Shown here: piece by piece, positions 1 to 64,000 of the stretch
Layout: the number at the start of each line of letters is the position of its first letter
Position numbering within the stretch: the stretch's first letter is position 1
Notes under the pieces: generated by a model
The model's database searches: none
Told to the model about the DNA's origin: nothing
Seen by the model: only the letters and a program-made list of their open reading frames with translations
Translations under genes and position numbers: made by a program
Source of the DNA: an uncultured Alphaproteobacteria bacterium
GTDB lineage: Bacteria; Pseudomonadota; Alphaproteobacteria; CAAGCB01; CAG-977
Direction of reading: 5' to 3'
Length of the DNA: 64,000 nt
Assembly (NCBI GenBank): GCA_937912005.1
Contig: CALDOX010000015.1
Coordinates: 180,303 to 244,302 of the forward strand

Positions 1-2220
1 CGGTCTGACTTGTTCGATATCCTGACCTTCCGGCTGATCGGCCAAAATCTGCGCCCCCAAATTGGAAGTCAGAATAATCAAAGTATTCCTAAAATCGACC
101 GTGTGCCCCTGTCCATCCGTCAGCCGGCCGTCATCCAGAACCTGCAATAAAATATTGAAGACATCGGGATGCGCTTTTTCAACTTCATCGAACAAAATCA
201 CCTGATACGGCCGACGACGGACAGCCTCGGTCAAAACGCCGCCTTCTTCATAGCCGACATATCCCGGAGGAGCGCCCAACAACCGCGCCACAGCATGCTT
301 TTCCATATATTCGGACATATCAATACGCAGCAAAGCCCGTTCGTCGTCAAACAGGAAAGAAGCCAAAGCCCGCGCCAGTTCCGTTTTTCCGACACCCGTC
401 GGCCCCAGGAATAAAAACGATCCCATCGGCCTGTTCGGATCCTGCAATCCCGACCGGGAACGGCGAACAGCGTTTGCAACGGCTTTAACCGCTTCGTCCT
501 GCCCGATCAGACGCGCTTGAATATGACTTTCCATATTCAACAGCTTTTCGCGTTCGCCCGTCAGCATTTTATCCACAGGGATTCCCGTCCAACGAGACAC
601 AACGGAAGCGATCATTTCCGTCGTCACGTTTTTGCTGGCCGACACTTGCGCGGACGCGGCAATCGCTTCCGCCTGTTTCAGGCGGCTTTCCAATTCGGGG
701 ATTTGTTTATACCGCAATTCGCCGGCGCGCTCGTATTGTCCTTCACGCAAAGCCCGATCAACTTCGATACGCGCGGCATCCAACTGTTCACGCAGTTTGG
801 AAGCGTTTGACAAAGCGTTTTTACTGGACAGCCATTCCGCCGTTTTCTGAGCGGAATCCTCTTCCAGCTCATGAATATCCTTTTCCAATTTTTCCAATCG
901 TTCGACGGAAGCCTCATCCGTTTCCTTTTTCAACGCTTCCCGCTCGATTTTAAACTGAATCAATTTACGATCGACTTCGTCCAAGGCTTCCGGTTTGGAA
1001 TCGACTTCCATACGCAGACGGGAAGCCGCTTCGTCCATCAAGTCAATCGCTTTATCCGGCAGGAAACGATCTGAAATATAGCGATTGGACAACGTTGCCG
1101 CCGATACCAAAGCGCTGTCTGAAATTTTGACGCCATGATGCAGTTCATACTTTTCTTTAATGCCGCGCAGAATGGAAATTGTGTCTTCCACAGTCGGTTC
1201 GTTAACAAAAACCGGTTGGAAACGACGGGCCAAAGCCGCGTCTTTTTCCACATATTTACGGTATTCGTCCAACGTCGTTGCGCCGACGCAATGCATTTCC
1301 CCGCGGGCCAAAGCGGGCTTGAGCAGATTAGAGGCATCCATTGACCCTTCCGAAGCGCCCGCACCGACAATCGTGTGCATTTCATCAATGAATAAAATAA
1401 CTTGCCCTTCGGCAGCTTCGATTTCCTCCAGAACGGATTTTAAACGTTCCTCAAATTCACCGCGGAATTTAGCGCCGGCAATCAGAGCTCCCATATCCAA
1501 AGCCAAAAGCCTTTTATTTTTCAAACTTTCCGGCACATCACCGTTGACGATACGCAAAGCCAACCCTTCAACTACCGCCGTTTTCCCGACGCCCGGCTCG
1601 CCGATCAGAACAGGGTTGTTTTTCGTTCTGCGGGATAAAACCTGAATTGTCCGTCGAATTTCTTCGTCACGGCCGATAACGGGATCAAGTTTTCCTTCCT
1701 GCGCCCGCGCCGTATAGTCCAAAGTATATTTTTTCAGCGCTTTGTATTTTCCTTCGGCATTGGCTGTCGTTGCTTTGCGGCCTTGGCGCAAATCTTCGAT
1801 TGCTTTGTTCAGACCGACCGCCGTCAAACCGCAATCGGTCAAAATACGATGAACTTCCGTATTCGGCACAATCAGCATAGCCAAAAGCATGCGTTCCACC
1901 GTGACATATTCGTCACCGGCTTTTTGCGCGATTTCTTCAGCCTGAGACATAATCTTGCCGAATTGCTGATTAGGATAACATTCGACGCTGTCGCCCGATA
2001 CTTTCGGCTGTTTATCGATAGCTTCCGCCGTTTCTTTTTTTGCTTTTTTCGGATCGCCGCCGACCTTTTTAATCAGTTCGGCACACATTCCTTCATTGTC
2101 GTCCAATAATACTTTTAATAAATGTTCCGGCGTTACAAATTGATTGTCATTACGTTCCGCAACGCCTTGAGCCGATTGAATAAACCCCCGACTTCTTTCT
2201 GTGAATTTATCTATATTCAT
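1..2220 (-). CDS. clpB: ATP-dependent chaperone ClpB (partial). The N-terminal ~740 aa are present; the C-terminus runs off the window start.
   Basis: Minus-strand translation from the ATG at 2218-2220 reads [41 protein letters not shown]..., a ClpB N-domain. Two AAA+ Walker A motifs follow ([15 protein letters not shown] and [18 protein letters not shown]), with a coiled-coil M-domain between them. The frame stays open to position 1. It is missing from the ORF track only because it has no in-window stop. Confidence 0.9.
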
Positions 2221-2253
2221 TTTACGCCTCTATATAAAAAAATTCTCTTGTTG

Positions 2254-2282
2254 ATATAGGTTCGCCTTCTTCTTTTGACAAG
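2254..2282 (-). promoter_or_regulatory. Candidate RpoH (sigma-32)-type promoter upstream of clpB: CTTG-N18-CCTATAT on the minus strand.
   Basis: The reverse complement of 2254-2282 reads CTTGtcaaaagaagaaggcgaaCCTATAT, about 35-60 nt upstream of the clpB ATG. This matches the alphaproteobacterial sigma-32 consensus. clpB is a classic heat-shock regulon member. Confidence 0.5.
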
Positions 2283-2325
2283 AAGACTTTTCATCAAAAC
2301 AACGATTTTTTAAGCGATAAAAACG

Positions 2326-2916
2326 TTACGCTTCAGCATCAACCGCTTTTTTGGAAGGACGGCCGCGACGTTTAACAACAACAGGAATATTTCCTTCAAT
2401 CGGCTGCGGTTCTTTTTTTGCCGCGGGACGGCCGCGGTGCGTTTTCACTTCATTTTCAGCAATGACCGAAACCGGAACTGACAAATCCTTTTTAACGACT
2501 TCGGACAAATTCGGCTCTTTTTTCTCTTCCGCAACCGGTTCCGGCAAAGATATGACGACCGGATTGTTTTCATCGGATTGATCTTCCGCCTCTTCAACAT
2601 TTTCAACCGTTTCCGGCTCTGTCTGAGGCTGAGGTGCAAAACGCATTCCCTCTGCAGCTATGGCCAAAGCATTTATCCGCATATAGTGATCCGCATGCTG
2701 CAGACAGCTTTCGGCGGCGACACGATCGGACGACATCAGTTCTTTAGCGGCGGACAGATACTTTTCCATCAGCTGAAAAGCCGTTCCGCGCAGCCGCCCC
2801 GCCGGACCGATGCTGTCATAAACCGTATTGCGATTAGGGCCGTTGTTAAACCGGCGGTTATTGTTAAAATTATTATGGTTGCGTCCGCGCGAACGTCCCC
2901 GAGGATTCATGCCCAT
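2326..2916 (-). CDS. DUF4167-like protein (Arg/Asn-rich N-terminus, acidic middle, basic C-terminus). It sits in the conserved prmC-DUF4167-clpB position.
   Basis: 196-aa ORF. The N-terminus MGMNPRGRSRGRNHNNFNNNRRFNNGPNRNTVYDS is low-complexity, followed by a conserved block. Its position between prmC and clpB matches the arrangement in Rhizobiales. Confidence 0.5.
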   Translation of the reverse strand: MGMNPRGRSRGRNHNNFNNNRRFNNGPNRNTVYDSIGPAGRLRGTAFQLMEKYLSAAKELMSSDRVAAESCLQHADHYMRINALAIAAEGMRFAPQPQTEPETVENVEEAEDQSDENNPVVISLPEPVAEEKKEPNLSEVVKKDLSVPVSVIAENEVKTHRGRPAAKKEPQPIEGNIPVVVKRRGRPSKKAVDAEA

Positions 2917-3035
2917 GGAAAATACTCATCTTTGTTGAAATTAAAAACTGCCGCCGTCACTTACGGTAAAGGCTTCCTTTATCTCTGCTTAAACTACATA
3001 GCTCTTTATTATTTTTCAATCTTTTTTTACATTTT

Positions 3036-3890
3036 TCAGCAAAAAGCTGTCAAACAGCGTATAATTCCGCCCAAATCCACACCAAAAGCCCCGAAACGCA
3101 AACCGGCAGAGCAAATAATCCGGCGCACATCTTCTTCCTGTCCCTTGCCGAATTCTGCAATAAATACGCCGTTTTTTTTCAGCAGGCGAGGCAATACGGG
3201 CGCAATCTTCCGATAAGCGTCCAGTCCGTCTTCTCCGGCGAACAAAGCTTGCGCCGGATCATAATTAACAACTTCCGGAGCCAGAACCGCCCTTTCTTTT
3301 TCCGCAATATACGGCGGATTGGCAATAATCAAATCAAACGTTCCTAAACCTTTTTCCCAATCGGGATTGCTCCAGTCCGCCAAAACCGCAGAAAACCGAT
3401 CTTTTAATCCGTTTGACGCCGCATTTTCCGCCGCGATCGCCAAAGCCTGCTCCGAAGAATCCAAGCCGACGGCTTTTGCGTTGACATATTCGCACAACAA
3501 AGCTTGAGCCAAACAACCGGATCCCGTTCCCAAATCCAATATCGTTAATGTTGCGAAACGATCTCTGAAAACCTTTAAAGCTTCCTCAATCAACGTTTCG
3601 GAATCGGGACGCGGGTCAAGGACATCCCGCGTGACTTTGAAATCCAGCCGCCAAAATCCGCGGGTCTGCGTGATTTTGGAAACGGGTTCGCGTTTCAGCC
3701 GCCGTTCGGTAAAAGATTGTATCTTTTCCAGCTGGTCTGTTTCAACTTCAAAATCTGGATTAATCCTTAAAAAAACAGGCGTTTTATTGATTCCGAAAGC
3801 GATCAAAGCTCTGGCGTCCGCGCGCGCTTCGTCCAATCCCGCCTGTTCAAAGCGTTCTGCCAGTTCGGCAAGAAGATCTTTAACACGCAT
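3036..3890 (-). CDS. prmC: Release factor glutamine N5-methyltransferase PrmC (HemK).
   Basis: 284 aa with the NPPY catalytic motif (IIANPPYIAE) and a SAM-binding block (ILDLGTGSGCLA). It lies immediately downstream of prfA. Confidence 0.9.
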   Translation of the reverse strand: MRVKDLLAELAERFEQAGLDEARADARALIAFGINKTPVFLRINPDFEVETDQLEKIQSFTERRLKREPVSKITQTRGFWRLDFKVTRDVLDPRPDSETLIEEALKVFRDRFATLTILDLGTGSGCLAQALLCEYVNAKAVGLDSSEQALAIAAENAASNGLKDRFSAVLADWSNPDWEKGLGTFDLIIANPPYIAEKERAVLAPEVVNYDPAQALFAGEDGLDAYRKIAPVLPRLLKKNGVFIAEFGKGQEEDVRRIICSAGLRFGAFGVDLGGIIRCLTAFC

Positions 3891-3892
3891 TC

Positions 3893-4972
3893 TTACTCAA
3901 GCTCAGAGAGGCGGGACAGCTGATCTTCCGCAATCAACGCTTCGATAATTTCGTTCAATGCCGTCCCGTTCATTACTTCGTCTATTTTATACAGAGTCAG
4001 ATTGATACGGTGATCAGTCACGCGGCCCTGCGGGAAATTATAAGTGCGAATCCGTTCGGAACGATCGCCGGAACCGACTTGATTTTTACGATCGACGGCA
4101 CGTTCCTTGTCCAGTTGGGCTTGCTGCATATCATAAATGCGCGACCGCAAAATACGCATCGCACGATCTCTATTTTTAAACTGCGAACGTTCATCCTGAC
4201 ATGCGACAACAATGCCGGTCGGAATATGCGTGATGCGAACGGCGGATTCCGTTTTATTGACGTGCTGACCGCCGGCGCCGGAAGCGCGATACACATCGAT
4301 TTTCAAATCTTTTTCATCAATCTTCAAATCGACTTCTTCAGCTTCCGGCAAAACGGCAACCGTCGCGGCAGACGTATGCACGCGCCCCGAAGCTTCCGTT
4401 TCCGGAACACGCTGAACACGATGCACTCCGGATTCAAATTTCAGCCGTTCAAACACGTTGCGGCCGCTTATGCTGGCCGAAGCTTCCTTATAACCGCCGA
4501 TCCCCGTATCATTGACGGACAGCATTTCGAACTTCCATCCTTGAATGGCGGCATAATGTTCGTACATACGGAACAATTCAGCGGCAAATAAAGCGGCTTC
4601 CTCTCCGCCCGTTCCGGCGCGGACTTCCAAAATCGCATTCTTTTCATCAACGGCGTTTTTGGGAAGCAGCAAAATTTTAAGCTGCTTTTCCAATTCGGGC
4701 ATCTTTTCCTTGGCCGCATATATCTCGTCATGCGCCATTGACCGCATTTCGTCGTCCGTTTCCGAATCATCTAAAAGAGCTTGCGCTTCTTCCATATCCG
4801 ACAACACTTTTTTATACGACTGGATAACGACGACCACATCTTTCAAAGCCGCCAACTCTTTAGAAAGCTTAACAAACGTTTCCCCGTCCACGTTATCGCC
4901 GGAACCAAGCAAAGCCTCCAGTTCTTCATGCCGGGCCAAAACGACATCCAGTTTTTCTTCAAAACTCATACT
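3893..4972 (-). CDS. prfA: Peptide chain release factor 1.
   Basis: [20 protein letters not shown] motif and the typical RF1 length. The start was chosen at [10 protein letters not shown]..., directly abutting the hisS stop. Confidence 0.9.
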
Positions 4973-6236
4973 AGGCTCCCTGACATTGCTTGTATTTTTG
5001 CATAAAAGCACTCAAATCCGTCAACGCGACTTCGTTTTGGTCGCCGGAATCCAAATCACGCACGGTCACAACACCTTTGGCAAATTCGTCTGATCCCATA
5101 ATCACTGCCGCGCAGGCGTTGATTTTATTGGCTTTTTTCATACGTTTTCCCATATTGCCCGAATAGGCCATATCGACAATGAAACCGTTTTGCCGCAGCG
5201 TATGCGCCGTCTGCATAATCGGCAACAGCGTATCCGCTCCGACGGGAATGACGGCGATCGGACGCGTCTCAGCCGGCTGTTTGCCGACTTCCTGCAGCAA
5301 CAAAGACAAGCGATCAATACCGGCACCGAAACCGATTCCGGGCGTCTGCGGCCCGCCCAGTTCTTCAACCAATCCGTCATAACGCCCGCCGCCCAGAACC
5401 GTACCCTGTGCGCCCAGAGAATCCGTAATAAACTCAAAAACGGTATGACGGTAATAATCCAAACCGCGCACCAAACGCGGATTGACGATAAAAGGTATTC
5501 CCATTGCGATCAGTCCGGCTTTGACTTCTTCAAAAAAAGCGCGGGAAGATTCATTTAAGTAATCCGTCATCGCCGGCGCATTTTCGACGATTTTTTTATC
5601 CCCTTCATCTTTGGAATCCAAAATGCGCAACGGATTCTTTTCCAGACGATTCAAGCTGTCTTCGGAAAGCTTGTCTTTATATTGTTCAAAATAGGCAACC
5701 AATGCTTTACGGTAAGCCGCGCGGCTTTCCGCATCGCCCAATGTGTTCAATTCCAACCGGATATAATCCTTCAGCCCCAAAGCCGATAAAAAATCCCATC
5801 CCAGGCAAAGCACTTCCACATCCGTCTGCGGCGCGGCGGAACCTAAAACTTCCAATCCGACCTGATGCAGCTGACGGTAGCGGCCTTTTTGCGGACGCTC
5901 ATAGCGGAACATCGGCCCCGCATAAAACAATTTAACCGGCAGATTTTGCTCCATGCCTTCGGAAATAAACGCGCGGACAATACCGGCCGTTCCTTCGGGA
6001 CGAAGCGTAAAGCTTTCCCCGCCGCGATCGGTAAATGTGTACATTTCTTTGGAAACGATATCCGACGTTTCACCGACGCCGCGCGCGAAAACTTCCGTCG
6101 CTTCAAAGATCGGTGTTTGAATTTCGCCGAAACCATAGCGTTTTGCCAAAGCTCTGGCCGTATTTTCAACAAATAAAAAAGCGCTCAGATCCGCTCCATA
6201 TATATCGCGCGTGCCGCGCGCCGGCTGTATTTTCAT
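4971..6236 (-). CDS. hisS: Histidine--tRNA ligase.
   Basis: 421 aa with class II aaRS motifs. The N-terminus [17 protein letters not shown] is typical of HisRS. There is a C-terminal anticodon-binding domain. Confidence 0.9.
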
Positions 6237-7327
6237 TTTGCTTTCTCCGTCTTTTCGGCTGCCATTTTTTCCGCCAATTCCGCCACGATATCCGCGGCAT
6301 TTGCGGCATTAATCGGTTCTTTTTGCTCTGCGCGAACAAACAGCAGAGCCTTGCCGTTCCCGCCGCCGCATACGCCGATATCGGATTCACGAGCTTCGCC
6401 GGGACCATTTACAACGCATCCCATAACGGCGATTTTCAAAGGTTCGGAAATATGTTCCAAACGAACTTCCAATTCCTTGACAACTTTTTCAACATCAATG
6501 CCTCGGCGCGCGCATGTCGGGCAAGATACCAGACGAACGCCATGATAACGCAGCCCCAAAGTCCGCAAAATTTCAAAGCCGACTTTGATTTCTTCGGTAA
6601 CGTCCGCCGTCAAAGACACGCGTAAAGTATCGCCGATTCCATCCATCAGCAACGACCCTATTCCCAAAGCCGATTTAACCGTTCCGGCACGCAAACCGCC
6701 GGCTTCCGTCACGCCCAGATGCAGCGGATAATCGCATTGAGCCGCTAACAGACGATAAGCTTTCATCGTCATCAGGGTGTCGGAAGATTTCACCGAAATT
6801 TTGAAATTAAAAAAGTCGTTGTCCTCCAAAATCTTAGCATGTTCCAAAGCGCTTTCAACCATCGCTTCGGGACACGGTTCGCCATATTTTTCAAGCAAAT
6901 GTTTATCCAGAGAGCCGCCGTTGACGCCAATCCGCATAGAACAATTATAATCTTTTGCCGCTTTGATCACATCGCGGACACGTTCCGCAGAACCGATATT
7001 ACCCGGATTGATACGCAGACAAGCCGCGCCCGCTTCGGCTGATTCGATCGCGCGCTTATAATGGAAATGAATATCGGAAACGATCGGCACTTTAACCTGT
7101 TTAACGATTTCTTTCAGCGCCTTTGTCGATTCTTCATCGGGACAGGAAACACGAACAATATCCGCGCCGACAGCCTCCAACGACCGGATCTGCGCCACCG
7201 TCGCGGCAACGTCCGCCGTCGGCGTATTTGTCATGGATTGAACGGAAACGGGAGCACCGTCACCGACGGCAACAGATCCGACATACACGCGTCTGGAATG
7301 ACGGCGCTTAATTTCAGGCATATTCAT
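6233..7327 (-). CDS. ispG: 4-hydroxy-3-methylbut-2-enyl diphosphate synthase IspG (GcpE), MEP pathway.
   Basis: 364 aa. The N-terminus [28 protein letters not shown] and the C-terminal CPTCARRG...[11 protein letters not shown]e-S motif are diagnostic. Confidence 0.9.
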
Positions 7328-7334
7328 CGTTCAC

Positions 7335-8360
7335 CTATTCTATATCTTCAACAACTTTTGCGGCAAAATCGTCGGGAATCAAAGCGACATTCGAACGCAG
7401 CGCTCCTCTCGGCCCCAAAGATTGCGTCAATTTTCCGTCGCAATAAATTTCCAGCCCGCCGGCGTTCCCTGTTTTTAAAAACAGCTCTTCCGGTTTGTTT
7501 GAAGAAACCATATATTGATCTCCTCTGTTCAGCAGCCGCGAAAAAACAACCGTATCCCTGCGCGTAATTTCAATCCACACTTCTTCTTTAGCAATTAAAA
7601 TCAATCTGGGATTATAGTTTTTCTGACCGTAAATTTGCGGTTTTAAAAGCTCCGGTTCGACTTTCGGCTCAACTTTAACCGGTTCGGGTTCCCTAACAGG
7701 CGGTTCCGAAACTTCAGGTTCGCTTTCTTCTTTATATTCCGGTTTTACCGGAGGAACGGGCGGCACGACCGCCGCGGAAGGAACATCTTCCGTTTCCGCC
7801 GTCACGGAAATATTTTCTTCCTGCGGCAAAGGATAAGCCTGATCCACTATCGTAATAGAATCAACCGGCTTCACAACAACGGGCGTCGGCATTTCCTTTT
7901 CTTTGGAAGAAGACTGCCACAAACCGAAAACAATCAACAGCAAAACAAGAGAAGCAATCAATATTTTCGGCGCCGGAACAACGTTTTCCGCTTCCTCGGG
8001 AGACATAACATACAGATTGTTTTCCCGTTTTTCCTGGCTGAAAAACTCTTGTTTATAGCGTGTAATAATATCCGCCGGATTCAATCCCAAATATGAAGCA
8101 TAGCTGCGGATAAAACCGTTTGCATACGCCTCGCCGGGCAATTCTTTATAACGCCCCTCTTCCAAAGCTTCCAAATACTGATAGCGAATACATAAATAAG
8201 AAGCTATATCGCGCAGATCCTGATTTTTAGCCAAACGCGTTTTGCGCAGCAAAGCGCCGACCGTCTCTTCCTTTTTTTCCGTCGGATTCAAATTTTCCGG
8301 CTTTTCTTCGTTCTGCGTCATAGTGTCACCTTTTAATCTGTTACGCGTTTGCCCGGCCAA
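7335..8360 (-). CDS. rodZ: RodZ-like cytoskeletal protein (N-terminal HTH, TM, Pro/Glu-rich linker, C-terminal DUF4115).
   Basis: An HTH_25-like segment (LLRKTRLAKNQDLRDIASYLCIRYQYLEALEEGRYKELPG), a TM segment (ILIASLVLLLIVFGLW), a PEP/PVK-rich linker and a conserved C-terminal domain. Confidence 0.6.
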   Translation of the reverse strand: MAGQTRNRLKGDTMTQNEEKPENLNPTEKKEETVGALLRKTRLAKNQDLRDIASYLCIRYQYLEALEEGRYKELPGEAYANGFIRSYASYLGLNPADIITRYKQEFFSQEKRENNLYVMSPEEAENVVPAPKILIASLVLLLIVFGLWQSSSKEKEMPTPVVVKPVDSITIVDQAYPLPQEENISVTAETEDVPSAAVVPPVPPVKPEYKEESEPEVSEPPVREPEPVKVEPKVEPELLKPQIYGQKNYNPRLILIAKEEVWIEITRRDTVVFSRLLNRGDQYMVSSNKPEELFLKTGNAGGLEIYCDGKLTQSLGPRGALRSNVALIPDDFAAKVVEDIE

Positions 8361-9366
8361 AGCGCCTCAAAGCATCGGCCGCCTGAGAAACCAGTTCGTC
8401 AATAACCGCCTGAACCGATTTTTCTTCTTTCACAAGTCCGACGCTTTGTCCCGCCATCAGCGAACCGTTTTCGACATCGCCGTCAATTACTGCGCGGCGC
8501 AAAGCCCCGCCCCAAAAATGCTCAATTTCCAACTGGGCTTCTTTCAGTTCCAATTCGCCGCGTTGATATTTCTGAATCGTTTCCATTTGAAATTCCATAA
8601 ACCGCTTGGTTCCTTCGTTCGTAATCGCACGAACGGGAATAACGGGAAAACGAGGATCAATCTGAACGGTCGGCATGGCATCGCGCGCATTCGCACGGAT
8701 AAACGCCCTTTTAAAATTCGGATGCGCAATACATTCCGTCGTGCAGACAAAGCGGGTTCCCAGCTGACAGCCGGCCGCCCCCATTTCCAAAAAGGCCGCC
8801 ATCATTTCACCGGTTCCGATACCGCCCGCAACAAAAACGGGCACATCTTTAATATACGGAACGATTTCCTGAACAAGAATGTTTGTCGCCACCGGCCCGA
8901 TATGTCCGCCGGCTTCGGTTCCTTCCAAAATCAAAGCATCAGCGCCGGATTTAATCAATCGCTTTGCCAACACCAGAGCCGGAGCAAAACAGAGAACTTT
9001 CATTCCCTTATCTTTCAGTTTCTTGACCGCCTGAACGGAAGGAATGCCGCCGGCTAAAATCATATGGCCGACCCGGGTTTCGATACAAACGTCTATCAAT
9101 TCGTCCAGCTGCGGATGCATCGTGATCAGATTCACCCCGAAACTGTTTTTTGTCAAAGTCTTTGTTTGAACAATCTCTTCTTTCAGCAGATCGGGCGGCA
9201 TCGCTCCGCCGGCGATAACACCGAAACCGCCCGCATTAGAAATAGCCGCCACCAGATGATGTTCGGAAATCCAGGACATTGCGCCGCCCATAATCGCATA
9301 GCGCGTATTCAAAAAGGAACGGCCGGCATTCCAAAAATCATTTAAAATTTCATCGTTCGAACGCAT
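8341..9366 (-). CDS. NAD(P)H-dependent flavin oxidoreductase of the nitronate monooxygenase (NMO)/FabK family.
   Basis: 341 aa with NMO-family motifs (GGMSWISEHHLVAAISNAGGFGVI; GTEAGGHIG; VFVAGGIGTGE). Confidence 0.7.
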   Translation of the reverse strand: MRSNDEILNDFWNAGRSFLNTRYAIMGGAMSWISEHHLVAAISNAGGFGVIAGGAMPPDLLKEEIVQTKTLTKNSFGVNLITMHPQLDELIDVCIETRVGHMILAGGIPSVQAVKKLKDKGMKVLCFAPALVLAKRLIKSGADALILEGTEAGGHIGPVATNILVQEIVPYIKDVPVFVAGGIGTGEMMAAFLEMGAAGCQLGTRFVCTTECIAHPNFKRAFIRANARDAMPTVQIDPRFPVIPVRAITNEGTKRFMEFQMETIQKYQRGELELKEAQLEIEHFWGGALRRAVIDGDVENGSLMAGQSVGLVKEEKSVQAVIDELVSQAADALRRFGRANA

Positions 9367-9369
9367 GCT

Positions 9370-10596
9370 TTATTCCTTGCCTTCCAAATGAAATGCCGCA
9401 TGCAGAGCGCGCACGGCCAGCTCGGCATATTCGGCGGCGATCAGAACGCTGATCTTAATTTCCGAAGTGGAAATGGTTTGAACGTTAATGCCTTTTTCGG
9501 ACAACGCCTCAAACATTCTTTGCGCAATGCCCGTATGTGTGCGCATACCGACGCCGATCAAAGAAATTTTAACGCAGTCCGCATCGGAAATAACGGAACG
9601 ATAACCGATACTTTCTTTGTTTTTTTCAAGAACTGCCACCGCTCTGGACAAATCCGATTCATTAAGCGTAAACGTCATATCCGTATGCGTTCCGTCCGGC
9701 GAATCGCTTTGCACAATCATATCAATGCAGATGTTTGCCTGAGCCATGGCATTAAAAACGGCGGCGGAAATGCCGGGTTTGTCCTGAACGCCGACCAACG
9801 TAATTTTAGCTTCGTCACGGCTGCAAGTAATGCCGCTGATAATTTCTTTTTCCACAATATCCCCCTCATCGCAAATAGTCGTTCCGACCGGATTCTGTTC
9901 AAAACTGGAAACCACGCGCAAATTGACGCGGTATTTCATCGCCAGTTCGACCGAGCGCGTCTGCAAAACTTTCGCCCCCAAAGAAGCCATTTCCAACATT
10001 TCTTCATATGTAACGCGATCTAACTTTCTGGCGTTTTTCACAACGCGCGGATCCGTCGTATAAACACCGTCCACGTCCGTATAAATATCGCATCTGTCCG
10101 CTTCCAAGACGGCTGCCAAAGCCACCGCGGAAGTATCGGAACCGCCGCGTCCCAAAGTCGTGATGCGGCCATTATCGTTAATTCCCTGAAATCCCGCCAC
10201 GACAGGCACTATCCCCGCAGCCAGGCAAGCTTTTAATCCGTCTGTCCCGATTTGATTGATTCGAGCTTTGGAAAAAGCGTCATCCGTTAAAACAGGCACT
10301 TGCCAGCCAGTCCAGGACTGAGCCGGAATCCCTATTGCCTGCAAAGCCATCGCCAACAGGCCGATTGTCACCTGTTCGCCGGTAGAAACGACAACGTCAT
10401 ACTCTTTCAAGTCGTAATCAGGCGCAATTTCCTGGCAGTATTTAACCAACTGGTTTGTTACGCCGGACATAGCGGAAACAACAACAACAACCTGATTGCC
10501 GGCGTCTATTTCTTTTTTGACTTTCAATGCGACATTTTTAATCCTGTCCGTATCCCCTACGGACGTGCCGCCGAATTTTTGCACAACAAGTCCCAT
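9370..10596 (-). CDS. lysC: Aspartate kinase.
   Basis: 408 aa. N-terminus VVQKFGGTSVGD, an amino-acid kinase domain, plus two C-terminal ACT domains. Confidence 0.9.
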   Translation of the reverse strand: MGLVVQKFGGTSVGDTDRIKNVALKVKKEIDAGNQVVVVVSAMSGVTNQLVKYCQEIAPDYDLKEYDVVVSTGEQVTIGLLAMALQAIGIPAQSWTGWQVPVLTDDAFSKARINQIGTDGLKACLAAGIVPVVAGFQGINDNGRITTLGRGGSDTSAVALAAVLEADRCDIYTDVDGVYTTDPRVVKNARKLDRVTYEEMLEMASLGAKVLQTRSVELAMKYRVNLRVVSSFEQNPVGTTICDEGDIVEKEIISGITCSRDEAKITLVGVQDKPGISAAVFNAMAQANICIDMIVQSDSPDGTHTDMTFTLNESDLSRAVAVLEKNKESIGYRSVISDADCVKISLIGVGMRTHTGIAQRMFEALSEKGINVQTISTSEIKISVLIAAEYAELAVRALHAAFHLEGKE

Positions 10597-10748
10597 AAAA
10601 GCTCTGTTCCTCGTTTATTAATATATCAAGAATCGAGGTATTCTTACCTTAATATAAATAACAAAGCAAGAATTTGCGTAAAAATCAGGTATATTTTTTT
10701 TTCAAAATCGAGTACAAAGAAACATCTTTACAGAAAAGGAGCGATAAT

Positions 10749-11111
10749 ATGGTTGTAAAATATGAAAAAGGGGCTTCGGACATTCGTCCTTGGGGAACTT
10801 GGGAAATTTTAGACACGGGTGATCATCACACCGTCAAGCGGATTGTCGTTCATCCGGGGCAAAAATTGTCATTGCAGAGCCACAACCATCGCGACGAACA
10901 TTGGATTATCACGGAAGGAACGGCGGAAGTAACGAATGGCGACAGTCTTGTCAAAGCCGGACCGAACACACCGATTTTCATTCCCGCAAAAGCCAAACAC
11001 CGTATTGAAAACATCGGTTCGACGGACGTTGTTTTTATTGAAGTGCAGACCGGCGATTTATTGGATGAAAACGACATCATTCGCTATGAAGACATTTACG
11101 GCCGCGTTTGA
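10749..11111 (+). CDS. Cupin-domain protein (mannose-6-phosphate isomerase type II C-terminal-like).
   Basis: Two cupin motifs (GQKLSLQSHNHRDEHWIITEGTAEV and PAKAKHRIENIG). The start was chosen at MVVKYEKG, preceded by AAAGGAG. Confidence 0.6.
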   Translation: MVVKYEKGASDIRPWGTWEILDTGDHHTVKRIVVHPGQKLSLQSHNHRDEHWIITEGTAEVTNGDSLVKAGPNTPIFIPAKAKHRIENIGSTDVVFIEVQTGDLLDENDIIRYEDIYGRV

Positions 11112-11743
11112 TCTTCCCGACCGGCTTTGGCAAAAGTCAGCACACAGACCGCTTTTGCACCGTTTTTCATCAGAATTTCCGTACAGGAACGGGAAGTTGC
11201 TCCCGTTGTCAGAACGTCATCAATCAGAATGATCGTTTTTCCCTGAATATCGCAATTCGGATTCATCGCAAAGGCGTTTTTAACATTTTCAAATCTTTCT
11301 TTGCGCGTTCCCTGTTTAGGCGTTGCCCTGATCCTTTTCAAAAGTCCGGGATTTGACGGAACGCCGGAAAGTTTTGATAGCTCCGCGGACAGAACGGCCG
11401 CCTGGTTGTATTTCCTGAACAACATTCTTTTCCAATGCAGCGGAACGCACGTCAGCAAATCCGCCCGTCGTAAAAGATCGTTTCCCGCGTTGTACATCAA
11501 TTGCGCCAACAAAGACGCCAAATCCGGCCTGTCGCCGTATTTCAGTTTCATAAGCAAATGCTTGCTTGTTTCATTATAAACAACCGCGGCGATCCGTTTT
11601 TCCGAATTATCCGAAACAAATTCCAAACGGGAAAAACAATCCGAACACAACCGGCCGGCTGTCGAAACGCGGGCGGAACAAACAGGACAGACCGGAGGAA
11701 AAAAAGCGTTCAAAAGATAATTCGAAAACATAAAACTATTCAT
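11096..11743 (-). CDS. ComF-family phosphoribosyltransferase-domain protein.
   Basis: An N-terminal CPVC...CSDC zinc finger and a C-terminal PRTase motif (IILIDDVLTTGATS). Confidence 0.75.
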   Translation of the reverse strand: MNSFMFSNYLLNAFFPPVCPVCSARVSTAGRLCSDCFSRLEFVSDNSEKRIAAVVYNETSKHLLMKLKYGDRPDLASLLAQLMYNAGNDLLRRADLLTCVPLHWKRMLFRKYNQAAVLSAELSKLSGVPSNPGLLKRIRATPKQGTRKERFENVKNAFAMNPNCDIQGKTIILIDDVLTTGATSRSCTEILMKNGAKAVCVLTFAKAGREDQTRP

Positions 11744-11800
11744 CGCGAAAAAATATGATATAACTAGAATATGATTGATTCAAATAGCGGAAAAAACCAG

Positions 11801-12337
11801 ATGAAAAAACTGTTTTTATATTTTCTGTCCTTAACCGCCTTAAACGGCTGCGTCTCGTCTGAAGAGGATTACGTTTATTCTTTGTCCGTTAGCTTTCTGC
11901 AGCCGACGGAATGGAACGGAAAAATCATTCCTCCGCATCAAGGCTGCCGTTCAGACGGCGGAAAAGGCAGCACGCCGCCCTTATATGTCACGGGCATTCC
12001 GAAAACAGCAAACCTGCTGATTATGGAAATTAACGATCTGGATGTCCCCGCTTTATCCGAAAACGGCGGTTTGGGGTCAATCGGTTTTTATCATAACGGC
12101 GAATCTTCCGCGTCGCTTTTCCCCGTACCGGGAGAAGAAAATATTTTGCCCAATTTTGCTTTTAAAGAAAAATCCAGCCGTGTTAATCCGGTCAAACCTT
12201 TTCCTTATACGCCGCCGTGCCTTGAAAAACGTCACCACTATTCCGCCACGATAAAGGCGGTTAAAAGAACAGGGTCTTTTGATAAGCAAAAAACCGTTTT
12301 GGTCGGAATCGGTAAAATTCGTTTGGGAAGATATTAA
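11801..12337 (+). CDS. YbhB/YbcL-family phosphatidylethanolamine-binding (PEBP) lipoprotein.
   Basis: Signal peptide with lipobox (LTALNGC). GGKGSTPPLYVTGIP and HHYSATIKAV resemble the YbcL motifs GGNTSPSL and HHYQFKVWAL. Confidence 0.55.
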   Translation: MKKLFLYFLSLTALNGCVSSEEDYVYSLSVSFLQPTEWNGKIIPPHQGCRSDGGKGSTPPLYVTGIPKTANLLIMEINDLDVPALSENGGLGSIGFYHNGESSASLFPVPGEENILPNFAFKEKSSRVNPVKPFPYTPPCLEKRHHYSATIKAVKRTGSFDKQKTVLVGIGKIRLGRY

Positions 12338-13422
12338 AAACTGAAATTATCCAACGGATCTGCTTTTATTTCTTCGGTGGAAATCGTATCAAAATCGTTT
12401 TCCTCCATTAGGGAATCTTCCATAACTAAAGAAGCATCGAGGAAAGTATCGGATATCTCGGCCTGTAATGTGGCGCCCCGTCCGGCAATTCCCCATGACA
12501 GTGTTTGCTCTTCATCCGGCGGACCGTATTTTTTAATTAACGTTTTCAAAAATTCCTGCCGCCGTTTTGTTTTCAAAAACCGACCTTCTTCCGTCGCTCC
12601 CAAAGAATGGTCTCCTTTGCTGACATAACGGATGCGATACGCCTGATTTTCCGTATAAATACTGGTAAAATCGACGCTGAGCGTTTCTCTGCGCCGTTTG
12701 TTTTCAAAAACAAGGCGGCTGACATATTCGCTGTTATCGTTTTGGGCGGCTTCGCGAATACAGCGTTTTTTATTGTCAGGCGCATAAAATCTTTTTCCCA
12801 GACAGAAGCGATGGTATCTCCATTCGTTCAATTCGGGAATTTTCAAATCCTTAAATTTAATCGAAAAGCCAAATTCCTCAGCTTTTTCAATAACTTCCTC
12901 CGGCATCATTTTCAACCGAATGCCGGCGATATCAAATTTCAAAACATTTGTATCGGAAAAACCCGTTTTTTTGGCTCTCATTTCAAATAAGGATAAATTC
13001 TCGCTGTTTTTTTTCTTGGTATTTCCGCCCAAATTAGGCAGAGAATCAGCATTTCCCGACCCCAACTGCGGCAGAGAAATCCCTTGCGGCCCTGTCGATA
13101 AAGAGAATGTCTTTTGGGGTTCTTTCTTTTCGGGAACGGAAGATGCGGGCACCGAAGCGGATTCCGATTTGGCCGTCGGTTTGGAAGAAGTTTGAACAGG
13201 AGCGCCCTTCGAAGCCTGAACAGGGACAGGCGCTTTAACGGAAGACGATGGATTTTCCTTTCTTGCCGGAGTGCTTTTAGGAGACGGCTTTGCGGAAGAA
13301 TTCCCGACTTCCGAAGACTGCAGTTCCTCTTCGTCAAAAAGATCGTCCAACATTTGCGCTGCCGTCTGTCGTTGAGAAAAAAGCATCATTACTGCAAAGA
13401 TAAAAGTTGAAAGATGTTTCAT
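12334..13422 (-). CDS. Secreted hypothetical protein (Ser/Pro/Lys-rich N-terminal region, conserved C-terminal domain).
   Basis: 362-aa ORF with an N-terminal signal peptide (MKHLSTFIFAVMMLFSQRQTAAQ). I recognise no domain. Confidence 0.45.
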   Translation of the reverse strand: MKHLSTFIFAVMMLFSQRQTAAQMLDDLFDEEELQSSEVGNSSAKPSPKSTPARKENPSSSVKAPVPVQASKGAPVQTSSKPTAKSESASVPASSVPEKKEPQKTFSLSTGPQGISLPQLGSGNADSLPNLGGNTKKKNSENLSLFEMRAKKTGFSDTNVLKFDIAGIRLKMMPEEVIEKAEEFGFSIKFKDLKIPELNEWRYHRFCLGKRFYAPDNKKRCIREAAQNDNSEYVSRLVFENKRRRETLSVDFTSIYTENQAYRIRYVSKGDHSLGATEEGRFLKTKRRQEFLKTLIKKYGPPDEEQTLSWGIAGRGATLQAEISDTFLDASLVMEDSLMEENDFDTISTEEIKADPLDNFSF

Positions 13423-13502
13423 CGCGTCCTGTAAGAAATGTTTAATAAAGCTTACCTATAATACGTCTATATTGTTACTTTTTCTTAAACAGGATCAAAA
13501 AA

Positions 13503-14078
13503 ATGTTTAAAATAAAATCTCTGGGAGTTTTCTGCGGTTCCGCAAACGGAAAGAACCCCGAATACGTCAAAGACGCGGCAAAATTAGGAAAAATTTTAGC
13601 TCAAAATCATATACGTCTGGTATATGGTGCGGGTCATGTCGGTATGATGGGCGCTGTCGCAAAAGGAGCTTTGGAAGCCGGAGGACATGTAACCGGTTTA
13701 ATCAACACCCTTCTGCAAAATCAGGAACCTCAGCTTTTTGAACTCAGCGAATTAAAAATATTTCCCTCTCTGCATATCAGAAAAGACGCGATGTTTGAAG
13801 CTTCCGACGCTTTCTGCATTTTACCTGGCGGTATCGGAACTTTGGATGAAGTGTTTGAAATTATGACACTGAAACAGCTGAAAGAACATTACAAACCGAT
13901 CGTTATGTACAACGCAAACGGCTTTTGGGAACCGTTCAGAAAAATCATAGACACTTTAATTAATGAAGGCTATGTCCGCCCCGAACATGCGCAGCTGGTC
14001 ACATATGTTGACAGGATCGAAGATATTTTGCCTGCGATCGACGCGGAAATTACAGCGCACGAAAAAAAAGCCAAATAA
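13503..14078 (+). CDS. LOG-family cytokinin riboside 5'-monophosphate phosphoribohydrolase (TIGR00730).
   Basis: LOG-family motifs GVFCGS...VYGAG..GMMGAVA and PGGIGTLDEVFE. Confidence 0.85.
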   Translation: MFKIKSLGVFCGSANGKNPEYVKDAAKLGKILAQNHIRLVYGAGHVGMMGAVAKGALEAGGHVTGLINTLLQNQEPQLFELSELKIFPSLHIRKDAMFEASDAFCILPGGIGTLDEVFEIMTLKQLKEHYKPIVMYNANGFWEPFRKIIDTLINEGYVRPEHAQLVTYVDRIEDILPAIDAEITAHEKKAK

Positions 14079-14084
14079 AATCCG

Positions 14085-14969
14085 TTAACGCGGAAAAACC
14101 AACGCTAAAGCGGAATATTCCGGCATCATCAGATAGTTGCGGCTGAACGCGATATCAATCAAAGAAGCATCCAGCATTTTAATCAGGGCGGACTGTACTT
14201 TTGCAGCGCCCTGTTTAGCATATCCCAAAGAAAAAACATTCCCCGAGCAACCGCCTTCACGGGCAATAAGACCGGCCGTGTACTGCGTCATTGCATTCAA
14301 CATTTCCAATGCAAATCCATGCAAATAGGTATAATCTACATTTTTTCCCGTTGCCAGCCAACCTTTTGCCATTTCCGTCGCATTTCTGCCCATATTGACT
14401 GCGATCGCCGCAATTGTATCAAAAATCCCCGAATCTTTCTCGGCCAGTTTGTCCGCCAAACACGCTCCGTTTTTCAAACGCGGCAATTCTATTTCCAGAA
14501 AAATTTCTTTTTTATCTTCTTTATACAAATACAGCGTATTTCCTTTTGCCGCACAGAAAAAATAAGAATACAACGCCCGCGGCTGCAGCAGTTGATGTTG
14601 AAAGCAAAGCTTCGTCAACTTTTCCAAAATAGGAACGGCTTCGATTTTTACCCAATTGCACCAATCGTCGCGGCTGCCTGTTTTTTTTATAAACCCCCAC
14701 TGTTTTTCAAACAGAGCCAGTTCGTCAAGATATGGTATCAAATAAGAAATATTGTTTTGAGAAATAATTTTCGGACGATAGTGCCTGACCGAAACCAAGG
14801 GCAAATCCGCTTGCTTTCTGTTATAAGCATCATCAAACAGATAATGCGGCATCTCTTCCTGAATAATTTCCTGATAGTTCGGCATTTGACCGCTTTCTTC
14901 AACCGGCCCGAACAAAGTTTCAATCAGCTGTTTTTCCGAAACATTTTCCTTTAAATCACTGTCCTTCAT
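14085..14969 (-). CDS. Hypothetical protein, possibly a standalone methionine-synthase (MetH) B12-reactivation-like domain.
   Basis: 294-aa ORF. It has a weak resemblance to the MetH activation-domain C-terminus (GY...LMMPEYSALALVF versus PGYPACP...AMWPGASVSGWYF). This is not decisive. Confidence 0.35.
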   Translation of the reverse strand: MKDSDLKENVSEKQLIETLFGPVEESGQMPNYQEIIQEEMPHYLFDDAYNRKQADLPLVSVRHYRPKIISQNNISYLIPYLDELALFEKQWGFIKKTGSRDDWCNWVKIEAVPILEKLTKLCFQHQLLQPRALYSYFFCAAKGNTLYLYKEDKKEIFLEIELPRLKNGACLADKLAEKDSGIFDTIAAIAVNMGRNATEMAKGWLATGKNVDYTYLHGFALEMLNAMTQYTAGLIAREGGCSGNVFSLGYAKQGAAKVQSALIKMLDASLIDIAFSRNYLMMPEYSALALVFPR

Positions 14970-15091
14970 CTTTCATTCTTTCCGTTTTTTCACAAAAGTT
15001 TACTTCGATACCTTTTAAAAAGGGTAAAAACGATTTATCAGGTTAAAAAAACTTGTCTGATTTTTCTTACGGCGTTAATCTTGCCCCTATG

Positions 15092-15889
15092 ATAAAAAAA
15101 TATAAAAGGTTCATTGTCGTTTGTCTTTTTCTGCTGTTACCGGGATGCGCTTCCGTGCCGGCGGATCCGGCTGAAGCGGCCGTATTTCGGGAAACAAACG
15201 ATCCTTGGGAACCGATGAACAGAAAAATTTTCGCGTTCAATATGGTTGCGGACAAATATGTTTTGCATCCGATCGCCGAAGGGTACAGGGCCGTCACGAC
15301 CGCCGATTTCCGATCAAAAACAAGAACTTTTCTAACCAACCTGAAAACCCCTTTAACAGTCATCAATGACGTTTTGCAGCTGAATTTCAAAAATGCCGGA
15401 ATAGACTTGTCACGGTTTATTATTAACTCAACGCTTGGTTTTTTCGGCATGTACGATGTTGCCGGAAAGATGGGACTGCCTTTAAACTCACAGGGATTCG
15501 GTACGACCATGGCCGTTTGGAACATTCCGTCCGGACCGTATCTTGTCCTGCCGCTGCTCGGCCCTTCCAACGTAAGGGACGCTTCCGGCACTGTCGGCGA
15601 TATCTTTCTTGATCCGTTTTATTATGTTGCCCGCAATAATGATGACGCGGACGTTAAACGAATTTTCTGGACCATTGACGGCATCAATGCGATTGCCGCT
15701 TATGAAAACAGTATGGATCTATTGGATGAAGGCAAAAAATCTTCGCTGGATTTTTATGCTTTTATGCGTTCCACTTATCAGCAGCATCGTAAAAAAATGA
15801 TTGAGCGCGTCAAAGGAACGGAGGAAGCAACCCAAAAAACGGCCGATTACGAGTTTTCTTTGGACGCGGAAGAAGAGTTCGACGAATAA
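15092..15889 (+). CDS. mlaA: MlaA/VacJ outer-membrane lipoprotein (phospholipid asymmetry maintenance).
   Basis: Lipobox LLPGC; VacJ-family conserved blocks (DPWEPMNRKIFAFN, INSTLGFFGMYDVA). Confidence 0.8.
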   Translation: MKKYKRFIVVCLFLLLPGCASVPADPAEAAVFRETNDPWEPMNRKIFAFNMVADKYVLHPIAEGYRAVTTADFRSKTRTFLTNLKTPLTVINDVLQLNFKNAGIDLSRFIINSTLGFFGMYDVAGKMGLPLNSQGFGTTMAVWNIPSGPYLVLPLLGPSNVRDASGTVGDIFLDPFYYVARNNDDADVKRIFWTIDGINAIAAYENSMDLLDEGKKSSLDFYAFMRSTYQQHRKKMIERVKGTEEATQKTADYEFSLDAEEEFDE

Positions 15890-15899
15890 GAGGTTTGTT

Positions 15900-16535
15900 A
15901 TGAAAAAATTTTTAAGTCTGTGCTTTTGCTTTTTATTTTTGTCCTGTCCGACCTTTGCCTCCGATACGGCCGAAGCCGAACAATTTGCAAAGAATCTGGC
16001 AAACGACATTATCACAAATGTCGTCCGTCCTAAGATTTCCCTGCAGCAAAAACAGGAAAAATTCCGACAGGTGTTTATGGCGGTCATCAATGTTAAAGCG
16101 AATGCCCGTTTCACGCTCGGACGCTATGCAAAAGGAGCCGATCCGGAACAGTTTGAAAACTATACAAACGCATTGGCCGACAATATTATTTATACTTGGA
16201 CGAACCGTTTTAACAGCTATGCCGGCGACACCTTGACAACAGACGCGATTCATTTTGAATCCGCCCGCAAAAGTGAAAACGGCGACTTTTATATCACCTC
16301 TAAAATCAAACTGCCGGATGCGGAAAACGATATTGAACTGATTTGGCGCATTTCCGATAAAAAAGGAACATTAAAATTGGCGGATCTGATCGTGGAAGGC
16401 GTCAGCATGCTGATGAGTTACCGTAACGAATACACCGCTATTTTACAGCAAAACGGAGGAAATTTAGCCGCCCTGACGGAAATGCTGCAAAAGAAAAACG
16501 AGCAGCTGAAAAATCCGGAAAAGAAACCGGCATAA
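15900..16535 (+). CDS. mlaC: MlaC/Ttg2D-family phospholipid-binding periplasmic protein.
   Basis: A signal peptide followed by a Tol_Tol_Ttg2-like domain (FTLGRYAKGADPEQFENY...). It is adjacent to mlaA. Confidence 0.7.
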   Translation: MKKFLSLCFCFLFLSCPTFASDTAEAEQFAKNLANDIITNVVRPKISLQQKQEKFRQVFMAVINVKANARFTLGRYAKGADPEQFENYTNALADNIIYTWTNRFNSYAGDTLTTDAIHFESARKSENGDFYITSKIKLPDAENDIELIWRISDKKGTLKLADLIVEGVSMLMSYRNEYTAILQQNGGNLAALTEMLQKKNEQLKNPEKKPA

Positions 16536-16540
16536 AACGG

Positions 16541-16568
16541 TTGACAAAGTTACGTTTTTTGCTAGACT
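16541..16568 (+). promoter_or_regulatory. Candidate sigma-70 promoter for rpsD (TTGACA-N16-TAGACT) with a ~100-nt leader.
   Basis: ttgacaaagttacgttttttgctagact read directly in the sequence, upstream of rpsD. Confidence 0.4.
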
Positions 16569-16672
16569 TCAAAACCTATTTCCGAGAATGCGGACGGTTC
16601 TGCCGCCCCGCTGCCCCTGAAAGATCGGGCGCAGACTATCGGGACAACAACAAATAAAATGGAGTATATCTG

Positions 16673-17287
16673 ATGTCAAAGCGTTTAGCCGCTAAATTCA
16701 AGATTAACCGCCGTTTGGGCGTTAACCTGTGGGGCAGAGCGAAAAGCCCCGTCAACCGCCGTGAATACGGCCCCGGTCAGCATGGTCAGCACAAAGGCAA
16801 GCCGACAGACTACGGCACCCAATTGTTAGCCAAGCAAAAATTAAAAGGATACTACGGCAACGTTTCCGAAAAGCAGCTGCGTAAATATTATGCCGAAGCG
16901 ATTCGTCGTTCCGGTGATACGTCCGAACATTTGATCGGTCTGCTGGAAAGCCGTTTGGACGCCATTGTTTACCGTATGAAATTTGTTCCCAGCGTTTTTG
17001 CCGCCCGCCAGTTTGTGAACCATGGTCACATTTTGGTCAACGGAAAACGCGTCAACATTCCTTCTTATCAAGTCAAAGAAGGCGATGAAATTTCCATTCG
17101 CGAAAAATCCCGTCAGCTGGCGATCGTTTTGGAAGCCGAAGCTTCGACGGAACGCGAAGTCCCCGAATATATGGAAGTCGATCATAAAGCCGGAAAGGGA
17201 ACTTTTCTGCATGTGCCCAAGCTGGCGGATGTTCCTTACCCCGTCCAGATGGAGCCGAATTTGGTCGTCGAATTCTACTCCCGTTAA
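16673..17287 (+). CDS. rpsD: 30S ribosomal protein S4.
   Basis: 204 aa. [39 protein letters not shown] is a diagnostic S4 N-terminus, followed by an S4 RNA-binding domain. Confidence 0.95.
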
Positions 17288-17309
17288 TTGGGAATCTCTT
17301 TTATCAAAA

Positions 17310-17336
17310 GCCCTCTTTTCCAGAGGGCTTTTTTTA
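17310..17336 (+). terminator. Rho-independent terminator after rpsD.
   Basis: A GCCCTCT/AGAGGGC 7-bp stem with loop tttcc, followed by TTTTTTT. Confidence 0.6.
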
Positions 17337-17358
17337 TTCCCCCTTCCTTTTCAAAATT

Positions 17359-17374
17359 TGGCACGCCTATTGCA
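17359..17374 (+). promoter_or_regulatory. Sigma-54 promoter (TGGCAC-N5-TTGCA) driving fliK-flgD-flgE.
   Basis: A perfect consensus, tTGGCACgcctaTTGCAtt, lies about 40 nt upstream of the fliK ATG. A sigma-54 activator gene (flbD) is present in the same locus. Confidence 0.7.
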
Positions 17375-17414
17375 TTTATCAAAACGAGTTTAATTTTGAA
17401 CAAGGAACGCTGTT

Positions 17415-19391
17415 ATGGATTTATCGGTTTTCAATTTGCTGATGAGCACAAATCCGAACGCTGCCGCGGAAAACTTATTTCCAAGCGCGGTTCAGAACAG
17501 CGCTCCCGTTGATTCCGTCGATTCTTCAATAAAAACGGGAGAAGCATTCCTGCAGGCGCTGGATCAAGTCAGAACAGGAAAAACGGAAAAGAATGCCGAC
17601 ATTTTATATAATACGCTCAGCGCACGGGCAGACGCCGCCTCTTCTTTAAAAGATTTGAAAAAAGGAAATGCGGCTCCGGAAAATGTCAAAATTGTCAAAT
17701 TGCACATCAAACGCACCAGAGCCAGCCAAACTTTAAGAAAGCTGGATGAAGAAAAAGCGACGCCTGCTTCCGCGGCGCCCCAAAGCGGGAAAAAGATTCC
17801 CACACGGGAAAATATCGCCGCCGCACAAGAAGTCACGCCAATCCCGCAAGAACAGATCGACTTACAGGATGTTTCTTCCGCAGTCGTTCCCCAAACTTTT
17901 TCTTCTTCAGATTTTTTCATTGAACAGCCGGAAACTCCTTTTGTTTCAACCGATGAAATAACTGCGGCCGACATTCTGATCAATTCTGCCATTCAAGCAA
18001 CTCTGATGCCGTCGCCGCAAACACCGCAAACAACCGTTACAGAACAAGCGCCGGAAGCACACTCTTTATCCGCAGCGTTTTTGCCGCAAAAAGAAACGGT
18101 TTCCGATCCTGTTCGTTCGCAAACCGTTTTGCCCGATCAAAAACCGGAAATTCAGACAGAAACACAAACAGAGCCACAAAAAACACCGGTTTTTGCCGCT
18201 GTTGAAACACCTGTTCAAAAACAGGACAAGTTTACTTTTGCACCGGATCGGGAAAATATTGCCTCTGTCTCGAACAAACGGCCGGAAGAACATGCAAAAA
18301 CGGCGGAAATAAAGCAGCCTGAAGAAACTCAGAACGTTTTATCCGTCAAATCGAACGATCATAAGGCCGTTAAAGCGGCAGAAACACAAACAAAAGCAAC
18401 GCCGGAAACAGCCGCCGTTCCCCGTTCGGCTTCCGTTGACACGGTAAATGTTGAAGAAATTCAATCTGTTGATAAAGATTATTCTTCTCATCAAGCGCAC
18501 AGACAAGCGGAACAATTAGCGCATGAGCTGCCCGCGCAAACAAACATCGCGATCACGGTTCAAACACAAACGCCCGTCGTTCAAGAATTGACTTTACCGC
18601 ACAACGTTTCCCCGCGTTCTTCCTCTGTCAGAAAAGCGAAAGAGGCAGATACGGAACCAAAGGAATTAACAATTGAGAAAAAAGAAGATCAAATTTCCCC
18701 GGTTTCCGCAAAAGAATTAACGCTTCATTCCGGAAAAACGGAACATTTGCGTCCTTCCGCCCAGGAAATAACGCAAGAAAATCAACCAAACGTTCTGGCT
18801 GCTGCCTTGCCCGTTCAAAACAAAGTCCTGTCCGATTCTTCCCCGCTTCAGCAGGCAGACGGACAAACAGTGGAAATCAACACTCCGTCTGTTTCAACAA
18901 CTCCGACGGCAGCATTTTCCGTCGGTCACGAACTTAAAGGCAAAGCCGTATCCGGCTCCGTTCCCGTTCAAAAGAACATCCCGGTCAATGAATTGGCCGA
19001 TCAAATCAAAGTCAACATCAAAAAGGCGTTAAAAGACGGATTGGACAAGATCGACATCGTTTTGAAACCCAAAGAACTGGGCACGATCAAGATTCATCTG
19101 GAAATCGGCAAAGACGGTTCAATGAAAGCGATTTTAAGCACGGCGCGGGCTGAAACGCTCGACCTGCTGCAATCGGATTTAAGCGCGTTGAAACAAGCTC
19201 TGGCCGACAGCGGATTTGACCTGAATGATCAGTCTTTCAGTTTCAACTATCGCGGCGAACGCTACAACGACGAACACAGACAGCCGCATCCGCAAAACCG
19301 TTTCATCGCGGAAGAATCGGTTGACGAAACGGCAGAAACCGCAGGCACATTAAGCATTTCAGGGCGTTACGCTCTGAATATCAGAGTATAA
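17415..19391 (+). CDS. fliK: Flagellar hook-length control protein FliK.
   Basis: 658 aa with a long Pro/Thr/Gln-rich linker. The C-terminal Flg_hook domain reads IDIVLKPKELGTIKIHLEIGKDGSMKAILSTARAETLDLLQSDLSALKQALADSGFDL. It is immediately upstream of flgD-flgE. Confidence 0.75.
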   Translation: MDLSVFNLLMSTNPNAAAENLFPSAVQNSAPVDSVDSSIKTGEAFLQALDQVRTGKTEKNADILYNTLSARADAASSLKDLKKGNAAPENVKIVKLHIKRTRASQTLRKLDEEKATPASAAPQSGKKIPTRENIAAAQEVTPIPQEQIDLQDVSSAVVPQTFSSSDFFIEQPETPFVSTDEITAADILINSAIQATLMPSPQTPQTTVTEQAPEAHSLSAAFLPQKETVSDPVRSQTVLPDQKPEIQTETQTEPQKTPVFAAVETPVQKQDKFTFAPDRENIASVSNKRPEEHAKTAEIKQPEETQNVLSVKSNDHKAVKAAETQTKATPETAAVPRSASVDTVNVEEIQSVDKDYSSHQAHRQAEQLAHELPAQTNIAITVQTQTPVVQELTLPHNVSPRSSSVRKAKEADTEPKELTIEKKEDQISPVSAKELTLHSGKTEHLRPSAQEITQENQPNVLAAALPVQNKVLSDSSPLQQADGQTVEINTPSVSTTPTAAFSVGHELKGKAVSGSVPVQKNIPVNELADQIKVNIKKALKDGLDKIDIVLKPKELGTIKIHLEIGKDGSMKAILSTARAETLDLLQSDLSALKQALADSGFDLNDQSFSFNYRGERYNDEHRQPHPQNRFIAEESVDETAETAGTLSISGRYALNIRV

Positions 19392-19404
19392 GGGAGGAAA
19401 CGTC

Positions 19405-20142
19405 ATGACTACATCGGTAAGCGGAATAGACGTTTTAAACAAAGCCGTCAGCTCGGGAAAAGATTCCGGCAGCTCGAAAACGCAGCTGTTCGACGATATG
19501 GAAGCATTCCTCTTTTTGCTGACTCAGCAATTAAAATACCAGGACCCTTTGGATCCTATGGATACCAGCGAATACACCAACCAACTGGTCCAATACGCTC
19601 AGGTCGAACAAAGCATCCAATCCAACACTTATTTGGAAACGATCGTGGCGCAAAACGTCAATGCCGTTGCGACTCAGGCGGTCAGCTATATGGACCAGTA
19701 CATACAAGCCCTCGGCAGCGGACTGCCGCTGCAGAACGGAAGCGCTAAATTTTCCTATGTGTTGGGAGCCGACGCCTCTTCATGCGTCGTCGCCATCAAA
19801 GACGCGTCAGGAAACTTTGTGAAAAGCTTTACCGGTGTCGAACAGTCCGCGGGACGTCATGAAATGACATGGGACGGCAAAGACAATTACGGCAATCAGC
19901 TGGAAGACGGAGCTTACACACTTGTCGTAACGGCTCTGGATTCCACAGGTTCCTCTGTTGAAGTGCAGACGACCGTTTTCGGAAAAGTCACCGGTGTGGC
20001 TTATGACGGTGACAGCGTCGCCATCGGTATGGGCGGCATCGCCGTTGATATGAACAGCGTTCTGGCCATCCACAGCAAAGATGATGTTGTTTCAGCTTCG
20101 AACAACGCTTCTGAAACGGAAGAGGGAATACAAACGGTTTAA
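19405..20142 (+). CDS. flgD: Flagellar hook assembly/capping protein FlgD.
   Basis: The FlgD N-terminal motif (FLFLLTQQLKYQDPLDPMDTSEYTNQLVQYAQVEQ) and a C-terminal Ig-like domain. Confidence 0.85.
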   Translation: MTTSVSGIDVLNKAVSSGKDSGSSKTQLFDDMEAFLFLLTQQLKYQDPLDPMDTSEYTNQLVQYAQVEQSIQSNTYLETIVAQNVNAVATQAVSYMDQYIQALGSGLPLQNGSAKFSYVLGADASSCVVAIKDASGNFVKSFTGVEQSAGRHEMTWDGKDNYGNQLEDGAYTLVVTALDSTGSSVEVQTTVFGKVTGVAYDGDSVAIGMGGIAVDMNSVLAIHSKDDVVSASNNASETEEGIQTV

Positions 20143-20230
20143 TACAAGCCGATCAGAAAATTCGGCATAAAACGGCGCTTCTTTATACAGAAACGTAAAA
20201 AGAAGGCCAAAAGAAAAAAGGAGAATGACA

Positions 20231-29149: not shown

Positions 29150-31270
29150 ATGGCAAACGAACCCGTCAAAGCAGGCTCCATTCCCTCGCCGGCAAACATT
29201 AAACAAGGCCTTTTCTCCATAGGAAGACGGTCGGATATCGCTTTGGCGCTGGGCATCGTTTTGATGCTGGTCATTTTGATTCTGCCGCTGGCGCCTTGGC
29301 TGTTGGACGTGGCCTTAGCGTTGTCATTGACCTTTTCCGTTTTGGTTTTAATGACTTCCATTTTTATTGAAAAGCCGATTCAGTTTACGTCTTTCCCGTT
29401 GGTTTTATTAATCACGACTCTATTTCGATTGGCGCTGAACCTGTCTTCCACCCGTTTAATTCTGGCCAACGGCTACAGAGGTCCCGAAGCCGCCGGTCAT
29501 GTCATTGCCGCGTTCGGCGGATTTATTATGAGCGGCAATTTCATCATCGGCGTGATCGTGTTCGCCATTTTGGTTTTGGTCAACTTTATGGTCATTACCA
29601 AAGGTTCCGGCCGTATCGCAGAAGTCGCGGCCCGTTTTGCTTTGGACGCGATGCCCGGCAAGCAAATGGCAATTGATGCGGATTTGTCTTCCGGTTTGAT
29701 TGACGAACCCGAAGCCCGCAAACGCCGTGACGAACTTTCGCAGGAATCCAGTTTTTACGGAGCTATGGACGGTGCTTCCAAATTCGTGCGCGGAGACGCG
29801 ATCGCCGGCCTTGTCATTACGGCGATCAACATCATTGCGGGAATCTTAATCGGCGTTCTGCAGCAAAACATGCCGTTTATGAAAGCGGCCAATACTTATA
29901 TGCGCTTAACGGTCGGTGACGGTCTGGTTTCACAAATTCCCGCTCTGATCATTTCCGTTGCGGCCGGTATTATGGTTTCCAAGGCGGGCATTTCCGGCGG
30001 CACGGAAAAAGTTTTGTTCGGCCAGCTGTCTCATTATCCGAAAGCGCTCGGTATGACATCTTTTCTGGCGTTTATGCTGGCGACGCTGCCCGGCACGCCT
30101 GCCGCGCCGTTTTTATTTTTAAGCGTCGTCACCGGAACAACGGCTTATTTCCTGATTCGTCAGCAGCAAAAAGCAAAAGAGGAAGCCGAACGGATGTTGT
30201 TGGAACAACAGCCGGAAACACCGCCGCCGATTGTGGAAGAACCTATCTCCAGCGTATTGAAAATGGATTTAGTGCGTCTGGAATTGGGTTACAGCCTGCT
30301 TTCCCTGATCAATGACACGTCCAATCGCCGACTGACCGATCAAATCAAAGCTTTAAGACGCGCTTTGGCTTTGGAAATGGGATTTGTTATGCCGTCCGTT
30401 CGTATTCAGGACAATATGCGTCTGCCCCCGAATACCTATGTCATTTATATCAAAGAAACAGAATCCGGACGGGGTGAACTGCGTCCCAATAAATTACTGG
30501 TCATGGATCCGCGCGGTGAAGAGATCGCATTGGAAGGGGAAAAAACGAAAGAACCGACTTTTGGTCTGGCCGCGATGTGGATTGATATGACGGCCAGAGA
30601 AGACGCAATGTTCCGCGGCTACACGGTTGTTGACTGCCCTACAATCATCACGACGCATATTACCGAACTGGTCAAAGCAAACATGTCCGAACTGCTGAGT
30701 TATGCGGAAACGCAAAAACTGCTGCAGGAACTGGATAAGGATCAACAAAAACTGGTTGAAGAACTGATTCCCAAGAAAATCACCATCGGCGGCGTACAGC
30801 GCATTTTACAAAACTTGCTGACGGAACGCGTATCGATTCGCGATTTGCCGACAATTTTGGAAGGCATATCCGAAGCATGTTCGGTTACGCAAAGTTTAAT
30901 GGTGATCACGGAACATGTCCGCACGCGTTTATCGCGCCAGATTTCAAATGCGGTTGCCGGACCTGACGGCATAATTCCTTTAGTGACTTTATCGGGCGAA
31001 TGGGAACAAAATTTTGCCGAGTCTCTTTCCGGACAGGGCGAAGAAAAGCAACTTTCCATGGCTCCCACTCAAATTCAAAAATTTATTTTGCGTATCCGTC
31101 AAGTCTTTGAAGACCTGGCAGCCCGCGGAGAATCGCCGGTTTTGCTGACCAGTCCGGGAATTCGTCCTTATGTCCGTTCAATTATTGAGCGCTTTCGCCC
31201 GACAACTGTGGTAATATCGCAGAATGAGATTCATCCGCGTGCAAAAATCAGAACGGTAGGACAAGTTTAG
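29150..31270 (+). CDS. flhA: Flagellar biosynthesis protein FlhA (export gate).
   Basis: 706 aa, the FlhA family. It has N-terminal TM helices and the conserved FHIPEP region. Confidence 0.95.
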   Translation: MANEPVKAGSIPSPANIKQGLFSIGRRSDIALALGIVLMLVILILPLAPWLLDVALALSLTFSVLVLMTSIFIEKPIQFTSFPLVLLITTLFRLALNLSSTRLILANGYRGPEAAGHVIAAFGGFIMSGNFIIGVIVFAILVLVNFMVITKGSGRIAEVAARFALDAMPGKQMAIDADLSSGLIDEPEARKRRDELSQESSFYGAMDGASKFVRGDAIAGLVITAINIIAGILIGVLQQNMPFMKAANTYMRLTVGDGLVSQIPALIISVAAGIMVSKAGISGGTEKVLFGQLSHYPKALGMTSFLAFMLATLPGTPAAPFLFLSVVTGTTAYFLIRQQQKAKEEAERMLLEQQPETPPPIVEEPISSVLKMDLVRLELGYSLLSLINDTSNRRLTDQIKALRRALALEMGFVMPSVRIQDNMRLPPNTYVIYIKETESGRGELRPNKLLVMDPRGEEIALEGEKTKEPTFGLAAMWIDMTAREDAMFRGYTVVDCPTIITTHITELVKANMSELLSYAETQKLLQELDKDQQKLVEELIPKKITIGGVQRILQNLLTERVSIRDLPTILEGISEACSVTQSLMVITEHVRTRLSRQISNAVAGPDGIIPLVTLSGEWEQNFAESLSGQGEEKQLSMAPTQIQKFILRIRQVFEDLAARGESPVLLTSPGIRPYVRSIIERFRPTTVVISQNEIHPRAKIRTVGQV

Positions 31271-31280
31271 AGAACTGTAA

Positions 31281-32267
31281 ATGAAGATTAAAACCTATAC
31301 CGCCCCGACAATGTCCGAAGCTATGGACCTATTGCGCCATGAGCTGGGGGAAAACGCGATTATCGTGTCAACTCAGCGATTGGGAACCGGCGCGGGAATA
31401 CGTCTGACCGCAGCTATAGAAGAAAATGACCGCGACATTGAAATCGAACAGCTGTATAACGACGAAGAACCTCAGGAAACGGAGCTGCAGCGCGCCGTTC
31501 GGGAAATATTGGCTTATCACGCCCTGCCCGAACCGTTAATTGAAAAAATCGTCCTGCATGTAAAAGAGTCTAAAAACAAAAGTTCTCTGGTATCTTTCGC
31601 TTCCGCTTTGGACACGGTCTTCAGTTTTCATCCGCTGCCCGAACAGATTAAAGGGCAGGCTTTTATGCTGACCGGCGCGGCAGGCAGCGGAAAAACCGTC
31701 ATTACGGGCAAGTTAGCCACCCGAGCTTGCTTATCGGGACATAAAGTCGGCCTGATTTCAGCGGACTCCGTACGCGCCGGCGCCGCCGAACAGCTGGTTG
31801 CTTTTACAAACATTCTGGATATCACGCTTTTAAAAGCGCGTTCTCCGGAAAATTTACAGTCTCATATTACCGTTTTGCGCAGGACTTGCGATCTGATTTT
31901 CATTGATATGCCGGCGTTTAACCCGTTTCAGCCGACCGACATGGAATATCTGACCGATTATATTGAAGCGGCAGACGCTTTGCCCGTCATGGTCATGCCG
32001 GCGGGAGTCGATCCGCTGGAATCCATGGAAACAGCGGAAGCCTTTGCCGAAGCCGGCGCAATTTATTTATTGGCGACGCGATTGGATGCCGCCCGACGCT
32101 TCGGCGGCGTATTGGCGGCGGCGGATGCCGGTCGTTTGACGCTGTGCGAAGCCAGCATGAGTCAAAACATCACCCGGGGATTGTCCCCGATCGACGCAGT
32201 TTCTCTGGCAAAATTGCTGTCGACATCATCGGAAGAATCCGATTCTGCTACAAGGAAAAAACCATGA
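31281..32267 (+). CDS. flhF: Flagellar biosynthesis GTPase FlhF (SRP-like).
   Basis: A C-terminal SRP-GTPase-like domain with a divergent P-loop (LTGAAGSGKTVITGKLA). Its position between flhA and fleN is the canonical flhA-flhF-flhG order. Confidence 0.65.
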   Translation: MKIKTYTAPTMSEAMDLLRHELGENAIIVSTQRLGTGAGIRLTAAIEENDRDIEIEQLYNDEEPQETELQRAVREILAYHALPEPLIEKIVLHVKESKNKSSLVSFASALDTVFSFHPLPEQIKGQAFMLTGAAGSGKTVITGKLATRACLSGHKVGLISADSVRAGAAEQLVAFTNILDITLLKARSPENLQSHITVLRRTCDLIFIDMPAFNPFQPTDMEYLTDYIEAADALPVMVMPAGVDPLESMETAEAFAEAGAIYLLATRLDAARRFGGVLAAADAGRLTLCEASMSQNITRGLSPIDAVSLAKLLSTSSEESDSATRKKP

Positions 32268-33079
32268 ATACGTCAACAACGCAAAACTCCTCTGAACAGA
32301 TACTGGCCTTAGCACCCAGAAAGGTTATGCGCCCTCAGGTCCGCAATATGATTGCAGTTGCTTCCGGAAAAGGCGGCGTCGGCAAAACCTGGTTTTCAAT
32401 CACGCTTGCCCATGCTTTCGCGCAAAACGGCTTAAAAACTTTGCTTTTTGACGGAGATCTGGGATTGGCGAATATTGATATTCAGCTGGGATTGATGCCG
32501 TCGCATGATCTGGGCAGCGTCATCGCCGGAAAGATCACGCTCAATCAGGCAATCTGCCACTATGAAGAAGGCGGCTTTGACATTATCGCCGGCCGGTCGG
32601 GCTCAGGCAGTCTGTCCAATGTACCGCTGAGCCGTCTGCAGCTGATCAACGATGATTTGCGTTTGTTGGCCGGCGGATATGACCGCGTGATCGTGGATTT
32701 GGGCGCCGGCGTGGAAAAACCCGTGCGTTTGTTTGCTTCTTCCGCGGCTACGTTATTGATTGTCTGCACGGATGAACCGACTTCTTTAACAGACGCTTAC
32801 GCATTCATCAAAATGGTTTGCATGGAACAGCCGCAGCCCAATATCAACATTGTTGTCAACTCGGCCAATTCCGCCCGGGACGGAGAAAGAACCTACACAA
32901 CGCTGTTGAAAGCCTGTCAGGGATTCCTGCGCATTTCACCGCCTTTGGCCGGCGTGATTCGCAGAGATACGCGCGTTCGGGACGCCATTCGCAATCAAAC
33001 ATCCATCCTGCGCCGCCATCCCAATACGGAAGCCGCCGAAGACGTTTTAACCATCGCCGCCCGCCTGACCAAAGAATAA
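32264..33079 (+). CDS. fleN: MinD/ParA-type flagellar number regulator FlhG/FleN.
   Basis: Deviant Walker A (VASGKGGVGKTWFSITLA). The start overlaps the flhF stop (ATGA). Confidence 0.8.
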   Translation: MNTSTTQNSSEQILALAPRKVMRPQVRNMIAVASGKGGVGKTWFSITLAHAFAQNGLKTLLFDGDLGLANIDIQLGLMPSHDLGSVIAGKITLNQAICHYEEGGFDIIAGRSGSGSLSNVPLSRLQLINDDLRLLAGGYDRVIVDLGAGVEKPVRLFASSAATLLIVCTDEPTSLTDAYAFIKMVCMEQPQPNINIVVNSANSARDGERTYTTLLKACQGFLRISPPLAGVIRRDTRVRDAIRNQTSILRRHPNTEAAEDVLTIAARLTKE

Positions 33080-33089
33080 AGGCTTTTAA

Positions 33090-35018
33090 ATGAGCAGCCC
33101 TACCGTTTCCCTTCAAAATTCGGGGCTCACTGCTCAAACGGCCGCGGCAGCGACGGTTGTATCCATTCCGGATGCGCCTGCGGAAATGCGGGAACTGCCC
33201 ACGGGATCAATTTTGCCGGCCGTATTCATTCCTGCCAAAACCGTATCGGAAATGCCGGTCATACAAATGACTTTGCCCGACGGCAAAGAATTGGCCGTTC
33301 CCGTCAAAAGCACGCATATGCTGCGCGTTCCGACACCGGTCAGCATAAAAATCCTGCCTTTCGACGCAAAAAAAACGATGACGGTCCGCGTCCACTTTTC
33401 AGCCCCTCTGCCCGATATCAAAAAAGCGATAAAAGACCTGCCGGAAGCTTTACAGTCACAAGACGCCACGGCTTCTTCCGTTCAAAAACATTCTATTCCT
33501 CTCAGAGCTTTCGTTCTGCGATCCGTTCCCGAACAAATTACAGCTTTGATGAATGAAATGGAATCTCCCGTCGAACAAAATCTGCCGCCTTTAAAACCGG
33601 AGCAAACCGTTCGATTGGAAATTTCTCCGCAATCGAATCAAACAATAAACGCATTAACAGAACATACGCGCCTTCCCGCTGTGCAGACGACAGATCAAAG
33701 CACTTTTCCCAATTCACCACCAAACACCGTTCCGGAAATATCCGAAACAAAGCCGGATTCTTTACCGTCCTTTTCGGCAAATACTTCCGTTTCAACACCC
33801 GAATCATCCGATATTTCTTCCTTTCCCGTAAAAGAAAGCGCTCCGGCTTCTGTTGTGCAATCAATACCGCGACAGGATATCCCCTCCTCTTTTCCGGCCG
33901 AAAATCAGGAAGCGCAAACATCCGTCATTTCTCCAAAAACGGAACCGGCATCGCCTTCCTTTTCTGTTCCACGAGAAAATCCGCCTGAAACCGTTTCACG
34001 GGCTTCTGCTCTCCCGACACAAACTCCCCCGGCTCTTTCCTTAGAAAAAAACGAACCGTTTATTAAAGATCATCCTCTGCCCCTTCCTGCGGAACCGGCG
34101 CCCGAACAAATCTCTTCCCCAACATCCTCATCTGCCGAAAAAACAACACAAATCTTGCCCTCTCCCTTCCCTTTAAAAGGAGTCGTTTTCGATTTTAAAG
34201 AACGCTCGGCTCCTCTGGTTATTACCAAAATAGGCGTATTGGCACTGGAAGAAAAAATTCAACTGCCGCATTTGACACCGGTCAATGTTCAAATTACGGA
34301 AATAGCCGAGCCGCCGGCATTCTCTTTAACGGAGCATACGGACAATCCCGTTTTCCGAGGAATTGAAGAAACGTTGAATTTGCTGCGGGACACGGATTCG
34401 GCATCGTTCGAATCTTTCAAAAACGCCCTGCCGCAAATCGGCAATAAATTGCCGGCGCAAATCATTTCTTTTATCAACACCGCTTCCCGAAACGTGCCGG
34501 TTTCTTCTTTTATCGGGGAATCAAGCGTCGTCGTATTGCAAAGTTTAGGTGAAAAGGGGCATAGTCTGCTTACTCAAATCGAAAAAGAAATCACCGCTTC
34601 ACCAAAAAAAGTCACGGATGGCCGAAGCTCTTGGAAAGGATGGACCGTTCCTTTTTTATCCGGCGCAATAGTCGAACCGGTTTCTCTTTATTTGCAAAAA
34701 CCGCACGAAAACGGCCACCGGCAAAAAGGAACAGTCTCCAAACCGAATGCCGTCCGTTTCGTTTTGGATTTGAATCTGACACGACTGGGCAATCTGCAAA
34801 TGGACGGACTGGCTCACCGCAGCGAGCGTCGGTTTGACTTGATCATACGCCATCAAAACGATTTGCCTGACGCTTTTGATGAAAAAATCCGTTTCATTTT
34901 CACACAGACTTTATCGGCGTTGAATTATACGGGAACGGTCAAGGTTGATCACACGGATCAATTTATCGTTTTAACTCAAGAACTTGAAACCGAATCAAAA
35001 CGGGGTGTTTGGGCGTGA
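33090..35018 (+). CDS. Proline/serine-rich protein with a FliK-like (Flg_hook) C-terminal domain. It may be a second length-control or flagellar accessory protein.
   Basis: 642-aa ORF. The central ~350 aa are Pro/Ser/Thr-rich and low in complexity. The C-terminal segment RFVLDLNLTRLGNLQMDGLAHRSERRFDLIIRHQND...IRFIFTQTLSALNYTG follows the L-x-L-x-LG-x-L pattern of the FliK C-terminal domain. The ORF is in-operon, 10 nt after fleN. Confidence 0.4.
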   Translation: MSSPTVSLQNSGLTAQTAAAATVVSIPDAPAEMRELPTGSILPAVFIPAKTVSEMPVIQMTLPDGKELAVPVKSTHMLRVPTPVSIKILPFDAKKTMTVRVHFSAPLPDIKKAIKDLPEALQSQDATASSVQKHSIPLRAFVLRSVPEQITALMNEMESPVEQNLPPLKPEQTVRLEISPQSNQTINALTEHTRLPAVQTTDQSTFPNSPPNTVPEISETKPDSLPSFSANTSVSTPESSDISSFPVKESAPASVVQSIPRQDIPSSFPAENQEAQTSVISPKTEPASPSFSVPRENPPETVSRASALPTQTPPALSLEKNEPFIKDHPLPLPAEPAPEQISSPTSSSAEKTTQILPSPFPLKGVVFDFKERSAPLVITKIGVLALEEKIQLPHLTPVNVQITEIAEPPAFSLTEHTDNPVFRGIEETLNLLRDTDSASFESFKNALPQIGNKLPAQIISFINTASRNVPVSSFIGESSVVVLQSLGEKGHSLLTQIEKEITASPKKVTDGRSSWKGWTVPFLSGAIVEPVSLYLQKPHENGHRQKGTVSKPNAVRFVLDLNLTRLGNLQMDGLAHRSERRFDLIIRHQNDLPDAFDEKIRFIFTQTLSALNYTGTVKVDHTDQFIVLTQELETESKRGVWA

Positions 35019-36070
35019 AGGATAAAAAAGGATACTACGCCATACTGCATGTTGATGAAACGGCCAGCGAAAAGGAAATAAAAAACGCTTTTCGCCGCGA
35101 AGTTAAACTGTATCATCCCGACAAAAACCATGATCCGAACGCCGGAGCAATCTACCTGAAAATTAATGAATCTTATCGGGTTTTAACCGATCCCGATGCC
35201 CGGAAAGCTTACGACAATCTGCCTGATGCCGCCGCCGATTTTATTCCTTGCTGTCTATGCGGCCGGCATGCGCATCAGCCGCGGTTCATTTTTTTTGATG
35301 TCGGTGAAAACATTTCGCAAGGCGGCGTATATTGCCGCCCCTGCGCTTCCCGTCGGCAATTCAAAGCCGCAATGAAAATCTGGAAAAAATTTCTGATTTC
35401 TCCGGTTAAAAGCTGGCGTTTGTTAAAGCAAGCCAGAGCCATGCGGGAACAACCCGCTGACAAAAACTTTGATATGCTGCTGCAAAACGCGGCGGCTTTC
35501 AACAGCGAAAAACGGTATGGTTTAGCAAAATTTCTGGCGGAACAGGCGCGGCGGTTCGCGCCCGATCAGCCGGAACGTGCGAAAGTCAATACGTTCCTGA
35601 ACATTCTTCCCGAAGCTCCGTACCGCTATGAACCGGACGAATGGAAAATTAAAGGAACGGATACACTGCGTGTTTACCTCCCTGTTTTTATCGGCATTCT
35701 GATTATTTTATTGCTTTTTTCTTTTCCGTATCTTCCGCGCTTATTACCGGATAATTCTTATGATTTGGCTGATTATGAACAGCAAAACGTTATCTTTTTG
35801 CCTTTCGGCCTGTCCGATGAAACTCAGCTGTATCATACTCGAAAAGACAATGTTTCCGCTTATCAGGCTCCCAGTACAAAAAGCGGTATTTTAGCTGTTT
35901 TACCGGCACAAACAACGGTCCGTATGACGGGATATGTACCGAAGACACCTTGGGTACAGGCGATGACGCATCAAGGCTTGATTGTCTTTATCCGCCGATC
36001 CGATTTGGAAAAAGGAGTCGGTGCGGAAAAAAAGCCTTACAATTCAAAAATCCTGCCGACAAAAGATTAA
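35009..36070 (+). CDS. J-domain (DnaJ-like) membrane protein with a Cys-rich segment and a C-terminal SH3-like domain.
   Basis: J-domain (YYAILHVDETASEKEIKNAFRREVKLYHPDKN). A CCLCGRHAH...CRPCAS Cys cluster, a TM helix (VFIGILIILLLFSFPYL), then a C-terminal region. Its TTG/GTG start overlaps the upstream stop, so it is translationally coupled to the flagellar operon. Confidence 0.65.
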   Translation: MGVKDKKGYYAILHVDETASEKEIKNAFRREVKLYHPDKNHDPNAGAIYLKINESYRVLTDPDARKAYDNLPDAAADFIPCCLCGRHAHQPRFIFFDVGENISQGGVYCRPCASRRQFKAAMKIWKKFLISPVKSWRLLKQARAMREQPADKNFDMLLQNAAAFNSEKRYGLAKFLAEQARRFAPDQPERAKVNTFLNILPEAPYRYEPDEWKIKGTDTLRVYLPVFIGILIILLLFSFPYLPRLLPDNSYDLADYEQQNVIFLPFGLSDETQLYHTRKDNVSAYQAPSTKSGILAVLPAQTTVRMTGYVPKTPWVQAMTHQGLIVFIRRSDLEKGVGAEKKPYNSKILPTKD

Positions 36071-36594
36071 GCTTTTTTCTTTTCTTTCAGAATGGCGTCG
36101 ATATTCAGCCGAATTTGTCCGGCTTCCGGATTGTCTTTCAAATTATAAAGCAACACATGAACACCGGCCGTTTTCAGCATTTTTTGACGTCTTAAATGTC
36201 GTTTTTTGTTTTCGCCTTCCAATTCGACGACACATACGATATTTAAAGCCGCATCGCAAATAACAAAATCGACCCGTTTCAAATTGAACGGCGCCCAAAA
36301 ATCCCAATGATTTGTTTCGATCAAAGCCCGCATCGACACATGAGGGAAAACAAAAAAGCCTTCCGGAATCGACCGCCGCAGCAAAAGAAAAAATTTTTCT
36401 TCATCGTCATTTAAAACTTTTTTCGGTTTATAGTATTTGCTGATAATATCGCGCTGTTTATCAGAAATCCACGCCAACAGGCACAACATAATGTATCCGC
36501 CCAATAACAGACCGATAATCGATACCATTACATAAACGCCGTTATTGGAAAGAAGCGTCTGCACCAATGACATCAAAGTCGTTTCATCGTCCAT
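36067..36594 (-). CDS. Membrane-anchored DUF2726-like (NERD/PD-(D/E)xK-like) protein.
   Basis: N-terminal TM (VMVSIIGLLLGGYIMLCLLAWI). The C-terminal region with RVDFVICD...VVELEG resembles DUF2726. Confidence 0.45.
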   Translation of the reverse strand: MDDETTLMSLVQTLLSNNGVYVMVSIIGLLLGGYIMLCLLAWISDKQRDIISKYYKPKKVLNDDEEKFFLLLRRSIPEGFFVFPHVSMRALIETNHWDFWAPFNLKRVDFVICDAALNIVCVVELEGENKKRHLRRQKMLKTAGVHVLLYNLKDNPEAGQIRLNIDAILKEKKKA

Positions 36595-36667
36595 TGCCGC
36601 CTCCTTTTTTTAAGTTTATTCCTACATCTTATTGTAAAGGTTAAATAAACAAAAGTCCAGAAACCAG

Positions 36668-37858
36668 TCAGATTCCGTATGTTTCGCGCATAAATTTCCG
36701 CAGAACGGGAATCGAGCGTTTAACCGTTTCCGTATCTTTGCAGAATGCGGCGCGGAAATAGCCCGGGCATCCGAAACTGTCCCCCGGAACAAAAATCAGA
36801 TTTGCATACTTGGCTTTGTTGCAAAAGACTCTTGCGTCCGATTCGGGCGATTTCGGGAACAGATAAAACGTCCCGTCAGGACGGACGCATTCGCAGCCCA
36901 ATGACGTAAAAGCGTCATACAATAAATTCATATTCGTTTCATACACTCTTAAATCCGCCGTCGTTCCGATCAGCTCCCCGATCGCCAGTTGAACAAACGC
37001 CGTCGGACAGTTATGTCCCGTTCCGCGCGAAACCTGTCCGCACATCGGCGCAATCATTTCCGCATCAACACAAGCCGGATTGGCGGCCAGATACCCGATA
37101 CGGTCGCCGGGAACGGACAACGATTTTGAAAAAGAATAACAAGATAATGTATTGTCATAATACTTTGACACATACGGCACGGTTTTTCCGTCAAACACGA
37201 TTTCCCGATACGGTTCATCGGAAATAATAAAAATTTCATGGCCGTATTGCTTTTGTTTTTCGACCAAAAGAGCGGCCAGTTTTTTCAATGTTTCCTCTGA
37301 AAAAACAACACCCGAAGGATTGCTGGGGGAATTAACGATCACCGCCGCCGTTTTTTCGTTCAAAGCCTGCTCCAATCTGTCAAAGTCGATCTGAAACGCT
37401 TTTGTGTCCGCTTCAACAACGCGCATTATACCTCCGGCCAGTTCGATATACGGACGGTATTCTGGGAAATACGGAGCGAAAACAATAATTTCCTCTCCCG
37501 GTTCCATAACGCAGTGAATCGCGTGACAAAGCGCGCTTGCCGCGCCGGATGTCATAAAAATATGATCCGCTTTATAAGCCATATCGTATGTTTCGTTCAA
37601 ATAATCGGCGACTTTTTCACGCACGGATAAAATGCCAAGATTCGGACTGTAGCCGTGAATATGAGTAAAATCCGGATCTTCAAGCAATCTTTCAATCTTT
37701 TTGTTATACGCTTCCGGTACGGGAACGGACGGATTGCCAATGCTGTAATCGAAAACGTTGTCAGCGCCGTGTGTTTCAATCCGTTCTGTAGCAAAATAAA
37801 ACATATCCCGAATGACCGATTTTTGACTCAACATTTCTTTGTATTTTTTTGAAAGCAT
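36668..37858 (-). CDS. PLP-dependent class I/II aminotransferase (aspartate/alanine aminotransferase-like).
   Basis: Aminotransferase family blocks (SIGNPSVPVP; SFSKSLSVPGDRIGY, containing the PLP lysine). The start was chosen at the second ATG, which follows GGAG. Confidence 0.8.
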   Translation of the reverse strand: MLSKKYKEMLSQKSVIRDMFYFATERIETHGADNVFDYSIGNPSVPVPEAYNKKIERLLEDPDFTHIHGYSPNLGILSVREKVADYLNETYDMAYKADHIFMTSGAASALCHAIHCVMEPGEEIIVFAPYFPEYRPYIELAGGIMRVVEADTKAFQIDFDRLEQALNEKTAAVIVNSPSNPSGVVFSEETLKKLAALLVEKQKQYGHEIFIISDEPYREIVFDGKTVPYVSKYYDNTLSCYSFSKSLSVPGDRIGYLAANPACVDAEMIAPMCGQVSRGTGHNCPTAFVQLAIGELIGTTADLRVYETNMNLLYDAFTSLGCECVRPDGTFYLFPKSPESDARVFCNKAKYANLIFVPGDSFGCPGYFRAAFCKDTETVKRSIPVLRKFMRETYGI

Positions 37859-37877
37859 CTTTTTCTCCATAAAAAAA

Positions 37878-37905
37878 GCCCCGCTTTCCGGCGGAGCTTT
37901 TTGCC
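37878..37905 (-). terminator. Rho-independent terminator after ileS (minus strand).
   Basis: Read on the minus strand: aaagctccgccggaaagcggggcttttttt. Confidence 0.5.
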
Positions 37906-37922
37906 TTAATTATTAAGAACAA

Positions 37923-40900
37923 CTACGCCTTTTCGATTTTGAACGTCACTGCCGCGTCACCGACATCTTCGGTATCGCCTTTCATATTCGCTTGTTCTTC
38001 AAACGAAACGGCAAGGACCTGTTCGGAAATGTACGCTTTGTTTTCCTTCAGGGCTTCCAGAACCGTATTATCGGCGGACGTGTAAGCCACCGTGATTCTG
38101 TCAGATACGTCAAAGCCCGAGTCTTTGCGTTTTTGCTGAATGACGCGCACGAAGTCGCGGGCGATGCCTTCGCGTTCCAGTTCGGGACGCAAGGTTACGT
38201 CCAAAACGACCACCGCCGTATTATCCGGCAGAGCCTGTCCCGCGTTGCCGTCTTTCAGGACAAGACGCAGTTCGAATTCTTCCGGCAACAAAGTCTGTCC
38301 GGCGATCGACAAAGTGCCGTCCGCGTTTTTCGACCAGTCGTTTGTTTTGGACGCGGCCAGAATGTCTTTCATGAACCGCCCCAAACGCTTGCCGACCAAC
38401 GGCGTGATGATGTAAAGCGTCTGATCGGCCAAATCGGAAACGTCTTTGCCGAACGCGACTTCCTTAACGTTTACTTCGTCTTTGATCAGGTCGATGTAAT
38501 CCGCCAGACGACCGGCATTGTTGCCCGCCACCGTCATGGAAGCCAACGGCAGACGGTTGCGCAGTTTGTGATCTTCGCGGATCGACTTCGCGGTCGAACA
38601 GACGGCGCGCACGAAGTCCATATCGGCGACAAGCTTGTCGTCCGCCGCAAAGGCGTTATAATCGGGATAATCCGTCAAATGGACGCTTTCCTCCCCCGTC
38701 AGGGCGCGGTAGATGTATTCGCACGTCAACGGCATCAGCGGCGCGATCGCCTTCGTCAGCGTTACCAAAACCGTATACAGCACGTCAAAGGCTTCCTGTC
38801 CGTTGGAAACGTCCCAGAAACGGGCGCGGGAACGGCGGATGTACCAGTTGTTCATCAGCTCCAGAAAATCGGACACGTCGGAACACGCGGCGACGATGTC
38901 GCAAGCATCCAGTTTTTCCGTCAGGCCTTTGACCAGCTCGCGCGTCTTTGCCAGAATATAGCGGTCCAGCACGTCTTTTGCCGTCGTCGTAAAGTTCGCT
39001 TTCAATCCTTCGGCGTTGGCGTACAGCGTGAAGAAGTAGAACGCGTTCCACAACGGAATCAAAGCCTTGCGGGACGACTTCGCGATTTCCTTGCCTTCGC
39101 GGTCGATCGACAGGTTGCCGCCGCGCAAAATCGGCGAGGACACCAAAAACCACCGCAGAGCGTCCGATCCCAGCGTGTTGAACACGTCGGTCGGATCGGG
39201 ATAGTTGCGCAGACGTTTGGACAGCTTTTGCTGATTCTCGTCCAAAACGACGCCGTGGCACAGACAGGTCTTAAAGGGGGCGCGATCAAACAGAGCCGTG
39301 CTCATCACCATCAGCGTATAGAACCAACCGCGGGTCTGCGCCAGATATTCGACGATGAAATCCGCCGGAGAATGGTTTTCGAACCATTCCTTGTTTTCAA
39401 ACGGATAATGGACCTGCGCGAACGGCATCGAACCGGATTCGAACCAACAGTCCAGAACGTCCTCGACGCGGCGCATCATCGACTTGCCGGTCGGATCGTC
39501 CGGATTCGGACGGACGAGCGTGTCGATGAACGGACGGTGCAGATCGGTTACTTTAACGCCGAAATCCTTTTCCAGTTCGGCGATCGAACCGTACACGTCC
39601 ACGCGCGGATACTTCGGATCGTCGGATTTCCACACGGGAATCGGCGTTCCCCAGAAACGGTTTCTGGAAATCGACCAGTCGCGCGCACCTTCCAGCCACA
39701 TTCCCATCGCGCCGTTTTTGACGTGTTCGGGGATCCAGTTGATCGTCTTGTTGTTTTCCACCATACGGTCGCGGAATTCAGTCACTTTGACGAACCAGCT
39801 GTTGATCGCCTTGTAGATCAGCGGCGTGTCCGTGCGCCAGCAGTGCGGATAGTTATGCTTGTACATTTCCTTACGAACCAATTTTCCTTCCGCTTTCAGG
39901 CGTTTGATGATCGGTTCGTTCGTTTCAAAGACCTGCATTCCTTCGTAATCCGGCACTTCTTTGGTAAAGCAGCCTTTGCCGTCAACGGGACAAATGACCG
40001 GAATGTCATACGGTTGGCAGGCGATCATATCGTCTTCACCGAATCCGGGGGCGATATGAACGATACCGGTACCGTCTTCGGTCGAAACGTAATCCGCCTG
40101 AATGATTTGGAAGCAGTTTTTCGTTCCCGCAAAGTAATCAAACAACGGCTGATAGGTGCGTCCGACCAAATCCGCGCCCCTGACCGTGCGGACTTTTTCC
40201 GCCTTGGCCAGTTCGCGCTTGTATCTGCCCGCCAACGCCTGCGCGATGACGTACTGAATGCCGTCCTCTTCGTAAACGTCGTAGTCGATATCCTTGTTGA
40301 CGCACAAAGCCAAATTGGACGGCAGGGTCCACGGAGTCGTCGTCCATGCCAACACTTTGACGGGCTTTGTTTCGCCTTCAACCGGATTCAGCGTGAACAT
40401 CACGGTTACGGACGGGTCTTCGCGTTCGCGGTACGAGTTGTCCATACGCGTTTCAAAGTTCGATACCGGCGTTTCGGCCGCCCAGCTGTAGGGCAAAATG
40501 CGGACGCCTTCGTACATCAGGCCTTTTTTGTACAGCTCTTTGAACGCCCAGATGATGGATTCCATATACGGCAGATCCATCGTTTTGTAATCGTTGTCAA
40601 AAGCGACCCAACGCGCCTGACGGGTAACTGTTTGCTCCCATTCGTTCGTGTACATCAGCACGCGTTCTTTGCACGTTTCGTTGAACTTGCCGATTCCGAA
40701 TTTGGAAATCGCGGCGCGTCCGGAAATGCCCAGAAACTTTTCCGTATCCATTTCCGCGGGCAACCCGTGGCAGTCCCAACCGAAACGACGTTCGACACGA
40801 CGGCCGCGCATCGTCTGATAACGGGGAATGATGTCTTTCACATATCCCGTGACCAAATGCCCGTAATGCGGCAGACCGTTCGCGAACGGAGGGCCGTCGT

Positions 40901-41060
40901 AAAACACATATTCGTTAGAGCCTTTTTCACCGGCGGCACGATTGTTGACGGACTTTTTAAAAGTGCCGTTCTCGCGCCAAAACTTTAAAATGTCTTCTTC
41001 CAAAGCCGGAAAATCGGCTTTCGGGCTGACTTCGGGATAATGTTTTATTTTTTCGGACAT
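37923..41060 (-). CDS. ileS: Isoleucine--tRNA ligase, type 2 (eukaryote-like).
   Basis: 1045 aa. N-terminus FYDGPPFANGLPHYGHLVTGYVKD (HIGH region) plus a KMSKS-type region. The length and sequence style match type-2 IleRS. Confidence 0.9.
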   Translation of the reverse strand: MSEKIKHYPEVSPKADFPALEEDILKFWRENGTFKKSVNNRAAGEKGSNEYVFYDGPPFANGLPHYGHLVTGYVKDIIPRYQTMRGRRVERRFGWDCHGLPAEMDTEKFLGISGRAAISKFGIGKFNETCKERVLMYTNEWEQTVTRQARWVAFDNDYKTMDLPYMESIIWAFKELYKKGLMYEGVRILPYSWAAETPVSNFETRMDNSYREREDPSVTVMFTLNPVEGETKPVKVLAWTTTPWTLPSNLALCVNKDIDYDVYEEDGIQYVIAQALAGRYKRELAKAEKVRTVRGADLVGRTYQPLFDYFAGTKNCFQIIQADYVSTEDGTGIVHIAPGFGEDDMIACQPYDIPVICPVDGKGCFTKEVPDYEGMQVFETNEPIIKRLKAEGKLVRKEMYKHNYPHCWRTDTPLIYKAINSWFVKVTEFRDRMVENNKTINWIPEHVKNGAMGMWLEGARDWSISRNRFWGTPIPVWKSDDPKYPRVDVYGSIAELEKDFGVKVTDLHRPFIDTLVRPNPDDPTGKSMMRRVEDVLDCWFESGSMPFAQVHYPFENKEWFENHSPADFIVEYLAQTRGWFYTLMVMSTALFDRAPFKTCLCHGVVLDENQQKLSKRLRNYPDPTDVFNTLGSDALRWFLVSSPILRGGNLSIDREGKEIAKSSRKALIPLWNAFYFFTLYANAEGLKANFTTTAKDVLDRYILAKTRELVKGLTEKLDACDIVAACSDVSDFLELMNNWYIRRSRARFWDVSNGQEAFDVLYTVLVTLTKAIAPLMPLTCEYIYRALTGEESVHLTDYPDYNAFAADDKLVADMDFVRAVCSTAKSIREDHKLRNRLPLASMTVAGNNAGRLADYIDLIKDEVNVKEVAFGKDVSDLADQTLYIITPLVGKRLGRFMKDILAASKTNDWSKNADGTLSIAGQTLLPEEFELRLVLKDGNAGQALPDNTAVVVLDVTLRPELEREGIARDFVRVIQQKRKDSGFDVSDRITVAYTSADNTVLEALKENKAYISEQVLAVSFEEQANMKGDTEDVGDAAVTFKIEKA

Positions 41061-41202
41061 CGTTTTTCACTTTTGTTAATCAAGTTCTGTATTTATATAA
41101 GACTTTTTAAACGGATAGCAAATATTGTCAATAGAATCCTTGACGACAAGAGGATTTTACGAGATTCTTATTAAGCTATGAACTCTGACAGGACCGGATA
41201 AA

Positions 41203-44200
41203 ATGACGCAGGACACAGAAGCCGAATACAACTCGAATGCTTTTTCCGACGATACAAAAATGATGTTTTCCGAACAAAGCGGTTTGCCTGAACAAGTCAA
41301 ACCGCAAAAAACGGATAACAGCTTGATCGCCGCTGCCGCTTTAAGCATTGTCTGGGCCTTTTTGGTCATTGATTATCTGCTGTCCAGCGGTTGGTGGGCA
41401 GCACGTTTTGAAATGACTCCGCCCGAGTTTATGAGCATTATCGCCGGATCTTTGTCTCCGTTTGCTTTTATTTGGATTGCCGCCATTTATTTTTCTTCTC
41501 AGCGCAAATATGTCAAAGAAGCCCGAAAGCTGCGCAGTTATATTTTTGAATTTACGCATCCCAACGCCAAAAACAAATTATACGTCAAGTCCCTGTTGGA
41601 TGATATCCGCCAACAAACATCGGATTTAAACATTGTGTACGGCTTGTTGAAAGAATGCACAAACAACACGCAAAACGCTTTAAAAGACCGATTAAACGAT
41701 CTGAACCGCATTGTCGCCGCCCTTCAGGAAGACATCGAAACATCCGTTCATAAAATAGGGCAGCAAACGGAACTGCTTAACGAATCGTCCGTACAAATCA
41801 ATGAAAGAACAACAGAAGCTGCCGGATTGCTGGAAACGAACCTGACGGCCATTCAAACCGCAGCCGATCAATTTTCCGACCTGACATCTTCGGTTAATTC
41901 CGATTTGCAAACTGCTGTTCATCAACTGACCGAAACCGGCGATACGCTCTCCGACAAAACGCTGCGCATTTCTTCCGAAATTCGGGAACAACAAACATTA
42001 CTGCAAAACACCGCTGAAAACGTACGCGATATTATGACGCGTCAAACAGCCGCCGCAGCCGCGGAATTAAACCGTCAGAGCGCTTTTATTGTCGAAGCGG
42101 GGAATCGCATATTCGAGACAGTCAACCAACAATCACTCCGCGTCAAAGAGGCTGTTGAAAATCATGTAGCCGCCCTGACCGGCAGCGGCGAATCTATTGA
42201 AAATAATGTTTATTCCATTATCTCCGATTTAGAAACACAGATTTCTGTTCTGAACGATACGGCGCAATCCGCTCAAGACAACACGGAAAAAATGCTGTCC
42301 GGATTGGAACGGCGCATCAATATGCTTGAAGACCTTTTCAGCAAACAAATCGATACCGTTTCCGCCAACGACAAACAGCTGCTTGAAACAGCCGGACAAA
42401 TTCAAAACACCTTTAAAGAACAAAATGCGCTGCTGGATCAGGAAGCGGAAAAAATTATCACGCGTTTCAAAACGATTGAAACAACATTGGATACTTATAT
42501 TAATGAAATCAATTCGGCTTCGACAACCGCGATTGATCAAATTTCCGTCGTTTCCGAATCCCTGAGCGGAAAAGCGGGCCAGATTGCCGCCGTCGGCGAA
42601 CAAACCCGGACAGAAATATCGGCTGTTGACGAAGATATTTCAAACAGAGCCGGCCGTTTGACGGAAGCGGTTTCCAGATTGAAAGAACGGGCTGAAACCG
42701 TTTCGGCGGCTTTAACCGAGCATACTCAAAAACTGGCGGAAGCATTGGACGGCACAGAGCCGCGCTTATCCGCCATTCAGGAAAACATTCGGACAAGCCT
42801 TGCGGAACTGAACGACAACATAACCGCGACAGAAGAAAAAACGGAAACGGCTTGCCAGAAATTAATGAAGCAAAACAATGAGTTGTCAGATTTGACCGGT
42901 GCTTTGGTTTCTCAAGCGATTGTAACGGAAACATCTTTGGCTCAGCAACAAAAATACATTTCCAACGCTGCCGCAAAAATAGATGCGGCCAAAACCGATC
43001 TGAAAGAACAATCGACAGATTTGACGGATATTGCCGAATTGCTTGATTCGCGTGCGGCGGAAACGGTTTTGCGTCTGACCCGTTTATTCGAAGACACTCT
43101 GACGCAGTCCGGCAAAATCGTCGATCAGGTCAATACGCTGGATGCCAGCCTTTTAAGTAAAATCAACGCCTTGGATATGTCTTCGCAAAAGACGGTCATC
43201 GCCAACAATACGCTGCATGAAGAATTGGATCGCCATAAAGCGCTTTTGGACGCTTCCGCAAATCGGATGACCACCTACGCGGAAGAAATAAGCGCGGAAA
43301 TTGCCAGACAAACGACTCAAATGGATATTTCTTCCGAACTGATCCAATCCCGCTGTGAAAAAGTCGTTCAGCAAATTGACGAACAGTTCAGAAAATTAAC
43401 GGAAGACGCCCAAATTTTAATTGACAACACACAAAACGCTTCCACCGTGATGACGGATCAGTCCGAAAAACTTGAAACGCTCTTTAACCGGCAAAACTCA
43501 ACATTATCCGAAGTATCGGACAAACTGGCGGAACAAAGTTCTCAGGTTGCAACGATGCTTCGCGAACAATCCGAACAGGCGGATAAAGATTTGGAACGCC
43601 TTGTTTCCAGAATCAATTTAATTGAAGAAGGATTGAACGTTCAAACAAAAGAACTCTCCCACGCTTCCGAAATGACCATATCGCAGCTGGAAACCGTCGG
43701 AACAGCCTTAACGCGCCAAGCGGAAACATTGTCAACGCTCAGCGATGACACGAAGGAAAAAATAGCAGAAATCAGTTCTTCCGTTTCCGACGCCACGACA
43801 AAATTATCGGAAATGGCGCAGATCGCCTGCCAACGCAATTCCGAATCTTTATCCGCTTTGGAAGCCAAACAAAATGACTTTAAGCAATCCGCAGACGATT
43901 TGATGCAGAGAATCCTTGCTTTGCAGGATGAAATATCGCAGCAAACCGACAATTTGCAAAAACAGTCTGTCAAATCGACACAGCAAGCCGTTATGGTACG
44001 CGATTCCATGCAACGGCATATTGTTGATCTGGGAGACGTGGCCAATATCGTGGCAACGCAATCCCGTATGGGGGAAGCGGCGCTAAGCAATCAGATCAAT
44101 TATCTGAAAGAAGCGGCGGAAAACGTTATGACGCACATCCGAAGCATTAATGAAGCGGTTCGTCAGAATACAAACGATTTGTTGACCGCGTCTTCGCGAA

Positions 44201-45369
44201 TCGGTTTTGAATTGGATGCGATGGGTGAAAATTTGCGCCGCAGAAATGAGGAAGCATCCAAATCTGCCGAAGACAGTTTGGCCAGATCGCAGGCCGCCGC
44301 TCAATTTTTGGAAGAAAAAGCTATTCTTTTATCCGATATGACCGAACAGGTAACGAACAATCTGACGACGGCCGGCAATGAATTTTCAGCCCATGCCAAT
44401 ATGATCGAAGCTGCCGGACAAATCGCCAGGGAACAGCTGGAAACGACGGGAGAATCTTTCCTGGTTCAATCTCATCAGCTGACCCGTATTTCCGAAGACG
44501 CACAAAAGGCCGTTAAAAACCTGAGTATTGTTATGCGGGAACGGGCGGTTGATTTCAATAAAACCGCCGAAGAAGCCGGCGCCCGGGTACGCAGTATGAA
44601 TGATACCATCATACAGATCGAAAAAGAATTTGAAGAAATGTCAAACAAAGGCGTTATTCAAATTGACCTGGCCGGCCAGCGTCTGCGCTCCATGCTCAGC
44701 GAAGTGGCCGGAAATTCCGAACGCATTGCCGTTGAAGTGCGTAAATCCGGCGAACAGTTTGTCGATCAGTCGGATTTGTTGTCCGTCGCTGCGGATGACG
44801 CATTAAAACGGCTGCAGAATTTATTGAATATCATGCGTGAAAACGCCAAAGAAATTCAGGAATCCGGCGAAAAGATTTCGGCTCAGTCTCTGAAATTGGG
44901 CGGTGCGTTCAACAGACAGGTTCAGTCTTTGATTTCCGCCTCCCGATCGGCGGAAGAATACATTACCGCATTGGATAAAAGAAAAGAAGAAGCCGATACG
45001 GATCGTTTTATGAAAGAAGCCTCTTTTATTCTGGAAAGGCTGCAGTCTTTGGGTGTTGATATGGCGCGCATTTATACGCCAAATGTTGAAGAAGACCTTT
45101 GGAAACGGTATTATTCCGGCGACAGAAGCGCGTTTATTCGTCATCTGTCCCGCGCAGTCGACAAACAACAAGTACGAAAAATAACGGAAACTTTTACGGA
45201 AAACGCTGAATTCAGAGAATATGTTTCCCGCTATATTGCCGAATTTGACAGTATTTTATCCCGCGCTCAGGAAAATGAACGCTCTGATATTTTAACCGGT
45301 ATTTTGCTGGGCTCCGAAGCGGGACGTTTGTACATGCTTCTATCCAAAATCTTCAATAAGGAAGCTTAA
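41203..45369 (+). CDS. Large two-TM coiled-coil protein with TipN-like topology (candidate polarity/flagellar-placement landmark).
   Basis: 1388 aa. It has a ~40-aa cytoplasmic head and two TM helices (LIAAAALSIVWAFLVIDYLLS; IIAGSLSPFAFIWIAAIYF). About 1290 aa of Glu/Gln/Leu/Thr-rich heptad-like sequence follows, with no recognisable catalytic motifs. Confidence 0.45.
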   Translation: MTQDTEAEYNSNAFSDDTKMMFSEQSGLPEQVKPQKTDNSLIAAAALSIVWAFLVIDYLLSSGWWAARFEMTPPEFMSIIAGSLSPFAFIWIAAIYFSSQRKYVKEARKLRSYIFEFTHPNAKNKLYVKSLLDDIRQQTSDLNIVYGLLKECTNNTQNALKDRLNDLNRIVAALQEDIETSVHKIGQQTELLNESSVQINERTTEAAGLLETNLTAIQTAADQFSDLTSSVNSDLQTAVHQLTETGDTLSDKTLRISSEIREQQTLLQNTAENVRDIMTRQTAAAAAELNRQSAFIVEAGNRIFETVNQQSLRVKEAVENHVAALTGSGESIENNVYSIISDLETQISVLNDTAQSAQDNTEKMLSGLERRINMLEDLFSKQIDTVSANDKQLLETAGQIQNTFKEQNALLDQEAEKIITRFKTIETTLDTYINEINSASTTAIDQISVVSESLSGKAGQIAAVGEQTRTEISAVDEDISNRAGRLTEAVSRLKERAETVSAALTEHTQKLAEALDGTEPRLSAIQENIRTSLAELNDNITATEEKTETACQKLMKQNNELSDLTGALVSQAIVTETSLAQQQKYISNAAAKIDAAKTDLKEQSTDLTDIAELLDSRAAETVLRLTRLFEDTLTQSGKIVDQVNTLDASLLSKINALDMSSQKTVIANNTLHEELDRHKALLDASANRMTTYAEEISAEIARQTTQMDISSELIQSRCEKVVQQIDEQFRKLTEDAQILIDNTQNASTVMTDQSEKLETLFNRQNSTLSEVSDKLAEQSSQVATMLREQSEQADKDLERLVSRINLIEEGLNVQTKELSHASEMTISQLETVGTALTRQAETLSTLSDDTKEKIAEISSSVSDATTKLSEMAQIACQRNSESLSALEAKQNDFKQSADDLMQRILALQDEISQQTDNLQKQSVKSTQQAVMVRDSMQRHIVDLGDVANIVATQSRMGEAALSNQINYLKEAAENVMTHIRSINEAVRQNTNDLLTASSRIGFELDAMGENLRRRNEEASKSAEDSLARSQAAAQFLEEKAILLSDMTEQVTNNLTTAGNEFSAHANMIEAAGQIAREQLETTGESFLVQSHQLTRISEDAQKAVKNLSIVMRERAVDFNKTAEEAGARVRSMNDTIIQIEKEFEEMSNKGVIQIDLAGQRLRSMLSEVAGNSERIAVEVRKSGEQFVDQSDLLSVAADDALKRLQNLLNIMRENAKEIQESGEKISAQSLKLGGAFNRQVQSLISASRSAEEYITALDKRKEEADTDRFMKEASFILERLQSLGVDMARIYTPNVEEDLWKRYYSGDRSAFIRHLSRAVDKQQVRKITETFTENAEFREYVSRYIAEFDSILSRAQENERSDILTGILLGSEAGRLYMLLSKIFNKEA

Positions 45370-45542
45370 AAAAAACATCATTTCCGCGGCCTTCGGCAAA
45401 AAGAAAAGTTGTTTGTTTAATGTGTTTTGTCTTATGATAATGATCGGAAAACGAAAAAACGACAAAAAGACAGAAGCAATACATGCAACGCTTTTTTATC
45501 GGATAAATATATTTTTAAAGCTTATTTAACAGGAGAAATCAA

Positions 45543-45872
45543 ATGCAAATCGAAAAAACGCAGGAAGGTGATATTGTTGTTTTGAAGGTTATCGGCCAGC
45601 TGACATCGTCAACATCGCCTGCGCTGGAAACCGCTGTTAACGACGTTTTGAAAACGGAAAGCAATCTTGTTTTAGATTTTGCCGAATTGGATTTTTTGGC
45701 TTCCTCCGGTTTACGCGTCATTTTATCGACTCAGAAAAGAATAAACGCCAAAAACGGCGCGCTGGTTATCCGCAACGTCAATAAAGTTGTGATGGAAGTG
45801 TTTGAAATGACCGGATTGCGGGATTTTCTCAATGTTTTCCAGGGCAATCGGCAGATTTCCGGTTCAAAATGA
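45543..45872 (+). CDS. STAS-domain anti-sigma-factor antagonist (SpoIIAA/RsbV-like).
   Basis: 109 aa. LDFAELDFLASSGLRVIL is a typical STAS phospho-serine region. Strong RBS (AGGAGA). Confidence 0.8.
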   Translation: MQIEKTQEGDIVVLKVIGQLTSSTSPALETAVNDVLKTESNLVLDFAELDFLASSGLRVILSTQKRINAKNGALVIRNVNKVVMEVFEMTGLRDFLNVFQGNRQISGSK

Positions 45873-45920
45873 CGGAATTGCGGGAAATTATCAATATCCA
45901 CTAACAGATCGGGACACACG

Positions 45921-48218
45921 ATGCTCGAAAAAAAAGCCCCCTCTTTGCACCGCGTTTTTCAAGCGTGGTTGTTGTTGTTTGTCTTTATCGCTTTTTGCAT
46001 CATATTCGGCCTTTCGTATTTCTTTCAAACGCGTTCGGCTCAAAATATGATGATGCGTCAGGCGGTTTTACATTTGGATTATATCGGCAATCAGGTCAAA
46101 ATCATTGAAGACGATTTAAAAGATCTGAAAAAAGAATTAAGCAACGGTTTGGTTGAAAAAGCCCGTGTTTTTGCCATGCTTTTGAAAAATGCGCCGATAT
46201 TGCTGCATAATAAAAACTTTTTGCGTGATTGGAGCAAAGACGCGGGAATAGAAGAAATCAGCATCCTTGGCAAAGACGGCATCGTGATCGAATCTTTTCC
46301 GGAAAAATTCATCGGCACCGATTTTAAAGAATACGATCTGATGCACCCCTATTTACCGTTGATTAACAAGAACAACGGCGTTTATATCGAAGATTTGCGC
46401 ACCAGTTATAACAAAAGCGGCAGCGTTAATTCGTTGGTACAATTTGTCGGCGTATCACGTTTGGATGCTCCCGGCGTCATTCAGATGGGGTATTCGGCCG
46501 AACGATATGCCGAAGCATTAAAAACGGCGTCCGCCGACGTTTTAGCCGATGATTATATTCTGGGAAAAGACGGTTTTATCATTATCTCAAAAGACGATAA
46601 AATTATCAGCGCCGGACATAAAGAGTTAAAAGGAACGACTTTGACGGGTTCCGATTGGAACTTCATCAAAGATATGCCGGAAAATCAGATTTTATTAAAA
46701 AATTCCGTTTTCCTGATGTCACGACAAATTGATTCTTATCGTTTAACCGCCGTCATGCCGAAAAGCGATGTTTACGCCTTCCGCAATACGATTTTATCGT
46801 GGGCGGCTCTCGTTTACATACTTCTGCTGTTCATCGTGTACGTTTTCCTGTCGGCATTATTGGAGCGGGTCGTCGTCCGCGGGATTGAAAAAACAAACAC
46901 GACATTGGAAAAAATTACCGAAGGAAACCTGAACGAAAAAGTCGATGTGCATTCGAATCTGGAATTTGTTTCTCTGTCCAACGGCATTAACACAATGGTT
47001 GACACGTTGAAAGAAGCGATTGCCGAAGCAGCCGCCCGTTTGGATAAGGAATTGGAATTTGCCCGAGAAATTCAACATGCCGCTTTGCCGCGCATATTTC
47101 CGCCGTATCCCAACAAAAACGAATTCGATATTTTTGCATCAATGACGGCGGCAAAAGAAGTCGGAGGCGATTTTTACGATTTCTTTTTATTGGGACACAA
47201 CGGAAGTCATATCGGCATCGTCATTGCCGACGTATCCGGAAAAGGAATTCCGGCTGCTTTGTTTATGATGTCCGCCAAAACGCTAATCAAAAATTTTGCC
47301 GAAACGGGAATGTCGCCCGCAGAAATTTTTTATCATACAAACGAAAAATTATGTGAAAACAACGAAGCCGGCATGTTTGTAACGGCGTTTATGGGGATAT
47401 TGGAAATCGAAACCGGCAAATTCACCTATGTCAATGCGGGACACAATCCTCCGTTGATAAAACGGGCGGACGGCGGTTTTGAACGAATGACGTTAAAACC
47501 TGGATTTATGTTGGGCGCTCTGGATTCTTTTGCGTATCAACAGAGCGAAACATGTCTGGACGGCGGCGACACCATATTTTTATATACCGACGGTGTTACG
47601 GAAGCTCAAAATAAAAACCTGGAATTGTTTGGAGACGATCGTTTGCGCGACGTTTTGAACGAAAACGCTGATAAAGCGCCGAAAGAACTGCTGACAGCCG
47701 TGCATAAAGCGGTTGCCGCGTATGTTGACGGCGCGGAACAATCCGATGATTTAACTATGCTGGCTTTGACATATCATCCGAAAACGCTGACCGTTCCCGC
47801 TGAAATCGAACATCAGGACGACGTTATGAACTTTGTTGACGAGATGTTGAAAAAAGCCTCCGCATCGCCGGAAACCATCGCCAAAACGAATATCGTGTTG
47901 GATGAAATTTTTACCAACATCTGTCATTACGCATATGCGCCGGCCAAAGGAACAGCGACGATTCGTTGTTGTGTCGGCGGAACGCCCGCTTTTATGTCTT
48001 TGGTATTCCGCGACAAAGGAAAGCCGTTTAACCCGTTGAACAAAGCGGATCCTGATATTACGGCAAAAATAGAAGACCGTGAAATCGGCAATCTGGGCAT
48101 TTTTATGGTAAAACAGATCATGGATTCCGTCGAATATGAATACAAAAACGAAGAAAACGTGCTGACCATGGTCAAACGTTTGGAAACCGCTTTGAACGAA
48201 AAACAGCCGATTGATTAA
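45921..48218 (+). CDS. Fused partner-switching protein: membrane sensor, HAMP, PP2C (SpoIIE/RsbU) phosphatase and an RsbW-like GHKL serine kinase, all in one polypeptide.
   Basis: Two TM helices flank a ~250-aa periplasmic domain, followed by a HAMP-like helix. Next comes the PP2C domain (VGGDFYDFF...GIVIADVSGKGIPAALFM...LYTDGVTEA). Last comes a HATPase_c_2 domain (N-box DEIFTNICHYAY, G-box GNLGIFMVKQ). Confidence 0.75.
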   Translation: MLEKKAPSLHRVFQAWLLLFVFIAFCIIFGLSYFFQTRSAQNMMMRQAVLHLDYIGNQVKIIEDDLKDLKKELSNGLVEKARVFAMLLKNAPILLHNKNFLRDWSKDAGIEEISILGKDGIVIESFPEKFIGTDFKEYDLMHPYLPLINKNNGVYIEDLRTSYNKSGSVNSLVQFVGVSRLDAPGVIQMGYSAERYAEALKTASADVLADDYILGKDGFIIISKDDKIISAGHKELKGTTLTGSDWNFIKDMPENQILLKNSVFLMSRQIDSYRLTAVMPKSDVYAFRNTILSWAALVYILLLFIVYVFLSALLERVVVRGIEKTNTTLEKITEGNLNEKVDVHSNLEFVSLSNGINTMVDTLKEAIAEAAARLDKELEFAREIQHAALPRIFPPYPNKNEFDIFASMTAAKEVGGDFYDFFLLGHNGSHIGIVIADVSGKGIPAALFMMSAKTLIKNFAETGMSPAEIFYHTNEKLCENNEAGMFVTAFMGILEIETGKFTYVNAGHNPPLIKRADGGFERMTLKPGFMLGALDSFAYQQSETCLDGGDTIFLYTDGVTEAQNKNLELFGDDRLRDVLNENADKAPKELLTAVHKAVAAYVDGAEQSDDLTMLALTYHPKTLTVPAEIEHQDDVMNFVDEMLKKASASPETIAKTNIVLDEIFTNICHYAYAPAKGTATIRCCVGGTPAFMSLVFRDKGKPFNPLNKADPDITAKIEDREIGNLGIFMVKQIMDSVEYEYKNEENVLTMVKRLETALNEKQPID

Positions 48219-48384
48219 AAGAGTTGCTTTTAAATCCGGCCCGATCCGCGGAATTGAACAAAGTGCGTCATATCCTTTTTGATGCTTGCTTTTTCATAGA
48301 TTTTTTTGTACTCTGTTTCGTGATAAGAATGCTCATGGGAGGTTCTTTGAAAGACAGAGATGTCATGTTGCTTAATGAAAGGAT

Positions 48385-49251
48385 ATGACGATGACAACAG
48401 CTTTTTTACCAGTCGTTCAAAACGGCATACAATCTTATTTGGCGTCAATCAGACGCATTCCCGTTTTATCTGCCGAAGAAGAATATATGCTGGCGAATCG
48501 GTTTCGCAATCATGGCGACTTGTCCGCAGCAAAAAAACTGATTTCGGCACATCTGCGGTTGGCTGCTAAAGTCGCCTTTTCCTATCGGTTCTACGGCCTG
48601 CCTATGGAGGATTTGATTTCCGAAGCCAATATCGGCCTGATGCAGGCGGTCAAACGCTTTGAACCGGATAAAGGCAACAGGCTTTCCACCTATGCGGTTT
48701 GGTGGATTAAAGCCGCCGTCAACGAATTTATTTTAAAATCCTGGTCTTTAGTGCGGATCGGCACAATCGCGGCACAAAAGCGGTTGTTTTACAATCTGCG
48801 CAAAATCAAAGCGAAACTGGGACTTTACGACAATACGTCGTTAGATCAGGAAAGCATCAAAGAAATATCGCAAAACCTGAATGTGCCCGAAGAAGATGTC
48901 GCGGAAATGGATATCCGTTTAAACGGAGACGTTTCTTTAAACACGCCTGTTTATGAGGACGGCTATGCCGAAAAACAGGACTTTTTAAGCGATGACCACA
49001 ACATTGAAGAATCGCTGGCCGAACATCAGGAAAGCACGATGCGCCTGCAGCTGCTGGCGCAGGCGATGGGCAAACTGAACGATCGCGAACGTGCGATTAT
49101 CCGGGCGCGCAAACTGTCCGAAACACCGGATACATTGGATGCTTTAGGCGAACGTCTGGGCATTTCCCGCGAACGCGTGCGTCAAATTGAAAACCGCGCC
49201 GTTGAAAAAATGACACAGTTTATTCAGTCCCGCGCGGGTGCGCTCGTTTAA
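48385..49251 (+). CDS. rpoH: RNA polymerase sigma-32 factor RpoH.
   Basis: 288 aa with sigma-70 regions 2-4. The RpoH box-like segment and an alphaproteobacterial RpoH-style N-terminus (SYLASIRRIPVLSAEEEYMLA). Confidence 0.9.
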   Translation: MTMTTAFLPVVQNGIQSYLASIRRIPVLSAEEEYMLANRFRNHGDLSAAKKLISAHLRLAAKVAFSYRFYGLPMEDLISEANIGLMQAVKRFEPDKGNRLSTYAVWWIKAAVNEFILKSWSLVRIGTIAAQKRLFYNLRKIKAKLGLYDNTSLDQESIKEISQNLNVPEEDVAEMDIRLNGDVSLNTPVYEDGYAEKQDFLSDDHNIEESLAEHQESTMRLQLLAQAMGKLNDRERAIIRARKLSETPDTLDALGERLGISRERVRQIENRAVEKMTQFIQSRAGALV

Positions 49252-49267
49252 ATTTCTTTCGATAAAA

Positions 49268-49295
49268 AAGGCGGCAGAAATGCCGCCTTTTTTTC
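49268..49295. terminator. Bidirectional rho-independent terminator between rpoH and aas.
   Basis: aaggcggca-gaaa-tgccgcctt followed by a T-run. It lies between convergent genes. Confidence 0.6.
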
Positions 49296-49301
49296 TTATT
49301 C

Positions 49302-52300
49302 TTATGCTTCCTGTTCTTCCGCTAATTTAGCCGCAGTAATGTAATCAAACTTGCCCGACCCCAAAACAGGCGGTTCTTTGACATAAATAAACTTGGACGG
49401 AGATCCGAGTTCGTTAAAGCCTTGATCTTTAATATAAGCTCTGATTTCAGACAGATCCGCATCCTGTTTCGTCGTAATCAAAACCAGCTTTTCACCCTTC
49501 TTCGGATCGGGAACGGAAACAAGTCCTTGCACCGCATCGGGATAAAGTTTTGACAACAACTGTTCTATCGCCGTCAAAGAAACCATTTCACCGCCGATCT
49601 TGGCGAAGCGTTTAGCGCGTCCCTGAATAAAAACAAAACCGTCTTTGTCAATCGTGACGATATCGCCCGTATCGTGCCATCCGTCTTTTGGCGGAATCAA
49701 AACACCCGGATTATCGGCTTTCATATAGCCCTGCATCACATTATCTCCGGAAACCAACAGCTTGGCTCCTTCTTTAATACCGGGAACTTCTTCCAATTTA
49801 GCCGCCATTTTTGGCAACAAGCGGCCGACGGAACCTTCACGAATATACATCGGCGTGTTTAAAGAAATAACCGGAGCCGTTTCCGTCGCGCCGTATCCTT
49901 CTAAAATACGGACGCCGAATTTGCGCATCCACAATTCGGACGTGCTCGGCTTCAACTTTTCGGCACCGACAATCGCATAACGCAGCGCAAAGAAATCGTA
50001 GGGGTGAGCCATTGCGCCATACCCCGCGAAGAACGTGTCCGTTCCGCACAAAACCGTCGCGTTTGTTTCATAAACCAATTCCGGCACAATACGATAATGC
50101 AGCGGAGACGGATAAAAGAATGTTCGTATCCCGGATAAAAGCGTTAAAATAGTGCCGACCCCCAAACCGAATGCATGGAACATCGGCAGCGCATTGAAAA
50201 ACACGTCAGCGGAAGTGATCGCAATCACGCTCAGCGCCTGATAACGGTTCGCTTGGAAATTCCGATGAGACAGCAGCACGGCTTTCGGCATACCTTCCGA
50301 TCCGGAAGTAAACATAATCGCCGCCGTATGGTCGGGGCCATTTTTCGGCTTCTTTGAAGTCAGATACGCCAATATTCCTTTCAGTTTATCCTCAAACAAA
50401 ACTTCCGAAGCGAAATCTTCCAGATAAACGACTTTGATGCCGTTTTCCTTTAAAGCTTCTTCCAGTTTTTCCAAATGAGCGTTTTCAATAAATTTCCTTG
50501 ATGTCAGAACGGTTTTCAGCTGCACCGTCTTCACACAGGAAACCACCTGCGCCACGCCGGTGGAAAAGTTCAGCATAGCCGGCACTTTATCAATGCTTTG
50601 CAAAGCGAAAAACGACACAACATTCGCTAAAACGTTCGGCAATAAAAGCCCCAGCCGTTCTTCGTCTTCAAAACAGCGCTCCATAGCTTTGCCCAAGACA
50701 TAGCTTTTCAAAATCAATGTCTTGTATTTAATCGGTTTTCGACTGACATCTTCCGCAATGATATGATTTTTGCCGTTGACCTTCGACGCGTTCAGCAACG
50801 AAACAAACAGATTTTCGTTAATCTTGGAAGATTCGTAAAGCATATCCGTCATCATATCGTAAAGCTGATTGGATATTTCGTGATTACGCTGACGACTTGT
50901 CCAGGACGGATCTATGTCAAACTTTCTGGGCGGCAGAATGTTCATAATGATTTTGGGGAAATAACGCGTTTTCACGCGGTCTTTCAGCAAAGAAAACTTG
51001 GAATACTGCGCCCCGTTGATACGAACGGGCAAAATATTGGCGTTCGCTTTTTCGGCAACCAGCCCCGCCCCTTCATAGACTTTCATCAATGCGCCCGTCA
51101 CGCTGATCCGGCGTTCGGGAAAGATCATCACTTTATTGTTTTTCTTGATCAAATCGACCAAAGAACGGATCGACAGCGGATTGTTCAAATCCAACGGATA
51201 CAGATCAATCATCAGGCTGAACAGTTTTGCAAACCATTTGTTTTCCCATTCCGGCTTAATCACAAAAGTGATTTTTTCAGGCATAAACGCCGCTATCAAC
51301 AAACCGTCCAGCAATGATGTATGATTGGCCACGATTAAAACGCGCTTGCCGGCCGCTTGGAAATTGGGTAATCCTTTGACCGTTACGCGGTAGAAAAATT
51401 CCAAAATCGTTTGAACGATCGACCGCAATAAAGCCGCGGGCAAAACGGAACAGTTATAAACAGACACGATAAAACTGGCAATTCCGGCGAATAAGAACAA
51501 AGCCGCGATACTTAAACCGGCATGACGCGCCGCGATAAAAATCAGCGCCATTAATGCGATCCCTGCCGCATTAATCAAATTGCCGGCGGCAAAAACGGTG
51601 GCTCTGTTCGCATCCGAAGCTTTGCTGCGGATCAATGCCGTTAAAGGGATAACATACATACCGCATGAAAACCCCGATAAAAACAGAAAAACGGAAAAAA
51701 AGATCACGCGCGGACGCAAAACAAATTCCGCAAACGAAGCCGTTTGAACCGGAGCTGCATATTCCGCCGTCAGGAAAAAAAGCATCATAAAGCAAATGCC
51801 CATTCCGATTGTACTGATCGGCACAAAAGTCGTATGCGCTATTCCTTTTAACAGCCGATGACAGTACATCGCTCCGGTGCCGACACCGGCCGCGTATAAG
51901 AGCAGCTGGAAAGCAACGGCAAAATTATCCGCATGAAAGACCTGTTCCGTCAACGGATAAACCTGCATAATCATCAGCAACCCGATGGACCAAAACCATG
52001 TTGTCCCCAATATGCTGCGGAAAATCAAAGGATACTTGCGCACAGTCCGCAAAGTTTTCCATATCCCGATCAGCATATCTTTCGGTGAATTGCTGCTGTT
52101 TTTTTCTTCCTGCTCATCTTTTATCGCATCGGCGGAAGAACGCCATGTCAAAAAGAACCCGATAACGGAAAAAACGATCAAAAAGGCGGCAGCCACTCTG
52201 ACGGGCACCAAAGTTCCGAGCAGCAACGCCGCTACGATACTGATATACGTTGTCTTTTCGATATACGCGTTTCCGGCCGTCAGATCACTTTCTTCCAGCT

Positions 52301-52673
52301 GATCGGGCTGAAAAGCGTAACGTATCGGTCCTAAAAAAGCGGACAGCGCCCCATATAAGAACGGCAGAAGAATCAACAAGCCGATGTTTTTCGTCAATAA
52401 AACGCTTCCGGCCAACAGCATTAAAGCCAATTCCGTTAAATTCAACGACAAGGAAGTTTTGATTCTGTTATATTTTTTCGCCAGTTGGGTTGCTCTGGCA
52501 GAAAATAAAAAGAACGGCAGAATCAACATACCGGCAACAATGTTATACGGATCGTCCGTCTGCTGTGTAATCCGGACGGCTATCATCGTTAACAAAGTAA
52601 TCCGGAACAAATTATTGGTCAGCGCCGAAATGATATGGGAAAATATCTCTGAACTTAACTTAGGCAGCGGCAT
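49302..52673 (-). CDS. aas: Fused lysophospholipid transporter LplT (MFS), 2-acylglycerophosphoethanolamine acyltransferase and acyl-ACP synthetase (Aas).
   Basis: 1123 aa. An N-terminal 12-TM MFS region, a central PlsC-type acyltransferase with the HXXXXD motif (VANHTSLLDG), and a C-terminal AMP-binding domain (TSGSEGMPKAV...GYGATE). Confidence 0.85.
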   Translation of the reverse strand: MPLPKLSSEIFSHIISALTNNLFRITLLTMIAVRITQQTDDPYNIVAGMLILPFFLFSARATQLAKKYNRIKTSLSLNLTELALMLLAGSVLLTKNIGLLILLPFLYGALSAFLGPIRYAFQPDQLEESDLTAGNAYIEKTTYISIVAALLLGTLVPVRVAAAFLIVFSVIGFFLTWRSSADAIKDEQEEKNSSNSPKDMLIGIWKTLRTVRKYPLIFRSILGTTWFWSIGLLMIMQVYPLTEQVFHADNFAVAFQLLLYAAGVGTGAMYCHRLLKGIAHTTFVPISTIGMGICFMMLFFLTAEYAAPVQTASFAEFVLRPRVIFFSVFLFLSGFSCGMYVIPLTALIRSKASDANRATVFAAGNLINAAGIALMALIFIAARHAGLSIAALFLFAGIASFIVSVYNCSVLPAALLRSIVQTILEFFYRVTVKGLPNFQAAGKRVLIVANHTSLLDGLLIAAFMPEKITFVIKPEWENKWFAKLFSLMIDLYPLDLNNPLSIRSLVDLIKKNNKVMIFPERRISVTGALMKVYEGAGLVAEKANANILPVRINGAQYSKFSLLKDRVKTRYFPKIIMNILPPRKFDIDPSWTSRQRNHEISNQLYDMMTDMLYESSKINENLFVSLLNASKVNGKNHIIAEDVSRKPIKYKTLILKSYVLGKAMERCFEDEERLGLLLPNVLANVVSFFALQSIDKVPAMLNFSTGVAQVVSCVKTVQLKTVLTSRKFIENAHLEKLEEALKENGIKVVYLEDFASEVLFEDKLKGILAYLTSKKPKNGPDHTAAIMFTSGSEGMPKAVLLSHRNFQANRYQALSVIAITSADVFFNALPMFHAFGLGVGTILTLLSGIRTFFYPSPLHYRIVPELVYETNATVLCGTDTFFAGYGAMAHPYDFFALRYAIVGAEKLKPSTSELWMRKFGVRILEGYGATETAPVISLNTPMYIREGSVGRLLPKMAAKLEEVPGIKEGAKLLVSGDNVMQGYMKADNPGVLIPPKDGWHDTGDIVTIDKDGFVFIQGRAKRFAKIGGEMVSLTAIEQLLSKLYPDAVQGLVSVPDPKKGEKLVLITTKQDADLSEIRAYIKDQGFNELGSPSKFIYVKEPPVLGSGKFDYITAAKLAEEQEA

Positions 52674-52896
52674 AGAAGCTCCTTATAAAAAATATACTTT
52701 CGTATTAATATTGTCTTTTTGCCCTGCTTTGTCCATAGGATTTTCCAAAAAATCGGTCAGATCAAAGAACCGTTGACATAATGAAGCTTTTTTGATAGAA
52801 AAATTGATCTTTCATTTTAACGGAGGTCTGAAGCGATGCAAAAATAAACAAACATTTCCGATCTTTTTGTTTGTTTTATTTATTGCGGAGGGCTTT

Positions 52897-54477
52897 ATGA
52901 CCGAAAATTTTCTTTCGTTTAACCATGTTTCTTATATTCTGCCGAACGGTGAAAAGCTGTTGTCGGACATTTCTTTTCATATCGGGTTCGATGAAAAAGC
53001 GGCTCTGATCGGCGCGAACGGGTCGGGAAAAACGACGCTGTTCCGTTTGGCCGAAAGGGTTCTTTTTCCGAACAGCGGCTCGATCAACTGCAATGAAACG
53101 CCCGCTTTTCTGCCACAGCATTTCAATCCGAACCAAACCGTTAAAGACGCTTTGGGCGTGGCGCGGATACTGGACGCGCTGGAACGCGTCGAAAACGGCG
53201 ACGGTTCGGCGGAGCTGTTTGATGTGATCGGACAGCGTTGGGATATTCGGTCGGAAACGCAAAAAGCTTTGGCGGATTTTAATTTAAGTCATATTGATTT
53301 AAACGCTTCTTTTGCGAATTTAAGCGGCGGAGAACGTGAAAAAATTCTGCTGTTGAGAATATTTCTTTCTTCTTCAAATATTTTAATGTTTGACGAACCG
53401 ACGAACAATCTGGATGAAGCGGCCAGAAATGCCTTCTATGATTATATTTCTTCAACGCCGAAAACAGTTTTGATCATTTCGCACGACCGGACTTTGTTGG
53501 AGAAAATGACCTGCTTATACGAATTGGCTGACGGAAAAATAAAAAAATACGGAGGAAATTACAGCTTTTATCAAGAAGCCAAAGCGAACGAAAAAGAACG
53601 TTTGGAAGACCAAAAATCCCGATTGGAAAGCCAAACCGCCAAACTATCCGGAGGACAGCGCGCCATTGAAGAATCCACAGGCAAGAAAAACCGCGCGGCC
53701 GAAAAACGCATCGAAAACAAAAAATACACTAAGATGCAAGCCAATTCGATGAAATCCGCCGCGCAGGAATCCAAAGCCAAGAAAATCAAAAAAATCGAGG
53801 AAAAACTGTCGCAGTCTCAAGAGGAATTAACTTCCGTCAAACTGGCTTTAAGGAATGAACAAATCAAAATCCCGATGCCCGAAAAGCCGTTTTTAAAAGA
53901 CAAGGTTCTGGAGCTGTCCGACGTGTCTTTCCGCTTCGGCGACAGAACGCTGTTTTCCGGCCTGAACCTGATTTTGAAAGGCGGGGAACGTCTGCTGATA
54001 AAAGGAGCGAACGGAGCGGGAAAAACGACCTTATTACGTTTGATTCTGGGACAAACGCCACCGACGGCGGGACAGGTTTTCCTATACGGGAAAGCCGCTT
54101 ATCTGTCGCAAAATCTGGAAATGCCGATCGAGGACGGAACCATACTGGACAACATTTTAAAAATGGCGCCCGAAGCTTCCGTCAACGAAGCTTATGCCGC
54201 TGCCGCGAACTTTCTGTTCAGGAACAAAGACGCCTTAAAAACCGTTTCGACGCTCAGCGGCGGGGAAAGGCTGAAAGCCGCTTTAGCCGCCGTTCTGGGA
54301 ACGAAAAATCAACCGGATTTGCTGATTTTGGACGAGCCGACCAATAACCTGGACATCCGTTCAACAGAAATATTGGAAACTGCCTTAAAAGCGTATCGGG
54401 GAGCACTGATTTTGGTGTCCCACGACCAAGTGTTTACGGAAAATATCGGCGGATTTCACATCTTAGAATTATCGTAA
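52897..54477 (+). CDS. ABC-F family ATPase (two tandem ABC domains, no TM domain).
   Basis: Two Walker A motifs (GANGSGKTT; GANGAGKTT) and two LSGGE signature motifs, separated by a Lys/Glu-rich linker. The start was chosen at MTENFLSF after GGAGGG. Confidence 0.8.
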   Translation: MTENFLSFNHVSYILPNGEKLLSDISFHIGFDEKAALIGANGSGKTTLFRLAERVLFPNSGSINCNETPAFLPQHFNPNQTVKDALGVARILDALERVENGDGSAELFDVIGQRWDIRSETQKALADFNLSHIDLNASFANLSGGEREKILLLRIFLSSSNILMFDEPTNNLDEAARNAFYDYISSTPKTVLIISHDRTLLEKMTCLYELADGKIKKYGGNYSFYQEAKANEKERLEDQKSRLESQTAKLSGGQRAIEESTGKKNRAAEKRIENKKYTKMQANSMKSAAQESKAKKIKKIEEKLSQSQEELTSVKLALRNEQIKIPMPEKPFLKDKVLELSDVSFRFGDRTLFSGLNLILKGGERLLIKGANGAGKTTLLRLILGQTPPTAGQVFLYGKAAYLSQNLEMPIEDGTILDNILKMAPEASVNEAYAAAANFLFRNKDALKTVSTLSGGERLKAALAAVLGTKNQPDLLILDEPTNNLDIRSTEILETALKAYRGALILVSHDQVFTENIGGFHILELS

Positions 54478-54635
54478 TGCGACACAGAGTTCACCGGCAA
54501 GCGTCCGTATTGCGGATTGCGTATCCTGCCAAAACGACAAAAACAATAGTGGTTGTTTGCCTCTCTTGTTCTGCTCATCAAAGACCGCGCCACTGGCGCG
54601 GACTTTAAGATGTTGCTGAAATAATCAACCAACAA

Positions 54636-54665
54636 AAGAGCCGCTCGAAAGAGCGGCTTTTTTTA
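54636..54665. terminator. Rho-independent terminator between the convergent ABC-F and zinc-ribbon/DUF805 genes.
   Basis: gagccgctc-gaaa-gagcggctt followed by TTTTTTT. Confidence 0.6.
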
Positions 54666-54667
54666 TG

Positions 54668-55426
54668 TTATCCCTTTGATAAAACGGCTATAATTGCAGA
54701 TATTATCAGTCCGAAAATAAAAATCAAAAAAAAGTCGCTAACGGTAAATTTTTCTGCTTTTTCTTTTTCAACATCTTCTTCACGTTCTTCTGTTTCATCA
54801 TTTGTTTTTCCATAATCTGATGCATCTTCGTTCTGTTCCTTAAATTTTTCTCCTTGTAGAAACAAAATACAGGCTTGATAATAAATCAATACGAGTGCCG
54901 CTATAATGTTAATCCCTTTTTCTCTGATAAATAAACCGCAGATCGGCGGAATCAGCATTACCCACAACGTAACATTTAAGTCTTTCAGTCTTTTTATATA
55001 TGATGACGCCAGCAACCAAATAAAGGCGACGGTTAACGGAACAACAACAAGTTTATAAATTTCAGGAACAGCCGTACACGGAACAACGATCGCAAAAAGC
55101 GCAATATAAACAATCACCCGCGCATAAAAATATTCCAATCGGGAATATGTACCGTCAAAAGAAAAATATTCCTTAAGGTCTTTTGAAAAGAACTTTCGAA
55201 ACATTTTCGGGAAACTGACAATTCCGTTTTCACAGTTCGAATAATCATAGTCGCCGTAATTTTCTTCTTCTGTTGTACCTTCATACGACGTCCATTCCGT
55301 CTCTTTCTCTTTTTCAATATCACCGACAGGCGTTCCGCAATACATACAAAAGTTTGCGCCCTGACGAATTTCTTTTCCGCAATTTGAACAAAACATCTTA
55401 TTTTTCCTCTTTGCTATGATCTTCAA
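54668..55426 (-). CDS. Zinc-ribbon plus DUF805-like integral membrane protein.
   Basis: N-terminal CSNCGKEIRQGANFCMYCG zinc ribbon, then RLEYFYARVIVYIALF, three or four TM helices and an acidic tail. The locus is about 35% GC. Confidence 0.55.
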   Translation of the reverse strand: MKIIAKRKNKMFCSNCGKEIRQGANFCMYCGTPVGDIEKEKETEWTSYEGTTEEENYGDYDYSNCENGIVSFPKMFRKFFSKDLKEYFSFDGTYSRLEYFYARVIVYIALFAIVVPCTAVPEIYKLVVVPLTVAFIWLLASSYIKRLKDLNVTLWVMLIPPICGLFIREKGINIIAALVLIYYQACILFLQGEKFKEQNEDASDYGKTNDETEEREEDVEKEKAEKFTVSDFFLIFIFGLIISAIIAVLSKG

Positions 55427-55997
55427 TCGCCTGATATTTTTCCGCTGCCGGTAATTTGGCGTTGTCTTTATCTTCCGGAGTCAGCGCGGCACATAAAGTT
55501 GTAGCCGCTGTTATTGCGTTTGTTGCCGTTATTCCCGCCTGCATACCGCCTCCCAATGCGGCCAGACCGCTTGTAGTTGCCGCCGCACCTGCCGTTCCCG
55601 TCGCTGACAAAGACGATACGACGCCGGCAGCGGCAACATTACCGATTGCAAATCCGACAGCGGCTTTCCCGATAAATTTCCCGCATTTTTCGGCTGTTTC
55701 AACGGTTTCCGGAGAAACGTCGCAAAACTCGCATACTTTTTTAGCCGCCAATCCGGTAGCGTCACCCGCTAAAACAATCGTTCCGTCAATAGCGGTTTCT
55801 GCAAAATCAGATACGGGAACGGACACGCCTTCTATAGTTGACGATATTTGATCGCTTACCTTTTGAAGCGATTTTTTTGTTTTAGCGTCATCTATAAAAC
55901 TGGCCGCCACATAAAATGCCGCTTTTTGGGCCGCATCAACGGAAACGGATGATAATTTAATGATATTTTTTGCTATTTTTCCGAATGTAAAAGCCAT
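55398..55997 (-). CDS. Hypothetical Gly/Ala/Thr-rich protein with glycine-zipper-like segments.
   Basis: 199 aa. The C-terminal half has GxxxG/AxxxA repeats (GFAIGNVAAAGVVSSLSATGTAGAAATTSGLAALGGGMQAGI). It overlaps the downstream gene by 29 nt. Confidence 0.45.
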   Translation of the reverse strand: MAFTFGKIAKNIIKLSSVSVDAAQKAAFYVAASFIDDAKTKKSLQKVSDQISSTIEGVSVPVSDFAETAIDGTIVLAGDATGLAAKKVCEFCDVSPETVETAEKCGKFIGKAAVGFAIGNVAAAGVVSSLSATGTAGAAATTSGLAALGGGMQAGITATNAITAATTLCAALTPEDKDNAKLPAAEKYQAIEDHSKEEK

Positions 55998-56292
55998 AAT
56001 GTTTCCCCATAGCCGAATAAAAAAAGACCGCCTTTCAGCGGTCGGGGAGTAGAAAAATCAGCTATACTTGATCCTTTTGACCTTTAAAGCCTGTCAATAC
56101 AAATCGGGGCTTCTGAACATACGTCAAAAGCTCCCCGAACCATCAATAAAGACAGTCGGGGATACTTTTCGTGTTTGCCATAAGCAAAACGAATAACGGC
56201 GCATCTCTGCACCGGTATAGCTAAAGAGTTTTTCTAGAACTCCGCACCCGCTAAGGCACTTTATCGACAACCCGATGTTGCCGATACAGAAA

Positions 56293-56322
56293 CAGAATGC
56301 CATTCTGTTGCTTTTTTTTCAA
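56293..56322 (+). terminator. Plus-strand rho-independent terminator in the intergenic region (orphan; possible 3' end of an sRNA).
   Basis: aacagaatg-c-cattctgtt perfect 9-bp stem followed by gcTTTTTTTT. There is no upstream plus-strand ORF. Confidence 0.4.
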
Positions 56323-56373
56323 GAAAGAAAAGACTGAACGGCTGTTTTCCCGTGATCTGTATTATATAAAAAA

Positions 56374-56399
56374 GCTCCCGATTTCTCGGGAGCTTTTTT
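56374..56399. terminator. Rho-independent terminator immediately downstream of ctrA.
   Basis: aaaaagctcccga-ttt-ctcgggagctttttt; A/T runs flank it on both sides. Confidence 0.6.
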
Positions 56400-57086
56400 C
56401 TAACCTTCTTTTTTCGGTTCGCGCAAAACGTAGCCGCGTCCCCAAACGGTTTCGATATAATCGTCCCCGCCGGTCGCTTCGGCGATTTTTTTGCGCAATT
56501 TGCAGATGAACACGTCAATAATCTTCAATTCCGGTTCGTCCATACCATTATACAGATGATTCAGGAATTGTTCCTTGGACAGTGTCGTTCCTTTCGACAG
56601 CGACAAACGTTCCAGAATACCGTATTCGCGGCCGGTCAGATGCAGCGGCTTGCCGTTGACGAACGCTGTTCTGGTATCCAGATTGACTTCGATCGCTCCG
56701 GTACGGATAACCGATTCCGGATGACCTTTCGACCGGCGAACCAAAGCGCGGATACGAGCGACTAATTCCGCCTTGTCAAACGGTTTCGTCAGATAATCGT
56801 CCGCACCGGTGGACAATCCCTTAACCTTTTTATCCGCGCCGGACAAACCGGACAGAATCAAAACAGGCGTGCTGATTTTAGATGCGCGCAGCCGCTTTAA
56901 CACTTCATATCCGTCCATATCCGGCAGCATTAAGTCTAAAATGATGATGTCGTAATCGTACAGCTTGCCGATTTCCAAACCGTCTTCACCCAAAACGGTC
57001 GGATCAACAACCATTCCTTCCTTATGCAGGACGGCTTCGATCGTCTGAGCCATCGCCTTGTCATCTTCAACCAATAAAACGCGCAT
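56400..57086 (-). CDS. ctrA: Cell-cycle response regulator CtrA (OmpR family).
   Basis: 228 aa, near-collinear with Caulobacter Ctr[10 protein letters not shown]..., D51 in [17 protein letters not shown], and a C-terminal [15 protein letters not shown]...[11 protein letters not shown]. Confidence 0.9.
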
Positions 57087-57116
57087 AGAATCACCCTTAT
57101 TCGAGGAAAAATAAAA

Positions 57117-57132
57117 TTAACTTCTTATTAAC
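57117..57132. promoter_or_regulatory. CtrA box (TTAA-N7-TTAAC) in the divergent ctrA/fliI intergenic region.
   Basis: TTAActtcttaTTAAC lies about 30 nt upstream of the ctrA ATG on the opposite strand and about 130 nt upstream of fliI. Confidence 0.55.
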
Positions 57133-57261
57133 TTTATGTTGTATGAATCTCAGATGCAAGCCTATATTTCAATGAAAAATAATTTTTTTTATTTTTTTGA
57201 TAAAAGGGCGACAAAGCATCAAGGAAAGATTATATTATAAATACAGCTTCGGGAATAAAGA

Positions 57262-58611
57262 ATGGACACTTATCTGAAAAACCTGATTGACGATATTGAT
57301 GCTTTGCCGGAATACCGCTGTTACGGTTCCGTTTGCGCGGTTAAAGGCATGCTGGTTGAAATATCCGGCATCCGCGCCGATTTGTCCGTCGGAGACAGAT
57401 GCTGTATCGGTGCGCGCGGCGATAAAAAAGTCGTCTGCGAAGTCGTCGGTTTCAATAATGACAAAGTGTTGGCGATGCCGTTTATGAATCTGGATGGCGT
57501 CGGTCCCGGCAATCCGGTAGATGTCAGCAATTCCCGTCCCGTCTTGTTTCCCGATGTGTCATGGCTGGGACGCGTCATCAACGCGATGGGCGAACCAGTG
57601 GACGGCAAAGGTCCTTTAATCAAAGGCAAAGTTCCTTGTCTGATTCACAACTCCCCTCCCCCAGCGCATTCCCGCGAGCGCGTTGCCGGCAAAGCCGATC
57701 TGGGCGTACGGGCGATTAACACTTTTCTGACGGTCTGCAAAGGGCAGCGTATGGGAATTTTCGCCGGTTCCGGCGTCGGCAAATCATCTTTGATGGCGAT
57801 GATGGCGCGCCATACGCAGTTGGACGTAACCGTTTTGGGATTGATCGGCGAACGTGGCCGCGAAGCCCGCGAATTTATTGAAGACGACCTGGGCGAAGAA
57901 GGCATGAAGCGCAGCGTCGTCGTCGTCGCGACTTCTGACGAATCTCCTCTGATGCGCCGACAGGCCGCCTATGTCGCGATGACCGTCGCCGAATATTTCC
58001 GCGATCTGAAACAAAACGTTTTATGTATGATGGACAGCATCACGCGTTTTGCCATGGCGCAGCGTGAAATCAGCCTGTCCGCCGGCGAACCGCCCGCAAC
58101 GAAAGGCTACACGCCGACCGTTTTCGCCGAACTGCCCCGATTGCTGGAACGCGCGGGACCGGGACCGATCGGCAAAGGTTCCATTACGGGACTGTTCACC
58201 GTGTTGGTGGACGGAGACGACCACAACGAACCGATCGCGGACGCCGTGCGCGGTATTTTGGACGGGCATATCGTTCTGGAACGCTCGATCGCCGAACGCA
58301 ACCGCTATCCGGCGATCAACCTGCTGCGCAGCATTTCCCGTACAATGCCGGGATGCAACAACGACGATGAAAACGCTCTGGTCAACCGTGCGCGGGCTTT
58401 AATGGCGACTTATCAGGATATGGAAGAATTAATTCGTCTGGGCGCGTACAAACGCGGTTCCAACGAACAGGTCGATGAATCGATTTTCTATCACGACAAA
58501 CTGGAAGCTTTCCTGTCGCAAAAGAAAAAGGAAAAATTCGATTTTGCGGCCGGTTATCAGCAGCTGAAAGACATTCTGGCGCAAAATCCTGCCGGCCCGT
58601 CTCAAAAGTAA
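57262..58611 (+). CDS. fliI: Flagellum-specific ATPase FliI.
   Basis: 449 aa. Walker A GSGVGKSSL, Walker B LCMMDSITR, F1/T3SS ATPase family. Confidence 0.9.
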   Translation: MDTYLKNLIDDIDALPEYRCYGSVCAVKGMLVEISGIRADLSVGDRCCIGARGDKKVVCEVVGFNNDKVLAMPFMNLDGVGPGNPVDVSNSRPVLFPDVSWLGRVINAMGEPVDGKGPLIKGKVPCLIHNSPPPAHSRERVAGKADLGVRAINTFLTVCKGQRMGIFAGSGVGKSSLMAMMARHTQLDVTVLGLIGERGREAREFIEDDLGEEGMKRSVVVVATSDESPLMRRQAAYVAMTVAEYFRDLKQNVLCMMDSITRFAMAQREISLSAGEPPATKGYTPTVFAELPRLLERAGPGPIGKGSITGLFTVLVDGDDHNEPIADAVRGILDGHIVLERSIAERNRYPAINLLRSISRTMPGCNNDDENALVNRARALMATYQDMEELIRLGAYKRGSNEQVDESIFYHDKLEAFLSQKKKEKFDFAAGYQQLKDILAQNPAGPSQK

Positions 58612-58621
58612 AAGGTAGCGA

Positions 58622-59080
58622 ATGGCCGGCAAAGATTTAAAAACCCTTATCCGTGTCCACAAGTTCGAACTGGACGAAAAACAAAGGCAGCTTGGCAACT
58701 TGCTGCGGTTTGAACAAGCTTTGCAAAACCGCAAAATCCTATTGGCCAAACGCTTTGTTGAAGAGGAGGAAGCCGCGAACTCCAGCCCTATTGCCGCTCT
58801 GACATTCGGAGCTTATGTCGATTGGCATGTTGAAGAAAACAAACGCGTTGACCGCGCCTTGGAGGAAAACAGACAGGAAATTCTGTTGATGCGCGACGAA
58901 ATCATCGAAGCGTATCAGGAGTTGAAAACTCTTGAAATCACGCAAGAAAATCGTGATAAACGCGAATTGGCTGAACTGGAACGCAAAACAAACGCCATGC
59001 TGGACGAAATCGGTCTGACCCTATACCGCCGCCGTCAGGAAACGGACAGAGAAGACGAAAAAAACAATGACGTTTCCTGA
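58622..59080 (+). CDS. fliJ: Flagellar export chaperone FliJ-like coiled-coil protein.
   Basis: 152 aa, charged and coiled-coil, immediately downstream of fliI. Confidence 0.55.
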   Translation: MAGKDLKTLIRVHKFELDEKQRQLGNLLRFEQALQNRKILLAKRFVEEEEAANSSPIAALTFGAYVDWHVEENKRVDRALEENRQEILLMRDEIIEAYQELKTLEITQENRDKRELAELERKTNAMLDEIGLTLYRRRQETDREDEKNNDVS

Positions 59081-59172
59081 ATCATTTTATCAAAAAACTG
59101 ATTTATAATGCCTTTTTCAACAAATTGTTTTATATTATCCGCAAACACAAAAGCTATCGAGAAGATCTTTAA

Positions 59173-60585
59173 ATGAACAAAAAATTAAAGCACTCCTTAT
59201 TATTATCCATTTATATCTTGGGATATACAAGCCTGTCTTTTGAACTGATTATTCTCAGACAATTTGTCAATTTTGTCGGTTCAAATACTTTGATCACGTC
59301 TATTATTATGGCGTTTATTCTGATGTTTTTGTCTCTCGGGTATTATTTGGGCTCTGTAATTCGTTTTTCAAAACACCCTATTCGAAAAAATATCATTAAA
59401 ACAGTTTATTGTCTCTCCGGCTGGTATATTTTAGCCTGCTCATTTCCAATCATCGGCAGCTTGTTTTACATACTGTATTCTTCAGGAATAACCTCCGCCA
59501 CCGCTCAAGTGACAATTATGTCATTGATCTTATTAATTTTCCCCTCTGTCGGCTTAGGATTTATCACATCCGTTATAGGCAGAATCGTCCACCATTCCGA
59601 TTCAAATTACACGGGACGCTTTATGGCTGTCGATACTCTCGGCAGCGTATCGGGATCTTTATTGACCACATTATTTTTTATGCCGTTATTAGGCGTATAT
59701 GCGGCCACAACTCTTCTGGTTTTTTTAACCGCCTGCGTTTTATTGTTGCTTTCCCCCTCCCGAAAAAAAATTTTTTCCCTTTCCTTTGTTGTTCTTATAA
59801 CAGCCGCCGCCCTTTTCAGCTCTAATGAAAAATTGCTGCAAAAAGATTCTTCTTTGGTTCTGGACGATGCCGTTTCAAGAATAGAAATTGTCGAAACAGA
59901 TCAGACCGACGGAGAATTTTTATCCAAACAAATGTTCATCAACGGCTCAAATTCTTCAAAAATATCCAAAAAAGACGACTTGATGTTCGGATACATAAAC
60001 TACATCAACAACACTTTTATCAATACGCTGCCTGCCGATAAAGTTCATAACATTCTTGTTCTGGGCGCCGGCGGTTTTACGGCCGGAAAAGACGACACGA
60101 GAAACAATTATGTTTATCTTGACGTCGTTAAAAACCTGAAACAGATTTCAGAAGATCTTTTCTTGGACGAACCGCTGACAAAAAACAAAACGTTTATCGC
60201 TCAAGACGCTTATCTGTTCATGCTTAAAGACAAGAAAAAATACGATCTGATATTAGTGGACGTTTATTCGGCACAGCGCAACATTCCCGTTAATTTTGTC
60301 ACGGCGGATTTCTTTGAAATGGTCAAAAACCATCTGGAAAAAAACGGTGTTATGCTTGTCAACATTATCACTTCGCCGTCATTTAAAAACAAATATGCGG
60401 CAAGATTGGACAACACGCTCCGTTCGGTTTTCCCACACTATTTATCCAGACAAATCATAGCAGGGAAACGGTCTTATAATCCATATGCGGACGATCTGCG
60501 CAATATCATATACACTTATTACAATTATCCGTATGATAACGGAATTTACACTCTGAACAAGAATTCGGCCGTCTTTGGTCAATAA
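59173..60585 (+). CDS. Membrane-anchored spermidine/spermine synthase-family protein (polytopic N-terminus fused to an aminopropyltransferase-like domain).
   Basis: 6-7 N-terminal TM helices. The C-terminal region carries VLGAGGFTAGKDD and YDLILVDVYSA, resembling spermine_synth family motifs. Local GC is about 35%. Confidence 0.6.
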   Translation: MNKKLKHSLLLSIYILGYTSLSFELIILRQFVNFVGSNTLITSIIMAFILMFLSLGYYLGSVIRFSKHPIRKNIIKTVYCLSGWYILACSFPIIGSLFYILYSSGITSATAQVTIMSLILLIFPSVGLGFITSVIGRIVHHSDSNYTGRFMAVDTLGSVSGSLLTTLFFMPLLGVYAATTLLVFLTACVLLLLSPSRKKIFSLSFVVLITAAALFSSNEKLLQKDSSLVLDDAVSRIEIVETDQTDGEFLSKQMFINGSNSSKISKKDDLMFGYINYINNTFINTLPADKVHNILVLGAGGFTAGKDDTRNNYVYLDVVKNLKQISEDLFLDEPLTKNKTFIAQDAYLFMLKDKKKYDLILVDVYSAQRNIPVNFVTADFFEMVKNHLEKNGVMLVNIITSPSFKNKYAARLDNTLRSVFPHYLSRQIIAGKRSYNPYADDLRNIIYTYYNYPYDNGIYTLNKNSAVFGQ

Positions 60586-60586
60586 T

Positions 60587-61273
60587 ATGACAATGGAAGA
60601 AAAAATTTTTCAACGCTCAAACGTTGATTTTTCAAAACTCGAACCATACGGTTTTAAGAAAAAAGGAACGGATTTTATTCTGGAACAATCTTTGATGAAC
60701 GGTGCGTTTAAAGCCGTTATCATGATTGACGGAAACGGAACCGTTTCAGGACAGGTCTATGATTCCGACGCCGGCGACATATATCTGCCTTTGCGTGTTG
60801 AAACCAATGCGGGCGGATTTGCGGAACAGGTCAGGACAGCATACAAAGACGTTTTGGAAGACATTCGCGAAAAATGCTTCATTCCGAAAGCTTTTATCGG
60901 TGATCAGACCAACCGCATCACGCAGAAAATTTTTGAACTTTACGGCGACGCACCCGCATTTCCGTGGGAAAAATACGACGATTGCGGCGTGTTCAAAAAT
61001 CCGAACAGCGGCAAATGGTACGCGCTGATTATGAACATCGATAAAAGCAAACTGGATAAGAAGCTGTCCGGCGCCGTTGAAATAATGAACCTGAAATTGT
61101 CCGTGGAAAAGATTCCCGAACTGTTGAAAACGAACGGTTTTTATCCCGCTTATCACATGAATAAAAAAAGCTGGATCACTGTTACTTTAGATGACGCTCT
61201 GCCGGACGAAACCGTTATGGCATTAATAGAAGAAAGTCATTCTTTTTCTTGTTTAAAAAAGAAACGACTTTGA
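60587..61273 (+). CDS. YjbR/MmcQ-family domain protein (N-terminal extension plus C-terminal YjbR domain).
   Basis: The C-terminus KWYALIMNID...MNLKLSVEKIPELLKTNGFYPAYHMNKKSWITVTLDD matches the YjbR family. The start is taken at the ATG just after the upstream stop. Confidence 0.55.
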   Translation: MTMEEKIFQRSNVDFSKLEPYGFKKKGTDFILEQSLMNGAFKAVIMIDGNGTVSGQVYDSDAGDIYLPLRVETNAGGFAEQVRTAYKDVLEDIREKCFIPKAFIGDQTNRITQKIFELYGDAPAFPWEKYDDCGVFKNPNSGKWYALIMNIDKSKLDKKLSGAVEIMNLKLSVEKIPELLKTNGFYPAYHMNKKSWITVTLDDALPDETVMALIEESHSFSCLKKKRL

Positions 61274-62239
61274 TCAGACTTCGTTTTGCGCCAAAGTATC
61301 CTGCAACGTCTTCGCTGATTTTTGCAGATCGGCTTTTTCCGTTTCGCTTAACTGCAGCGGAACCAGCGTTTCAATGCCGTCTTTACCGACGACAGCCGGC
61401 ATGCTCAAAGAAATACCTTCAATGCCATATTCGCCATGCATCATCGAAGAAACGGGCAGAATGGATTTTTCATCGCGCACGATCGCTTCGCAAATTCTTT
61501 TAACGGACATAGCGATACCGTAATAAGTCGCTCTTTTGCGCTTGATGATTTCATAAGCGCTGTTCTTTACGTCGGCTGCGATCTTTTGAATTGCTTCGTC
61601 GTGGTTGAAATGACCGCGCATCTCACAAAACTTGTGCAGCGGAATGCCGGACACATTCGCAGACGACCACGCCGCGATTTCCGAATCCCCGTGTTCGCCG
61701 ATGATAAAAGCGTGAACGCTGCGCGGATCGACGTTTAAATGCGCGCCCAGTTCCGATTTCAAACGCGCCGTGTCCAGAACCGTCCCCGACCCGAATACGC
61801 GGTTTTCCGGCAGTCCCGACAGCTTTTGCGCAACGGTTGTCAGAATATCAACCGGATTGGCGACAATTAAAAGAATACCTCTGAAATTCCGCTTTTTGAT
61901 TTCCGGAAGAATTGATTTGAAAATGGAAATGTTCTTTTTGACCAAATCCAGACGCGTTTCCCCCGGCTTCTGGTTTGCGCCCGCCGTGATGATGATCAAC
62001 GACGCGTTTTTGATGTCGTCATAGCCGCCCGCGTAAATCTTGATCGGCTTGGCAAATGGAACGCCGTGGCTGATGTCCAGAGCTTCCCCTTCCGCCTTGG
62101 CAGGATCCGAATCAATCAGAACCATTTCCGAAAACAGCCCCGACTGCATCAGGCTGAAAGCGCTAGCCGCTCCGACAAAACCGCATCCGACAACTGCGAC
62201 TTTTCTGGTATTGGTGCAATGTAAGCAATCTCTTTCCAT
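61274..62239 (-). CDS. ldh: L-lactate dehydrogenase.
   Basis: N-terminus KVAVVGCGFVGAASAF (Rossmann fold). The LDH/MDH family catalytic region reads IGEHGDS, with DxxR typical of L-LDH. Confidence 0.85.
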   Translation of the reverse strand: MERDCLHCTNTRKVAVVGCGFVGAASAFSLMQSGLFSEMVLIDSDPAKAEGEALDISHGVPFAKPIKIYAGGYDDIKNASLIIITAGANQKPGETRLDLVKKNISIFKSILPEIKKRNFRGILLIVANPVDILTTVAQKLSGLPENRVFGSGTVLDTARLKSELGAHLNVDPRSVHAFIIGEHGDSEIAAWSSANVSGIPLHKFCEMRGHFNHDEAIQKIAADVKNSAYEIIKRKRATYYGIAMSVKRICEAIVRDEKSILPVSSMMHGEYGIEGISLSMPAVVGKDGIETLVPLQLSETEKADLQKSAKTLQDTLAQNEV

Positions 62240-62330
62240 AATATCATCCTTCTTTTTTGAAACGAGCCTTTGTTTAAATAGGATCAAACCTAGCCAAAAT
62301 CAATATATCCCAAAATATATTTTTTTACCC

Positions 62331-62358
62331 CTTGCGCTTTGAAAACAGCGTCCTATCT
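62331..62358 (+). promoter_or_regulatory. Candidate sigma-32 (RpoH)-type promoter for the Hsp20 operon: CTTG-N18-CCTATCT.
   Basis: cCTTGcgctttgaaaacagcgtCCTATCTg lies about 60 nt upstream of the first hsp20. It has the same architecture as the clpB promoter candidate. Confidence 0.45.
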
Positions 62359-62416
62359 GAACATCAGAAGCCGAGAAAGAAAAGCTTGGCACAGTATCTT
62401 GAAAAGGAGAAAGATT

Positions 62417-62878
62417 ATGTCCAATATGGTTACAAGAAAATATGACAGCGAACCGCGCACAACGGATGTTTGGGGATTGCAGTCTGACATCAACCGCCTG
62501 TTTGACACTTTTATGATGCCGTTTGAAAGAACGGTGGTCGGAAAGGATTTGGCTCCGAAACTGGATGTCGCGGAAATGAAGGACAAATATGAAATCAAAG
62601 CGGAACTGCCGGGAATTGACGAAAAAGACATCGACGTGTCAATGGATGACGGCGTTCTGACGATCAGCGGCGAAAAGAAAGCCGAAGCCGAAAGCGACGA
62701 CAAAGGATACTATCTGAAAGAATGCTCTTACGGTTCGTTCAGCCGATCAATCCGTTTGCCGGAAAATATTGCCGATGATAAAATCATCGCGAAATTCGAC
62801 AAGGGCGTTTTAATGATCGACCTTCCCAAAAAAGAACCGACAGTTGCAAAAACGAAAAAAATCGCGATTACCCATTAA
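62417..62878 (+). CDS. Small heat-shock protein (Hsp20/alpha-crystallin family), cytoplasmic.
   Basis: Alpha-crystallin domain (PKLDVAEMKDKYEIKAELPGIDEKDIDVSMDDGVLTISGE...GSFSRSIRLP). RBS AAGGAG. Confidence 0.85.
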   Translation: MSNMVTRKYDSEPRTTDVWGLQSDINRLFDTFMMPFERTVVGKDLAPKLDVAEMKDKYEIKAELPGIDEKDIDVSMDDGVLTISGEKKAEAESDDKGYYLKECSYGSFSRSIRLPENIADDKIIAKFDKGVLMIDLPKKEPTVAKTKKIAITH

Positions 62879-62889
62879 GAAGAAAAGTC

Positions 62890-63369
62890 GTGAATAAACT
62901 TCTATTCTCTTTAACGGCTGCTGCCGCCCTGATGACGGCAGCGCCTGTCAATGCGCAGGCTGTCCGCGTCAGAGACCCGTTCAATTCGTTTTTCGATGCA
63001 ATGATGTTTGCTCCGCAGCCATTTGAAATGCCGCAATTTGCGGGACCGAAAATGGATGTGGCGGATTTAAAGGACAAAATCGAAGTGAAAGTCGAGCTGC
63101 CCGGCATGGAAAAGGACGAAGTAACGCTGACGTGCGAAAACAACGTTCTGACGCTCAGCGGAAACCGCAAACAGGAAACGGAGGAAAAAAGCAAGGATTA
63201 CTATCTGAAGGAAATTTCCTCCGGCTCTTTCAGCCGGTCGATCCGCCTGCCGCAAAATATTGACGAATCAAAAATCGAAGCGGAATTTAAAAACGGCGTT
63301 CTGACCGTCATCATTCCGAAAACGGAAGTTACAAAAGATCCCGTAAAAACGATCCCGATCAAAGGATAG
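62890..63369 (+). CDS. Hsp20-family small heat-shock protein with a predicted Sec signal peptide (periplasmic sHSP).
   Basis: N-terminus MNKLLFSLTAAAALMTAAPVNAQA (n-h-c regions with AxA-like VNA-QA), followed by the alpha-crystallin domain (MDVADLKDKIEVKVELPGMEKDEVTLTCENNVLTLSGN...GSFSRSIRLP). GTG start, 11 nt after the first hsp20. Confidence 0.7.
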   Translation: MNKLLFSLTAAAALMTAAPVNAQAVRVRDPFNSFFDAMMFAPQPFEMPQFAGPKMDVADLKDKIEVKVELPGMEKDEVTLTCENNVLTLSGNRKQETEEKSKDYYLKEISSGSFSRSIRLPQNIDESKIEAEFKNGVLTVIIPKTEVTKDPVKTIPIKG

Positions 63370-63378
63370 TATCCAAAG

Positions 63379-63406
63379 CCGCCGGAAAATTCCCGACGGC
63401 TTTTTT
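63379..63406. terminator. Probable bidirectional terminator between hsp20-2 and the GNAT gene.
   Basis: aagccgccgg-aaaattc-ccgacggct followed by TTTTTTTT. Confidence 0.45.
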
Positions 63407-64000
63407 TTATGCTTCAAACAACTGTCCGGGCAGTTTCAGTTTTTCCTTCGGCGGGAAGGTCGCTTCGTAAGCGTCAAAAGCTTCCGGATTGTTCTGACAG
63501 ACGAAGTATCCTTCCGGATCGCGAAAAACGCCTTTGACGCCGTTGAAATATCCGGCGGTCAGTTCGCGGCACAGCAGATATTCGGCCTCCGGATCGTCGG
63601 CGTACCGGATGCCTTTCGTCTTGGCGACGACAAAGCCCGACTTGCCGTAAAAGTCGATGTTTCCTTCGATCACAATGCCGCCGGCATTCATCGCTTTCGC
63701 CTTTTCCAGCGACGCGTCCAACAGATATTTGCCGTATCCTTGCCTTTTCAATTCCGGCGCGATGCAGATCGGCCCGAAAACCATAATCGGCAATCTTCCG
63801 CCGTTGTCCAGTTCCAACGCCGTTCGCACATACATCACCTGTCCGATGATTTGTCCGTCCTTTTCCAACACCAGATCCAGTTCCGGCACAAAAACCGGAT
63901 TGTCCCGAAAGCAGTGCATCACATAGTGTTCCATACACCCCGGACGGTACACGTTCCAAAAAGATTCCCTGATCAGATTTTCGACCGCGCGCCAATCGTC
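63407..64000 (-). CDS. GNAT-family N-acetyltransferase (partial; the N-terminus lies beyond the window end).
   Basis: The frame is open to 64000 (..DDWRAVENLIRESFWNVYRPG..). Acetyl-CoA binding motif QGYGKYLL. Confidence 0.7.
   Translation of the reverse strand, partial: DDWRAVENLIRESFWNVYRPGCMEHYVMHCFRDNPVFVPELDLVLEKDGQIIGQVMYVRTALELDNGGRLPIMVFGPICIAPELKRQGYGKYLLDASLEKAKAMNAGGIVIEGNIDFYGKSGFVVAKTKGIRYADDPEAEYLLCRELTAGYFNGVKGVFRDPEGYFVCQNNPEAFDAYEATFPPKEKLKLPGQLFEA

Follow-up and report, generated by a model that had tools for sequence, protein, structure and literature searches.

Which proteins are encoded by the two genes that follow fleN in the flagellar locus of this uncultured gut/rumen alphaproteobacterium, and do they belong to the flagellar system? 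We analysed a 64,000-nucleotide stretch of DNA carrying the locus (hereafter the window) and refer to the two genes, and to their products, as ORF-A and ORF-B.

The gene string from fliF to ORF-B

Ten genes, all on the + strand, extend from fliF (23833) to 36070, with spacings of at most 26 nt or 4-nt overlaps (Table 1). The initial annotation had described such a string with overlaps or gaps of up to 25 nt, which stands except that the largest gap is 26 nt. ORF-A and ORF-B lie at the coordinates that it had given and are real genes, with homologues at 40–99% identity (27 full-length ones for ORF-A and 42 for ORF-B). The start of fleN is most likely ATG 32264, where it overlaps the stop of flhF as ATGA, and the 10-nt gap between fleN and ORF-A has no room for a terminator. 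The most likely start of ORF-B is GTG 35015, which overlaps the ORF-A stop by 4 nt (GTGA) and gives a product of 351 aa like that of homologue P0001 (99% identical); TTG 35009 is a possible, less likely alternative. This stop/start overlap was also present in the homologous locus L001. The convergent DUF2726 gene marks the end of the + strand string, and it is the same neighbour in the homologous loci L001 and L004.

The fliF gene is preceded by a spacer of 360 nt and a strong terminator. A generic terminator scan gave 17 terminator-like motifs against 11.7 +/- 4.1 in shuffles (no excess), and a generic sigma-70 scan was not above shuffles. Sigma-54 consensus sequences were searched for as internal promoters that would split the operon, and none was found on the + strand of 23833–36070; no CtrA box was found near fliF. 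ORF-A and ORF-B share the strand of the flagellar genes, no terminator or promoter-sized gap separates them from these, and the gene order is conserved in relatives. Their membership of the flagellar transcription unit is therefore supported by every sequence criterion, and they are probably co-transcribed with it.

Table 1. Features of the fliF to ORF-B string in the window and regions of the two encoded proteins
Feature	Position	Strand	Details
fliF	23833-25446	+	Pfam/NCBIfam matches
fliG	25459-26478	+	Pfam/NCBIfam matches
fliH-like	26498-27412	+	Pfam/NCBIfam matches
fliN	27405-27791	+	Pfam/NCBIfam matches
FlbD-like sigma-54 activator	27818-29140	+	Pfam/NCBIfam matches
flhA	29150-31270	+	Pfam/NCBIfam matches
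flhF	31281-32267	+	Pfam/NCBIfam matches
fleN/flhG	most likely 32264-33079	+	Pfam/NCBIfam matches
ORF-A	33090-35018	+	642 aa
ORF-A N-terminal region	33090-33644	+	aa 1-185; small beta-module at ~aa 37-90
ORF-A linker	33645-34154	+	aa 186-355; Pro/Ser/Thr-rich, poorly conserved, predicted disordered
ORF-A conserved C-terminal domain	34155-35018	+	aa 356-642; alignments A2, A4, A6
ORF-B	35015-36070	+	membrane J-domain protein; 351 aa from GTG 35015 (353 aa from TTG 35009)
ORF-B J-domain	35033-35215	+	invariant HPD
ORF-B four-Cys zinc-ribbon-like element	35249-35344	+	CxxC, 24 residues, CxxC around a beta-hairpin; invariant QPR
ORF-B helical, TPR-like region	35336-35605	+	~aa 110-199; predicted cytoplasmic
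ORF-B single TM helix	35672-35728	+	Kyte-Doolittle 2.53 for VYLPVFIGILIILLLFSFP; ~aa 222-240 numbered from TTG 35009
ORF-B SH3b-type domain	35822-36013	+	predicted periplasmic
DUF2726 gene	36067-36594	-	Pfam DUF2726 E=2.6e-16; convergent, 4-nt overlap with ORF-B stop

Architecture of the two proteins

ORF-B had been read as a J-domain followed by a Cys cluster, a TM helix and an SH3-like domain, and the domain analysis proved this reading correct. The N-terminal part has the J-domain fold (PF00226) with the HPD motif between helices II and III. In the zinc-ribbon-like element, C81, C84, C109 and C112 are invariant in the alignment, and the AF2 model (mean pLDDT 82.9) places its strands at residues 92–97 and 103–108. 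The C-terminal domain was recognised as a beta-barrel of the bacterial SH3b type (PF08239, SH3_3), with a score for the window protein below the Pfam cut-off. The HPD motif, the four Cys, the QPR motif, the TM helix and the SH3b domain were all kept down to the Magnetospirillum-type orthologues, proteins of about 500 aa at 25% identity. Lys and Arg residues lie on the N-side of the TM helix and acidic residues on its C-side, so that an N-in, C-out topology is predicted. The SH3b domain of ORF-B is of a type that binds peptidoglycan and would probably do so here, but peptidoglycan binding is not universal among SH3b domains.

Classical DnaJ and DjlA of E. coli share with ORF-B an HPD-bearing J-domain, which is expected to stimulate DnaK, and DjlA is membrane-anchored as well. 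However, in DjlA the TM helix is N-terminal and the J-domain C-terminal, i.e. the opposite domain order, and ORF-B scored 20.1 bits against the NCBIfam DjlA equivalog (PRK09430; cut-off 162). The hallmarks of classical DnaJ, namely a G/F region, a CxxCxGxG zinc-finger domain and C-terminal domains that bind clients, were all undetected in ORF-B: the type I DnaJ domains PF00684 and PF01556 were unmatched in the Pfam scan, and the NCBIfam DnaJ equivalogs covered the J-domain alone, with scores far below their cut-offs. DnaJ, DjlA, CbpA and TopJ were ruled out as identities of ORF-B, since only the J-domain matches.

The proline-rich linker that had been attributed to ORF-A was confirmed by the composition of residues 186–355 (17% Pro, 18% Ser and 10% Thr). 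Its length ranged from 122 to 187 aa among 35 homologues, it could not be aligned across the family alignment, and its pLDDT was about 30 in the AF2 model, which was poor overall (pLDDT 49.5) but had strands at residues 21–102 with a pLDDT of 66–85. The small beta-module of the N-terminal region had a second copy at aa 357–407 (hhalign probability 55%, P=1.2e-4). This copy opens the C-terminal domain and is followed by a helical segment and a predicted beta-beta-beta-alpha core, which carries the family signature RFxLDLxLSRLGxxQMDGL...FDLIxR. ORF-A has no TM helix (Kyte-Doolittle maximum 1.25 over 19 residues) and no recognisable signal peptide.

The C-domain profile of ORF-A matched 3250 clusters at 50% identity (1998 with E<=1e-30), and a divergent C-domain profile gave at least 11 matches in a word-indexed homology search. 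Neither Pfam nor NCBIfam had a match for ORF-A or for any of 58 family members (24 + 34) that were scanned; ORF-A thus belongs to a large family without a curated model in either database. Profiles A3 and A6 gave only chance matches against PDB sequences. FliM, HubP and PopZ were dropped as identities of ORF-A for want of supporting matches. In a cluster-name look-up the family clusters were named solely 'hypothetical protein', and public records label family members either in this way or, wrongly, as 'DNA polymerase III'.

Neighbourhood in relatives and a tentative role beside FlhF and FleN

Conservation of the neighbourhood, the check that had been proposed for both ORFs, came out in favour of a flagellar association. 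When ORF-A itself served as the seed, it lay directly after fleN in 24 of the 25 informative loci, a set that covers gut MAGs, Magnetospirillum, Azospirillum and marine Rhodospirillales. Among the informative genomes of species representatives the order held in 19 of 20, including Magnetospirillum moscoviense, Magnetospirillum sp. LM-5 and marine Rhodospirillales MAGs without flhF at that position. It was likewise seen on plasmid AZO_p2 of Azospirillum lipoferum 4B (where the homologue is annotated as 'hypothetical protein') and in 4 out of 4 divergent family members that were looked up. One ORF-A homologue, L017, had no flagellar gene within 10 kb. ORF-B was found next to ORF-A in 16 out of 28 ORF-A-seeded loci, following it in the gut clade and in part of the Magnetospirillum group. 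Among the metagenome loci seeded with ORF-B, 23 of about 31 informative ones had flhA-flhF-fleN-ORFA upstream, and the remaining 8 homologues lay amid unrelated housekeeping genes. Azospirillum, some Magnetospirillum and marine lineages had ORF-A without ORF-B, and thus the two genes are not an obligate pair.

Based on the reality of the genes, their operon-type arrangement, their domain architectures and this conserved neighbourhood, the reading that we prefer, with a probability of about 40%, is that ORF-A and ORF-B close a class-II-like flagellar operon (fliF-fliG-fliH-fliN-flbD-flhA-flhF-fleN-ORFA-ORFB) as its final two cistrons and would be accessory to the FlhF/FleN system that sets the place and number of polar flagella. 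Gene adjacency suggests that ORF-A may be a soluble, non-membrane partner or scaffold of FleN, a MinD-type ATPase, since its gene stays beside fleN also in loci that lack flhF at that position, and since the two genes are arranged like the ATPase-partner pairs minD-minE and parA-parB. ORF-B would be a bitopic inner-membrane protein with the J-domain, the zinc ribbon and the TPR-like domain in the cytoplasm and the SH3b domain in the periplasm, the latter probably fixing it in the envelope. Its J-domain would stimulate DnaK locally, acting on a flagellar client or on ORF-A, to which ORF-B is probably translationally coupled, and ORF-B would promote or license the assembly of basal bodies at the correct site. 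That ORF-B is an Hsp70-recruiting adaptor devoted to flagellar assembly is plausible, but about a quarter of the ORF-B homologues lie outside flagellar loci.

The stop/start overlap between ORF-A and ORF-B, seen in the window and likewise in L001, could also mean that ORF-A is the main client or cofactor of ORF-B, kept assembly-competent via DnaK, and that it forms a structural or scaffold part of the basal body on its cytoplasmic face instead of regulating FleN. The disordered segment of about 170 residues in ORF-A would suit a client, and J-proteins usually bear a client-binding module, for which the zinc ribbon and the TPR-like domain of ORF-B could serve. ORF-A is, however, widespread without ORF-B, and ORF-B was apart from ORF-A at 8 loci; we consider this relation unlikely.

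The adjacency held down to 25% identity across gut, soil, freshwater and marine lineages, with tight gaps or overlapping genes, and such conservation of order would be unexpected without a functional link. This makes it improbable that the linkage is purely positional, with ORF-B a general envelope-associated J-protein comparable to DjlA, ORF-A a lineage-specific filler and neither of them specifically flagellar, even though about one quarter of the ORF-B homologues and one ORF-A homologue (L017) are in non-flagellar contexts, and flagellar family models match neither protein.

Comparison with FliK, SflA and HubP

The initial annotation had suggested that ORF-A is FliK-like and could be a second ruler, its C-terminus following the Flg_hook pattern in spite of a bona fide fliK upstream. 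That upstream gene is indeed present at 17415–19391 (Pfam Flg_hook, E=2.7e-14), and ORF-A resembles FliK in its three-part layout (an N-part, a Pro-rich spacer and a C-terminal alpha/beta domain), in a short hairpin motif within the C-terminal domain, and in being encoded in a flagellar locus without a TM helix or signal peptide. ORF-A differs from FliK in its folded beta-modules and extra helical segment, in the tie of its gene to fleN, and in showing no significant sequence, profile or fold similarity. In particular, Flg_hook (PF02120) matched neither ORF-A nor any of the 24 + 34 family members (0/58), hhalign gave a probability of 0.3% against the FliK of the window alone and at most 1.6% against a Flg_hook alignment of nine annotated FliKs from plasmid records, and fold searches with ORF-A retrieved no FliK; on these results, FliK was rejected as the identity of ORF-A. 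The sole aligning part was a 21-residue motif (hhalign probability <=1.6%), in which RFxLDLxLSRLGxxQ was repeatedly paired with the FliK hairpin 'xIxLxPxELGxIxV', and the supposed Flg_hook pattern comes down to this short motif, without statistical support. We do not think that ORF-A is a second hook ruler, and a FliK-like ruler or substrate-specificity switch that passes through the flagellar type III apparatus to measure another substructure is very unlikely, for all that the variable spacer between a conserved N-part and a conserved C-domain, the pairing with the hairpin, the absence of a TM helix or recognisable signal peptide and the operon shared with the gene of the export gate protein FlhA would fit one.

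For the accessory role beside FlhF and FleN that we prefer, the closest parallel to ORF-B is SflA of Vibrio, a single-pass membrane J-domain protein that controls flagellation in the flhF/flhG context (PMC7226244). In SflA of Vibrio alginolyticus, a signal peptide is followed by the N-terminal periplasmic TPR/SLR domain, a TM helix and, at the C-terminus, the cytoplasmic J-domain; the protein was described as Vibrio-specific, with its gene outside the flagellar clusters and its partner unknown (PMC7226244). Both proteins are single-pass inner-membrane proteins with a cytoplasmic J-domain and a periplasmic domain for protein or envelope interaction. The topology, however, is opposite, as the J-domain is N-terminal and the periplasmic SH3b domain C-terminal in ORF-B; SflA has no zinc ribbon, and similarity is limited to the J-domain. 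Judged by the features described in PMC7226244, ORF-B does not have the SflA architecture. ORF-B would be functionally analogous to SflA and not homologous to it outside the J-domain. The SflA precedent (PMC7226244) was absent from the initial annotation.

HubP/FimV and FipA are likewise accessory proteins, which give FlhF/FlhG spatial information in Gammaproteobacteria (PMC12826062, PMC11620751). HubP is built from a periplasmic domain that binds peptidoglycan, a TM helix and a long cytoplasmic region of low complexity, features that could be split here between ORF-B (SH3b and TM helix) and ORF-A (long disordered region and C-terminal domain). There is no homology: HubP has LysM and acidic repeats, in contrast to the SH3b domain and the Pro/Ser/Thr linker, and it lacks a J-domain, while ORF-A and ORF-B lack the FimV C-terminal motif. 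The parallel with HubP is an analogy only.

The searchable literature on Magnetospirillum, Azospirillum and Rhodospirillales was examined for flagellar proteins with a J-domain or SH3 domain and for genes located behind fleN; neither ORF-A nor ORF-B turned up as a described protein, and the initial annotation had not recognised ORF-B as a described flagellar component either. Outside Gammaproteobacteria, the source of the positional information used by FlhF and FlhG/FleN is acknowledged to be an open question; according to a 2025 review, which does not cover Alphaproteobacteria, the factors that give FlhF its spatial specificity where the landmarks HubP and FipA are missing are still to be uncovered (PMC12826062). 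A more speculative extension of the accessory role, to which we give a rather small chance, is that ORF-A and ORF-B are the missing FlhF/FleN spatial module of Rhodospirillales-type Alphaproteobacteria, which lack HubP and FipA. ORF-B would then be a peptidoglycan-anchored membrane J-protein and ORF-A a FleN-binding scaffold; the pair would label the site of assembly and, by means of DnaK, license or limit the nucleation of the MS-ring and C-ring, and ORF-A alone would be the ancestral, more widespread FleN partner.

The two proteins are concrete candidates, and if they have no phenotype, the gain would be a better annotation of two conserved hypothetical genes. ORF-A represents a very large unmodelled family whose gene comes immediately after fleN, almost without exception, in flagellar loci of the Rhodospirillales type, an arrangement present in the genetically tractable Magnetospirillum (M. 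gryphiswaldense or magneticum) and Azospirillum. Orthologues of ORF-A there include UniRef A4TUT6 of M. gryphiswaldense and WP_014188891.1 of A. lipoferum. ORF-B, which is frequently encoded alongside, would be another Hsp70 co-chaperone tied into flagellar placement, the second after Vibrio SflA and one that evolved independently. Finally, if the two proteins do form the spatial module, a new large family (more than 3000 clusters at 50% identity) would be a core component of polar flagellum patterning.

The flagellar gene string and the preceding hook operon

The window derives from an uncultured rumen/gut-type alphaproteobacterium; the database proteins closest to its own are 'MAG: Alphaproteobacteria bacterium' records, and its relatives among species-representative genomes are MAGs from rumen, faeces and the human gut. 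As the initial annotation had described, a + strand string of tightly spaced or overlapping genes (intergenic distances of 9-26 nt where there is no overlap) runs from fliF to 36070, with two additional genes, ORF-A and ORF-B, standing last. From their layout the ten genes look like one unit, given the hairpin with T-run and the ~300 nt spacer upstream of fliF, the tight gaps and overlaps, and the convergent gene downstream. The most likely start of fleN is an ATG in an ATGA overlap with the flhF stop, and that of ORF-B a GTG in a GTGA overlap with the ORF-A stop; this makes ORF-B 351 aa long, in agreement with P0001 (a homologue at 99% identity) and the majority of relatives, whose N-terminus reads 'M(S/T)DKKGYY'. 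The DUF2726 neighbour of ORF-B was also kept in the distant clade members L001 and L004.

Features of the window around the flagellar genes
Feature	Coordinates	Strand	Basis or remark
sigma-54 consensus TGGCACGCCTATTGCA	17359-17374	+	40 nt upstream of fliK
fliK-flgD-flgE operon	17415-23470		upstream of fliF
flgE	20225-23470	+	1081 aa
hairpin CCCCTGTCGG...CCGGCAGGGG and T-run	23505-23534	+	directly 3' of flgE
fliF	23833-25446	+	Pfam/NCBIfam annotation
fliG	25459-26478	+	Pfam/NCBIfam annotation
FliH-like gene	26498-27412	+	Pfam/NCBIfam annotation
fliN	27405-27791	+	Pfam/NCBIfam annotation
FlbD-like sigma-54 activator	27818-29140	+	Pfam/NCBIfam annotation
flhA	29150-31270	+	Pfam/NCBIfam annotation
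flhF	31281-32267	+	Pfam/NCBIfam annotation
fleN/flhG, MinD-type	most likely 32264-33079	+	Pfam/NCBIfam annotation
ORF-A	33090-35018	+	after fleN
ORF-B	most likely 35015-36070	+	after ORF-A
DUF2726 gene	36067-36594	-	convergent, 4-nt overlap with ORF-B stop
ileS	37923-41060	-
998-aa ORF	37992-40988	+	antisense to ileS
1388-aa ORF	41203-45369	+	adjoining ileS

The FliK of the hook operon matched Flg_hook at E=2.7e-14 (Pfam). The perfect sigma-54 consensus before fliK was the sole zero-mismatch site in the whole 64 kb, and none was found on the + strand of fliF...ORF-B; the site before fliK suggests that fliK-flgD-flgE is an FlbD/sigma-54 (class III-like) operon. The strong intrinsic-terminator-like hairpin separates the hook and fliF operons. 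The hook protein was unusually long, and FlgE models matched only its N- and C-terminal parts, which leaves a very large insertion in the middle. Outside the flagellar genes, the 1388-aa ORF had no credible Pfam match, but since the relative L004 has a similarly sized gene (1414 aa) at the same position, it is a conserved giant protein without an assigned family; the 998-aa ORF most probably represents a shadow ORF rather than a real gene.

Conservation of the ORF-A and ORF-B neighbourhoods

Searched against 1.84 billion representatives, the profile of the ORF-A C-terminal domain matched 3250 clusters (50% identity), 1998 of them at E<=1e-30; most members are 500-690 aa long. When one genome per species was scanned, 23 loci contained an ORF-A relative; 20 of these extended far enough upstream, and in 19 it lay directly 3' of fleN in a fliF...flhA-(flhF)-fleN string. 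The order was seen in Magnetospirillum moscoviense BB-1 and Magnetospirillum sp. LM-5, and also in marine Rhodospirillales MAGs that lack flhF at this point: in three Rhodospirillales/Rhodospirillaceae MAGs of marine origin (L026 442-5006, L027 4141-8706 and L028 6111-10798) fleN adjoined flhA and the ORF-A homologue was still next. Twelve Azospirillum plasmids or chromids carried a homologue (in A. lipoferum 4B AZO_p2 the order is fliF-fliH-fliN-motA-sigma54 activator-flhA-GTPase-MinD/ParA-'hypothetical protein'), and all four divergent family members that we looked up had the same context. The only homologue found outside a flagellar locus (L017 9947-11932, horse-faeces alphaproteobacterial MAG) was flanked by a PPPDE-peptidase-like gene and a xylose-isomerase-like TIM-barrel gene. 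Two family members, P0101 (UniRef A4TUT6, Magnetospirillum gryphiswaldense) and P0107, are publicly named 'DNA polymerase III', probably a misannotation from the Pro-rich low-complexity region.

ORF-B came next after ORF-A in 16/28 ORF-A-seeded loci (all gut-clade loci and part of the Magnetospirillum group), and was absent from that position in Azospirillum, Magnetospirillum sp. 64-120 and marine MAGs. A metagenome search seeded with the non-J part of ORF-B gave ~31 loci with >=6 kb of upstream sequence: 23 had flhA-flhF-fleN-ORFA upstream (some of them with an insertion of one to three genes), and 8 placed ORF-B among housekeeping genes. The genes inserted between ORF-A and ORF-B (L043 5565-7763, L083 5991-7568, L064 4072-7388) encoded a DUF6782 metallopeptidase-like protein, a histidine kinase, or, as three minus-strand genes, products including one AraC/DJ-1-type regulator. 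In one metagenome contig (L040 6001-10591) the gene after the ORF-A homologue encoded a ClpB-type disaggregase, another DnaK partner, which may be a coincidence.

We tentatively read ORF-A and ORF-B together as an FlhF/FleN-associated pair, at a probability of about 0.4. That ORF-A is instead a structural component and serves ORF-B as client or cofactor is rather unlikely. Of the two genes, ORF-A has the tighter linkage, and it is to fleN. Less likely again is a positional linkage without a flagellar role, to be set beside the 8 housekeeping loci and L017 on one side and, on the other, the finding that homologues of neither gene lay consistently outside flagellar loci (ORF-A 19/20, ORF-B 23/~31 inside), in keeping with the flagellar placement that the initial annotation gave them.

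Domain architecture of the two proteins

No family match was found in Pfam and NCBIfam scans of ORF-A and 58 relatives. ORF-A comprises a conserved N-terminal part, an unalignable Pro/Ser/Thr-rich linker (its Pro-richness was rightly noticed at the outset; 17% Pro and 18% Ser; 122-187 aa among homologues) and a conserved C-terminal domain; hydropathy indicated no TM segment. A beta-module of ~50 residues close to the N-terminus is found a second time where the C-terminal domain begins (55% probability in hhalign, P=1.2e-4). The AlphaFold model was poor (mean pLDDT 49.5, with 66-85 only in the N-terminal strands), and fold searches returned noise only. For the C-terminal core the prediction is strand-strand-strand-helix; its sequence includes RFxLDLxLSRLGxxQMDG, which hhalign repeatedly set on the FliK hairpin 'xIxLxPxELGxIxV', at 0.3-1.6% probability over 21 columns and equally low with a deeper ORF-A profile; the Flg_hook reference alignment combined the FliK of the window with the C-terminal regions of eight FliKs taken from plasmid records, five of which carry that annotation. 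The FliK-like C-terminus of the initial annotation thus survives as a real local resemblance, whereas homology to FliK is not supported. A true FliK lies elsewhere in the window. A FliK-like ruler is the least probable of the readings.

For ORF-B, the J-domain, Cys cluster, TM helix and SH3-like domain first read from the sequence were all present and conserved. The J-domain matched Pfam at E=9.2e-20, SH3_3 was sub-threshold (E=0.002), and NCBIfam matches covered the J-domain only, all far under every equivalog cut-off. An alignment of 25 homologues (40-82% identity) showed invariant HPD, C81/C84/C109/C112 (TTG numbering), QPR and several SH3 residues. Orthologues at 25% identity (Magnetospirillum and related MAGs) retained HPD, the four Cys, QPR, the TM helix and SH3b; they carry an additional ~150-aa periplasmic domain, and SH3_3 reached 35.2 bits in L020, over the Pfam cut-off, and 26.7 bits in L021, just under it. 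The hydrophobic helix (Kyte-Doolittle 2.5) has Lys/Arg on its N-side and acidic residues on its C-side, which points to a predicted N-in, C-out topology.

Proposed role and relation to known systems

From the observed architecture, operon-type arrangement and conserved neighbourhood we infer a mechanism. An intact HPD in J-domain proteins implies DnaK stimulation, so ORF-B would stimulate DnaK; its TM helix and SH3b domain would give it a fixed envelope position, possibly via peptidoglycan, and partners may bind through its zinc ribbon and its TPR-like domain. The fidelity of ORF-A to fleN even without flhF suggests that it would be a FleN partner or scaffold. Other MinD/ParA-type ATPase genes stand beside their partner genes, a parallel by analogy only, and long disordered spacers like that of ORF-A are common in polar organisers.

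The closest functional precedent for ORF-B is SflA of Vibrio, which differs in its opposite topology and TPR/SLR periplasmic domain, is specific to Vibrio and has its gene outside the flagellar clusters (PMC7226244); ORF-B is therefore an analogue and not a member. A 2025 FlhF/FlhG review states that factors for FlhF spatial specificity without HubP and FipA are still to be uncovered, and mentions neither Alphaproteobacteria nor J-proteins (PMC12826062). Our literature search, weak evidence given its incomplete coverage, found no description of the ORF-A or ORF-B proteins. Proteins that help to regulate flagellar placement are a known kind, as is a membrane J-protein with an effect on flagellation; the ORF-A and ORF-B architectures and the ORF-A family are new. 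With function predicted and the ORF-A fold of low confidence, the two genes are a lead from comparative genomics that is well supported and for which tractable model organisms exist.

Follow-up and report, generated by a model that had tools for sequence, protein, structure and literature searches.

What kind of protein is encoded by the long gene lying near the flagellar genes in a 64-kb stretch of DNA (the window) from an uncultured gut alphaproteobacterium? A preliminary description had proposed a TipN-like polarity landmark. In Caulobacter crescentus, TipN is a landmark of the new pole with two transmembrane (TM) helices, a periplasmic linker of ~15 aa and a large cytoplasmic coiled coil; it is ~500 aa shorter than the window protein. 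Our comparisons lead to another family. We put the probability at roughly 0.6 that the window protein belongs, as a divergent member, to the GPR/RgsE superfamily, whose proteins are giant, membrane-anchored helical scaffolds of Alphaproteobacteria. To our knowledge, GPR and RgsE are the sole known organisers of unipolar growth in Rhizobiales.

The Gene and Its Distribution

The reading frame is as first described, running from ATG to stop with exactly the extent given in Table 1 and coding for 1388 aa. Homologous loci were found 29 times, every family member coming from metagenome-assembled genomes of uncultured gut and rumen Alphaproteobacteria, and this conservation across 29 genome loci places the gene far beyond a chance ORF. 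The identical protein is also encoded on the JGI metagenome contig Ga0139362_1003300. Protein length varies narrowly in the family, from 1374 to 1392 aa, in comparison with 949–2115 aa for GPR-type proteins. In line with the claimed lack of enzymatic motifs, the P-loop is absent and the search of the 1388-aa protein against Pfam and NCBIfam returned zero families above cut-off. An Rfam scan of the 64-kb window gave zero matches, and the promoter and terminator scan stayed at background level. No CtrA box was found 5' of the gene; the two full CtrA boxes elsewhere in the window equal the number expected by chance.

Table 1. Features of the gene and its product (window coordinates; KD, Kyte-Doolittle hydropathy).
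Feature	Residues (aa)	Coordinates	Strand	Basis
Entire gene (giant helical protein of 1388 aa, anchored in the membrane)		41203..45369 (stop codon included)	+	ORF list and translation
Short cytoplasmic head, poorly conserved	1-40	41203..41322	+	Conservation 0.38-0.45 per 25-aa block
TM helix 1, invariant Trp51	41-61	41323..41385	+	KD peak 2.23 at aa 41-59
Conserved 17-aa periplasmic loop, SGWWAARFEMTPPEF	62-78	41386..41436	+	Invariant residues in alignment
TM helix 2, invariant Pro86	79-98	41437..41496	+	KD peak 1.90 at aa 79-97
Juxtamembrane module, P120-x14-I135-R136, AEPETVASDRIMSVGQAVRREV	99-140	41497..41622	+	Alignments, register common with GPR
Rod, ~46 repeats of 25 residues (7-7-11)	111-1265	41533..44997	+	Periodicity, autocorrelation
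Globular 7-helix domain, GPR/RgsE superfamily hallmark	1266-1388	44998..45366	+	Alignment, BLASTP, hhalign, AF2

The Membrane Anchor

The short cytoplasmic head and the two closely spaced TM helices of the preliminary description were recovered. Forty residues precede TM1, 19-aa hydropathy peaks occur only at the two TM positions, and no KD value exceeds 1.2 past aa 110. Lys/Arg clusters flank the hairpin before TM1 and after TM2, so an N-in/C-in topology fits. The N-in/C-in hairpin with its conserved short periplasmic loop is an inner-membrane anchor. In the closer clade (the window protein and seven relatives with 53–71% identity) G63, W64, W65, R68, T72, P73 and E75 of the loop are invariant; when a subgroup with 21% identity is added, the invariants shrink to W65, P73 and E75 only. 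Pro86 is kept in 28/28 members.

Like GPR and RgsE, the window protein is mostly cytoplasmic and anchored by two N-terminal TM helices. In the hhalign alignment W51 coincides with the Trp of GPR TM1 (S-x-x-W) and TM2 with GPR TM2. The N-module matched the GPR family at 94.9–95.7% (E 1e-8 to 4e-8), in comparison with 0.4–1.2% for the reversed-template control, and three features are in register with GPR: the TM1 Trp, the TM2 Pro and the motif P-x14-[IV]-R. As judged by sequence comparison, the TM hairpin and juxtamembrane motif have their homologues in Agrobacterium GPR (Atu1348) and the relatives of GPR in Rhizobiales. The head differs, with 40 aa in the window protein and ~90–250 aa before TM1 in GPR-type proteins.

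The hairpin, together with the long coil behind it, is what suggested TipN. If the window protein were a TipN orthologue or analogue, it would mark the birth scar at the new pole, its chief tasks being flagellar placement and the orientation of chromosome segregation by ParA. The likeness is one of architecture, the only level compared: a TM pair, a periplasmic linker of ~15 aa (17 aa here) and a cytoplasmic coiled coil. However, a search seeded with the N-module and aimed at reaching TipN returned only fragments of the window protein's own family, and nothing named TipN was among the results of the protein and family searches that were run. Distant RgsE homologues have been placed in Emcibacterales and Rhodospirillales, Caulobacterales being unmentioned (Krol et al., PMC7327166), which also speaks against a TipN identity. 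"TipN-like" is thus apt for the TM pair, the loop and the cytoplasmic coiled coil, but the demonstrable homology is with the GPR/RgsE family.

The Rod

The rod, of ~1155 residues, is an almost proline-free amphipathic helix with an exceptionally regular 25-residue core pattern and a near-invariant length. It had been described as about 1290 aa of uninterrupted heptad-like sequence; the long helix stands, but the period is 25/7 (3.571 residues per turn) and not heptad, and the last ~120 aa are globular. Periodicity analysis gave a sharp peak at 3.575 (power 13.7), while the heptad period of 3.50 had background power (z = -0.4). The autocorrelation reached z = 12.3, 9.5, 8.5, 8.3 and 6.8 at lags of 25, 50, 75, 100 and 125 residues. 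Core residues fall at positions 3, 7, 10/11, 14, 17/18, 21 and 25 of the repeat, and the phase hardly changes between aa 126 and aa 1250 apart from a single shift at 285–320.

Only three prolines occur in the 1278 aa past aa 110, and from aa 521 to the C-terminal end the sole one is the invariant P1293, inside the C-terminal domain. The distance from P86 to P1293 is 1207 aa in 19 of the 28 members compared, 1211 in six, 1203 in two and 1208 in one, and this spacing of 1203–1211 residues holds down to 21% identity. The -4 and +4 indels were considered as a compensating pair, an idea that was rejected because they sit in different genomes. Assuming one continuous helix, the rod would be ~171 nm long. 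In an AF2 monomer model of aa 99–1298, ~97% is helix by DSSP; with pLDDT 49 and pTM 0.22 the tertiary fold is unreliable, and the secondary structure alone was used. Long-range charge periodicity of the myosin or intermediate filament type showed no excess over shuffles.

A structural coiled coil tethered to the membrane and unconnected with poles was also weighed. Such a protein might be a defence tail of the ZorA type, tether chromosomes or resemble SMC, sense signals as chemoreceptors do, or bind lipids in the manner of apolipoproteins. Matches of this kind do exist, to the ZorA tail (PADLOC, E 8e-10, 35.9 bits), to the SMC coil (TIGR02168, 35.5 bits vs cut-off 567) and to ApoLp-III (20 bits vs cut-off 36.3). 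All of them, together with those to CTD10 and LmuB (Pfam, NCBIfam, PADLOC), are sub-threshold, confined to the coil and compositional. The ZorA match spans only tail positions 316–648 of 699; there is no MotA_ExbB match in Pfam and no ZorB neighbour, the adjacent genes being ileS and a STAS gene. The Walker A motif ([AG]x4GK[ST]), SMC head and hinge are all absent, and no MCPsignal (PF00015) match was obtained at E <= 0.01, so clear homology to a chemoreceptor or an SMC protein, looked for as grounds for dropping the polarity proposal, was not found. The hydrophobic stripe is narrow: each turn contributes roughly one strong core residue, and 27% of the residues are hydrophobic. This is typical of coiled coils and not of class-A amphipathic lipid-binding helices. 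As both end modules specifically match GPR, a role unrelated to the pole is very improbable and is largely refuted by the domain scans.

With GPR-type proteins the rod shares more than 1000 aa of continuous amphipathic alpha-helix with long-range phase coherence. Homology between the two rods, however, is not demonstrable: hhalign gave 97.6% forward and 96.6% with the reversed template, a signal that we rejected as coiled-coil background. The period also differs, being 25/7 (3.575) here and hendecad, 11/3 (3.65–3.66), in GPR-type rods; GPR, four of five tested proteins (P0008–P0012) and 41 other full-length representatives span 3.635–3.665. Moreover, PF01442 apolipoprotein A1/A4/E repeats cover most of the GPR rod, whereas the window protein has no PF01442 match.

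A further regular non-heptad repeat is known from Streptomyces Scy, whose CC51 domain mixes heptads and hendecads in units of 51 residues and 14 turns. Scy is likewise a bacterial, polarity-linked giant coiled coil with a regular long-range repeat, but it lies in the cytoplasm, lacks a TM anchor, has a repeat of 51/14 (3.64) and not 25/7, and shares no domain with the window protein; the likeness is an analogy only.

The C-Terminal Domain

AF2 models this domain with pLDDT 91.2 and pTM 0.85 as an all-alpha fold of seven helices. It aligns with Rhizobiales proteins without gaps over 116 aa, and BLASTP against GPR gave 32% identity (E 3e-12), the GPR sequence (2099/2115 aa) being an OCR reading of a supplementary PDF. 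In hhalign the domain reached 99.4% (E 1.3e-21), and 0.6% in the reversed control. Because the rod signal is coiled-coil background, the full-length hhalign match (99.2%, aa 978–1383) is real by virtue of the C-terminal domain. On these alignments the domain is homologous to the C-terminal domain of Agrobacterium GPR. In both kinds of protein this conserved domain of ~115 aa lies at the extreme C-terminus, at most 1–2 residues from the end. GPR relatives have a low-complexity linker with 4–15% Pro in front of it, which the window protein does not have.

The domain is present in 2284 representative clusters and, among the matches listed, nearly all place it at or a few residues from the protein C-terminus. 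It has no entry in Pfam or NCBIfam, and no solved relative was found. This makes the domain, so far undescribed, a well-delimited object for structural work and for a search for interaction partners.

GPR assembles into a ring at the growth pole and cannot function without its C-terminus (PMC8262873). Cells that lose the protein are round. With both end modules homologous to GPR/RgsE, including the very domain whose removal abolishes GPR function, the window protein might have the exact role of GPR, namely a growth-pole ring that organises unipolar peptidoglycan and membrane synthesis. Several points make this doubtful. The rod periodicity differs, and the apolipoprotein-like domains required for GPR function (PMC8262873) are absent. 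Distant, non-Rhizobiales RgsE homologues occur in orders without the other Rgs proteins (PMC7327166). The host is a gut alphaproteobacterium encoding RodZ and not a Rhizobiales polar grower. The 64-kb window, the stretch examined, holds a RodZ homologue at 7335–8360 (HTH_25 75 bits, RodZ_C 44.6 bits) in the rodZ-ispG-hisS arrangement, called its canonical context; the polar-growing Rhizobiales, by contrast, are without the Rod complex (PMC8546619). As RodZ is encoded, Rhizobiales-style polar growth is unlikely in the window organism.

The Genomic Neighbourhood

Flagellar genes (fliK-like, flgD, flgE, fliF, fliG, fliH, flbD, flhA, flhF and MinD-like flhG) lie at 17.4–33 kb, and STAS, HAMP-PP2C-kinase and rpoH genes follow downstream of the gene. 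The order given earlier, between the flagellar operon and the partner-switching/rpoH locus, therefore holds, but three unrelated opposite-strand genes (DUF2726, aminotransferase and ileS) separate the flagellar cluster from the gene. The ctrA gene is indeed ~11 kb away, at 56400–57086 (-).

As a functional hint this setting failed. In the 21%-identity subgroup (L030–L034) the gene sits between trkH and dus-trkA-hflX, with metG further upstream of trkH, and flagellar, ileS and rpoH genes are all absent from its neighbourhood. The adjacency of ileS and rpoH is confined to the closer clade, so conserved synteny was rejected as a clue to function, and the closeness of the gene to ctrA and the flagellar cluster seems to reflect colinearity of genomes within a clade.

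For a TipN identity the organism offers arguments on both sides. It is a flagellated alphaproteobacterium that encodes CtrA and, as a Rod-system component, RodZ, as in Caulobacter, and Tol-Pal components are contacted by TipN and by RgsE alike. However, flagellar-gene proximity is gone in the distant subgroup, and neither of the TipN partners TipF (EAL domain) and PflI was seen in the window; the search for an EAL/TipF-like protein covered the window ORFs of at least 150 aa, all but a few at 1–15 kb and 62–64 kb. The organism also differs in that FlhF and a MinD-like FlhG give it another way of placing flagella, one independent of TipN. On balance, we consider a TipN orthologue or analogue improbable.

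A Putative Polar Scaffold

As a divergent GPR/RgsE superfamily member, the window protein is, by analogy with its relatives, probably a polar scaffold. RgsE is a polar protein with TolQ, RgsA and RgsS as binding partners (PMC7327166). The closest characterised relatives are thus pole-localised scaffolds, and "polarity landmark candidate" was a reasonable name. The rod would form a long, weakly left-handed coiled-coil oligomer. As a stiff spacer or strut, it would keep the C-terminal interaction domain at a constant distance from the membrane anchor and at a constant azimuth to it. The protein may self-assemble at the cell pole or a recent division site, as GPR and RgsE do and also TipN with its similar architecture, and the TM hairpin or loop may take part by contacting envelope machinery, Tol-Pal for instance. 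Polar functions would have such an assembly as their scaffold or landmark; since the genome encodes RodZ, its clients would probably not be a unipolar growth machine of the Rhizobiales type.

The end modules have been kept in a RodZ-encoding lineage outside Rhizobiales, and the whole rod has been swapped for one of different periodicity. This implies that the parts conserved for function are the hairpin in the membrane and the domain at the C-terminus, and that the ancestral role does not require the "apolipoprotein" repeats. A rod length as near-invariant as this, with 1203–1211 residues from one invariant proline to the other down to 21% identity, is seldom seen and is the mark of a ruler or strut. 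A wider proposal, tentative and on the unlikely side, is that the family is a fixed-length (~170 nm) membrane-anchored ruler of ~46 25-residue repeats, whose TM hairpin and C-terminal domain represent an ancient, undescribed alphaproteobacterial pole-scaffold cassette, joined to different rods in different orders: hendecad in Rhizobiales GPR/RgsE, 25/7 in gut Alphaproteobacteria and possibly shorter in Caulobacter TipN. If so, growth-pole and new-pole landmarks would be unified in one protein superfamily.

Architecture of the Protein

The ORF of the preliminary description was reproduced exactly by the ORF list and the translation (Table), and its two proposed transmembrane (TM) helices correspond to exactly two segments of TM-grade hydropathy, aa 41–59 and 79–97, which are separated by a loop of 17 aa and flanked by Lys/Arg on their cytoplasmic sides. 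Beyond aa 110, the 19-residue Kyte-Doolittle mean never exceeds 1.2 and only three prolines occur (120, 520, and 1293). The cytoplasmic part has a net charge of −65, and a motif scan of the protein found no P-loop. Scans against Pfam, NCBIfam, and PADLOC gave no model above threshold, and the weak sub-threshold matches (ApoLp-III, SMC coil, ZorA tail) are confined to the helical region.

Features of the window and their coordinates
Feature	Position	Strand	Remarks
hisS	4971–6236		beside ispG, canonical rodZ-ispG-hisS order
ispG	6233–7327		beside rodZ, E. coli-like rodZ-ispG-hisS order
rodZ homologue	7335–8360	−	HTH_25 75 bits, RodZ_C 44.6 bits
flagellar cluster	17.4–33 kb		fliK-like, flgD, flgE, fliF, fliG, fliH, flbD, flhA, flhF, MinD-like flhG
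flgE (hook protein)	20225–23470	+	1081 aa
ORF without family match	33090–35018	+	642 aa; 10-nt overlap with the next ORF
J-domain protein	35009–36070	+	353 aa; DnaJ (J) is the sole domain
ileS	37923–41060	−	type-2 enzyme (DUF5915 C-terminus)
GPR/RgsE-like gene	41203–45369	+	ATG at 41203, stop ends at 45369; 1388 codons
CtrA box	45515–45529		14 nt upstream of the STAS gene
partner-switching module	45543–48218	+	STAS antagonist, then HAMP + PP2C (SpoIIE) phosphatase + RsbW-like kinase in one polypeptide
ctrA	56400–57086		score exceeds the curated cut-off
CtrA box	57117–57131		between divergent ctrA and fliI

Two End Modules Shared With GPR

The coiled coil had been described as running to the end of the protein; the last ~120 residues are instead predicted to form a globular domain, for which AlphaFold2 gave a confident seven-helix bundle (pLDDT 91.2, pTM 0.85; 49 sequences). 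This C-domain identifies the family of the protein. Among 5.8 billion proteins, a word-indexed search recovered seven full-length metagenomic relatives (53–71% identity) and five Rhizobiales-type giants of 1124–1516 aa with precomputed apolipoprotein Pfam matches, the latter matching solely over the last ~105 residues. The C-termini of the relatives' group and of the giants form a gapless alignment of 116 residues with 19 invariant positions. By BLASTP, aa 1276–1386 of the window protein aligned at 32% identity (E = 3e-12) with residues 1988–2097 of the Agrobacterium growth-pole ring protein GPR (Atu1348), the latter numbered on the OCR text (2099 of the 2115 aa) of the full sequence given in Fig. 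S3 of Zupan et al. 2021 (PMC8262873). Compared profile to profile, the C-domain and the GPR family scored 99.4% (E = 1.3e-21), against 0.6% for the reversed-template control. In a full HMMER scan covering 1.84 billion representatives, 2284 clusters carried the domain, 1780 of them at E ≤ 1e-10, and in nearly all matches listed it ends at the last residue of the protein or a few residues short of it. None of the domain-only fragments has a Pfam domain recorded.

The second shared module lies at the membrane. Profiles of the TM hairpin and juxtamembrane segment, built from 28 family members including a distant subgroup of 21% identity and from 32 GPR-type proteins, matched at 94.9–95.7% (E 1e-8 to 4e-8), and reversed controls stayed at 0.4–1.2%. 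The two hairpins are in register, with a Ser-x-x-Trp on TM1 and a Pro on TM2, and they have in common a P-x14-[IV]-R motif, THPNAKNKLYVKSLLDDIRQQT in the window and AEPETVASDRIMSVGQAVRREV in GPR.

A Rod of Near-Constant Length With a 25/7 Periodicity

The rod between these modules does not bear out the heptad-like sequence that had been proposed, since the Fourier power of the hydrophobic pattern of aa 111–1270 does not rise above background at 3.50 (z = −0.4). For the same residues the spectrum peaks extremely sharply at 3.575 residues, that is 25/7, with a power of 13.7, and the autocorrelation has its maxima at lags 25, 50, 75, 100, and 125 (z 12.3 falling to 6.8). When the family alignment was folded onto a 25-residue frame, the core fell on positions 3, 7, 10/11, 14, 17/18, 21, and 25, equivalent to two heptads and one hendecad. 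The phase is near-constant over aa 126–1250, with a single shift around aa 285–320, so that the rod acts like ~46 in-register 25-residue repeats. As one continuous helix, at 0.1485 nm per residue, it would be an estimated ~171 nm long. Charge periodicity in the rod did not exceed that of shuffled sequences. An AlphaFold2 model of aa 99–1298 is ~97% helix, its longest helices reaching 325 residues; its low confidence (pLDDT 49, pTM 0.22) means that it carries no information on the tertiary or quaternary arrangement.

Homology of the rods themselves could not be demonstrated. When aa 700–1262 of the window protein were compared with the 600 residues before the C-domain of GPR-type proteins, the forward score was 97.6% and the reversed template gave 96.6%, which shows the similarity to be coiled-coil background. 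Rods of GPR type, moreover, have a hendecad-type periodicity of 3.635–3.665 (GPR, four of the five individually analysed proteins, and 41/41 other full-length representatives), whereas 3.575 is kept in all members of the present family analysed. The 41 representatives also differ by N-terminal extensions of ~70–260 aa, by Pro-rich linkers (4–15% Pro), and by variable length, GPR-type proteins ranging from 949 aa, the shortest of the 41, to the 2115 aa of GPR. For a rod with so regular a non-heptad pattern, the nearest analogue is Scy, a Streptomyces polarity protein whose repeat spans 51 residues and 14 turns (PMC3718342). No paper on a coiled coil with a "25-residue repeat" turned up in a full-text search, which was narrow and does not establish the novelty of the repeat.

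A scan with one genome per GTDB species provided 29 loci, all from MAGs of uncultured Alphaproteobacteria of rumen, horse faeces, and human gut, among them "Acetobacter sp. CAG:977" and "uncultured Rhodospirillaceae"; we take their hosts to belong to the GTDB order RF32. One record, L017 (CAVCSV010000005.1), is titled Limosilactobacillus gorillae and has alphaproteobacterial ileS, rpoH, fliI, ctrA, and the GPR/RgsE-like gene at 51–94% identity to the window, probably owing to bin contamination or a mislabelled public record. Among 28 sequences compared (the window protein and 27 full-length locus ORFs), 26 measure 1374–1392 aa, and for L025 the ORF call starts at an upstream ATG and gives 1412 aa. 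The invariant Pro86 of TM2 and the invariant Pro1293 of the C-domain lie 1207 residues apart in 19 sequences, 1211 in 6, 1203 in 2, and 1208 in 1, the sole indels being of 3–4 residues, about one helical turn, and this constancy persists despite the 21% identity of the distant subgroup (L030–L034). The near-invariant spacing, the one-turn indels, and the conserved periodicity together suggest that rod length and helical phase are under selection, as for a spacer or strut.

Gene Neighbourhood

The flagellar genes, ctrA, and, downstream of the gene, the STAS, HAMP-PP2C-RsbW-like fusion, and rpoH genes are present as first described. The flagellar cluster is separated from the gene by three unrelated minus-strand genes (DUF2726, aminotransferase, and ileS). 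All through the closer clade the gene retains ileS as its divergent neighbour and rpoH downstream, and it often has the flagellar cluster upstream. In L030–L034, the gene is flanked by trkH, with metG further upstream, and by dus-trkA-hflX; given these different neighbours, the adjacency is best taken as colinearity, and gene context yields little functional information. No CtrA box was found upstream of the gene.

Several other features of the region were observed. The partner-switching genes are restricted to the window, L001, and L008. The window has only two full CtrA boxes (TTAA-N7-TTAA), both in promoter-like intergenic regions, a number in line with the 2.4 expected by chance. The FlgE protein is considerably more than twice the size of the family models matched (402–505 positions) and has a very large insert between its conserved N- and C-terminal segments. 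The 642-aa ORF and the J-domain protein end the flhA-flhF-flhG cluster, accompany it in many related loci (L006–L027), and may be lineage-specific flagellar accessory proteins. The isoleucyl-tRNA synthetase, of the class tied to intrinsic mupirocin insensitivity, is similar over its full length to MupA/MupB at scores below their cut-offs. In locus L002, a cell-shape/cell-cycle cluster (17727–21341; pgpA, DUF5930-M23 peptidase, bactofilin, TrcR, and GapR) lies downstream of rpoH, near the GPR-like gene.

Possible Function

Judged by its sequence, the protein belongs to the GPR/RgsE superfamily as a divergent branch, characterised by a pair of homologous end modules with a non-homologous, fixed-length 25/7 rod between them. 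Of the "TipN-like" assignment, the architecture with two TM helices stands and the kind of function plausibly so; the demonstrable kinship is with GPR/RgsE, and the likeness to TipN is one of architecture. GPR forms a growth-pole ring and its C-terminus is essential (PMC8262873), the Sinorhizobium relative RgsE is polar and binds TolQ (PMC7327166), and TipN marks the new pole and binds Tol-Pal. Fusions placed at the C-terminus of GPR are disruptive. By analogy with GPR, RgsE, and the architecturally similar TipN, the protein would most likely self-assemble into a scaffold at the pole or septum. Homology at both ends, the period of 25/7, and the constancy of rod length are firm; polar localisation, oligomeric state, and scaffold clients are what we infer.

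The rodZ homologue would imply that a lineage bearing a GPR-like protein also has a Rod-type elongasome. The Rod complex is absent from the Rhizobiales, in which GPR and RgsE organise unipolar growth (PMC8546619). Distant RgsE homologues occur in Emcibacterales and Rhodospirillales without the other Rgs proteins, possibly with a different role (Krol et al., PMC7327166). Given RodZ, this protein would more likely act as a landmark or structural element than organise unipolar growth.

Follow-up and report, generated by a model that had tools for sequence, protein, structure and literature searches.

The stretch of alphaproteobacterial DNA analyzed here (64,000 nucleotides, referred to as the window) carries a real two-gene signaling cassette, composed of a gene for a STAS protein and a gene for a membrane receptor in which both phosphatase and kinase domains are present. 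We consider it likely, with a probability of around 0.8, that these two genes form a ligand-gated switch that is complete in itself and determines whether the STAS protein is phosphorylated, with an unlinked output, and that rpoH, located immediately downstream, is an incidental neighbor. Cassettes of this type are widespread but experimentally uncharacterized, and the one described here is a new, uncharacterized member of a known design.

The two genes of the cassette

Inspection of the open reading frames of the window placed the STAS gene (109 aa, positions 45543-45872), the fusion gene (765 aa, 45921-48218) and rpoH (48385-49251), all on the + strand, exactly where they had been initially described. 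The original prediction of a STAS gene followed by a 765-aa protein combining four elements, dCache-like sensor, HAMP, PP2C phosphatase and RsbW-type kinase in current terms, was borne out by the ORFs, Pfam and NCBIfam searches, transmembrane segments, homologues and structural models. The predicted distance of 166 bp between the fusion gene and rpoH coincides with the ORF coordinates, and becomes 172 bp if the ATG at 48391 is considered; this ATG is better spaced, is used by the gene caller in a relative locus discussed below (L001) and is probably the true start of rpoH.

The STAS protein matched the Pfam STAS family (E=5.8e-20) and, above its cutoff, the NCBIfam model ant_ant_sig (TIGR00377). 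The serine predicted to accept the phosphate, S54 of the motif LASSGL, is invariant in the eight cassette STAS proteins compared and aligns with the phospho-serine motif DSSGL of SpoIIAA (1th8_B). The protein therefore has the phosphorylatable serine of the STAS antagonists of RsbU/RsbW/RsbV-type partner switches. Two STAS genes, instead of one, are present in the relative L086.

An artefactual fusion of two genes by a frameshift was ruled out: an identical 765-aa protein is encoded in independent assemblies (P0001, P0002), PP2C and kinase domains appear in a single ORF in 56 of 88 loci, and the structure of one fusion of this kind has been solved by crystallography (3ke6), which indicates that this is a genuine single ORF. 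Thus, none of the three objections foreseen for the original prediction (lack of ATP-binding residues in the C-terminal domain, lack of a phosphorylatable residue in the STAS protein, and a frameshift) applies, as detailed for the first of them in the analysis of the kinase domain.

A widespread and mobile cassette

The protein search rendered at least 8000 candidate relatives of the receptor, and nearly all of the best 120 of these matches were proteins of ~750 aa with SpoIIE and HATPase_c_2 domains and 95-100% query coverage. Relatives are encoded in at least 594 species-representative genomes and full-length matches (~750 aa) are found in at least six phyla, mostly in gut or rumen organisms, which contradicts the initial view of this architecture as uncommon. 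One of these relatives (P0049) has been annotated by JGI as [quoted passage not shown].

A STAS gene is located directly upstream of the receptor gene in relatives with 80, 79, 77, 76, 55, 50, 45 and 40% identity, and a directly adjacent STAS gene on the same strand is present in 35 of the 56 fused loci, while in 13 of the 56 none was found within 5 kb at the search sensitivity used. All-versus-all clustering of the ORFs in the 88 loci gave no candidate for a third conserved partner, since the recurrent families were limited to generic ABC ATPases and to response regulators or histidine kinases. DNA homology between relocated cassettes spans only ~45508-48200 and, judging from these comparisons, the unit of selection is formed by two genes, those for the STAS protein and the fusion.

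Flagellar and CtrA-related surroundings

One of the outputs initially envisaged was the flagellar/CtrA circuitry encoded in the vicinity of the cassette. The genes for CtrA (56400-57086) and FliI (57262-58611) are found 8-9 kb downstream, and there is a flagellar cluster at 17-33 kb. A role of the cassette in flagellar or CtrA-linked lifestyle control would have precedents in HsbR-HsbA, connected with FlgM/FliA and a diguanylate cyclase (PMC6482189), and in the CtrA-regulated RbaV/W/Y system of Rhodobacter (PMC3999984). It would also be in line, if weakly, with the organization of one relative with 45% identity (L002), in which the cassette adjoins genes for FliI, a CtrA-like regulator, an ABC-F protein and Aas, i.e. 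the same set as in the window, rearranged and without rpoH. However, neither flagellar nor CtrA genes lie within 6 kb of the cassette in the relatives with 79, 77, 76, 55, 50 and 40% identity, none of the families that recur in the 88 loci is flagellar, and the annotated ORFs of the window include no genes for FlgM, FliA or GGDEF proteins. A flagellar or CtrA-linked output is therefore unlikely.

Relationship between the cassette and rpoH

The product of the gene downstream of the cassette scored above the cutoffs of two NCBIfam models for this sigma factor (rpoH_proteo, TIGR02392, 333.3 bits with a cutoff of 323.1; NF005143, 343 with a cutoff of 241), so that it can be assigned to sigma-32. 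The fusion gene and rpoH share the same strand and no terminator-like site was found in the 166 bp between them, so that read-through into rpoH is possible; a strong terminator-like site is present downstream of rpoH (49264-49293). The adjacency is retained in L001, where the receptor is 80% identical and the whole neighborhood is syntenic, and it is not brand new, having outlasted this degree of divergence in the receptor. These facts, along with the description of RpoHI of Rhodobacter capsulatus as the sigma factor most similar to SigB (PMC3999984), could be taken as signs that the C-terminal RsbW-type domain serves as anti-sigma factor to the RpoH encoded next to it and that the ligand gates the heat-shock regulon via STAS-driven release of sigma-32, which would make it the first RsbW-type anti-sigma factor described for RpoH.

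Several lines of evidence argue against such a functional link. The association with rpoH is limited to this lineage and L001: in the relatives with 79, 77 and 76% identity the cassette sits elsewhere, with four different neighborhoods among those with 76-80% identity, and the adjacency is also missing at 55, 50, 45 and 40% identity and, overall, in 87 of the 88 loci. When synteny was profiled in this way, a sigma-70-family gene was found within 5 kb of the cassette at a single locus of the 88, in a jackhmmer search seeded with RpoH that could miss ECF sigma factors. Conversely, at three rpoH loci (L093, L094 and L095, with 85-94% identity in RpoH) there is no cassette upstream, and one of them, L093 (93% identity in RpoH), is an exact empty site in which the flanking genes are kept and the gene for a coiled-coil protein is directly followed by rpoH. 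BLASTN homology between the window and L093 ends after position 45370 and resumes at 48271, thus delimiting a 2.9-kb indel (45371-48270, + strand) that comprises the upstream intergenic region, the STAS gene, the fusion gene and a 3' tail of ~50 nt.

A putative sigma-70-like promoter for rpoH (TTGCTT-N17-TACTCT, 48286-48314, + strand), proposed from its consensus and conservation, lies outside this segment. Its hexamers and the leader of ~75 nt are conserved at the five rpoH loci compared, whatever lies upstream, and we judge rpoH to be an independent transcription unit. RpoH is also 96% identical between the window and L001, a degree of conservation not shared by the receptor. In addition, most carriers of the cassette belong to Bacillota, Actinomycetota and other phyla, which to our knowledge have no sigma-32 orthologue. 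Finally, the only alphaproteobacterial RsbW tested in this respect, RbaW of R. capsulatus, gave a negative result with RpoHI in two-hybrid assays (PMC3999984). Control of RpoH by the receptor is, in consequence, very improbable. We give equally little credit to a later co-option of the inserted cassette in this lineage, by which the membrane-bound RsbW-type domain would sequester sigma-32, and/or read-through would drive rpoH, and a periplasmic ligand would gate the heat-shock regulon. The adjacency most likely arose when, in this lineage, the cassette was inserted or relocated between the gene for the coiled-coil protein and an rpoH unit that was autonomous beforehand, as suggested by the comparison of these loci.

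Other elements in the region were considered and discarded. The rpoH leader does not seem to contain an RNA thermometer or a helix sequestering the Shine-Dalgarno sequence, the folding z-score of the whole leader being only -0.66. A perfect complement of 12-13 nt does exist between 48266-48279 and 48374-48390, but its 5' arm is upstream of the conserved promoter and is altered in L095 and L094 without compensation. A scan of the whole window with Rfam gave no family at the gathering threshold. An imperfect 12-nt inverted repeat (45378-45389 and 48246-48257), located just inside both boundaries of the indel, might have marked the ends of a mobile element; it is absent from the cassettes of the seven relatives checked, its right arm is deleted in L001, and we take it as a chance occurrence.

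The membrane and sensor half of the receptor

The N-terminal half of the receptor (all coordinates in this and the next section are on the + strand) starts with a transmembrane helix at approximately residues 14-35 (45960-46025; Kyte-Doolittle peak 2.7), which is part of a helix spanning residues 9-90 in the structural model, and a second one is located at approximately residues 291-313 (46791-46859; peak 2.8), within the model helix 281-333. The region of ~255 residues between them (around 36-290, 46026-46790) has no Pfam match; the AlphaFold2 model of this region, with a pLDDT of 88, consists of a stalk helix and two alpha/beta modules. The best Foldseek matches of the model were all dCache ligand-binding domains (Mlp24, Tlp3, PctA and vpHK1S-Z8), with probability 1.00 and E values between 1e-8 and 1e-6 (down to 4e-8), and the periplasmic domain of Chlamydia RsbU (6mab) was also among the matches in this range. 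The predicted periplasmic sensor would therefore have a double-Cache fold, with a long stalk helix and two PAS-like modules between the transmembrane helices. This assignment derives from the fold, as no Pfam dCache model matched the receptor at E≤0.01, and faint matches to dCache_1 were detected in the relatives P0024 and P0105. The R/W/Y/D signature of amino acid-sensing dCache domains was not seen by eye in the distal module (residues ~110-190).

The second transmembrane helix is followed by a HAMP domain (residues 314-364, 46860-47012; Pfam HAMP, 28.8 bits with a cutoff of 25), modeled as helix, loop (334-346) and helix, and by a predicted signaling helix or alpha-0 linker (residues 365-401, 47013-47123). 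In the model of the cytoplasmic half, a single unbroken helix (347-387) leads from AS2 of HAMP toward PP2C, and the linker motif R373..ELxFAxxIQ is conserved, with R373, E377, L378, A381, I384 and Q385 being invariant. The models of both halves are confident (pLDDT 88 and 90, pTM 0.80).

The phosphatase and kinase domains

The PP2C domain of the SpoIIE/RsbU type (residues 402-618, 47124-47774) was identified with Pfam SpoIIE (residues 429-618, E=3.6e-55), and the RsbW/SpoIIAB-type GHKL serine kinase domain (residues 625-752, 47793-48176) with HATPase_c_2 (E=1.1e-21) and the RsbW models of NCBIfam (E=1.5e-9). The domain composition put forward originally is hence recovered with Pfam except for the sensor. 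In a set of 20 homologues with 38-82% identity, the metal-binding residues of the PP2C domain (D417, D420, D437, D557, D609 and D610) are invariant, as are the N box (E662/N666), G1 box (D698xG700) and G2 box (G723xLG726) of the kinase domain. Both domains are also recognizable by their fold: the PP2C domain matched those of SiaA (6k4e, TM 0.83, the best structural match for PP2C alone), RssB and SpoIIE, and the best whole-fold match covered the two domains of the RsbU+RsbW region of Rv1364c (3ke6, E=2.8e-23, 363 columns). An aspartate-bearing PP2C and a GHKL kinase with intact nucleotide-binding boxes, together with the STAS protein, are among the constituents of an RsbU/RsbW/RsbV-type module, and these invariant motifs support the original proposal of a partner switch with opposing activities toward the STAS protein on one membrane receptor.

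Conservation of motifs is not a proof of activity, as the related Rv1364c has been reported to have lost its kinase activity, according to the title of Sachdeva et al. (2008), cited in PMC12344097. It is conceivable that the C-terminal domain is dead or a docking module, leaving the protein as a sensor phosphatase for a STAS protein phosphorylated by another kinase; its nearest relatives are stand-alone RsbW-like proteins, and trans-acting kinases exist in such organisms. Yet the invariance of the N, G1 and G2 motifs over 20-75 homologues is not what would be expected of a decayed ATP site, and a second RsbW-like gene was found neither in the window nor beside the cassettes of the relatives, which makes a dead kinase domain hardly credible.

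Comparison with known systems

Among the closest parallels, compared by published domain architecture, are HsbR-HsbA of Pseudomonas aeruginosa and CrsR-CrsA of Shewanella oneidensis. In these, as in the receptor, PP2C precedes an RsbW-type kinase/anti-sigma domain in one chain, and the protein acts on an adjacent STAS protein, both phosphorylation states of which signal (PMC6482189). The PP2C-kinase chain and the adjacent STAS gene are shared, but the input of HsbR and CrsR is a cytoplasmic receiver fed by a phosphorelay, whereas a membrane dCache-HAMP sensor is predicted here and no Response_reg match was found at the N-terminus with Pfam or NCBIfam; their third domain binds RpoS, while no sigma partner is linked to this cassette. 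Among PDB sequences, the receptor is best matched by Rv1364c (MursiF) of Mycobacterium tuberculosis (3ke6), in an alignment that spans the PP2C-kinase junction; the identity is only 22%. Rv1364c is cytoplasmic, with an N-terminal PAS domain and a fused C-terminal STAS domain; its PP2C+RsbW core is what the receptor has in common with it, with no PAS domain, a periplasmic sensor and a separate STAS gene in our case.

Up to its phosphatase domain, the receptor resembles SiaA of P. aeruginosa, with two transmembrane segments, HAMP and PP2C. SiaA was the top NCBIfam match (residues 287-617, E=2e-18), although the score with the equivalog model NF038263 (66.3 bits) is far below the cutoff of 700, indicating a related architecture and not an orthologue. 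In the Sia system a kinase and a phosphatase also set the phosphorylation state of a small antagonist-like protein that is itself the output, but the kinase domain resides in a protein of its own, SiaB, SiaC is phosphorylated on threonine, and the operon includes the gene for the diguanylate cyclase, SiaD, to which the other three signal (PMC7647112); no such output gene accompanies the cassette. A membrane sensor phosphatase is likewise found in the RsbU-RsbW-RsbV1/V2 system of Chlamydia trachomatis, whose periplasmic domain (6mab) is a distant fold match of the sensor (12% identity). There, the RsbW kinase is a separate protein, the partner-switch genes are unlinked to the target sigma gene, and there are two antagonists, as in L086.

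SypE is a cytoplasmic protein with the domain order RsbW kinase, REC and PP2C. The receptor, with the order sensor, HAMP, PP2C and kinase and two transmembrane segments, is not of this type; the original prediction was right in setting SypE apart by domain order and location, but overlooked HsbR, CrsR and Rv1364c, with an identical PP2C-kinase order. SypE of Vibrio fischeri does share the presence of serine kinase and PP2C activities toward a STAS protein (SypA, on Ser56) in one polypeptide, and the target of SypA is not a sigma factor (PMC8256260). Among Alphaproteobacteria, an Rsb-type partner switch has been studied only in R. capsulatus. This system, RbaV/RbaW/RbaY, is divided among three proteins, with a REC-input phosphatase and no membrane sensor. 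It is similar to the cassette in having no linked sigma gene; a sigma partner was not found and RbaV was proposed to be the output (PMC3999984).

Proposed mechanism and output

The 765-aa protein would be a dimeric receptor of the inner membrane. Binding of a small molecule to the periplasmic double-Cache domain would be relayed through the second transmembrane helix and HAMP to the continuous coiled-coil alpha-0 helix, turning the PP2C domain on or off. We infer this relay from the anatomy of the protein and the mechanism published for the RsbU family, in which coiled-coil linkers control PP2C dimers (PMC12143880). The STAS protein encoded in the cassette would be phosphorylated on Ser54 by the RsbW-type domain and dephosphorylated by PP2C; given these opposing actions, the signal would be converted into the ratio between phosphorylated and unphosphorylated STAS protein, as the conserved motifs of both partners suggest.

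The output gene would be outside the cassette. By analogy with SypA, HsbA, SiaC and RbaV, the unphosphorylated STAS protein may act on an unlinked target, the likeliest option, to which we assign about even odds. Less likely, the STAS protein frees a sigma factor encoded elsewhere from its binding to the kinase domain, in the manner of CrsR/HsbR with RpoS or chlamydial RsbW with sigma66.

On present evidence, the picture of sigma-32 regulation in Alphaproteobacteria is unchanged. The significance of this locus lies in the family it belongs to: one-receptor partner switches, in which sensor, phosphatase and kinase are combined in one membrane protein and a STAS protein is the substrate, make up a large, mobile and wholly uncharacterized family found mainly in gut and rumen bacteria, across many phyla. 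Because the cassette consists of just two genes, they are an attractive minimal system for the analysis of partner-switch signaling without a linked sigma factor.

Domain organization and integrity of the cassette

The STAS gene (45543-45872, + strand) encodes a 109-aa protein that matches the Pfam STAS family (E=5.8e-20), and the gene that follows it (45921-48218, + strand) encodes the 765-aa fusion, in which Pfam recognizes HAMP (residues 314-364), SpoIIE/PP2C (residues 429-618, E=3.6e-55) and HATPase_c_2 (residues 625-752, E=1.1e-21) domains. Hydrophobic segments at residues ~14-35 and ~291-313 flank a stretch of ~255 residues without a Pfam match. The third gene, rpoH (48385-49251, + strand, 288 aa), was assigned to the NCBIfam RpoH equivalog with 333.3 bits, versus a cutoff of 323.1. 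These matches are far beyond chance, and the three genes and their domain content are therefore confirmed as the original prediction described them, with identical coordinates.

The module also withstood the three objections raised beforehand, which concerned the ATP site, the phosphorylatable serine and a possible frameshift. In an alignment of 20 homologues with 38-82% identity to the fusion, the N-box (E662, N666), G1 (D698xG700) and G2 (G723xL725G726) of the kinase were invariant, as were the PP2C aspartates D417, D420, D437, D557, D609 and D610, and a 75-sequence alignment bore out the invariance of both sets. S54 of the STAS protein, which lines up with DSSGL in structures of SpoIIAA, was invariant in 8 of 8 cassette STAS proteins. 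An assembly frameshift artefact was ruled out by identical 765-aa proteins from independent assemblies; the presence of PP2C and kinase domains in a single ORF at 56 of 88 loci, and the solved structure of a PP2C-kinase fusion of this kind, also count against it.

Structure models of the receptor

For residues 1-375, AlphaFold2 gave a confident model with 75 homologues (mean pLDDT 88), in which a long stalk helix (residues 9-90) is followed by a pair of alpha/beta modules, by TM2 and by the HAMP helices. The top Foldseek matches were all double-Cache ligand-binding domains (Mlp24, Tlp3, PctA, McpH and vpHK1S-Z8), and the periplasmic domain of Chlamydia RsbU (6mab) was also among the matches; TM-scores were modest because the long helices were included in the model. 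The Pfam dCache_1 model was not reached by the fusion protein, and the modelled sensor region is consistent with a double-Cache fold across the Foldseek matches. In a second, likewise confident model, covering residues 300-765 (pLDDT 90.3, pTM 0.80), HAMP AS2 runs unbroken as one helix into PP2C (residues 347-387), and the junction between PP2C and the kinase domain is ~6 residues long. The PP2C part alone superposed best on SiaA (6k4e, TM 0.83), and also on RssB and SpoIIE. Over both domains the best fold match was 3ke6, the Rv1364c structure (E=2.8e-23, 363 columns), in agreement with a PDB sequence search in which 3ke6 spans query residues 405-690.

A conserved two-gene unit in variable surroundings

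In relatives at all identity levels sampled (80-40%), a STAS gene immediately precedes the fusion, namely in the loci L001, L091, L089, L087, L085, L002 and L004, where the fusion is 80, 79, 77, 76, 50, 45 and 40% identical to that of the window, respectively, and in L086 (55%), where two STAS genes precede it. This tandem pair (L086 3756-4372) recalls Chlamydia RsbV1/RsbV2. In the survey of 88 loci, which include a few redundant ones, a directly adjacent STAS gene on the same strand accompanied 35 of the 56 fused loci (20 upstream, 15 downstream), and ORF clustering across the 88 loci yielded no third recurrent neighbour family except generic ABC ATPases and two-component proteins. DNA homology among relocated cassettes is limited to ~45508-48200, i.e. 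the two genes. The cassette lies beside oxidative-stress genes in the 79%-identity relative, after rho in the 77% relative, and between HtpG/Fe-ADH and acetaldehyde dehydrogenase genes in the 76% relative.

A rubrerythrin-like gene is located immediately upstream of STAS in two otherwise unlike contexts (L002 4683-5216; L091 4894-5448, and also L092). In L091/L092 it closes an oxidative-stress run with MarR, a flavodoxin-like protein, a rubredoxin-containing metallo-beta-lactamase-fold protein and glutathione peroxidase. This neighbour possibly hints at a redox-related role or an ancestral location.

Proposed mechanism and output

Beyond what is observed in the cassette (domain order, intact catalytic motifs, phospho-acceptor serine, membrane-topology signals, the unbroken HAMP-to-PP2C helix of the model and two-gene organization), a mechanism may be proposed by analogy. 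Ligand binding at the dCache domain would be transmitted through HAMP and a coiled-coil alpha-0 linker to the activity of the PP2C dimer; such control of PP2C dimers by coiled-coil linkers follows a published proposal for phosphatases of the RsbU family, whose sensors are diverse and include HAMP (PMC12143880). The C-terminal kinase would phosphorylate S54 of the STAS protein, the PP2C domain would reverse this modification, and the phosphorylation state of the STAS protein would constitute the output.

A sigma-70-family gene was found within 5 kb in just one of the 88 loci, L001, with an RpoH-seeded jackhmmer search. Because no sigma gene is linked, we favour a STAS protein that would act on an unlinked target, with parallels in SypA (PMC8256260), HsbA, via FlgM and HsbD (PMC6482189), SiaC, which acts on the cyclase SiaD (PMC7647112), and Rhodobacter RbaV, where two-hybrid assays of RbaW with RpoD and RpoHI were negative (PMC3999984). 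The main alternative is the release of an unlinked sigma factor from the kinase domain, as in the parallel cases of CrsR/HsbR with RpoS (PMC6482189) and chlamydial RsbW with sigma-66.

Relationship with rpoH

The functional tie to the adjacent rpoH that had been suggested loses ground, given that the adjacency is lineage-limited, the site is empty in the relative L093 and the rpoH upstream region is conserved whatever gene precedes it. L001 is colinear with the window throughout (IleRS, a 1384-aa coiled-coil protein, STAS, fusion, rpoH, Aas), while in L093 (RpoH 93% identical) an aminotransferase, IleRS and a 1388-aa coiled-coil gene are followed directly by rpoH, without the cassette, which is likewise absent upstream of rpoH in L095 (RpoH 85%) and L094 (RpoH 94%). 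BLASTN homology between the empty site of L093 and the window ends after 45370 and resumes at 48271, and the break therefore delimits a 2.9-kb indel containing only STAS and the fusion. From these comparisons, the cassette appears to have been inserted or relocated beside rpoH in one lineage.

From ~48271-48285 on, conservation of the sequence ahead of rpoH extends to all five rpoH loci, whichever gene precedes it, and includes a promoter-like element with invariant TTGCTT-17-nt spacer-TAyTCT (48286-48314) and a ~75-nt leader after it. In the alignment of these regions (A6), 48268-48391 is better conserved than nearby coding DNA (95% with L001, 83-88% with L093, L094 and L095); L001 lacks the first ~36 nt past the fusion stop codon. 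Such conservation regardless of the upstream gene points to a predicted promoter and leader belonging to rpoH itself, for which the ATG at 48391 is the probable true start. Only two observations speak for coupling: the 166 bp between the fusion gene and rpoH contain no terminator-like site, and two lineages have kept the arrangement. That the RsbW-type kinase domain serves as anti-sigma for RpoH is highly improbable.

Two candidate elements were discarded. A perfect 12-13-nt complement in the rpoH upstream region, which could mask the SD and the start codon, had no comparative support in A6. An imperfect 12-nt inverted repeat (45378-45389 and 48246-48257; TCATTTCCGCGG / CCGCGGAATTGA) lies just within both boundaries of the 2.9-kb indel; it is absent around the cassette in seven relatives, and so is probably due to chance.

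Other features of the window

The gene at 41203-45369 (+) encodes a 1388-aa protein with hydrophobic segments near its N-terminus (~47-54 and ~85-89), the remainder being long and coiled-coil-like; no Pfam/NCBIfam family was above cutoff, with weak SMC, ZorA and apolipophorin-like matches only, and the protein is conserved, with its length kept, beside IleRS in L001, L093 and L095 (1384-1388 aa). The flagellar cluster (17415-33079, +) includes FliK-like, FlgD, FlgE, FliF, FliG, FliH-like, FliN, FlhA and FlhF proteins, an FlbD-like sigma-54 activator with a degenerate receiver and a MinD/FlhG-like ATPase; FlgE is unusually long (1081 aa, 20225-23470). Directly after it are a 642-aa ORF without Pfam or NCBIfam match (33090-35018, +) and a 353-aa protein (35009-36070, +) whose N-terminal J-domain (~4-77) is its sole recognizable part.

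The Aas (MFS-acyltransferase-AMP ligase), ABC-F, CtrA and FliI block (49302-58611) is common to relatives in rearranged order: in L002 (8335-14316) its orientation with respect to the cassette is reversed, and in L094 (3886-9577) it lacks the ABC-F gene and two small ORFs (window 54668-55997). Two tandem HSP20 small heat-shock genes (62339-63369, +), 13 kb downstream of rpoH, are ordinary candidates for the sigma-32 regulon; in L094 this pair is also present, after the Aas-CtrA-FliI block.

Distribution and comparison with known systems

The architecture had been considered uncommon, but it is not rare: relatives are numerous across taxa and already annotated in databases. The best 120 of at least 8000 protein-search candidates are nearly all ~750 aa long, with 95-100% query coverage and SpoIIE plus HATPase_c_2 domains; they come from MAGs of Alphaproteobacteria, Firmicutes, Lentisphaeria and Anaerovoracaceae under the name 'SpoIIE family protein phosphatase', and one is named 'serine phosphatase RsbU / anti-sigma regulatory factor (Ser/Thr protein kinase)'. 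When one genome per species was scanned, relatives were located in at least 594 genomes; among the matches listed, full-length ones belong to Elusimicrobium, Oscillospiraceae, Lachnospiraceae, Ruminococcus, Atopobiaceae, Victivallaceae and further taxa, and nearly all of them derive from gut, rumen or faecal samples. A sub-family of 930-990 aa (P0082, P0089, P0093, P0097 and P0100-P0116, P0089 alone representing 376 member sequences) carries an extra N-terminal 5TMR-LYT (PF07694) membrane domain before the same sensor-PP2C-kinase body. When the kinase domain was searched exhaustively on its own, 4575 representative clusters were returned at E<=1e-10. The best 150 mix stand-alone proteins the size of RsbW (~135-145 aa) with proteins of 530-960 aa that carry the domain at their C-terminus; the fused form and the split form thus interconvert.

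None of the papers retrieved in literature searches describes a dCache-HAMP-PP2C-RsbW protein. The cassette joins two known designs, the membrane sensor-HAMP-PP2C phosphatase of SiaA and chlamydial RsbU and the PP2C-kinase fusion of HsbR, CrsR and Rv1364c. It falls outside the strict HsbR/CrsR family, as it lacks a REC domain, and outside the Rv1364c type, without PAS or a fused STAS; with 66 vs 700 bits the receptor does not qualify as a SiaA orthologue, nor, as anticipated from the different domain order, does it belong to the SypE type. Exchanges of the input module are routine within this superfamily, and proteins of this type already carry database annotations; the cassette is therefore of a known kind, though as a combination it is uncharacterised.

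What the first reader, a model, noticed from the sequence alone, without database searches (positions are those of the whole stretch)
54668..55997. Low-GC two-gene islet: glycine-zipper protein overlapping a zinc-ribbon/DUF805 membrane protein
This stretch is about 35-40% GC against about 48% for the neighbours. The two minus-strand genes overlap by 29 nt. The upstream one encodes a 199-aa protein whose C-terminal half is a continuous run of GxxxG/AxxxA small-residue repeats. That is the signature of glycine-zipper membrane-inserting peptides, as in Colicin V/microcin-like and OmpA-like glycine-zipper toxins. The downstream one is a zinc-ribbon/DUF805 polytopic membrane protein with an acidic tail.

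The pair is bracketed by strong terminators on both sides. It looks like a horizontally acquired toxin/immunity or membrane-stress module rather than core metabolism. No integrase or tRNA marks the boundary.
Basis: partly seen in the sequence, partly recalled or inferred. Interest (0 to 1): 0.6.

Follow-up and report, generated by a model that had tools for sequence, protein, structure and literature searches.

The report
Swappable membrane-gene cassette behind conserved leader RNA
The two genes are real, but they look less like a toxin/immunity pair than like one of many interchangeable cell-envelope gene cassettes that uncultured gut Alphaproteobacteria place behind a shared, structured 274-nt leader RNA that matches no Rfam 15 family and ends in a transcription terminator.

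Summary
The ORFs are real: geneA (55997-55398, 199 aa) and geneB, a Zn-ribbon/DUF805 membrane protein.

Three details in the finding are wrong or incomplete:
- GeneB most likely starts at ATG 55396 (242 aa). That leaves a 1-nt gap, not a 29-nt overlap.
- Only geneB is low in total GC. Both genes do have the lowest GC3 in the window.
- The glycine-zipper label fails. No family matches, and the small-residue spacing is no more than composition predicts.

The main result concerns the "upstream terminator". It is the 3' end of a conserved 274-nt structured leader RNA (56291-56018, minus strand).
- The leader has its own promoter-like site and matches no Rfam 15 family.
- Covariation supports its fold in 39 non-redundant copies.
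- In 40 of 40 cases a same-strand ORF starts within about 60 nt of its terminator.
- The downstream genes include autotransporters, glycosyltransferases, a LicD-domain protein, lipoproteins and this pair.

Close relatives keep the same flanks and the same leader but carry a different gene in place of geneA-geneB. The junctions lie at the leader's U-run and at a 3' terminator. The window also keeps an 18-codon relic of the pair's neighbouring gene in another relative.

So this is a strain-variable, low-GC3 envelope cassette at a leader-controlled expression site. Toxin/immunity is not supported. The leader's signal and the proteins' function remain unknown.

The parts
56294..56322 (-). Promoter-like site of the leader: -35 TTGAAA (56322-56317), 17-nt spacer, -10 CATTCT (56299-56294)
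   Evidence: Read from the sequence. The pattern TTGNNN-N16-18-[TCG]A[TC]N[CT]T (typically CTTGNN-N17-TATNCT) sits at the same place in 24 of 41 non-redundant leaders, and low-GC variants carry TTGCAA-N17-TATAAT. It is a consensus match only; no transcription data were available.
56018..56291 (-). Conserved structured leader RNA (274 model positions) in the 5' UTR of geneA-geneB
   Evidence: The covariance model R1 hits here at 214.7 bits, and this is its only hit in the 64-kb window. On 39 non-redundant copies, 69 pairs in 10 helices are 91.2% paired, against 39-51% in slid controls. Thirty-two pairs show double changes, against 14-18 in slid controls, and 0 of 500 shuffles reach the observed values. 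No Rfam 15 match was found here or in 14 other loci. The single-sequence MFE of -113.7 kcal/mol reproduces the consensus fold.
56046..56243 (-). Long-range closing helix of the leader: GGAG-N3-UAGAAAAA (56243-56228) pairs with UUUUUCUA-CUCC (56058-56046)
   Evidence: This is the strongest covariation in the element. For example, pair 71:302 is AU 21, UA 11, GC 4 and CG 1, and pair 72:301 is AU 26 and CG 12.
56131..56164 (-). Hairpin A:B: UAUCCCCGA (56164-56156) pairs with GGUUCGGGGAG (56141-56131)
   Evidence: Helix 6 is 92.6% paired and nearly invariant. Segment B is also complementary to segment C (56049-56040), giving a possible antiterminator.
56019..56049 (-). Segment C (CUCCCCGACC, 56049-56040) overlapping the terminator stem GACCGC/GCGGUC (56043-56026), followed by the U7 run (56025-56019)
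   Evidence: The terminator scan finds the hairpin, and the stem covaries (GC 13, AU 12 at pair 318:334). B:C is 95.1% paired in 39 copies, but 7 of its 10 pairs never vary. In L015, L025 and L076 the stem is extended to CCCCG...CGGGG and covers the Shine-Dalgarno site.
55398..55997 (-). geneA: 199-aa protein with about four predicted long helices, then a Gly/Ala/Thr-rich weakly hydrophobic hairpin carrying the invariant motif GTAGAAATTSGLAALGG. Its Shine-Dalgarno site GGGGA lies at 56008-56004.
   Evidence: ORF. Eighteen close homologues of 55-98% identity, plus distant ones of about 190-210 aa. Motif. No Pfam, NCBIfam or PDB match. Hydropathy maxima of only 1.7 and 1.3. AlphaFold2 gave pLDDT 42-43, all helical.
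54668..55396 (-). geneB: 242-aa protein with an N-terminal zinc ribbon, an acidic linker, four DUF805 transmembrane helices, an acidic stretch and a C-terminal transmembrane helix. It starts 1 nt after the geneA stop codon.
   Evidence: Pfam Zn_Ribbon_1 and DUF805, both above cutoff. Start codon argument. Twenty-two homologues of the same architecture at 40-94% identity. Hydropathy.
54634..54663 (.). Bidirectional 3' terminator hairpin (AAAAGAGCCGCTC...GAGCGGCTCTTTT) that closes the cassette
   Evidence: Terminator scan. A similar hairpin follows the cargo in L024, L001, L004 and L012. In strain pairs, identity resumes at this hairpin immediately after the cargo stop codon.
54568..54624 (+). 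Relic of the 3' end of an ADP-forming acyl-CoA synthetase-like gene (VLLIKDRATGADFKMLLK plus stop)
   Evidence: Thirteen of 18 residues match the C-terminus of the 693-aa gene that lies convergent next to the pair in L012. The nucleotide match is 75% over 111 nt including the terminator. A stop codon lies upstream in frame, and the window holds no full copy.
54519..56018 (-). The replaceable segment: Shine-Dalgarno site, geneA, geneB, 3' terminator and the gene relic
   Evidence: blastn of window against L024, L099 and L101: homology covers 49317-54518 (74%) and 56019-59032 (84%) and is absent between them. L024 carries a 325-aa lipoprotein gene there instead.

Best explanation
The region is an expression site made of a promoter-like site, a 274-nt structured leader RNA that ends in an intrinsic terminator, and an exchangeable cargo. 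Here the cargo is geneA-geneB.

**Shown by the analyses**
- The leader is conserved and its fold is supported by covariation.
- It matches no Rfam 15 family.
- A same-strand ORF with a Shine-Dalgarno site always follows it directly.
- It precedes many different cell-envelope genes in related uncultured gut and rumen Alphaproteobacteria.
- Cargo differs between closely related strains at the same chromosomal site. The junctions lie at the leader's U-run and at a 3' terminator.
- GeneA-geneB is always found behind this leader.

**Inferred: how the leader works.**
- Transcription starts at the leader's own promoter and by default stops at the leader terminator. The MFE fold contains that terminator.
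- An unknown signal (a ligand, a protein or another factor) allows read-through.
- One possible route is pairing of GGUCGGGGAG with CUCCCCGACC. That pairing would remove 4 bp from the terminator stem.

**Inferred: what the two proteins do.**
- They are made in fixed ratio by translational coupling (stop codon, 1 nt, ATG) and act together at the inner membrane.
- GeneA would be a cytoplasmic helical domain anchored by a Gly/Ala-rich hairpin, with both ends in the cytoplasm.
- GeneB would be a polytopic DUF805 protein whose zinc ribbon faces the cytoplasm.
- Their biochemical role is unknown. The company they keep points to envelope or membrane remodelling, not to killing.
For: **Leader**
- It is conserved upstream of geneA in all 13 loci that carry the pair.
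- Structure statistics: 91.2% of cells paired against 39-51% in slid controls, 32 pairs with double changes against 14-18, and 0 of 500 shuffles reaching the observed values.
- The covariance model scores 214.7 bits in the window.
- Ninety-five metagenome stretches hold the exact 21-base core.
- In 40 of 40 non-redundant copies a same-strand ORF starts no more than 61 nt after the terminator stem.

**Cargo families**
- Autotransporter beta-domain, GT2 plus phosphoribosyltransferase, LicD plus cytidylyltransferase, TRL lipoprotein, an SNase-like protein, and unnamed secreted proteins and lipoproteins.

**Cassette exchange**
- Window against L024, L099 and L101.
- L004 against L039, with flanks 97-99% identical: 1402 bp of geneA-geneB against 317 bp holding a TRL lipoprotein gene.
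- L022 against L018, and L001 against L029.
- Exact junctions.
- Leaders 95-99.6% identical precede different cargo.
- Relic of the former neighbouring gene.

**Composition**
- The pair's GC3 stays at 0.28-0.46 in every host.
- Cargo GC3 is below that of the flanking genes in 14 of 16 loci.

**Topology and coupling**
- Hydropathy profiles.
- Family members are fused after the hairpin to two zinc ribbons (P0097), or to a further transmembrane helix plus a PG_binding_1 domain (P0065).
- A PLDc_2 fusion (P0072) and a PLDc_2 neighbour in Acinetobacter (L007) point to a membrane or lipid context.
Against: - No transcript data exist, so the promoter, termination and read-through are all inferred.
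- The proposed antiterminator is 10 kcal/mol less stable than the terminated fold in this copy (-103.4 against -113.7 kcal/mol).
- That antiterminator shows almost no covariation: 7 of its 10 pairs are invariant.
- All extra leader copies were found with one exact 21-base core. The sample is therefore biased towards relatives, and the sequences are not independent.
- The function of geneA is unresolved. Two AlphaFold2 runs gave pLDDT 42-43.
- Interaction between geneA and geneB rests on gene order and on one fusion example.
- The mechanism of cassette exchange is unknown. No recombinase was seen.
- Metagenome contigs could contain assembly errors. Against that, the same junctions recur in at least four independent strain pairs.
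Confidence: 0.7

Rival explanations
1. Toxin/immunity module. GeneA would be a membrane-inserting glycine-zipper-like toxin, and the DUF805 protein would protect the producer.
For: - GeneA has a small-residue-rich two-helix hydrophobic region.
- It gives a weak PADLOC "2TM effector" match (E 0.01, 13.9 bits).
- The two genes are tightly coupled.
- The pair has low GC3 and is present in some strains and absent in others.
Against: - No glycine-zipper, bacteriocin or colicin model matches at E <= 1, and there is no PDB relative.
- The small-residue spacing is not above what composition gives.
- There is no signal peptide or double-glycine leader by inspection.
- Hydrophobicity is marginal, with a maximum of 1.7.
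- Five distant homologues in other bacteria stand alone, with no partner gene.
- The alternative cargo at the same sites is lipoprotein genes.
- GeneA is the slower-evolving of the two genes: 68% against 49% identity in L001.
Confidence: 0.1
2. The 274-nt element is an independent small RNA gene with its own terminator. On this view geneA-geneB merely lies downstream and is transcribed separately.
For: - The element has its own promoter-like site and a strong terminator.
- Its MFE fold is a closed structure followed by the terminator.
Against: - Only about 22 nt separate the U-run from the geneA ATG, and they hold the Shine-Dalgarno site. That leaves no room for a promoter.
- In 40 of 40 non-redundant copies a same-strand ORF follows within 61 nt.
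- In three variants the terminator stem covers the Shine-Dalgarno site.
- The two roles are not exclusive. A terminated leader could also act in trans.
Confidence: 0.1
3. Recent horizontal acquisition from a distant low-GC donor, such as a phage moron or a plasmid gene, with no connection to the leader.
For: - The pair has low GC3.
- GeneB matches a PHROG "membrane protein" moron family (E 1.2e-9).
- The chromosomal context differs between lineages.
Against: - All close homologues of both genes come from the same group of gut and rumen alphaproteobacterial assemblies.
- The pair is always fused to the lineage's own leader.
- Identity of 55-98% across lineages argues for long residence in the group.
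- No phage genes flank the pair.
- The leader core gives no hit in 2.9 million viral contigs.
Confidence: 0.1

Closest known systems
Terminator-type riboswitches and attenuator leaders, such as c-di-GMP riboswitches upstream of adhesin and motility genes (comparison from general knowledge)
   Same: A structured, covarying 5' UTR element with its own promoter ends in an intrinsic terminator just before the Shine-Dalgarno site and start codon. The same element stands in front of many functionally related genes, here surface and envelope genes. A conserved alternative pairing overlaps the terminator.
   Different: No Rfam 15 family matches at E <= 1 in the window region or at E <= 0.1 in 14 other loci. 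The ligand or factor is unknown. The terminator-proximal sequence is itself highly conserved, which is unusual for an expression platform. The antiterminator is not supported by covariation.
Shared leaders of surface-structure operons that act through processive antitermination, such as ops/JUMPStart with RfaH or the UpxY-dependent capsule leaders of Bacteroides (from general knowledge)
   Same: One conserved leader is reused in front of many operons for surface proteins and glycans within a lineage.
   Different: Those are short sequence elements read by NusG paralogues. This one is a 274-nt folded RNA with a built-in terminator. No NusG paralogue was sought or found.
Integron gene cassettes and expression-site switching of surface antigens
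   Same: A fixed promoter and leader sits in front of exchangeable, promoter-less ORF cassettes that differ between strains and have atypical composition.
   Different: No integrase and no attI or attC sites were seen. The cassette borders are two terminator hairpins. One crossover evidently fell inside a neighbouring gene and left a relic. Exchange could be ordinary homologous recombination between leader copies.
DUF805 (PF05656) inner-membrane proteins with an N-terminal zinc ribbon
   Same: GeneB passes both Pfam thresholds and has the usual four hydrophobic helices.
   Different: GeneB adds an acidic stretch and a fifth C-terminal helix. The family has no established function; 12 papers mention it, all in passing.
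Glycine-zipper membrane proteins and class II bacteriocins (Gly-zipper_Omp, Gly-zipper_YMGG, Bacteriocin_IIc)
   Same: GeneA has a hydrophobic region rich in Gly and Ala.
   Different: No model match, no zipper periodicity beyond composition, no secretion leader, and a cytoplasmic helical domain of about 100 residues in front.

Membership tests
Glycine-zipper / class II bacteriocin families | Match to a family profile (Pfam Gly-zipper_Omp, Gly-zipper_YMGG, Bacteriocin_IIc and similar) | tested here: not met
   No such family appears at E <= 1 for geneA or for any of the 42 family members scanned. The only matches are sub-threshold DUF7691 hits.
Glycine-zipper / class II bacteriocin families | Small-xxx-small periodicity beyond what composition gives | tested here: not met
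   Twenty pairs observed against 17.0 +/- 2.2 in 2000 shuffles; 227 shuffles reach 20.
Glycine-zipper / class II bacteriocin families | Secretion signal or double-glycine leader | tested here: not met
   The N-terminus MAFTFGKIAKNIIKLSS has no hydrophobic signal or GG motif by inspection. The first hydrophobic stretch begins at residue 108. No dedicated predictor was available.
Toxin/immunity gene pair | The toxin gene always travels with its immunity gene | tested here: inconclusive
   The genes are paired in all 13 alphaproteobacterial loci. Five distant homologues stand alone.
Toxin/immunity gene pair | Toxicity of one product, relieved by the other | not testable with these tools
   This needs expression experiments.
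DUF805 (PF05656) | Profile match above the gathering score | tested here: met
   33.2 bits against a cutoff of 25.7, residues 87-180 of the 252-aa form.
Zn_Ribbon_1 (PF13240) | Profile match above the gathering score, with CxxC...CxxC | tested here: met
   40.4 bits against a cutoff of 25. The sequence reads CSNC...CMYC.
Terminator-type riboswitch or attenuator leader | Conserved secondary structure supported by covariation | tested here: met
   91.2% of cells paired, 32 pairs with double changes, far above both controls.
Terminator-type riboswitch or attenuator leader | Located in the 5' UTR, with an intrinsic terminator directly before the regulated ORF | tested here: met
   Forty of 40 non-redundant copies. 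In the window the U-run ends 22 nt before the ATG.
Terminator-type riboswitch or attenuator leader | A mutually exclusive antiterminator structure | tested here: inconclusive
   The 10-bp B:C complementarity is kept in 95.1% of cells, but 7 of 10 pairs are invariant. The forced fold is 10 kcal/mol weaker.
Terminator-type riboswitch or attenuator leader | A defined ligand or factor that changes termination | not testable with these tools
   This needs in-line probing or transcription assays.
Any described RNA family (Rfam 15) | Covariance-model match | tested here: not met
   No hit on the element at E <= 1 in the window, and no hit at E <= 0.1 in 14 other loci.
Integron-type cassette system | Integrase gene and attI/attC recombination sites at the cassette borders | tested here: not met
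   The window flanks encode no recombinase. The borders are terminator hairpins, and one border lies inside a gene relic. Only the fetched flanks were examined.

The most novel reading that the evidence does not exclude
The 274-nt element would be a new class of ligand- or factor-responsive attenuator. It would define "expression sites" in uncultured gut Alphaproteobacteria. Promoter-less cassettes for surface and envelope proteins (autotransporters, glycosyltransferases, lipoproteins, geneA-geneB) would be swapped between strains by recombination that uses the leader and a common 3' terminator as borders. This would be an integrase-free, integron-like way to vary the cell surface under one common signal.
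Probability: 0.35. Interest if true: 0.85.

Novelty: new variant of a known kind. Interest (0 to 1): 0.65.

Why it matters
- A large orphan leader RNA controlling autotransporters, glycan-modifying enzymes and lipoproteins would give a handle on how an uncultured but common group of gut bacteria regulates its surface.
- It would also add a candidate riboswitch or attenuator class whose signal is unknown.
- Precise strain-to-strain replacement of cargo behind an unchanged leader is a directly testable case of modular surface variation.
- For the two genes themselves, the result redirects effort. They are better studied as a co-regulated membrane module than as a bacteriocin.

Tried and rejected
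- **Exact-sequence look-up of geneA.** Not on record.
- **AlphaFold2 on geneA.** Two runs, with 42 and 78 sequences, gave pLDDT 42.1 and 42.9. I ran no fold search because matches to such models would be meaningless.
- **PDB sequence search.** It returned only designed helical bundles at E >= 0.4.
- **DUF7691 and the Senescence domain.** Only sub-threshold hits: best 1.4e-4 in 16 of 42 members, and 0.002 in one member. Neither is used for assignment. No literature exists on DUF7691.
- **Leader-peptide attenuation.** I considered the short ORF starting at the invariant GUAUGUUCAGAAG. Reading that ORF in the aligned sequences, its length varies from about 8 to 22 codons, and the conserved bases include third codon positions.
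- **Invertible-segment (shufflon) model.** I considered flipping between geneA-geneB and the convergent TRL/288-aa genes. L004 against L039 shows replacement, not inversion.
- **Source of the relic.** I first suspected the 288-aa neighbouring gene, which does not match. The 693-aa CoA-ligase-like gene of L012 does.
- **CsrA-type GGA sites.** By inspection, the AAGGA stretches lie inside a covarying helix, so I did not pursue this.
- **Leader upstream of distant geneA homologues.** None.
- **Leader core in viral contigs.** None.
- **Literature.**
  - Full-text search linking structured RNA, autotransporters and Alphaproteobacteria found nothing relevant.
  - The human-microbiome catalogue PMC8040213 mentions neither in its main text.
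  - The first 200 of its 408 supplementary files do not contain the core sequence. This is not a complete exclusion.
Full report
**1. What is at the coordinates**

Two minus-strand ORFs occupy 55997-55398 (199 aa, "geneA") and 55426/55396-54668 ("geneB").

GeneB start and the claimed overlap:
- The longest form of geneB starts at TTG 55426 and would overlap geneA by 29 nt.
- ATG 55396 has a GAGG nine nt upstream. It puts the zinc ribbon at residue 2.
- Relatives use the same arrangement of stop, 1 nt, then ATG.
- The overlap is therefore an artefact of taking the longest ORF. The real arrangement suggests translational coupling.

Protein family matches:
- GeneB passes the Pfam thresholds for Zn_Ribbon_1 and DUF805.
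- GeneA matches nothing in Pfam, NCBIfam or PDB sequences.

Composition:
- Total GC is low only for geneB (35.9%). GeneA is 47.2%, the same as the window mean of 47.1%.
- Third-position GC is 0.321 (geneB) and 0.385 (geneA). These are the two lowest of 51 ORFs, whose mean is 0.507 with SD 0.066.

**2. The proteins**

*GeneA family*
- There are 18 close relatives (55-98% identity, 197-203 aa), from gut and rumen metagenomes and from assemblies titled Alphaproteobacteria or Rhodospirillales.
- More distant proteins of about 190-210 aa occur in other bacteria, including Acinetobacter pittii.
- A profile search of 1.84 billion cluster representatives finds 63 at E <= 1e-10.
- All share an invariant motif, GTAGAAATTSGLAALGG, set between two weakly hydrophobic stretches rich in Gly, Ala and Thr.

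*Why the glycine-zipper reading fails*
- No zipper or bacteriocin profile matches any of the 42 members scanned.
- Small-xxx-small spacing is no more frequent than in shuffled sequence.

*Structure and topology*
- Two AlphaFold2 runs stayed at pLDDT 42-43, so I claim no fold.
- Domain fusions in distant members are informative:
  - After the hairpin come either two zinc ribbons (P0097), or a further transmembrane helix plus a peptidoglycan-binding domain (P0065), or a PLD-like domain (P0072).
  - A PLD-like gene also sits next to the Acinetobacter homologue.
- These fusions fit a hairpin with both ends in the cytoplasm and a membrane or envelope context. They also tie the geneA domain loosely to zinc ribbons such as the one that opens geneB.

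*Partner gene and defence or phage libraries*
- Five distant homologues examined stand alone, with no DUF805 neighbour.
- PADLOC gives only a weak "2TM effector" match (E 0.01).
- PHROGs places geneB with phage "membrane protein" morons (E 1.2e-9).

**3. The upstream "terminator" belongs to a conserved leader RNA**

*Discovery*
- Similarity between the window and its relatives continues upstream of geneA through about 280 nt that hold no conserved ORF.
- This stretch is conserved in all loci that carry the pair. It ends in the hairpin and U-run at 56043-56019, 22 nt before the geneA ATG.
- It matches no Rfam 15 family, either here or in 14 other loci.

*Distribution*
- An exact scan for its 21-base core found 95 more stretches in metagenome contigs, many labelled human gut. 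It found none in viral contigs.
- Only three of those stretches carry geneA or geneB downstream.

*Structure*
- I analysed 39 copies that are less than 93% identical to each other. The consensus has 69 base pairs in 10 helices.

| Measure | Observed | Slid controls |
|---|---|---|
| Cells forming a standard pair | 91.2% | 39-51% |
| Pairs with changes on both sides | 32 | 14-18 |
| Cells with changes on both sides | 237 | 37-68 |

- None of 500 column shuffles reaches any of the observed values.
- The best-supported helix is long-range. It joins GGAG-N3-UAGAAAA near the 5' end to UUUUCUA-CUCC just before the terminator.
- A covariance model built from the alignment finds one copy in the window, 56291-56018, at 214.7 bits.
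- The single-sequence minimum-energy fold (-113.7 kcal/mol) reproduces the consensus, terminator included.

*Promoter*
- A promoter-like site stands at the same place in most copies. In the window it is -35 TTGAAA and -10 CATTCT, at 56322-56294.

**4. The element is a cis-acting leader**

- In 40 of 40 non-redundant copies with enough downstream sequence, a same-strand ORF starts no more than 61 nt after the terminator stem. Most have a clear Shine-Dalgarno site.
- In three variants the terminator stem is extended so that it covers the Shine-Dalgarno site.
- The downstream genes fall into these groups:

| Downstream gene family | Loci |
|---|---|
| Autotransporters | 20 |
| GT2 glycosyltransferase with a phosphoribosyltransferase domain | 14 |
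| geneA | 8 |
| Cysteine-rich secreted proteins | 8 |
| TRL-family lipoproteins | 3 |
| Unnamed 325-aa lipoprotein | 3 |
| LicD plus cytidylyltransferase protein | 1 |
| SNase-like protein | 1 |

- Smaller unnamed groups and singletons make up the rest. This is a cell-surface and envelope set.
- A possible switch exists.
  - GGUCGGGGAG normally pairs with an upstream UCCCCGA. It is also complementary to CUCCCCGACC, which overlaps the 5' strand of the terminator.
  - The complementarity is kept in 95% of cells. However, 7 of the 10 pairs never vary, and the forced fold is 10 kcal/mol weaker in this copy.
  - I therefore treat the switch as inference.

**5. The pair is a replaceable cassette**

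*Window against its closest syntenic relative*
- Contigs L024, L099 and L101 come from a close relative. The response regulator is 99% identical and the flagellar-type ATPase 92%.
- They align with the window over 49317-54518 and 56019-59032, but not between those stretches.
- In that gap they carry an unrelated 325-aa lipoprotein gene behind the same leader, which is 92% identical.

*Other strain pairs*
- L004 and L039 have flanks 97-99% identical. L004 holds 1402 bp of geneA-geneB where L039 holds 317 bp with a TRL lipoprotein gene.
- L022 against L018 shows the same replacement, and L001 against L029 diverges in the same way directly after the leader.
- Identity runs through the leader's U-run, is lost at the Shine-Dalgarno site and ATG, and returns right after the cargo stop codon at a 3' terminator hairpin.
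- Leaders that are 95-99.6% identical precede different cargo.

*The relic*
- Window 54568-54624 still encodes the last 18 residues and the stop codon of the CoA-ligase-like gene that lies next to the pair in L012.
- An in-frame stop cuts it off upstream, and the window holds no full copy.
- The pair therefore reached its present site together with a piece of its former neighbour.

*Composition across hosts*
- The pair's GC3 stays at 0.28-0.46 wherever it sits, while the host genes around it range from 0.57 to 0.73.
- Cargo genes in general have lower GC3 than their neighbours, in 14 of 16 loci.

*Mobility markers*
- There is no tRNA in the window, and no recombinase gene in the flanks.

**6. 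Verdict**

The genes, the domains and both hairpins are real. The overlap, the GC statement and the zipper periodicity need correction.
The unit is indeed mobile and compositionally odd. The toxin/immunity idea has no positive evidence and several points against it.
- The best-supported picture is a strain-variable membrane-protein cassette at an expression site governed by a structured leader with a built-in terminator, for which I found no prior description.
- What the leader senses, how cassettes are exchanged, and what geneA and geneB do are all open.

**7. Caveats**

- All additional leader copies were found through one exact core, so they are related and the family's real breadth is unknown.
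- Model E-values are rough. The bit scores and the pair counts carry the argument.
- No expression data were available.
- Prior description outside Rfam cannot be fully excluded.

Noticed in passing
window 54568-54624 (+): An 18-codon relic (VLLIKDRATGADFKMLLK plus stop) of an ADP-forming acyl-CoA synthetase-like gene. The hairpin the terminator scan reports at 54601-54585 lies inside it.
   Followed up: yes
window 59173-60585 (+): A 470-aa ORF with low GC (38.4%; GC1 0.386) and no Pfam match, next to the flagellar-type ATPase gene and the 152-aa ORF after it. L024 holds a 52%-identical homologue whose matching DNA runs in the opposite direction relative to the shared flank. This may be another variable gene.
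   Followed up: partly
window 37923-41060 (-): A 1045-aa ORF with the highest GC3 in the window (0.687). Homologues at 58% identity lie in the loci whose leader precedes the 641-aa glycosyltransferase (L052, L062, L070, L098).
   Followed up: no
L004 6001-6625: The geneA copy in assembly GCA_021626415.1 matches in two reading frames (residues 1-150, then the remainder). This indicates a frameshift or a sequencing error. The database protein P0016 carries the shifted tail.
   Followed up: partly
L069 99-376 and 1065-1276 (both -): Two leader copies lie within 1.3 kb. The second is divergent (50.6 bits). Two contigs, ERZ808252.32 and ERZ808240.312, each hold two leaders with different cargo.
   Followed up: partly
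L015, L025 and L076, 3' end of the leader: The terminator stem is extended (CCCCGAGCCGC...GCGGUUCACGGGG), so the GGGG of the Shine-Dalgarno site becomes part of the hairpin. This suggests combined transcriptional and translational control in these variants.
   Followed up: partly
L007 3448-5588 (Acinetobacter pittii) and protein P0072: A PLD-like (PLDc_2) gene lies directly upstream of the distant geneA homologue. In another organism the two domains are fused in one protein.
   Followed up: partly
L005 7359-7952: In this relative a third gene (197 aa, no Pfam hit) follows geneB on the same strand after a 13-nt gap. It may belong to the cassette there.
   Followed up: no

Follow-up and report, generated by a model that had tools for sequence, protein, structure and literature searches.

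Textbook accounts of Alphaproteobacteria include CtrA autoregulation and the CtrA-driven expression of early flagellar genes, and the genes known as class II are those of the early flagellar components (MS ring, export apparatus). The full CtrA site has the consensus TTAA-N7-TTAA, often with a 3' C (PMC4287350, PMC6180460). TTAA elements lying over a -10 region repress transcription, and at activated promoters the 5' end of the full site is found near -35 (Zhou et al., 2015, PMC4287350). The P1 promoter of Caulobacter crescentus ctrA has a TTAA element at -14 and a SciP GCGAC at -78, and a GANTC lies between its -35 and -10 (PMC4287350); it is repressed by CtrA and activated by GcrA together with hemimethylation. 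For flagellar genes, the CtrA-dependent promoters of R. sphaeroides, fliI2p included, have been mapped (Rivera-Osorio et al., 2018, PMC6180460), and in them the 3' boundary of the site lies 23–24 nt from the start, with an A at -11 and a purine at +1 (PMC6180460). In that species fliI is a direct target of CtrA, as determined by mutagenesis and ChIP. Single CtrA sites serving two divergent promoters are found in R. sphaeroides fliF2p/fliL2p and in Caulobacter flgBp/fliOp, and of the flgB/fliO pair one promoter is described as repressed and the other as activated by the shared site.

The window considered here, that is, the whole 64-kb stretch of DNA that was analysed, contains a ctrA gene and a fliI gene diverging from a short spacer with one full CtrA box. 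We propose that positions 57117–57159 constitute a 43-bp bidirectional control core, made up of a CtrA operator and two overlapping divergent promoters, and that CtrA at this single site would repress ctrA and probably activate fliI-fliJ; we assign this reading, which is built on sequence comparison, a probability of about 0.55. The arrangement would follow the repress-one/activate-other logic described for Caulobacter flgB/fliO. It would depart from the known shared-site pairs in that the repressed partner is the gene of the regulator itself and in that the core promoters interpenetrate, whereas in those pairs they stand back to back. It also differs from class II systems in having ctrA itself, not flgB, as the divergent partner.

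The ctrA/fliI Locus

The leftward gene (56400–57086, minus strand) encodes an OmpR-family response regulator of 228 aa, which aligns over the full length of the NCBIfam CtrA equivalog NF045991 with 391 bits (cut-off 350) and whose receiver domain aligns to Brucella CtrA 4qpj. Its DNA-binding domain is 76–80% identical to those of the Magnetospirillum, Paramagnetospirillum, Pelagibius, Inquilinus and Micavibrio orthologs, and the recognition-helix region is almost unchanged with respect to them. Since the domain is so nearly preserved in distant orthologs, canonical CtrA specificity is a fair assumption. A PDB search for a structure of the CtrA DNA-binding domain found none, the only entry being the Brucella receiver domain. 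Translation of ctrA is preceded by a Shine-Dalgarno sequence, AAGGGTGA, at 57091–57098 (minus strand), approximately 5–12 nt 5' of the ATG. Just past the ctrA stop codon lies an intrinsic terminator hairpin (56365–56396, minus strand) with T runs on both strands; RNA folding of 56362–56402 (minus strand) gives a 14-bp stem with an energy of -22.1 kcal/mol (z = -6.8), and none of 200 shuffles folds as well. Weak leader-like Rfam matches at 56.3–56.4 kb were considered as a possible structured RNA and turned out to be this terminator hairpin.

In the opposite direction, fliI (57262–58611, plus strand) encodes a flagellar export ATPase of 449 aa, with 653 bits on TIGR03498 FliI_clade3 (cut-off 587). 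The next gene, for a fliJ-like export chaperone (58622–59080, plus strand), starts 10 nt after the fliI stop codon and probably forms one operon with it. Its match to NCBIfam TIGR02473 is weak (24.6 bits, under the cut-off), and the precomputed annotation of this ORF on identical contigs is PF02050 FliJ. The gene downstream of the spacer on the plus strand, fliI, is of the early-flagellar kind that makes up class II, and the fliJ-like ORF follows it.

The spacer between the two genes (57087–57261) is 175 bp long and has a GC content of 26%, compared with approximately 47% for the window. A sequence-only reading of this DNA had pointed to a perfect CtrA box, TTAA-N7-TTAAC, between divergent ctrA and fliI-fliJ, and to an AT-rich spacer with a long A/T tract, and both descriptions are borne out. 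The box, TTAACTTCTTATTAAC, is an exact match at 57117–57132, written here on the plus strand although the site is strand-neutral, with half-sites at 57117–57120 and 57128–57131 and the N7 gap at 57121–57127. Since TTAA is palindromic, the same match can also be read as a direct repeat, TTAAC-N6-TTAAC. The A/T-rich tract, likewise strand-neutral, extends over approximately 57163–57207, and 57133–57261 contains no further TTAA. A replication-origin-type cluster of CtrA sites was considered and discarded, given the single box in the spacer and a cumulative GC skew with no turning point in the window.

Implicit in the same reading was the idea that a perfect motif is strong evidence by itself, and this did not survive the background-frequency test that the reading had itself proposed. 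In the 64-kb window TTAA-N7-TTAA occurs twice against 2.37 expected, and the version with the 3' C also occurs twice, against 0.70 expected, so that no window-wide enrichment of TTAA-N7-TTAA(C) was found. Among 20,000 dinucleotide-preserving shuffles of the spacer, the core motif is present in 7.1%, and the motif with the flanking C, on either strand, in 0.7%. By these figures the match alone is weak evidence; what gives weight to the CtrA box is its conserved position and the conservation of its half-sites in relatives. The locus is therefore a case in which a perfect motif match carries little statistical weight and positional conservation carries the evidence.

A Conserved Core Upstream of ctrA

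At least 11 public contigs (metagenomes, MAGs) encode a CtrA protein identical to that of the window; on all those that extend into the upstream region, fliI is found in divergent orientation across a spacer of exactly 175 bp. Among species-representative genomes, a scan identified 80 ctrA loci, which together with the window represent 81 species. Six of them, from uncultured Rhodospirillaceae, Rhodospirillales or Alphaproteobacteria, form with the window a sister set (n = 7), their CtrA and FliI being 94–99% and 83–92% identical to those of the window, respectively. The CtrA proteins of the remaining loci, which include Magnetospirillum, Paramagnetospirillum, Pelagibius, Kiloniellaceae, Inquilinus, Niveispirillum and Micavibrio, are 75–79% identical. 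With the window counted, 55 of the 81 species have fliI divergent from ctrA at a distance of no more than 600 bp, which indicates that the pairing is old and widespread; a literature search for an earlier description of this divergent synteny returned nothing relevant.

Alignment of the seven sister species shows that the sole deeply conserved part of the spacer is the 43-bp block at 57117–57159. Within the box, 7 of the 8 half-site columns are invariant, the exception being L013, which has CTAA in one half-site, and only 1 of the 7 gap columns is invariant, the gap existing in four versions. The hexamer that adjoins the box (57131–57136) is conserved at all six columns, the following 17 bases at nine, and the CTTG of the putative ctrA -35 region is invariant. 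Outside the block, invariant columns number 5 of 30 in the ctrA leader, 6 of 48 at 57160–57207, where the A/T tract remains A/T-rich across the sister species yet is little conserved in sequence, and 2 of 54 in the fliI-proximal 54 bp. In every sister species the box starts 41–45 nt 5' of the ctrA ATG. Invariant half-sites around a free gap are the trace that a dimeric protein contact is expected to leave. A known structured RNA as the source of the conserved block was rejected, as 57087–57261 has no Rfam match even at E ≤ 1.

The position of the box is also maintained beyond the sister set. In the 81 species, which are related to one another, sites with at most one mismatch cluster at set distances from the ctrA ATG, with 21 loci having one at -55 to -30, against 6.1 ± 2.4 in shuffled sequences. 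These proximal sites occur in 14 of the 55 loci with adjacent fliI and in 7 of the 26 without it, and since the rate is the same in both groups, the box appears to be a property of the ctrA promoter. In one of the latter loci (L031), where ctrA faces rpmG, a perfect box starts 49 nt 5' of the ctrA ATG, and we read it as overlapping a TTGCGT-17-TAACCT promoter. Three Magnetospirillum-type loci (L017, L018, L022) show the layout of the window, with TTGCAG, 17 nt and TATGGT running directly into TAAc-N7-TgAA. This one-mismatch box and the element ATGGTTAA, the reverse complement of the published half-site TTAACCAT, lie over the ctrA -10 of these loci.

These comparisons bear on the possibility that the consensus match is coincidental, the block being core promoter DNA or the site of some other factor (GcrA with methylated GANTC, a MucR- or SciP-type repressor, or an unknown reader of TTAA) with no binding of CtrA. 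The absence of motif enrichment in the window and the 7% chance of a match in a spacer of this composition would agree with such a coincidence, as would the fact that the whole 43-bp block is conserved and not the half-sites alone. The contrast between 7 of 8 invariant half-site columns and 1 of 7 gap columns, however, is the signature of a protein contacting two half-sites. In addition, half-sites recur at the matching distance in distant clades whose flanks are wholly different, some of them as the TTAACCAT variant; the DNA-binding domain of the CtrA encoded next to the box is essentially unchanged; and Brilli et al. (2010, PMC2877005) predicted CtrA sites upstream of ctrA in 86% of the alphaproteobacterial genomes in their survey. 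We consider a coincidental match improbable, and on the basis of this comparative footprinting 57117–57132 is very likely a functional CtrA site.

A Predicted ctrA Promoter

On the minus strand, the invariant hexamer at 57131–57136 reads TAAAGT, a candidate ctrA -10 with four of six consensus matches, the last base of which is the first T of the box. A candidate -35, TTGCAT, is located at 57154–57159 (minus strand), 17 nt from the -10, and its conserved CTTG is also present in the Magnetospirillum-type loci, where TATGGT followed by TAA is the homologue of the junction between ctrA -10 and box. The composite TTGCAT-N17-TAAAGTTAA-N7-TTAA is unique in the window. These elements suggest a sigma-70-type ctrA promoter with a start near 57124; a consensus promoter scan of the spacer reported neither this predicted promoter nor the predicted promoter with a start at 57154 that is described below. 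The A/T tract, situated upstream of the ctrA -35, is a possible UP element.

Relative to the predicted start, the box spans approximately -7 to +8 and hence, in the best candidate for a ctrA promoter, overlaps the start as well as the -10, from which repression is the sign predicted for CtrA at its own gene. CtrA~P on the box would block RNA polymerase at the leftward promoter, resulting in negative autoregulation of ctrA. The opposite arrangement, in which the box would be a -35 activator site for ctrA, was examined and rejected: a start 23–24 nt past the box would fall within the Shine-Dalgarno sequence, only 6–7 nt from the ATG. The distance from the end of the box to the ATG is 30 nt, with the conserved Shine-Dalgarno between them (a purine-rich block occupies its position in 7/7 sister species), and its presence there rules out a ctrA start downstream of the box. 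The autoregulation put forward in the sequence-only reading is thus upheld by the persistence of proximal sites at loci without fliI, and is made more specific here, as likely autoregulation with a predicted negative sign.

A CcrM-type methylation motif, GANTC (GAATC on the plus strand, strand-neutral as a motif), is located at 57145–57149, inside the spacer between the predicted ctrA -35 and -10, where it overlaps the predicted rightward -10. It is retained in all seven sister species, being GATTC on the ctrA strand in six and GAATC in L015, and is not conserved outside this clade. GANTC is depleted in the window as a whole (196 observed, 289 ± 16 expected). Intergenic enrichment of GANTC as a sign of regulatory methylation was considered and set aside, the densities being 2.5 per kb in intergenic and 3.1 per kb in coding DNA.

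The closest analogue of this arrangement is ctrA P1 of Caulobacter, and the analogy predicts negative autoregulation. In both cases a TTAA element lies over the ctrA -10 (a predicted one here), a GANTC is found between -35 and -10, and negative feedback is the outcome, reported there and predicted here; moreover, a GCGAC occurs approximately 85 nt upstream here, compared with -78 at P1. The two differ in the element itself, P1 carrying a half-site at -14 and the window a full TTAA-N7-TTAA over the start, and in the GANTC, which in our loci is kept within the sister species only. As the spacer contains no other TTAA, it would have no CtrA-activated promoter of the P2 type, and consequently no more than the negative arm of the Caulobacter feedback can be recognized.

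An observation of its own concerns this GCGAC (57208–57212), which equals the published SciP half-motif; it is short, doubles as the -35 of a fliI-proximal promoter candidate and is kept in five species only.

A second alternative holds that the box is a class II activator site for fliI alone, its overlap with the ctrA promoter being incidental and the true ctrA promoter lying elsewhere. It has in its favour that most full TTAA-N7-TTAA sites of Caulobacter act as activators, the 5' end of the site being near -35 (PMC4287350), and that the rightward layout of the window fits the activator register. Against it, the box belongs to the only conserved block upstream of ctrA, the invariant CTTG and ATAAAG stand at sigma-70 spacing on the ctrA strand, and boxes hold their distance to ctrA in lineages without adjacent fliI. 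Besides, any ctrA start 5' of the Shine-Dalgarno would place the box at the start or in the leader, where it would obstruct transcription. We regard an effect on fliI alone as very improbable.

A Possible CtrA-Activated fliI Promoter

Toward fliI, the proposed dual-promoter core contains a predicted -10, TATGAA, at 57142–57147 (plus strand), within the sequence TATGAWTC that is invariant in the seven sister species. The mapped R. sphaeroides layout predicts a start at 57154 (A), so that the end of the box at 57131 is the boundary at -23; position -11 corresponds to 57143, an A, and TATGAA occupies -12 to -7, without a T at -7. The CtrA box, 23 nt before the predicted start, would hence be at the activating position of class II promoters. 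In agreement with this, each of the seven sister species has a purine at the predicted +1, and the layout as a whole (boundary of 23–24 nt, A at -11, purine at +1) is matched in 7/7, a result that is partly circular because the start itself was predicted by that rule. The same boundary, A and purine are found in R. sphaeroides fliF2p, fliL2p, flgB2p and fliI2p, and the placement of the CtrA site near the -35 of the predicted start resembles the Caulobacter class II promoters fliQ, fliL and fliF. Unlike fliI2p, which has an atypical N6 spacing, the site of the window has the canonical N7.

Outside the sister set, the Magnetospirillum-type loci have (G/C)TAT at the matching offset from the box and drop out when a purine at +1 is strictly required. 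Among the fliI-adjacent loci, the activator register occurs toward fliI in 14, against 2.3 ± 1.4 in mononucleotide shuffles, and toward ctrA in 3, against 2.0 ± 1.4 in shuffles of the same kind. The 14 loci represent about six clades, with seven of the loci being the sister species. This directional excess (14 versus 3 loci) constitutes independent support for the predicted rightward promoter.

The predicted start at 57154 implies a fliI leader of 108 nt that is A/T-rich and includes the A/T tract, whereas in R. sphaeroides the distance from start to start codon is 12–33 nt (PMC6180460). Nearer to fliI, the consensus scan reported a sigma-70-like candidate, GCGACA-17 nt-TATATT, at 57208–57236 (plus strand), with 9 of 12 matches; it is the only promoter-like match of a scan whose matches are no more numerous than expected by chance.

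This candidate is central to the third alternative, according to which the box is the autoregulatory operator of ctrA only, fliI-fliJ is expressed, independently of the box, from a separate proximal promoter of the sigma-70 type, and any control of flagellar genes by CtrA is exerted through other promoters such as that of fliF. The proximal promoter would give a normal leader of approximately 19 nt in place of the 108 nt of the box-dependent one, it is the only consensus match of the region and is shared by the five closest species; furthermore, the box is retained at ctrA genes that do not adjoin fliI, and the invariant GAWTC could be explained by methylation of the ctrA promoter, as at Caulobacter P1, or by GcrA-type control, instead of by a second promoter. 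On the other side, the proximal promoter is missing in L015 and L016 and lies in the part of the spacer with only 2 of 54 invariant columns, and the Magnetospirillum-type spacers, at about 110 nt, offer hardly any space for a different fliI promoter. The activator register recurs in several clades toward fliI and not toward ctrA, and the boundary at -23, the A at -11 and the purine at +1 fit exactly in 7/7 species. A box that regulates ctrA only is in our view rather unlikely, and it remains a substantial rival to the dual-promoter reading.

As regards the class II control of fliI suggested in the sequence-only reading, the layout rule fits and a similar site precedes fliF (see below), but the predicted leader is 108 nt long and a sigma-70-like promoter candidate is nearer to the gene. 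Direct activation of fliIJ by CtrA is plausible from the layout, with more support than had been expected.

A Proposed Single-Site Switch

In the proposed core each -10 lies within the spacer of the other promoter, and occupancy of the two promoters is therefore expected to be mutually exclusive. The same interpenetration would account for the conservation of the block: CTTTAT would be invariant in the rightward spacer because the leftward promoter needs it, and GAWTCATA in the leftward spacer because it is needed by the rightward one. Binding of CtrA~P would then shift transcription from ctrA toward fliIJ. The sequences, their conservation, the position of the box and the identities of the flanking genes are direct observations, and it is from their combination that we infer CtrA binding, both start sites and the sign of regulation at each gene.

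A tentative extension, to which we give somewhat less than an even chance, is that this one-site toggle, with ctrA off and fliI-fliJ on, is a compact module ancestral to much of the Rhodospirillales-like alphaproteobacteria, the core layout running from gut and rumen lineages to Magnetospirillum. If this is true, CtrA originally worked in a circuit of negative feedback only, coupled directly to flagellar export, and the positive P2 loop of Caulobacter was added later. Our loci contrast with the survey of Brilli et al. (2010, PMC2877005), which described no clear transcriptional feedback in the Magnetospirillum/Rhodospirillum cluster, whereas the Magnetospirillum-type loci analysed here carry a one-mismatch box over the ctrA -10. 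For the uncultured gut or rumen lineage itself, finding a known circuit mainly confirms that it is intact there. How widely ctrA and fliI are paired, the common 43-bp core and the predicted lack of a P2-type promoter go slightly beyond the literature consulted, and they provide a compact, directly testable model of a motility-type CtrA wiring that possibly predates the cell-cycle elaborations of Caulobacter.

Flagellar Genes Elsewhere in the Window

The fliI-fliJ pair is isolated, with the main flagellar cluster of the window at approximately 17–33 kb, that is, about 26–40 kb away. This is a small correction to the sequence-only reading, which linked the cell-cycle regulator to this flagellar locus: fliI-fliJ adjoins ctrA and stands apart from the main cluster. 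The hook part of this cluster contains a fliK-like gene, flgD and flgE; it is followed by fliF, fliG, one unassigned ORF, fliN and the gene of an FlbD-like sigma-54 activator, and finally by flhA and the genes of an FlhF-like SRP GTPase and a MinD/ParA-type ATPase.

A scan for CtrA motifs upstream of fliF and flhA, proposed earlier as a check on the box, gave a divided answer: there is no perfect box at either gene, and a one-mismatch site (TTAA-N7-TTTA) precedes fliF. The latter, TTAAgagttttTTTA at 23751–23765 (plus strand), is accompanied by TATATT at 23777–23782, and the layout rule predicts a start at 23789 (A) with an A at -11. One-mismatch CtrA sites are common in A/T-rich intergenic DNA, with 12 in 5.2 kb. 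The block from ATTTATTAAGnGTTTTTTTA to GTTATA is common to the window and two related metagenome loci (L091 and L094), where the DNA around it has diverged; L092 and L096 have a degenerate version of it. The fliF-upstream site, with the same layout as the fliI strand of the core and conserved in the two related loci, represents a putative class II case that is independent of the ctrA/fliI spacer. As for flhA, it starts 9 nt after the FlbD-like gene.

A perfect sigma-54 promoter, TGGCAC-N5-TTGCA, is located at 17359–17374 before the fliK-like gene. The FlbD-like activator and this promoter ahead of fliK-flgD-flgE resemble the lower flagellar tier of Caulobacter, and the hierarchy encoded in the window looks Caulobacter-like, with CtrA predicted to drive fliF and fliI, and FlbD and sigma-54 predicted to drive the hook genes.

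Candidate regulatory sites and gene order around ctrA

The proximal TTAA-N7-TTAA box upstream of ctrA is missing in many gut MAGs whose CtrA is 77-79% identical (L027-L060 among the compared ctrA loci, and others). Instead, these genomes carry a perfect 16-bp palindrome, GTTAATAATTATTAAC (TTAA-N6-TTAA), located approximately 85-105 nt 5' of the ctrA ATG, as exemplified by loci L037, L044 and L054, and in the same MAGs a GTTAAC lies 10-12 nt past it. CtrA sites with N6 spacing are reported from M. magneticum, R. sphaeroides fla2 and Caulobacter ctrA P2. The combination of GTTAATAATTATTAAC and GTTAAC may constitute a different autoregulatory layout, possibly an activating one.

In the window, the published SciP half-motif GCGAC (57208-57212) precedes the predicted start site of ctrA by around 85 nt; in Caulobacter ctrA P1 a GCGAC is found at -78 (PMC4287350). 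This GCGAC, which also forms the -35 element of the fliI-proximal promoter candidate (57208-57236, plus strand), is kept only in the five closest species.

On the other side of ctrA, the window and loci L003 and L005 have two genes (54668-55997 in the window) between ctrA and the gene for the ABC-F ATPase; one encodes a 199-aa product without a family match, the other a 252-aa zinc-ribbon/DUF805 protein. Neither is present in L001, L002, L004 or L006; in these loci ctrA and the ABC gene are direct neighbours, the ABC gene coming after ctrA. The two-gene segment is evidently an insertion, about 1.9 kb long, that varies between strains and adjoins the predicted ctrA terminator (56365-56396, minus strand).

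Flagellar and partner-switching loci in the window

A sigma-54 promoter, TGGCACGCCTATTGCA, is present as a perfect match at 17359-17374, approximately 40 nt 5' of the fliK-like/flgD/flgE operon, and is the only one of its type in the window (0.07 expected). Together with the gene for an FlbD-like activator (27818-29140), this promoter indicates a class III tier of the Caulobacter type. Two ORFs in or beside the flagellar cluster gave no Pfam match: one of 304 aa (26498-27412) between fliG and fliN, a position where FliH or FlbE is the expected occupant, and one of 642 aa (33090-35018) after the FlhF-like and MinD-like genes.

The only perfect TTAA-N7-TTAAC in the window besides the ctrA/fliI box lies at 45515-45530 and stops 12 nt short of the start codon (ATG) of an anti-sigma-factor antagonist gene with a STAS domain (45543-45872). 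Next comes the gene of a HAMP-SpoIIE phosphatase-HATPase_c_2 protein (45921-48218), and after it that of a sigma-70-family factor (48385-49251). An activator layout is ruled out for this box by the nearness of the start codon; it could be a chance match or a repressor site acting on the partner-switching module. Directly upstream of the module, a 1388-aa ORF (41203-45369), rich in predicted coiled coil and in Q, E, L, S and T, had no Pfam match at E <= 1e-4.

GANTC is strongly depleted throughout the window (196 sites vs 289 +/- 16 expected from dinucleotide shuffles) and shows no intergenic enrichment there (2.5 per kb vs 3.1 per kb in coding sequence); TTAA is somewhat scarce (321 vs 378 +/- 19 expected).
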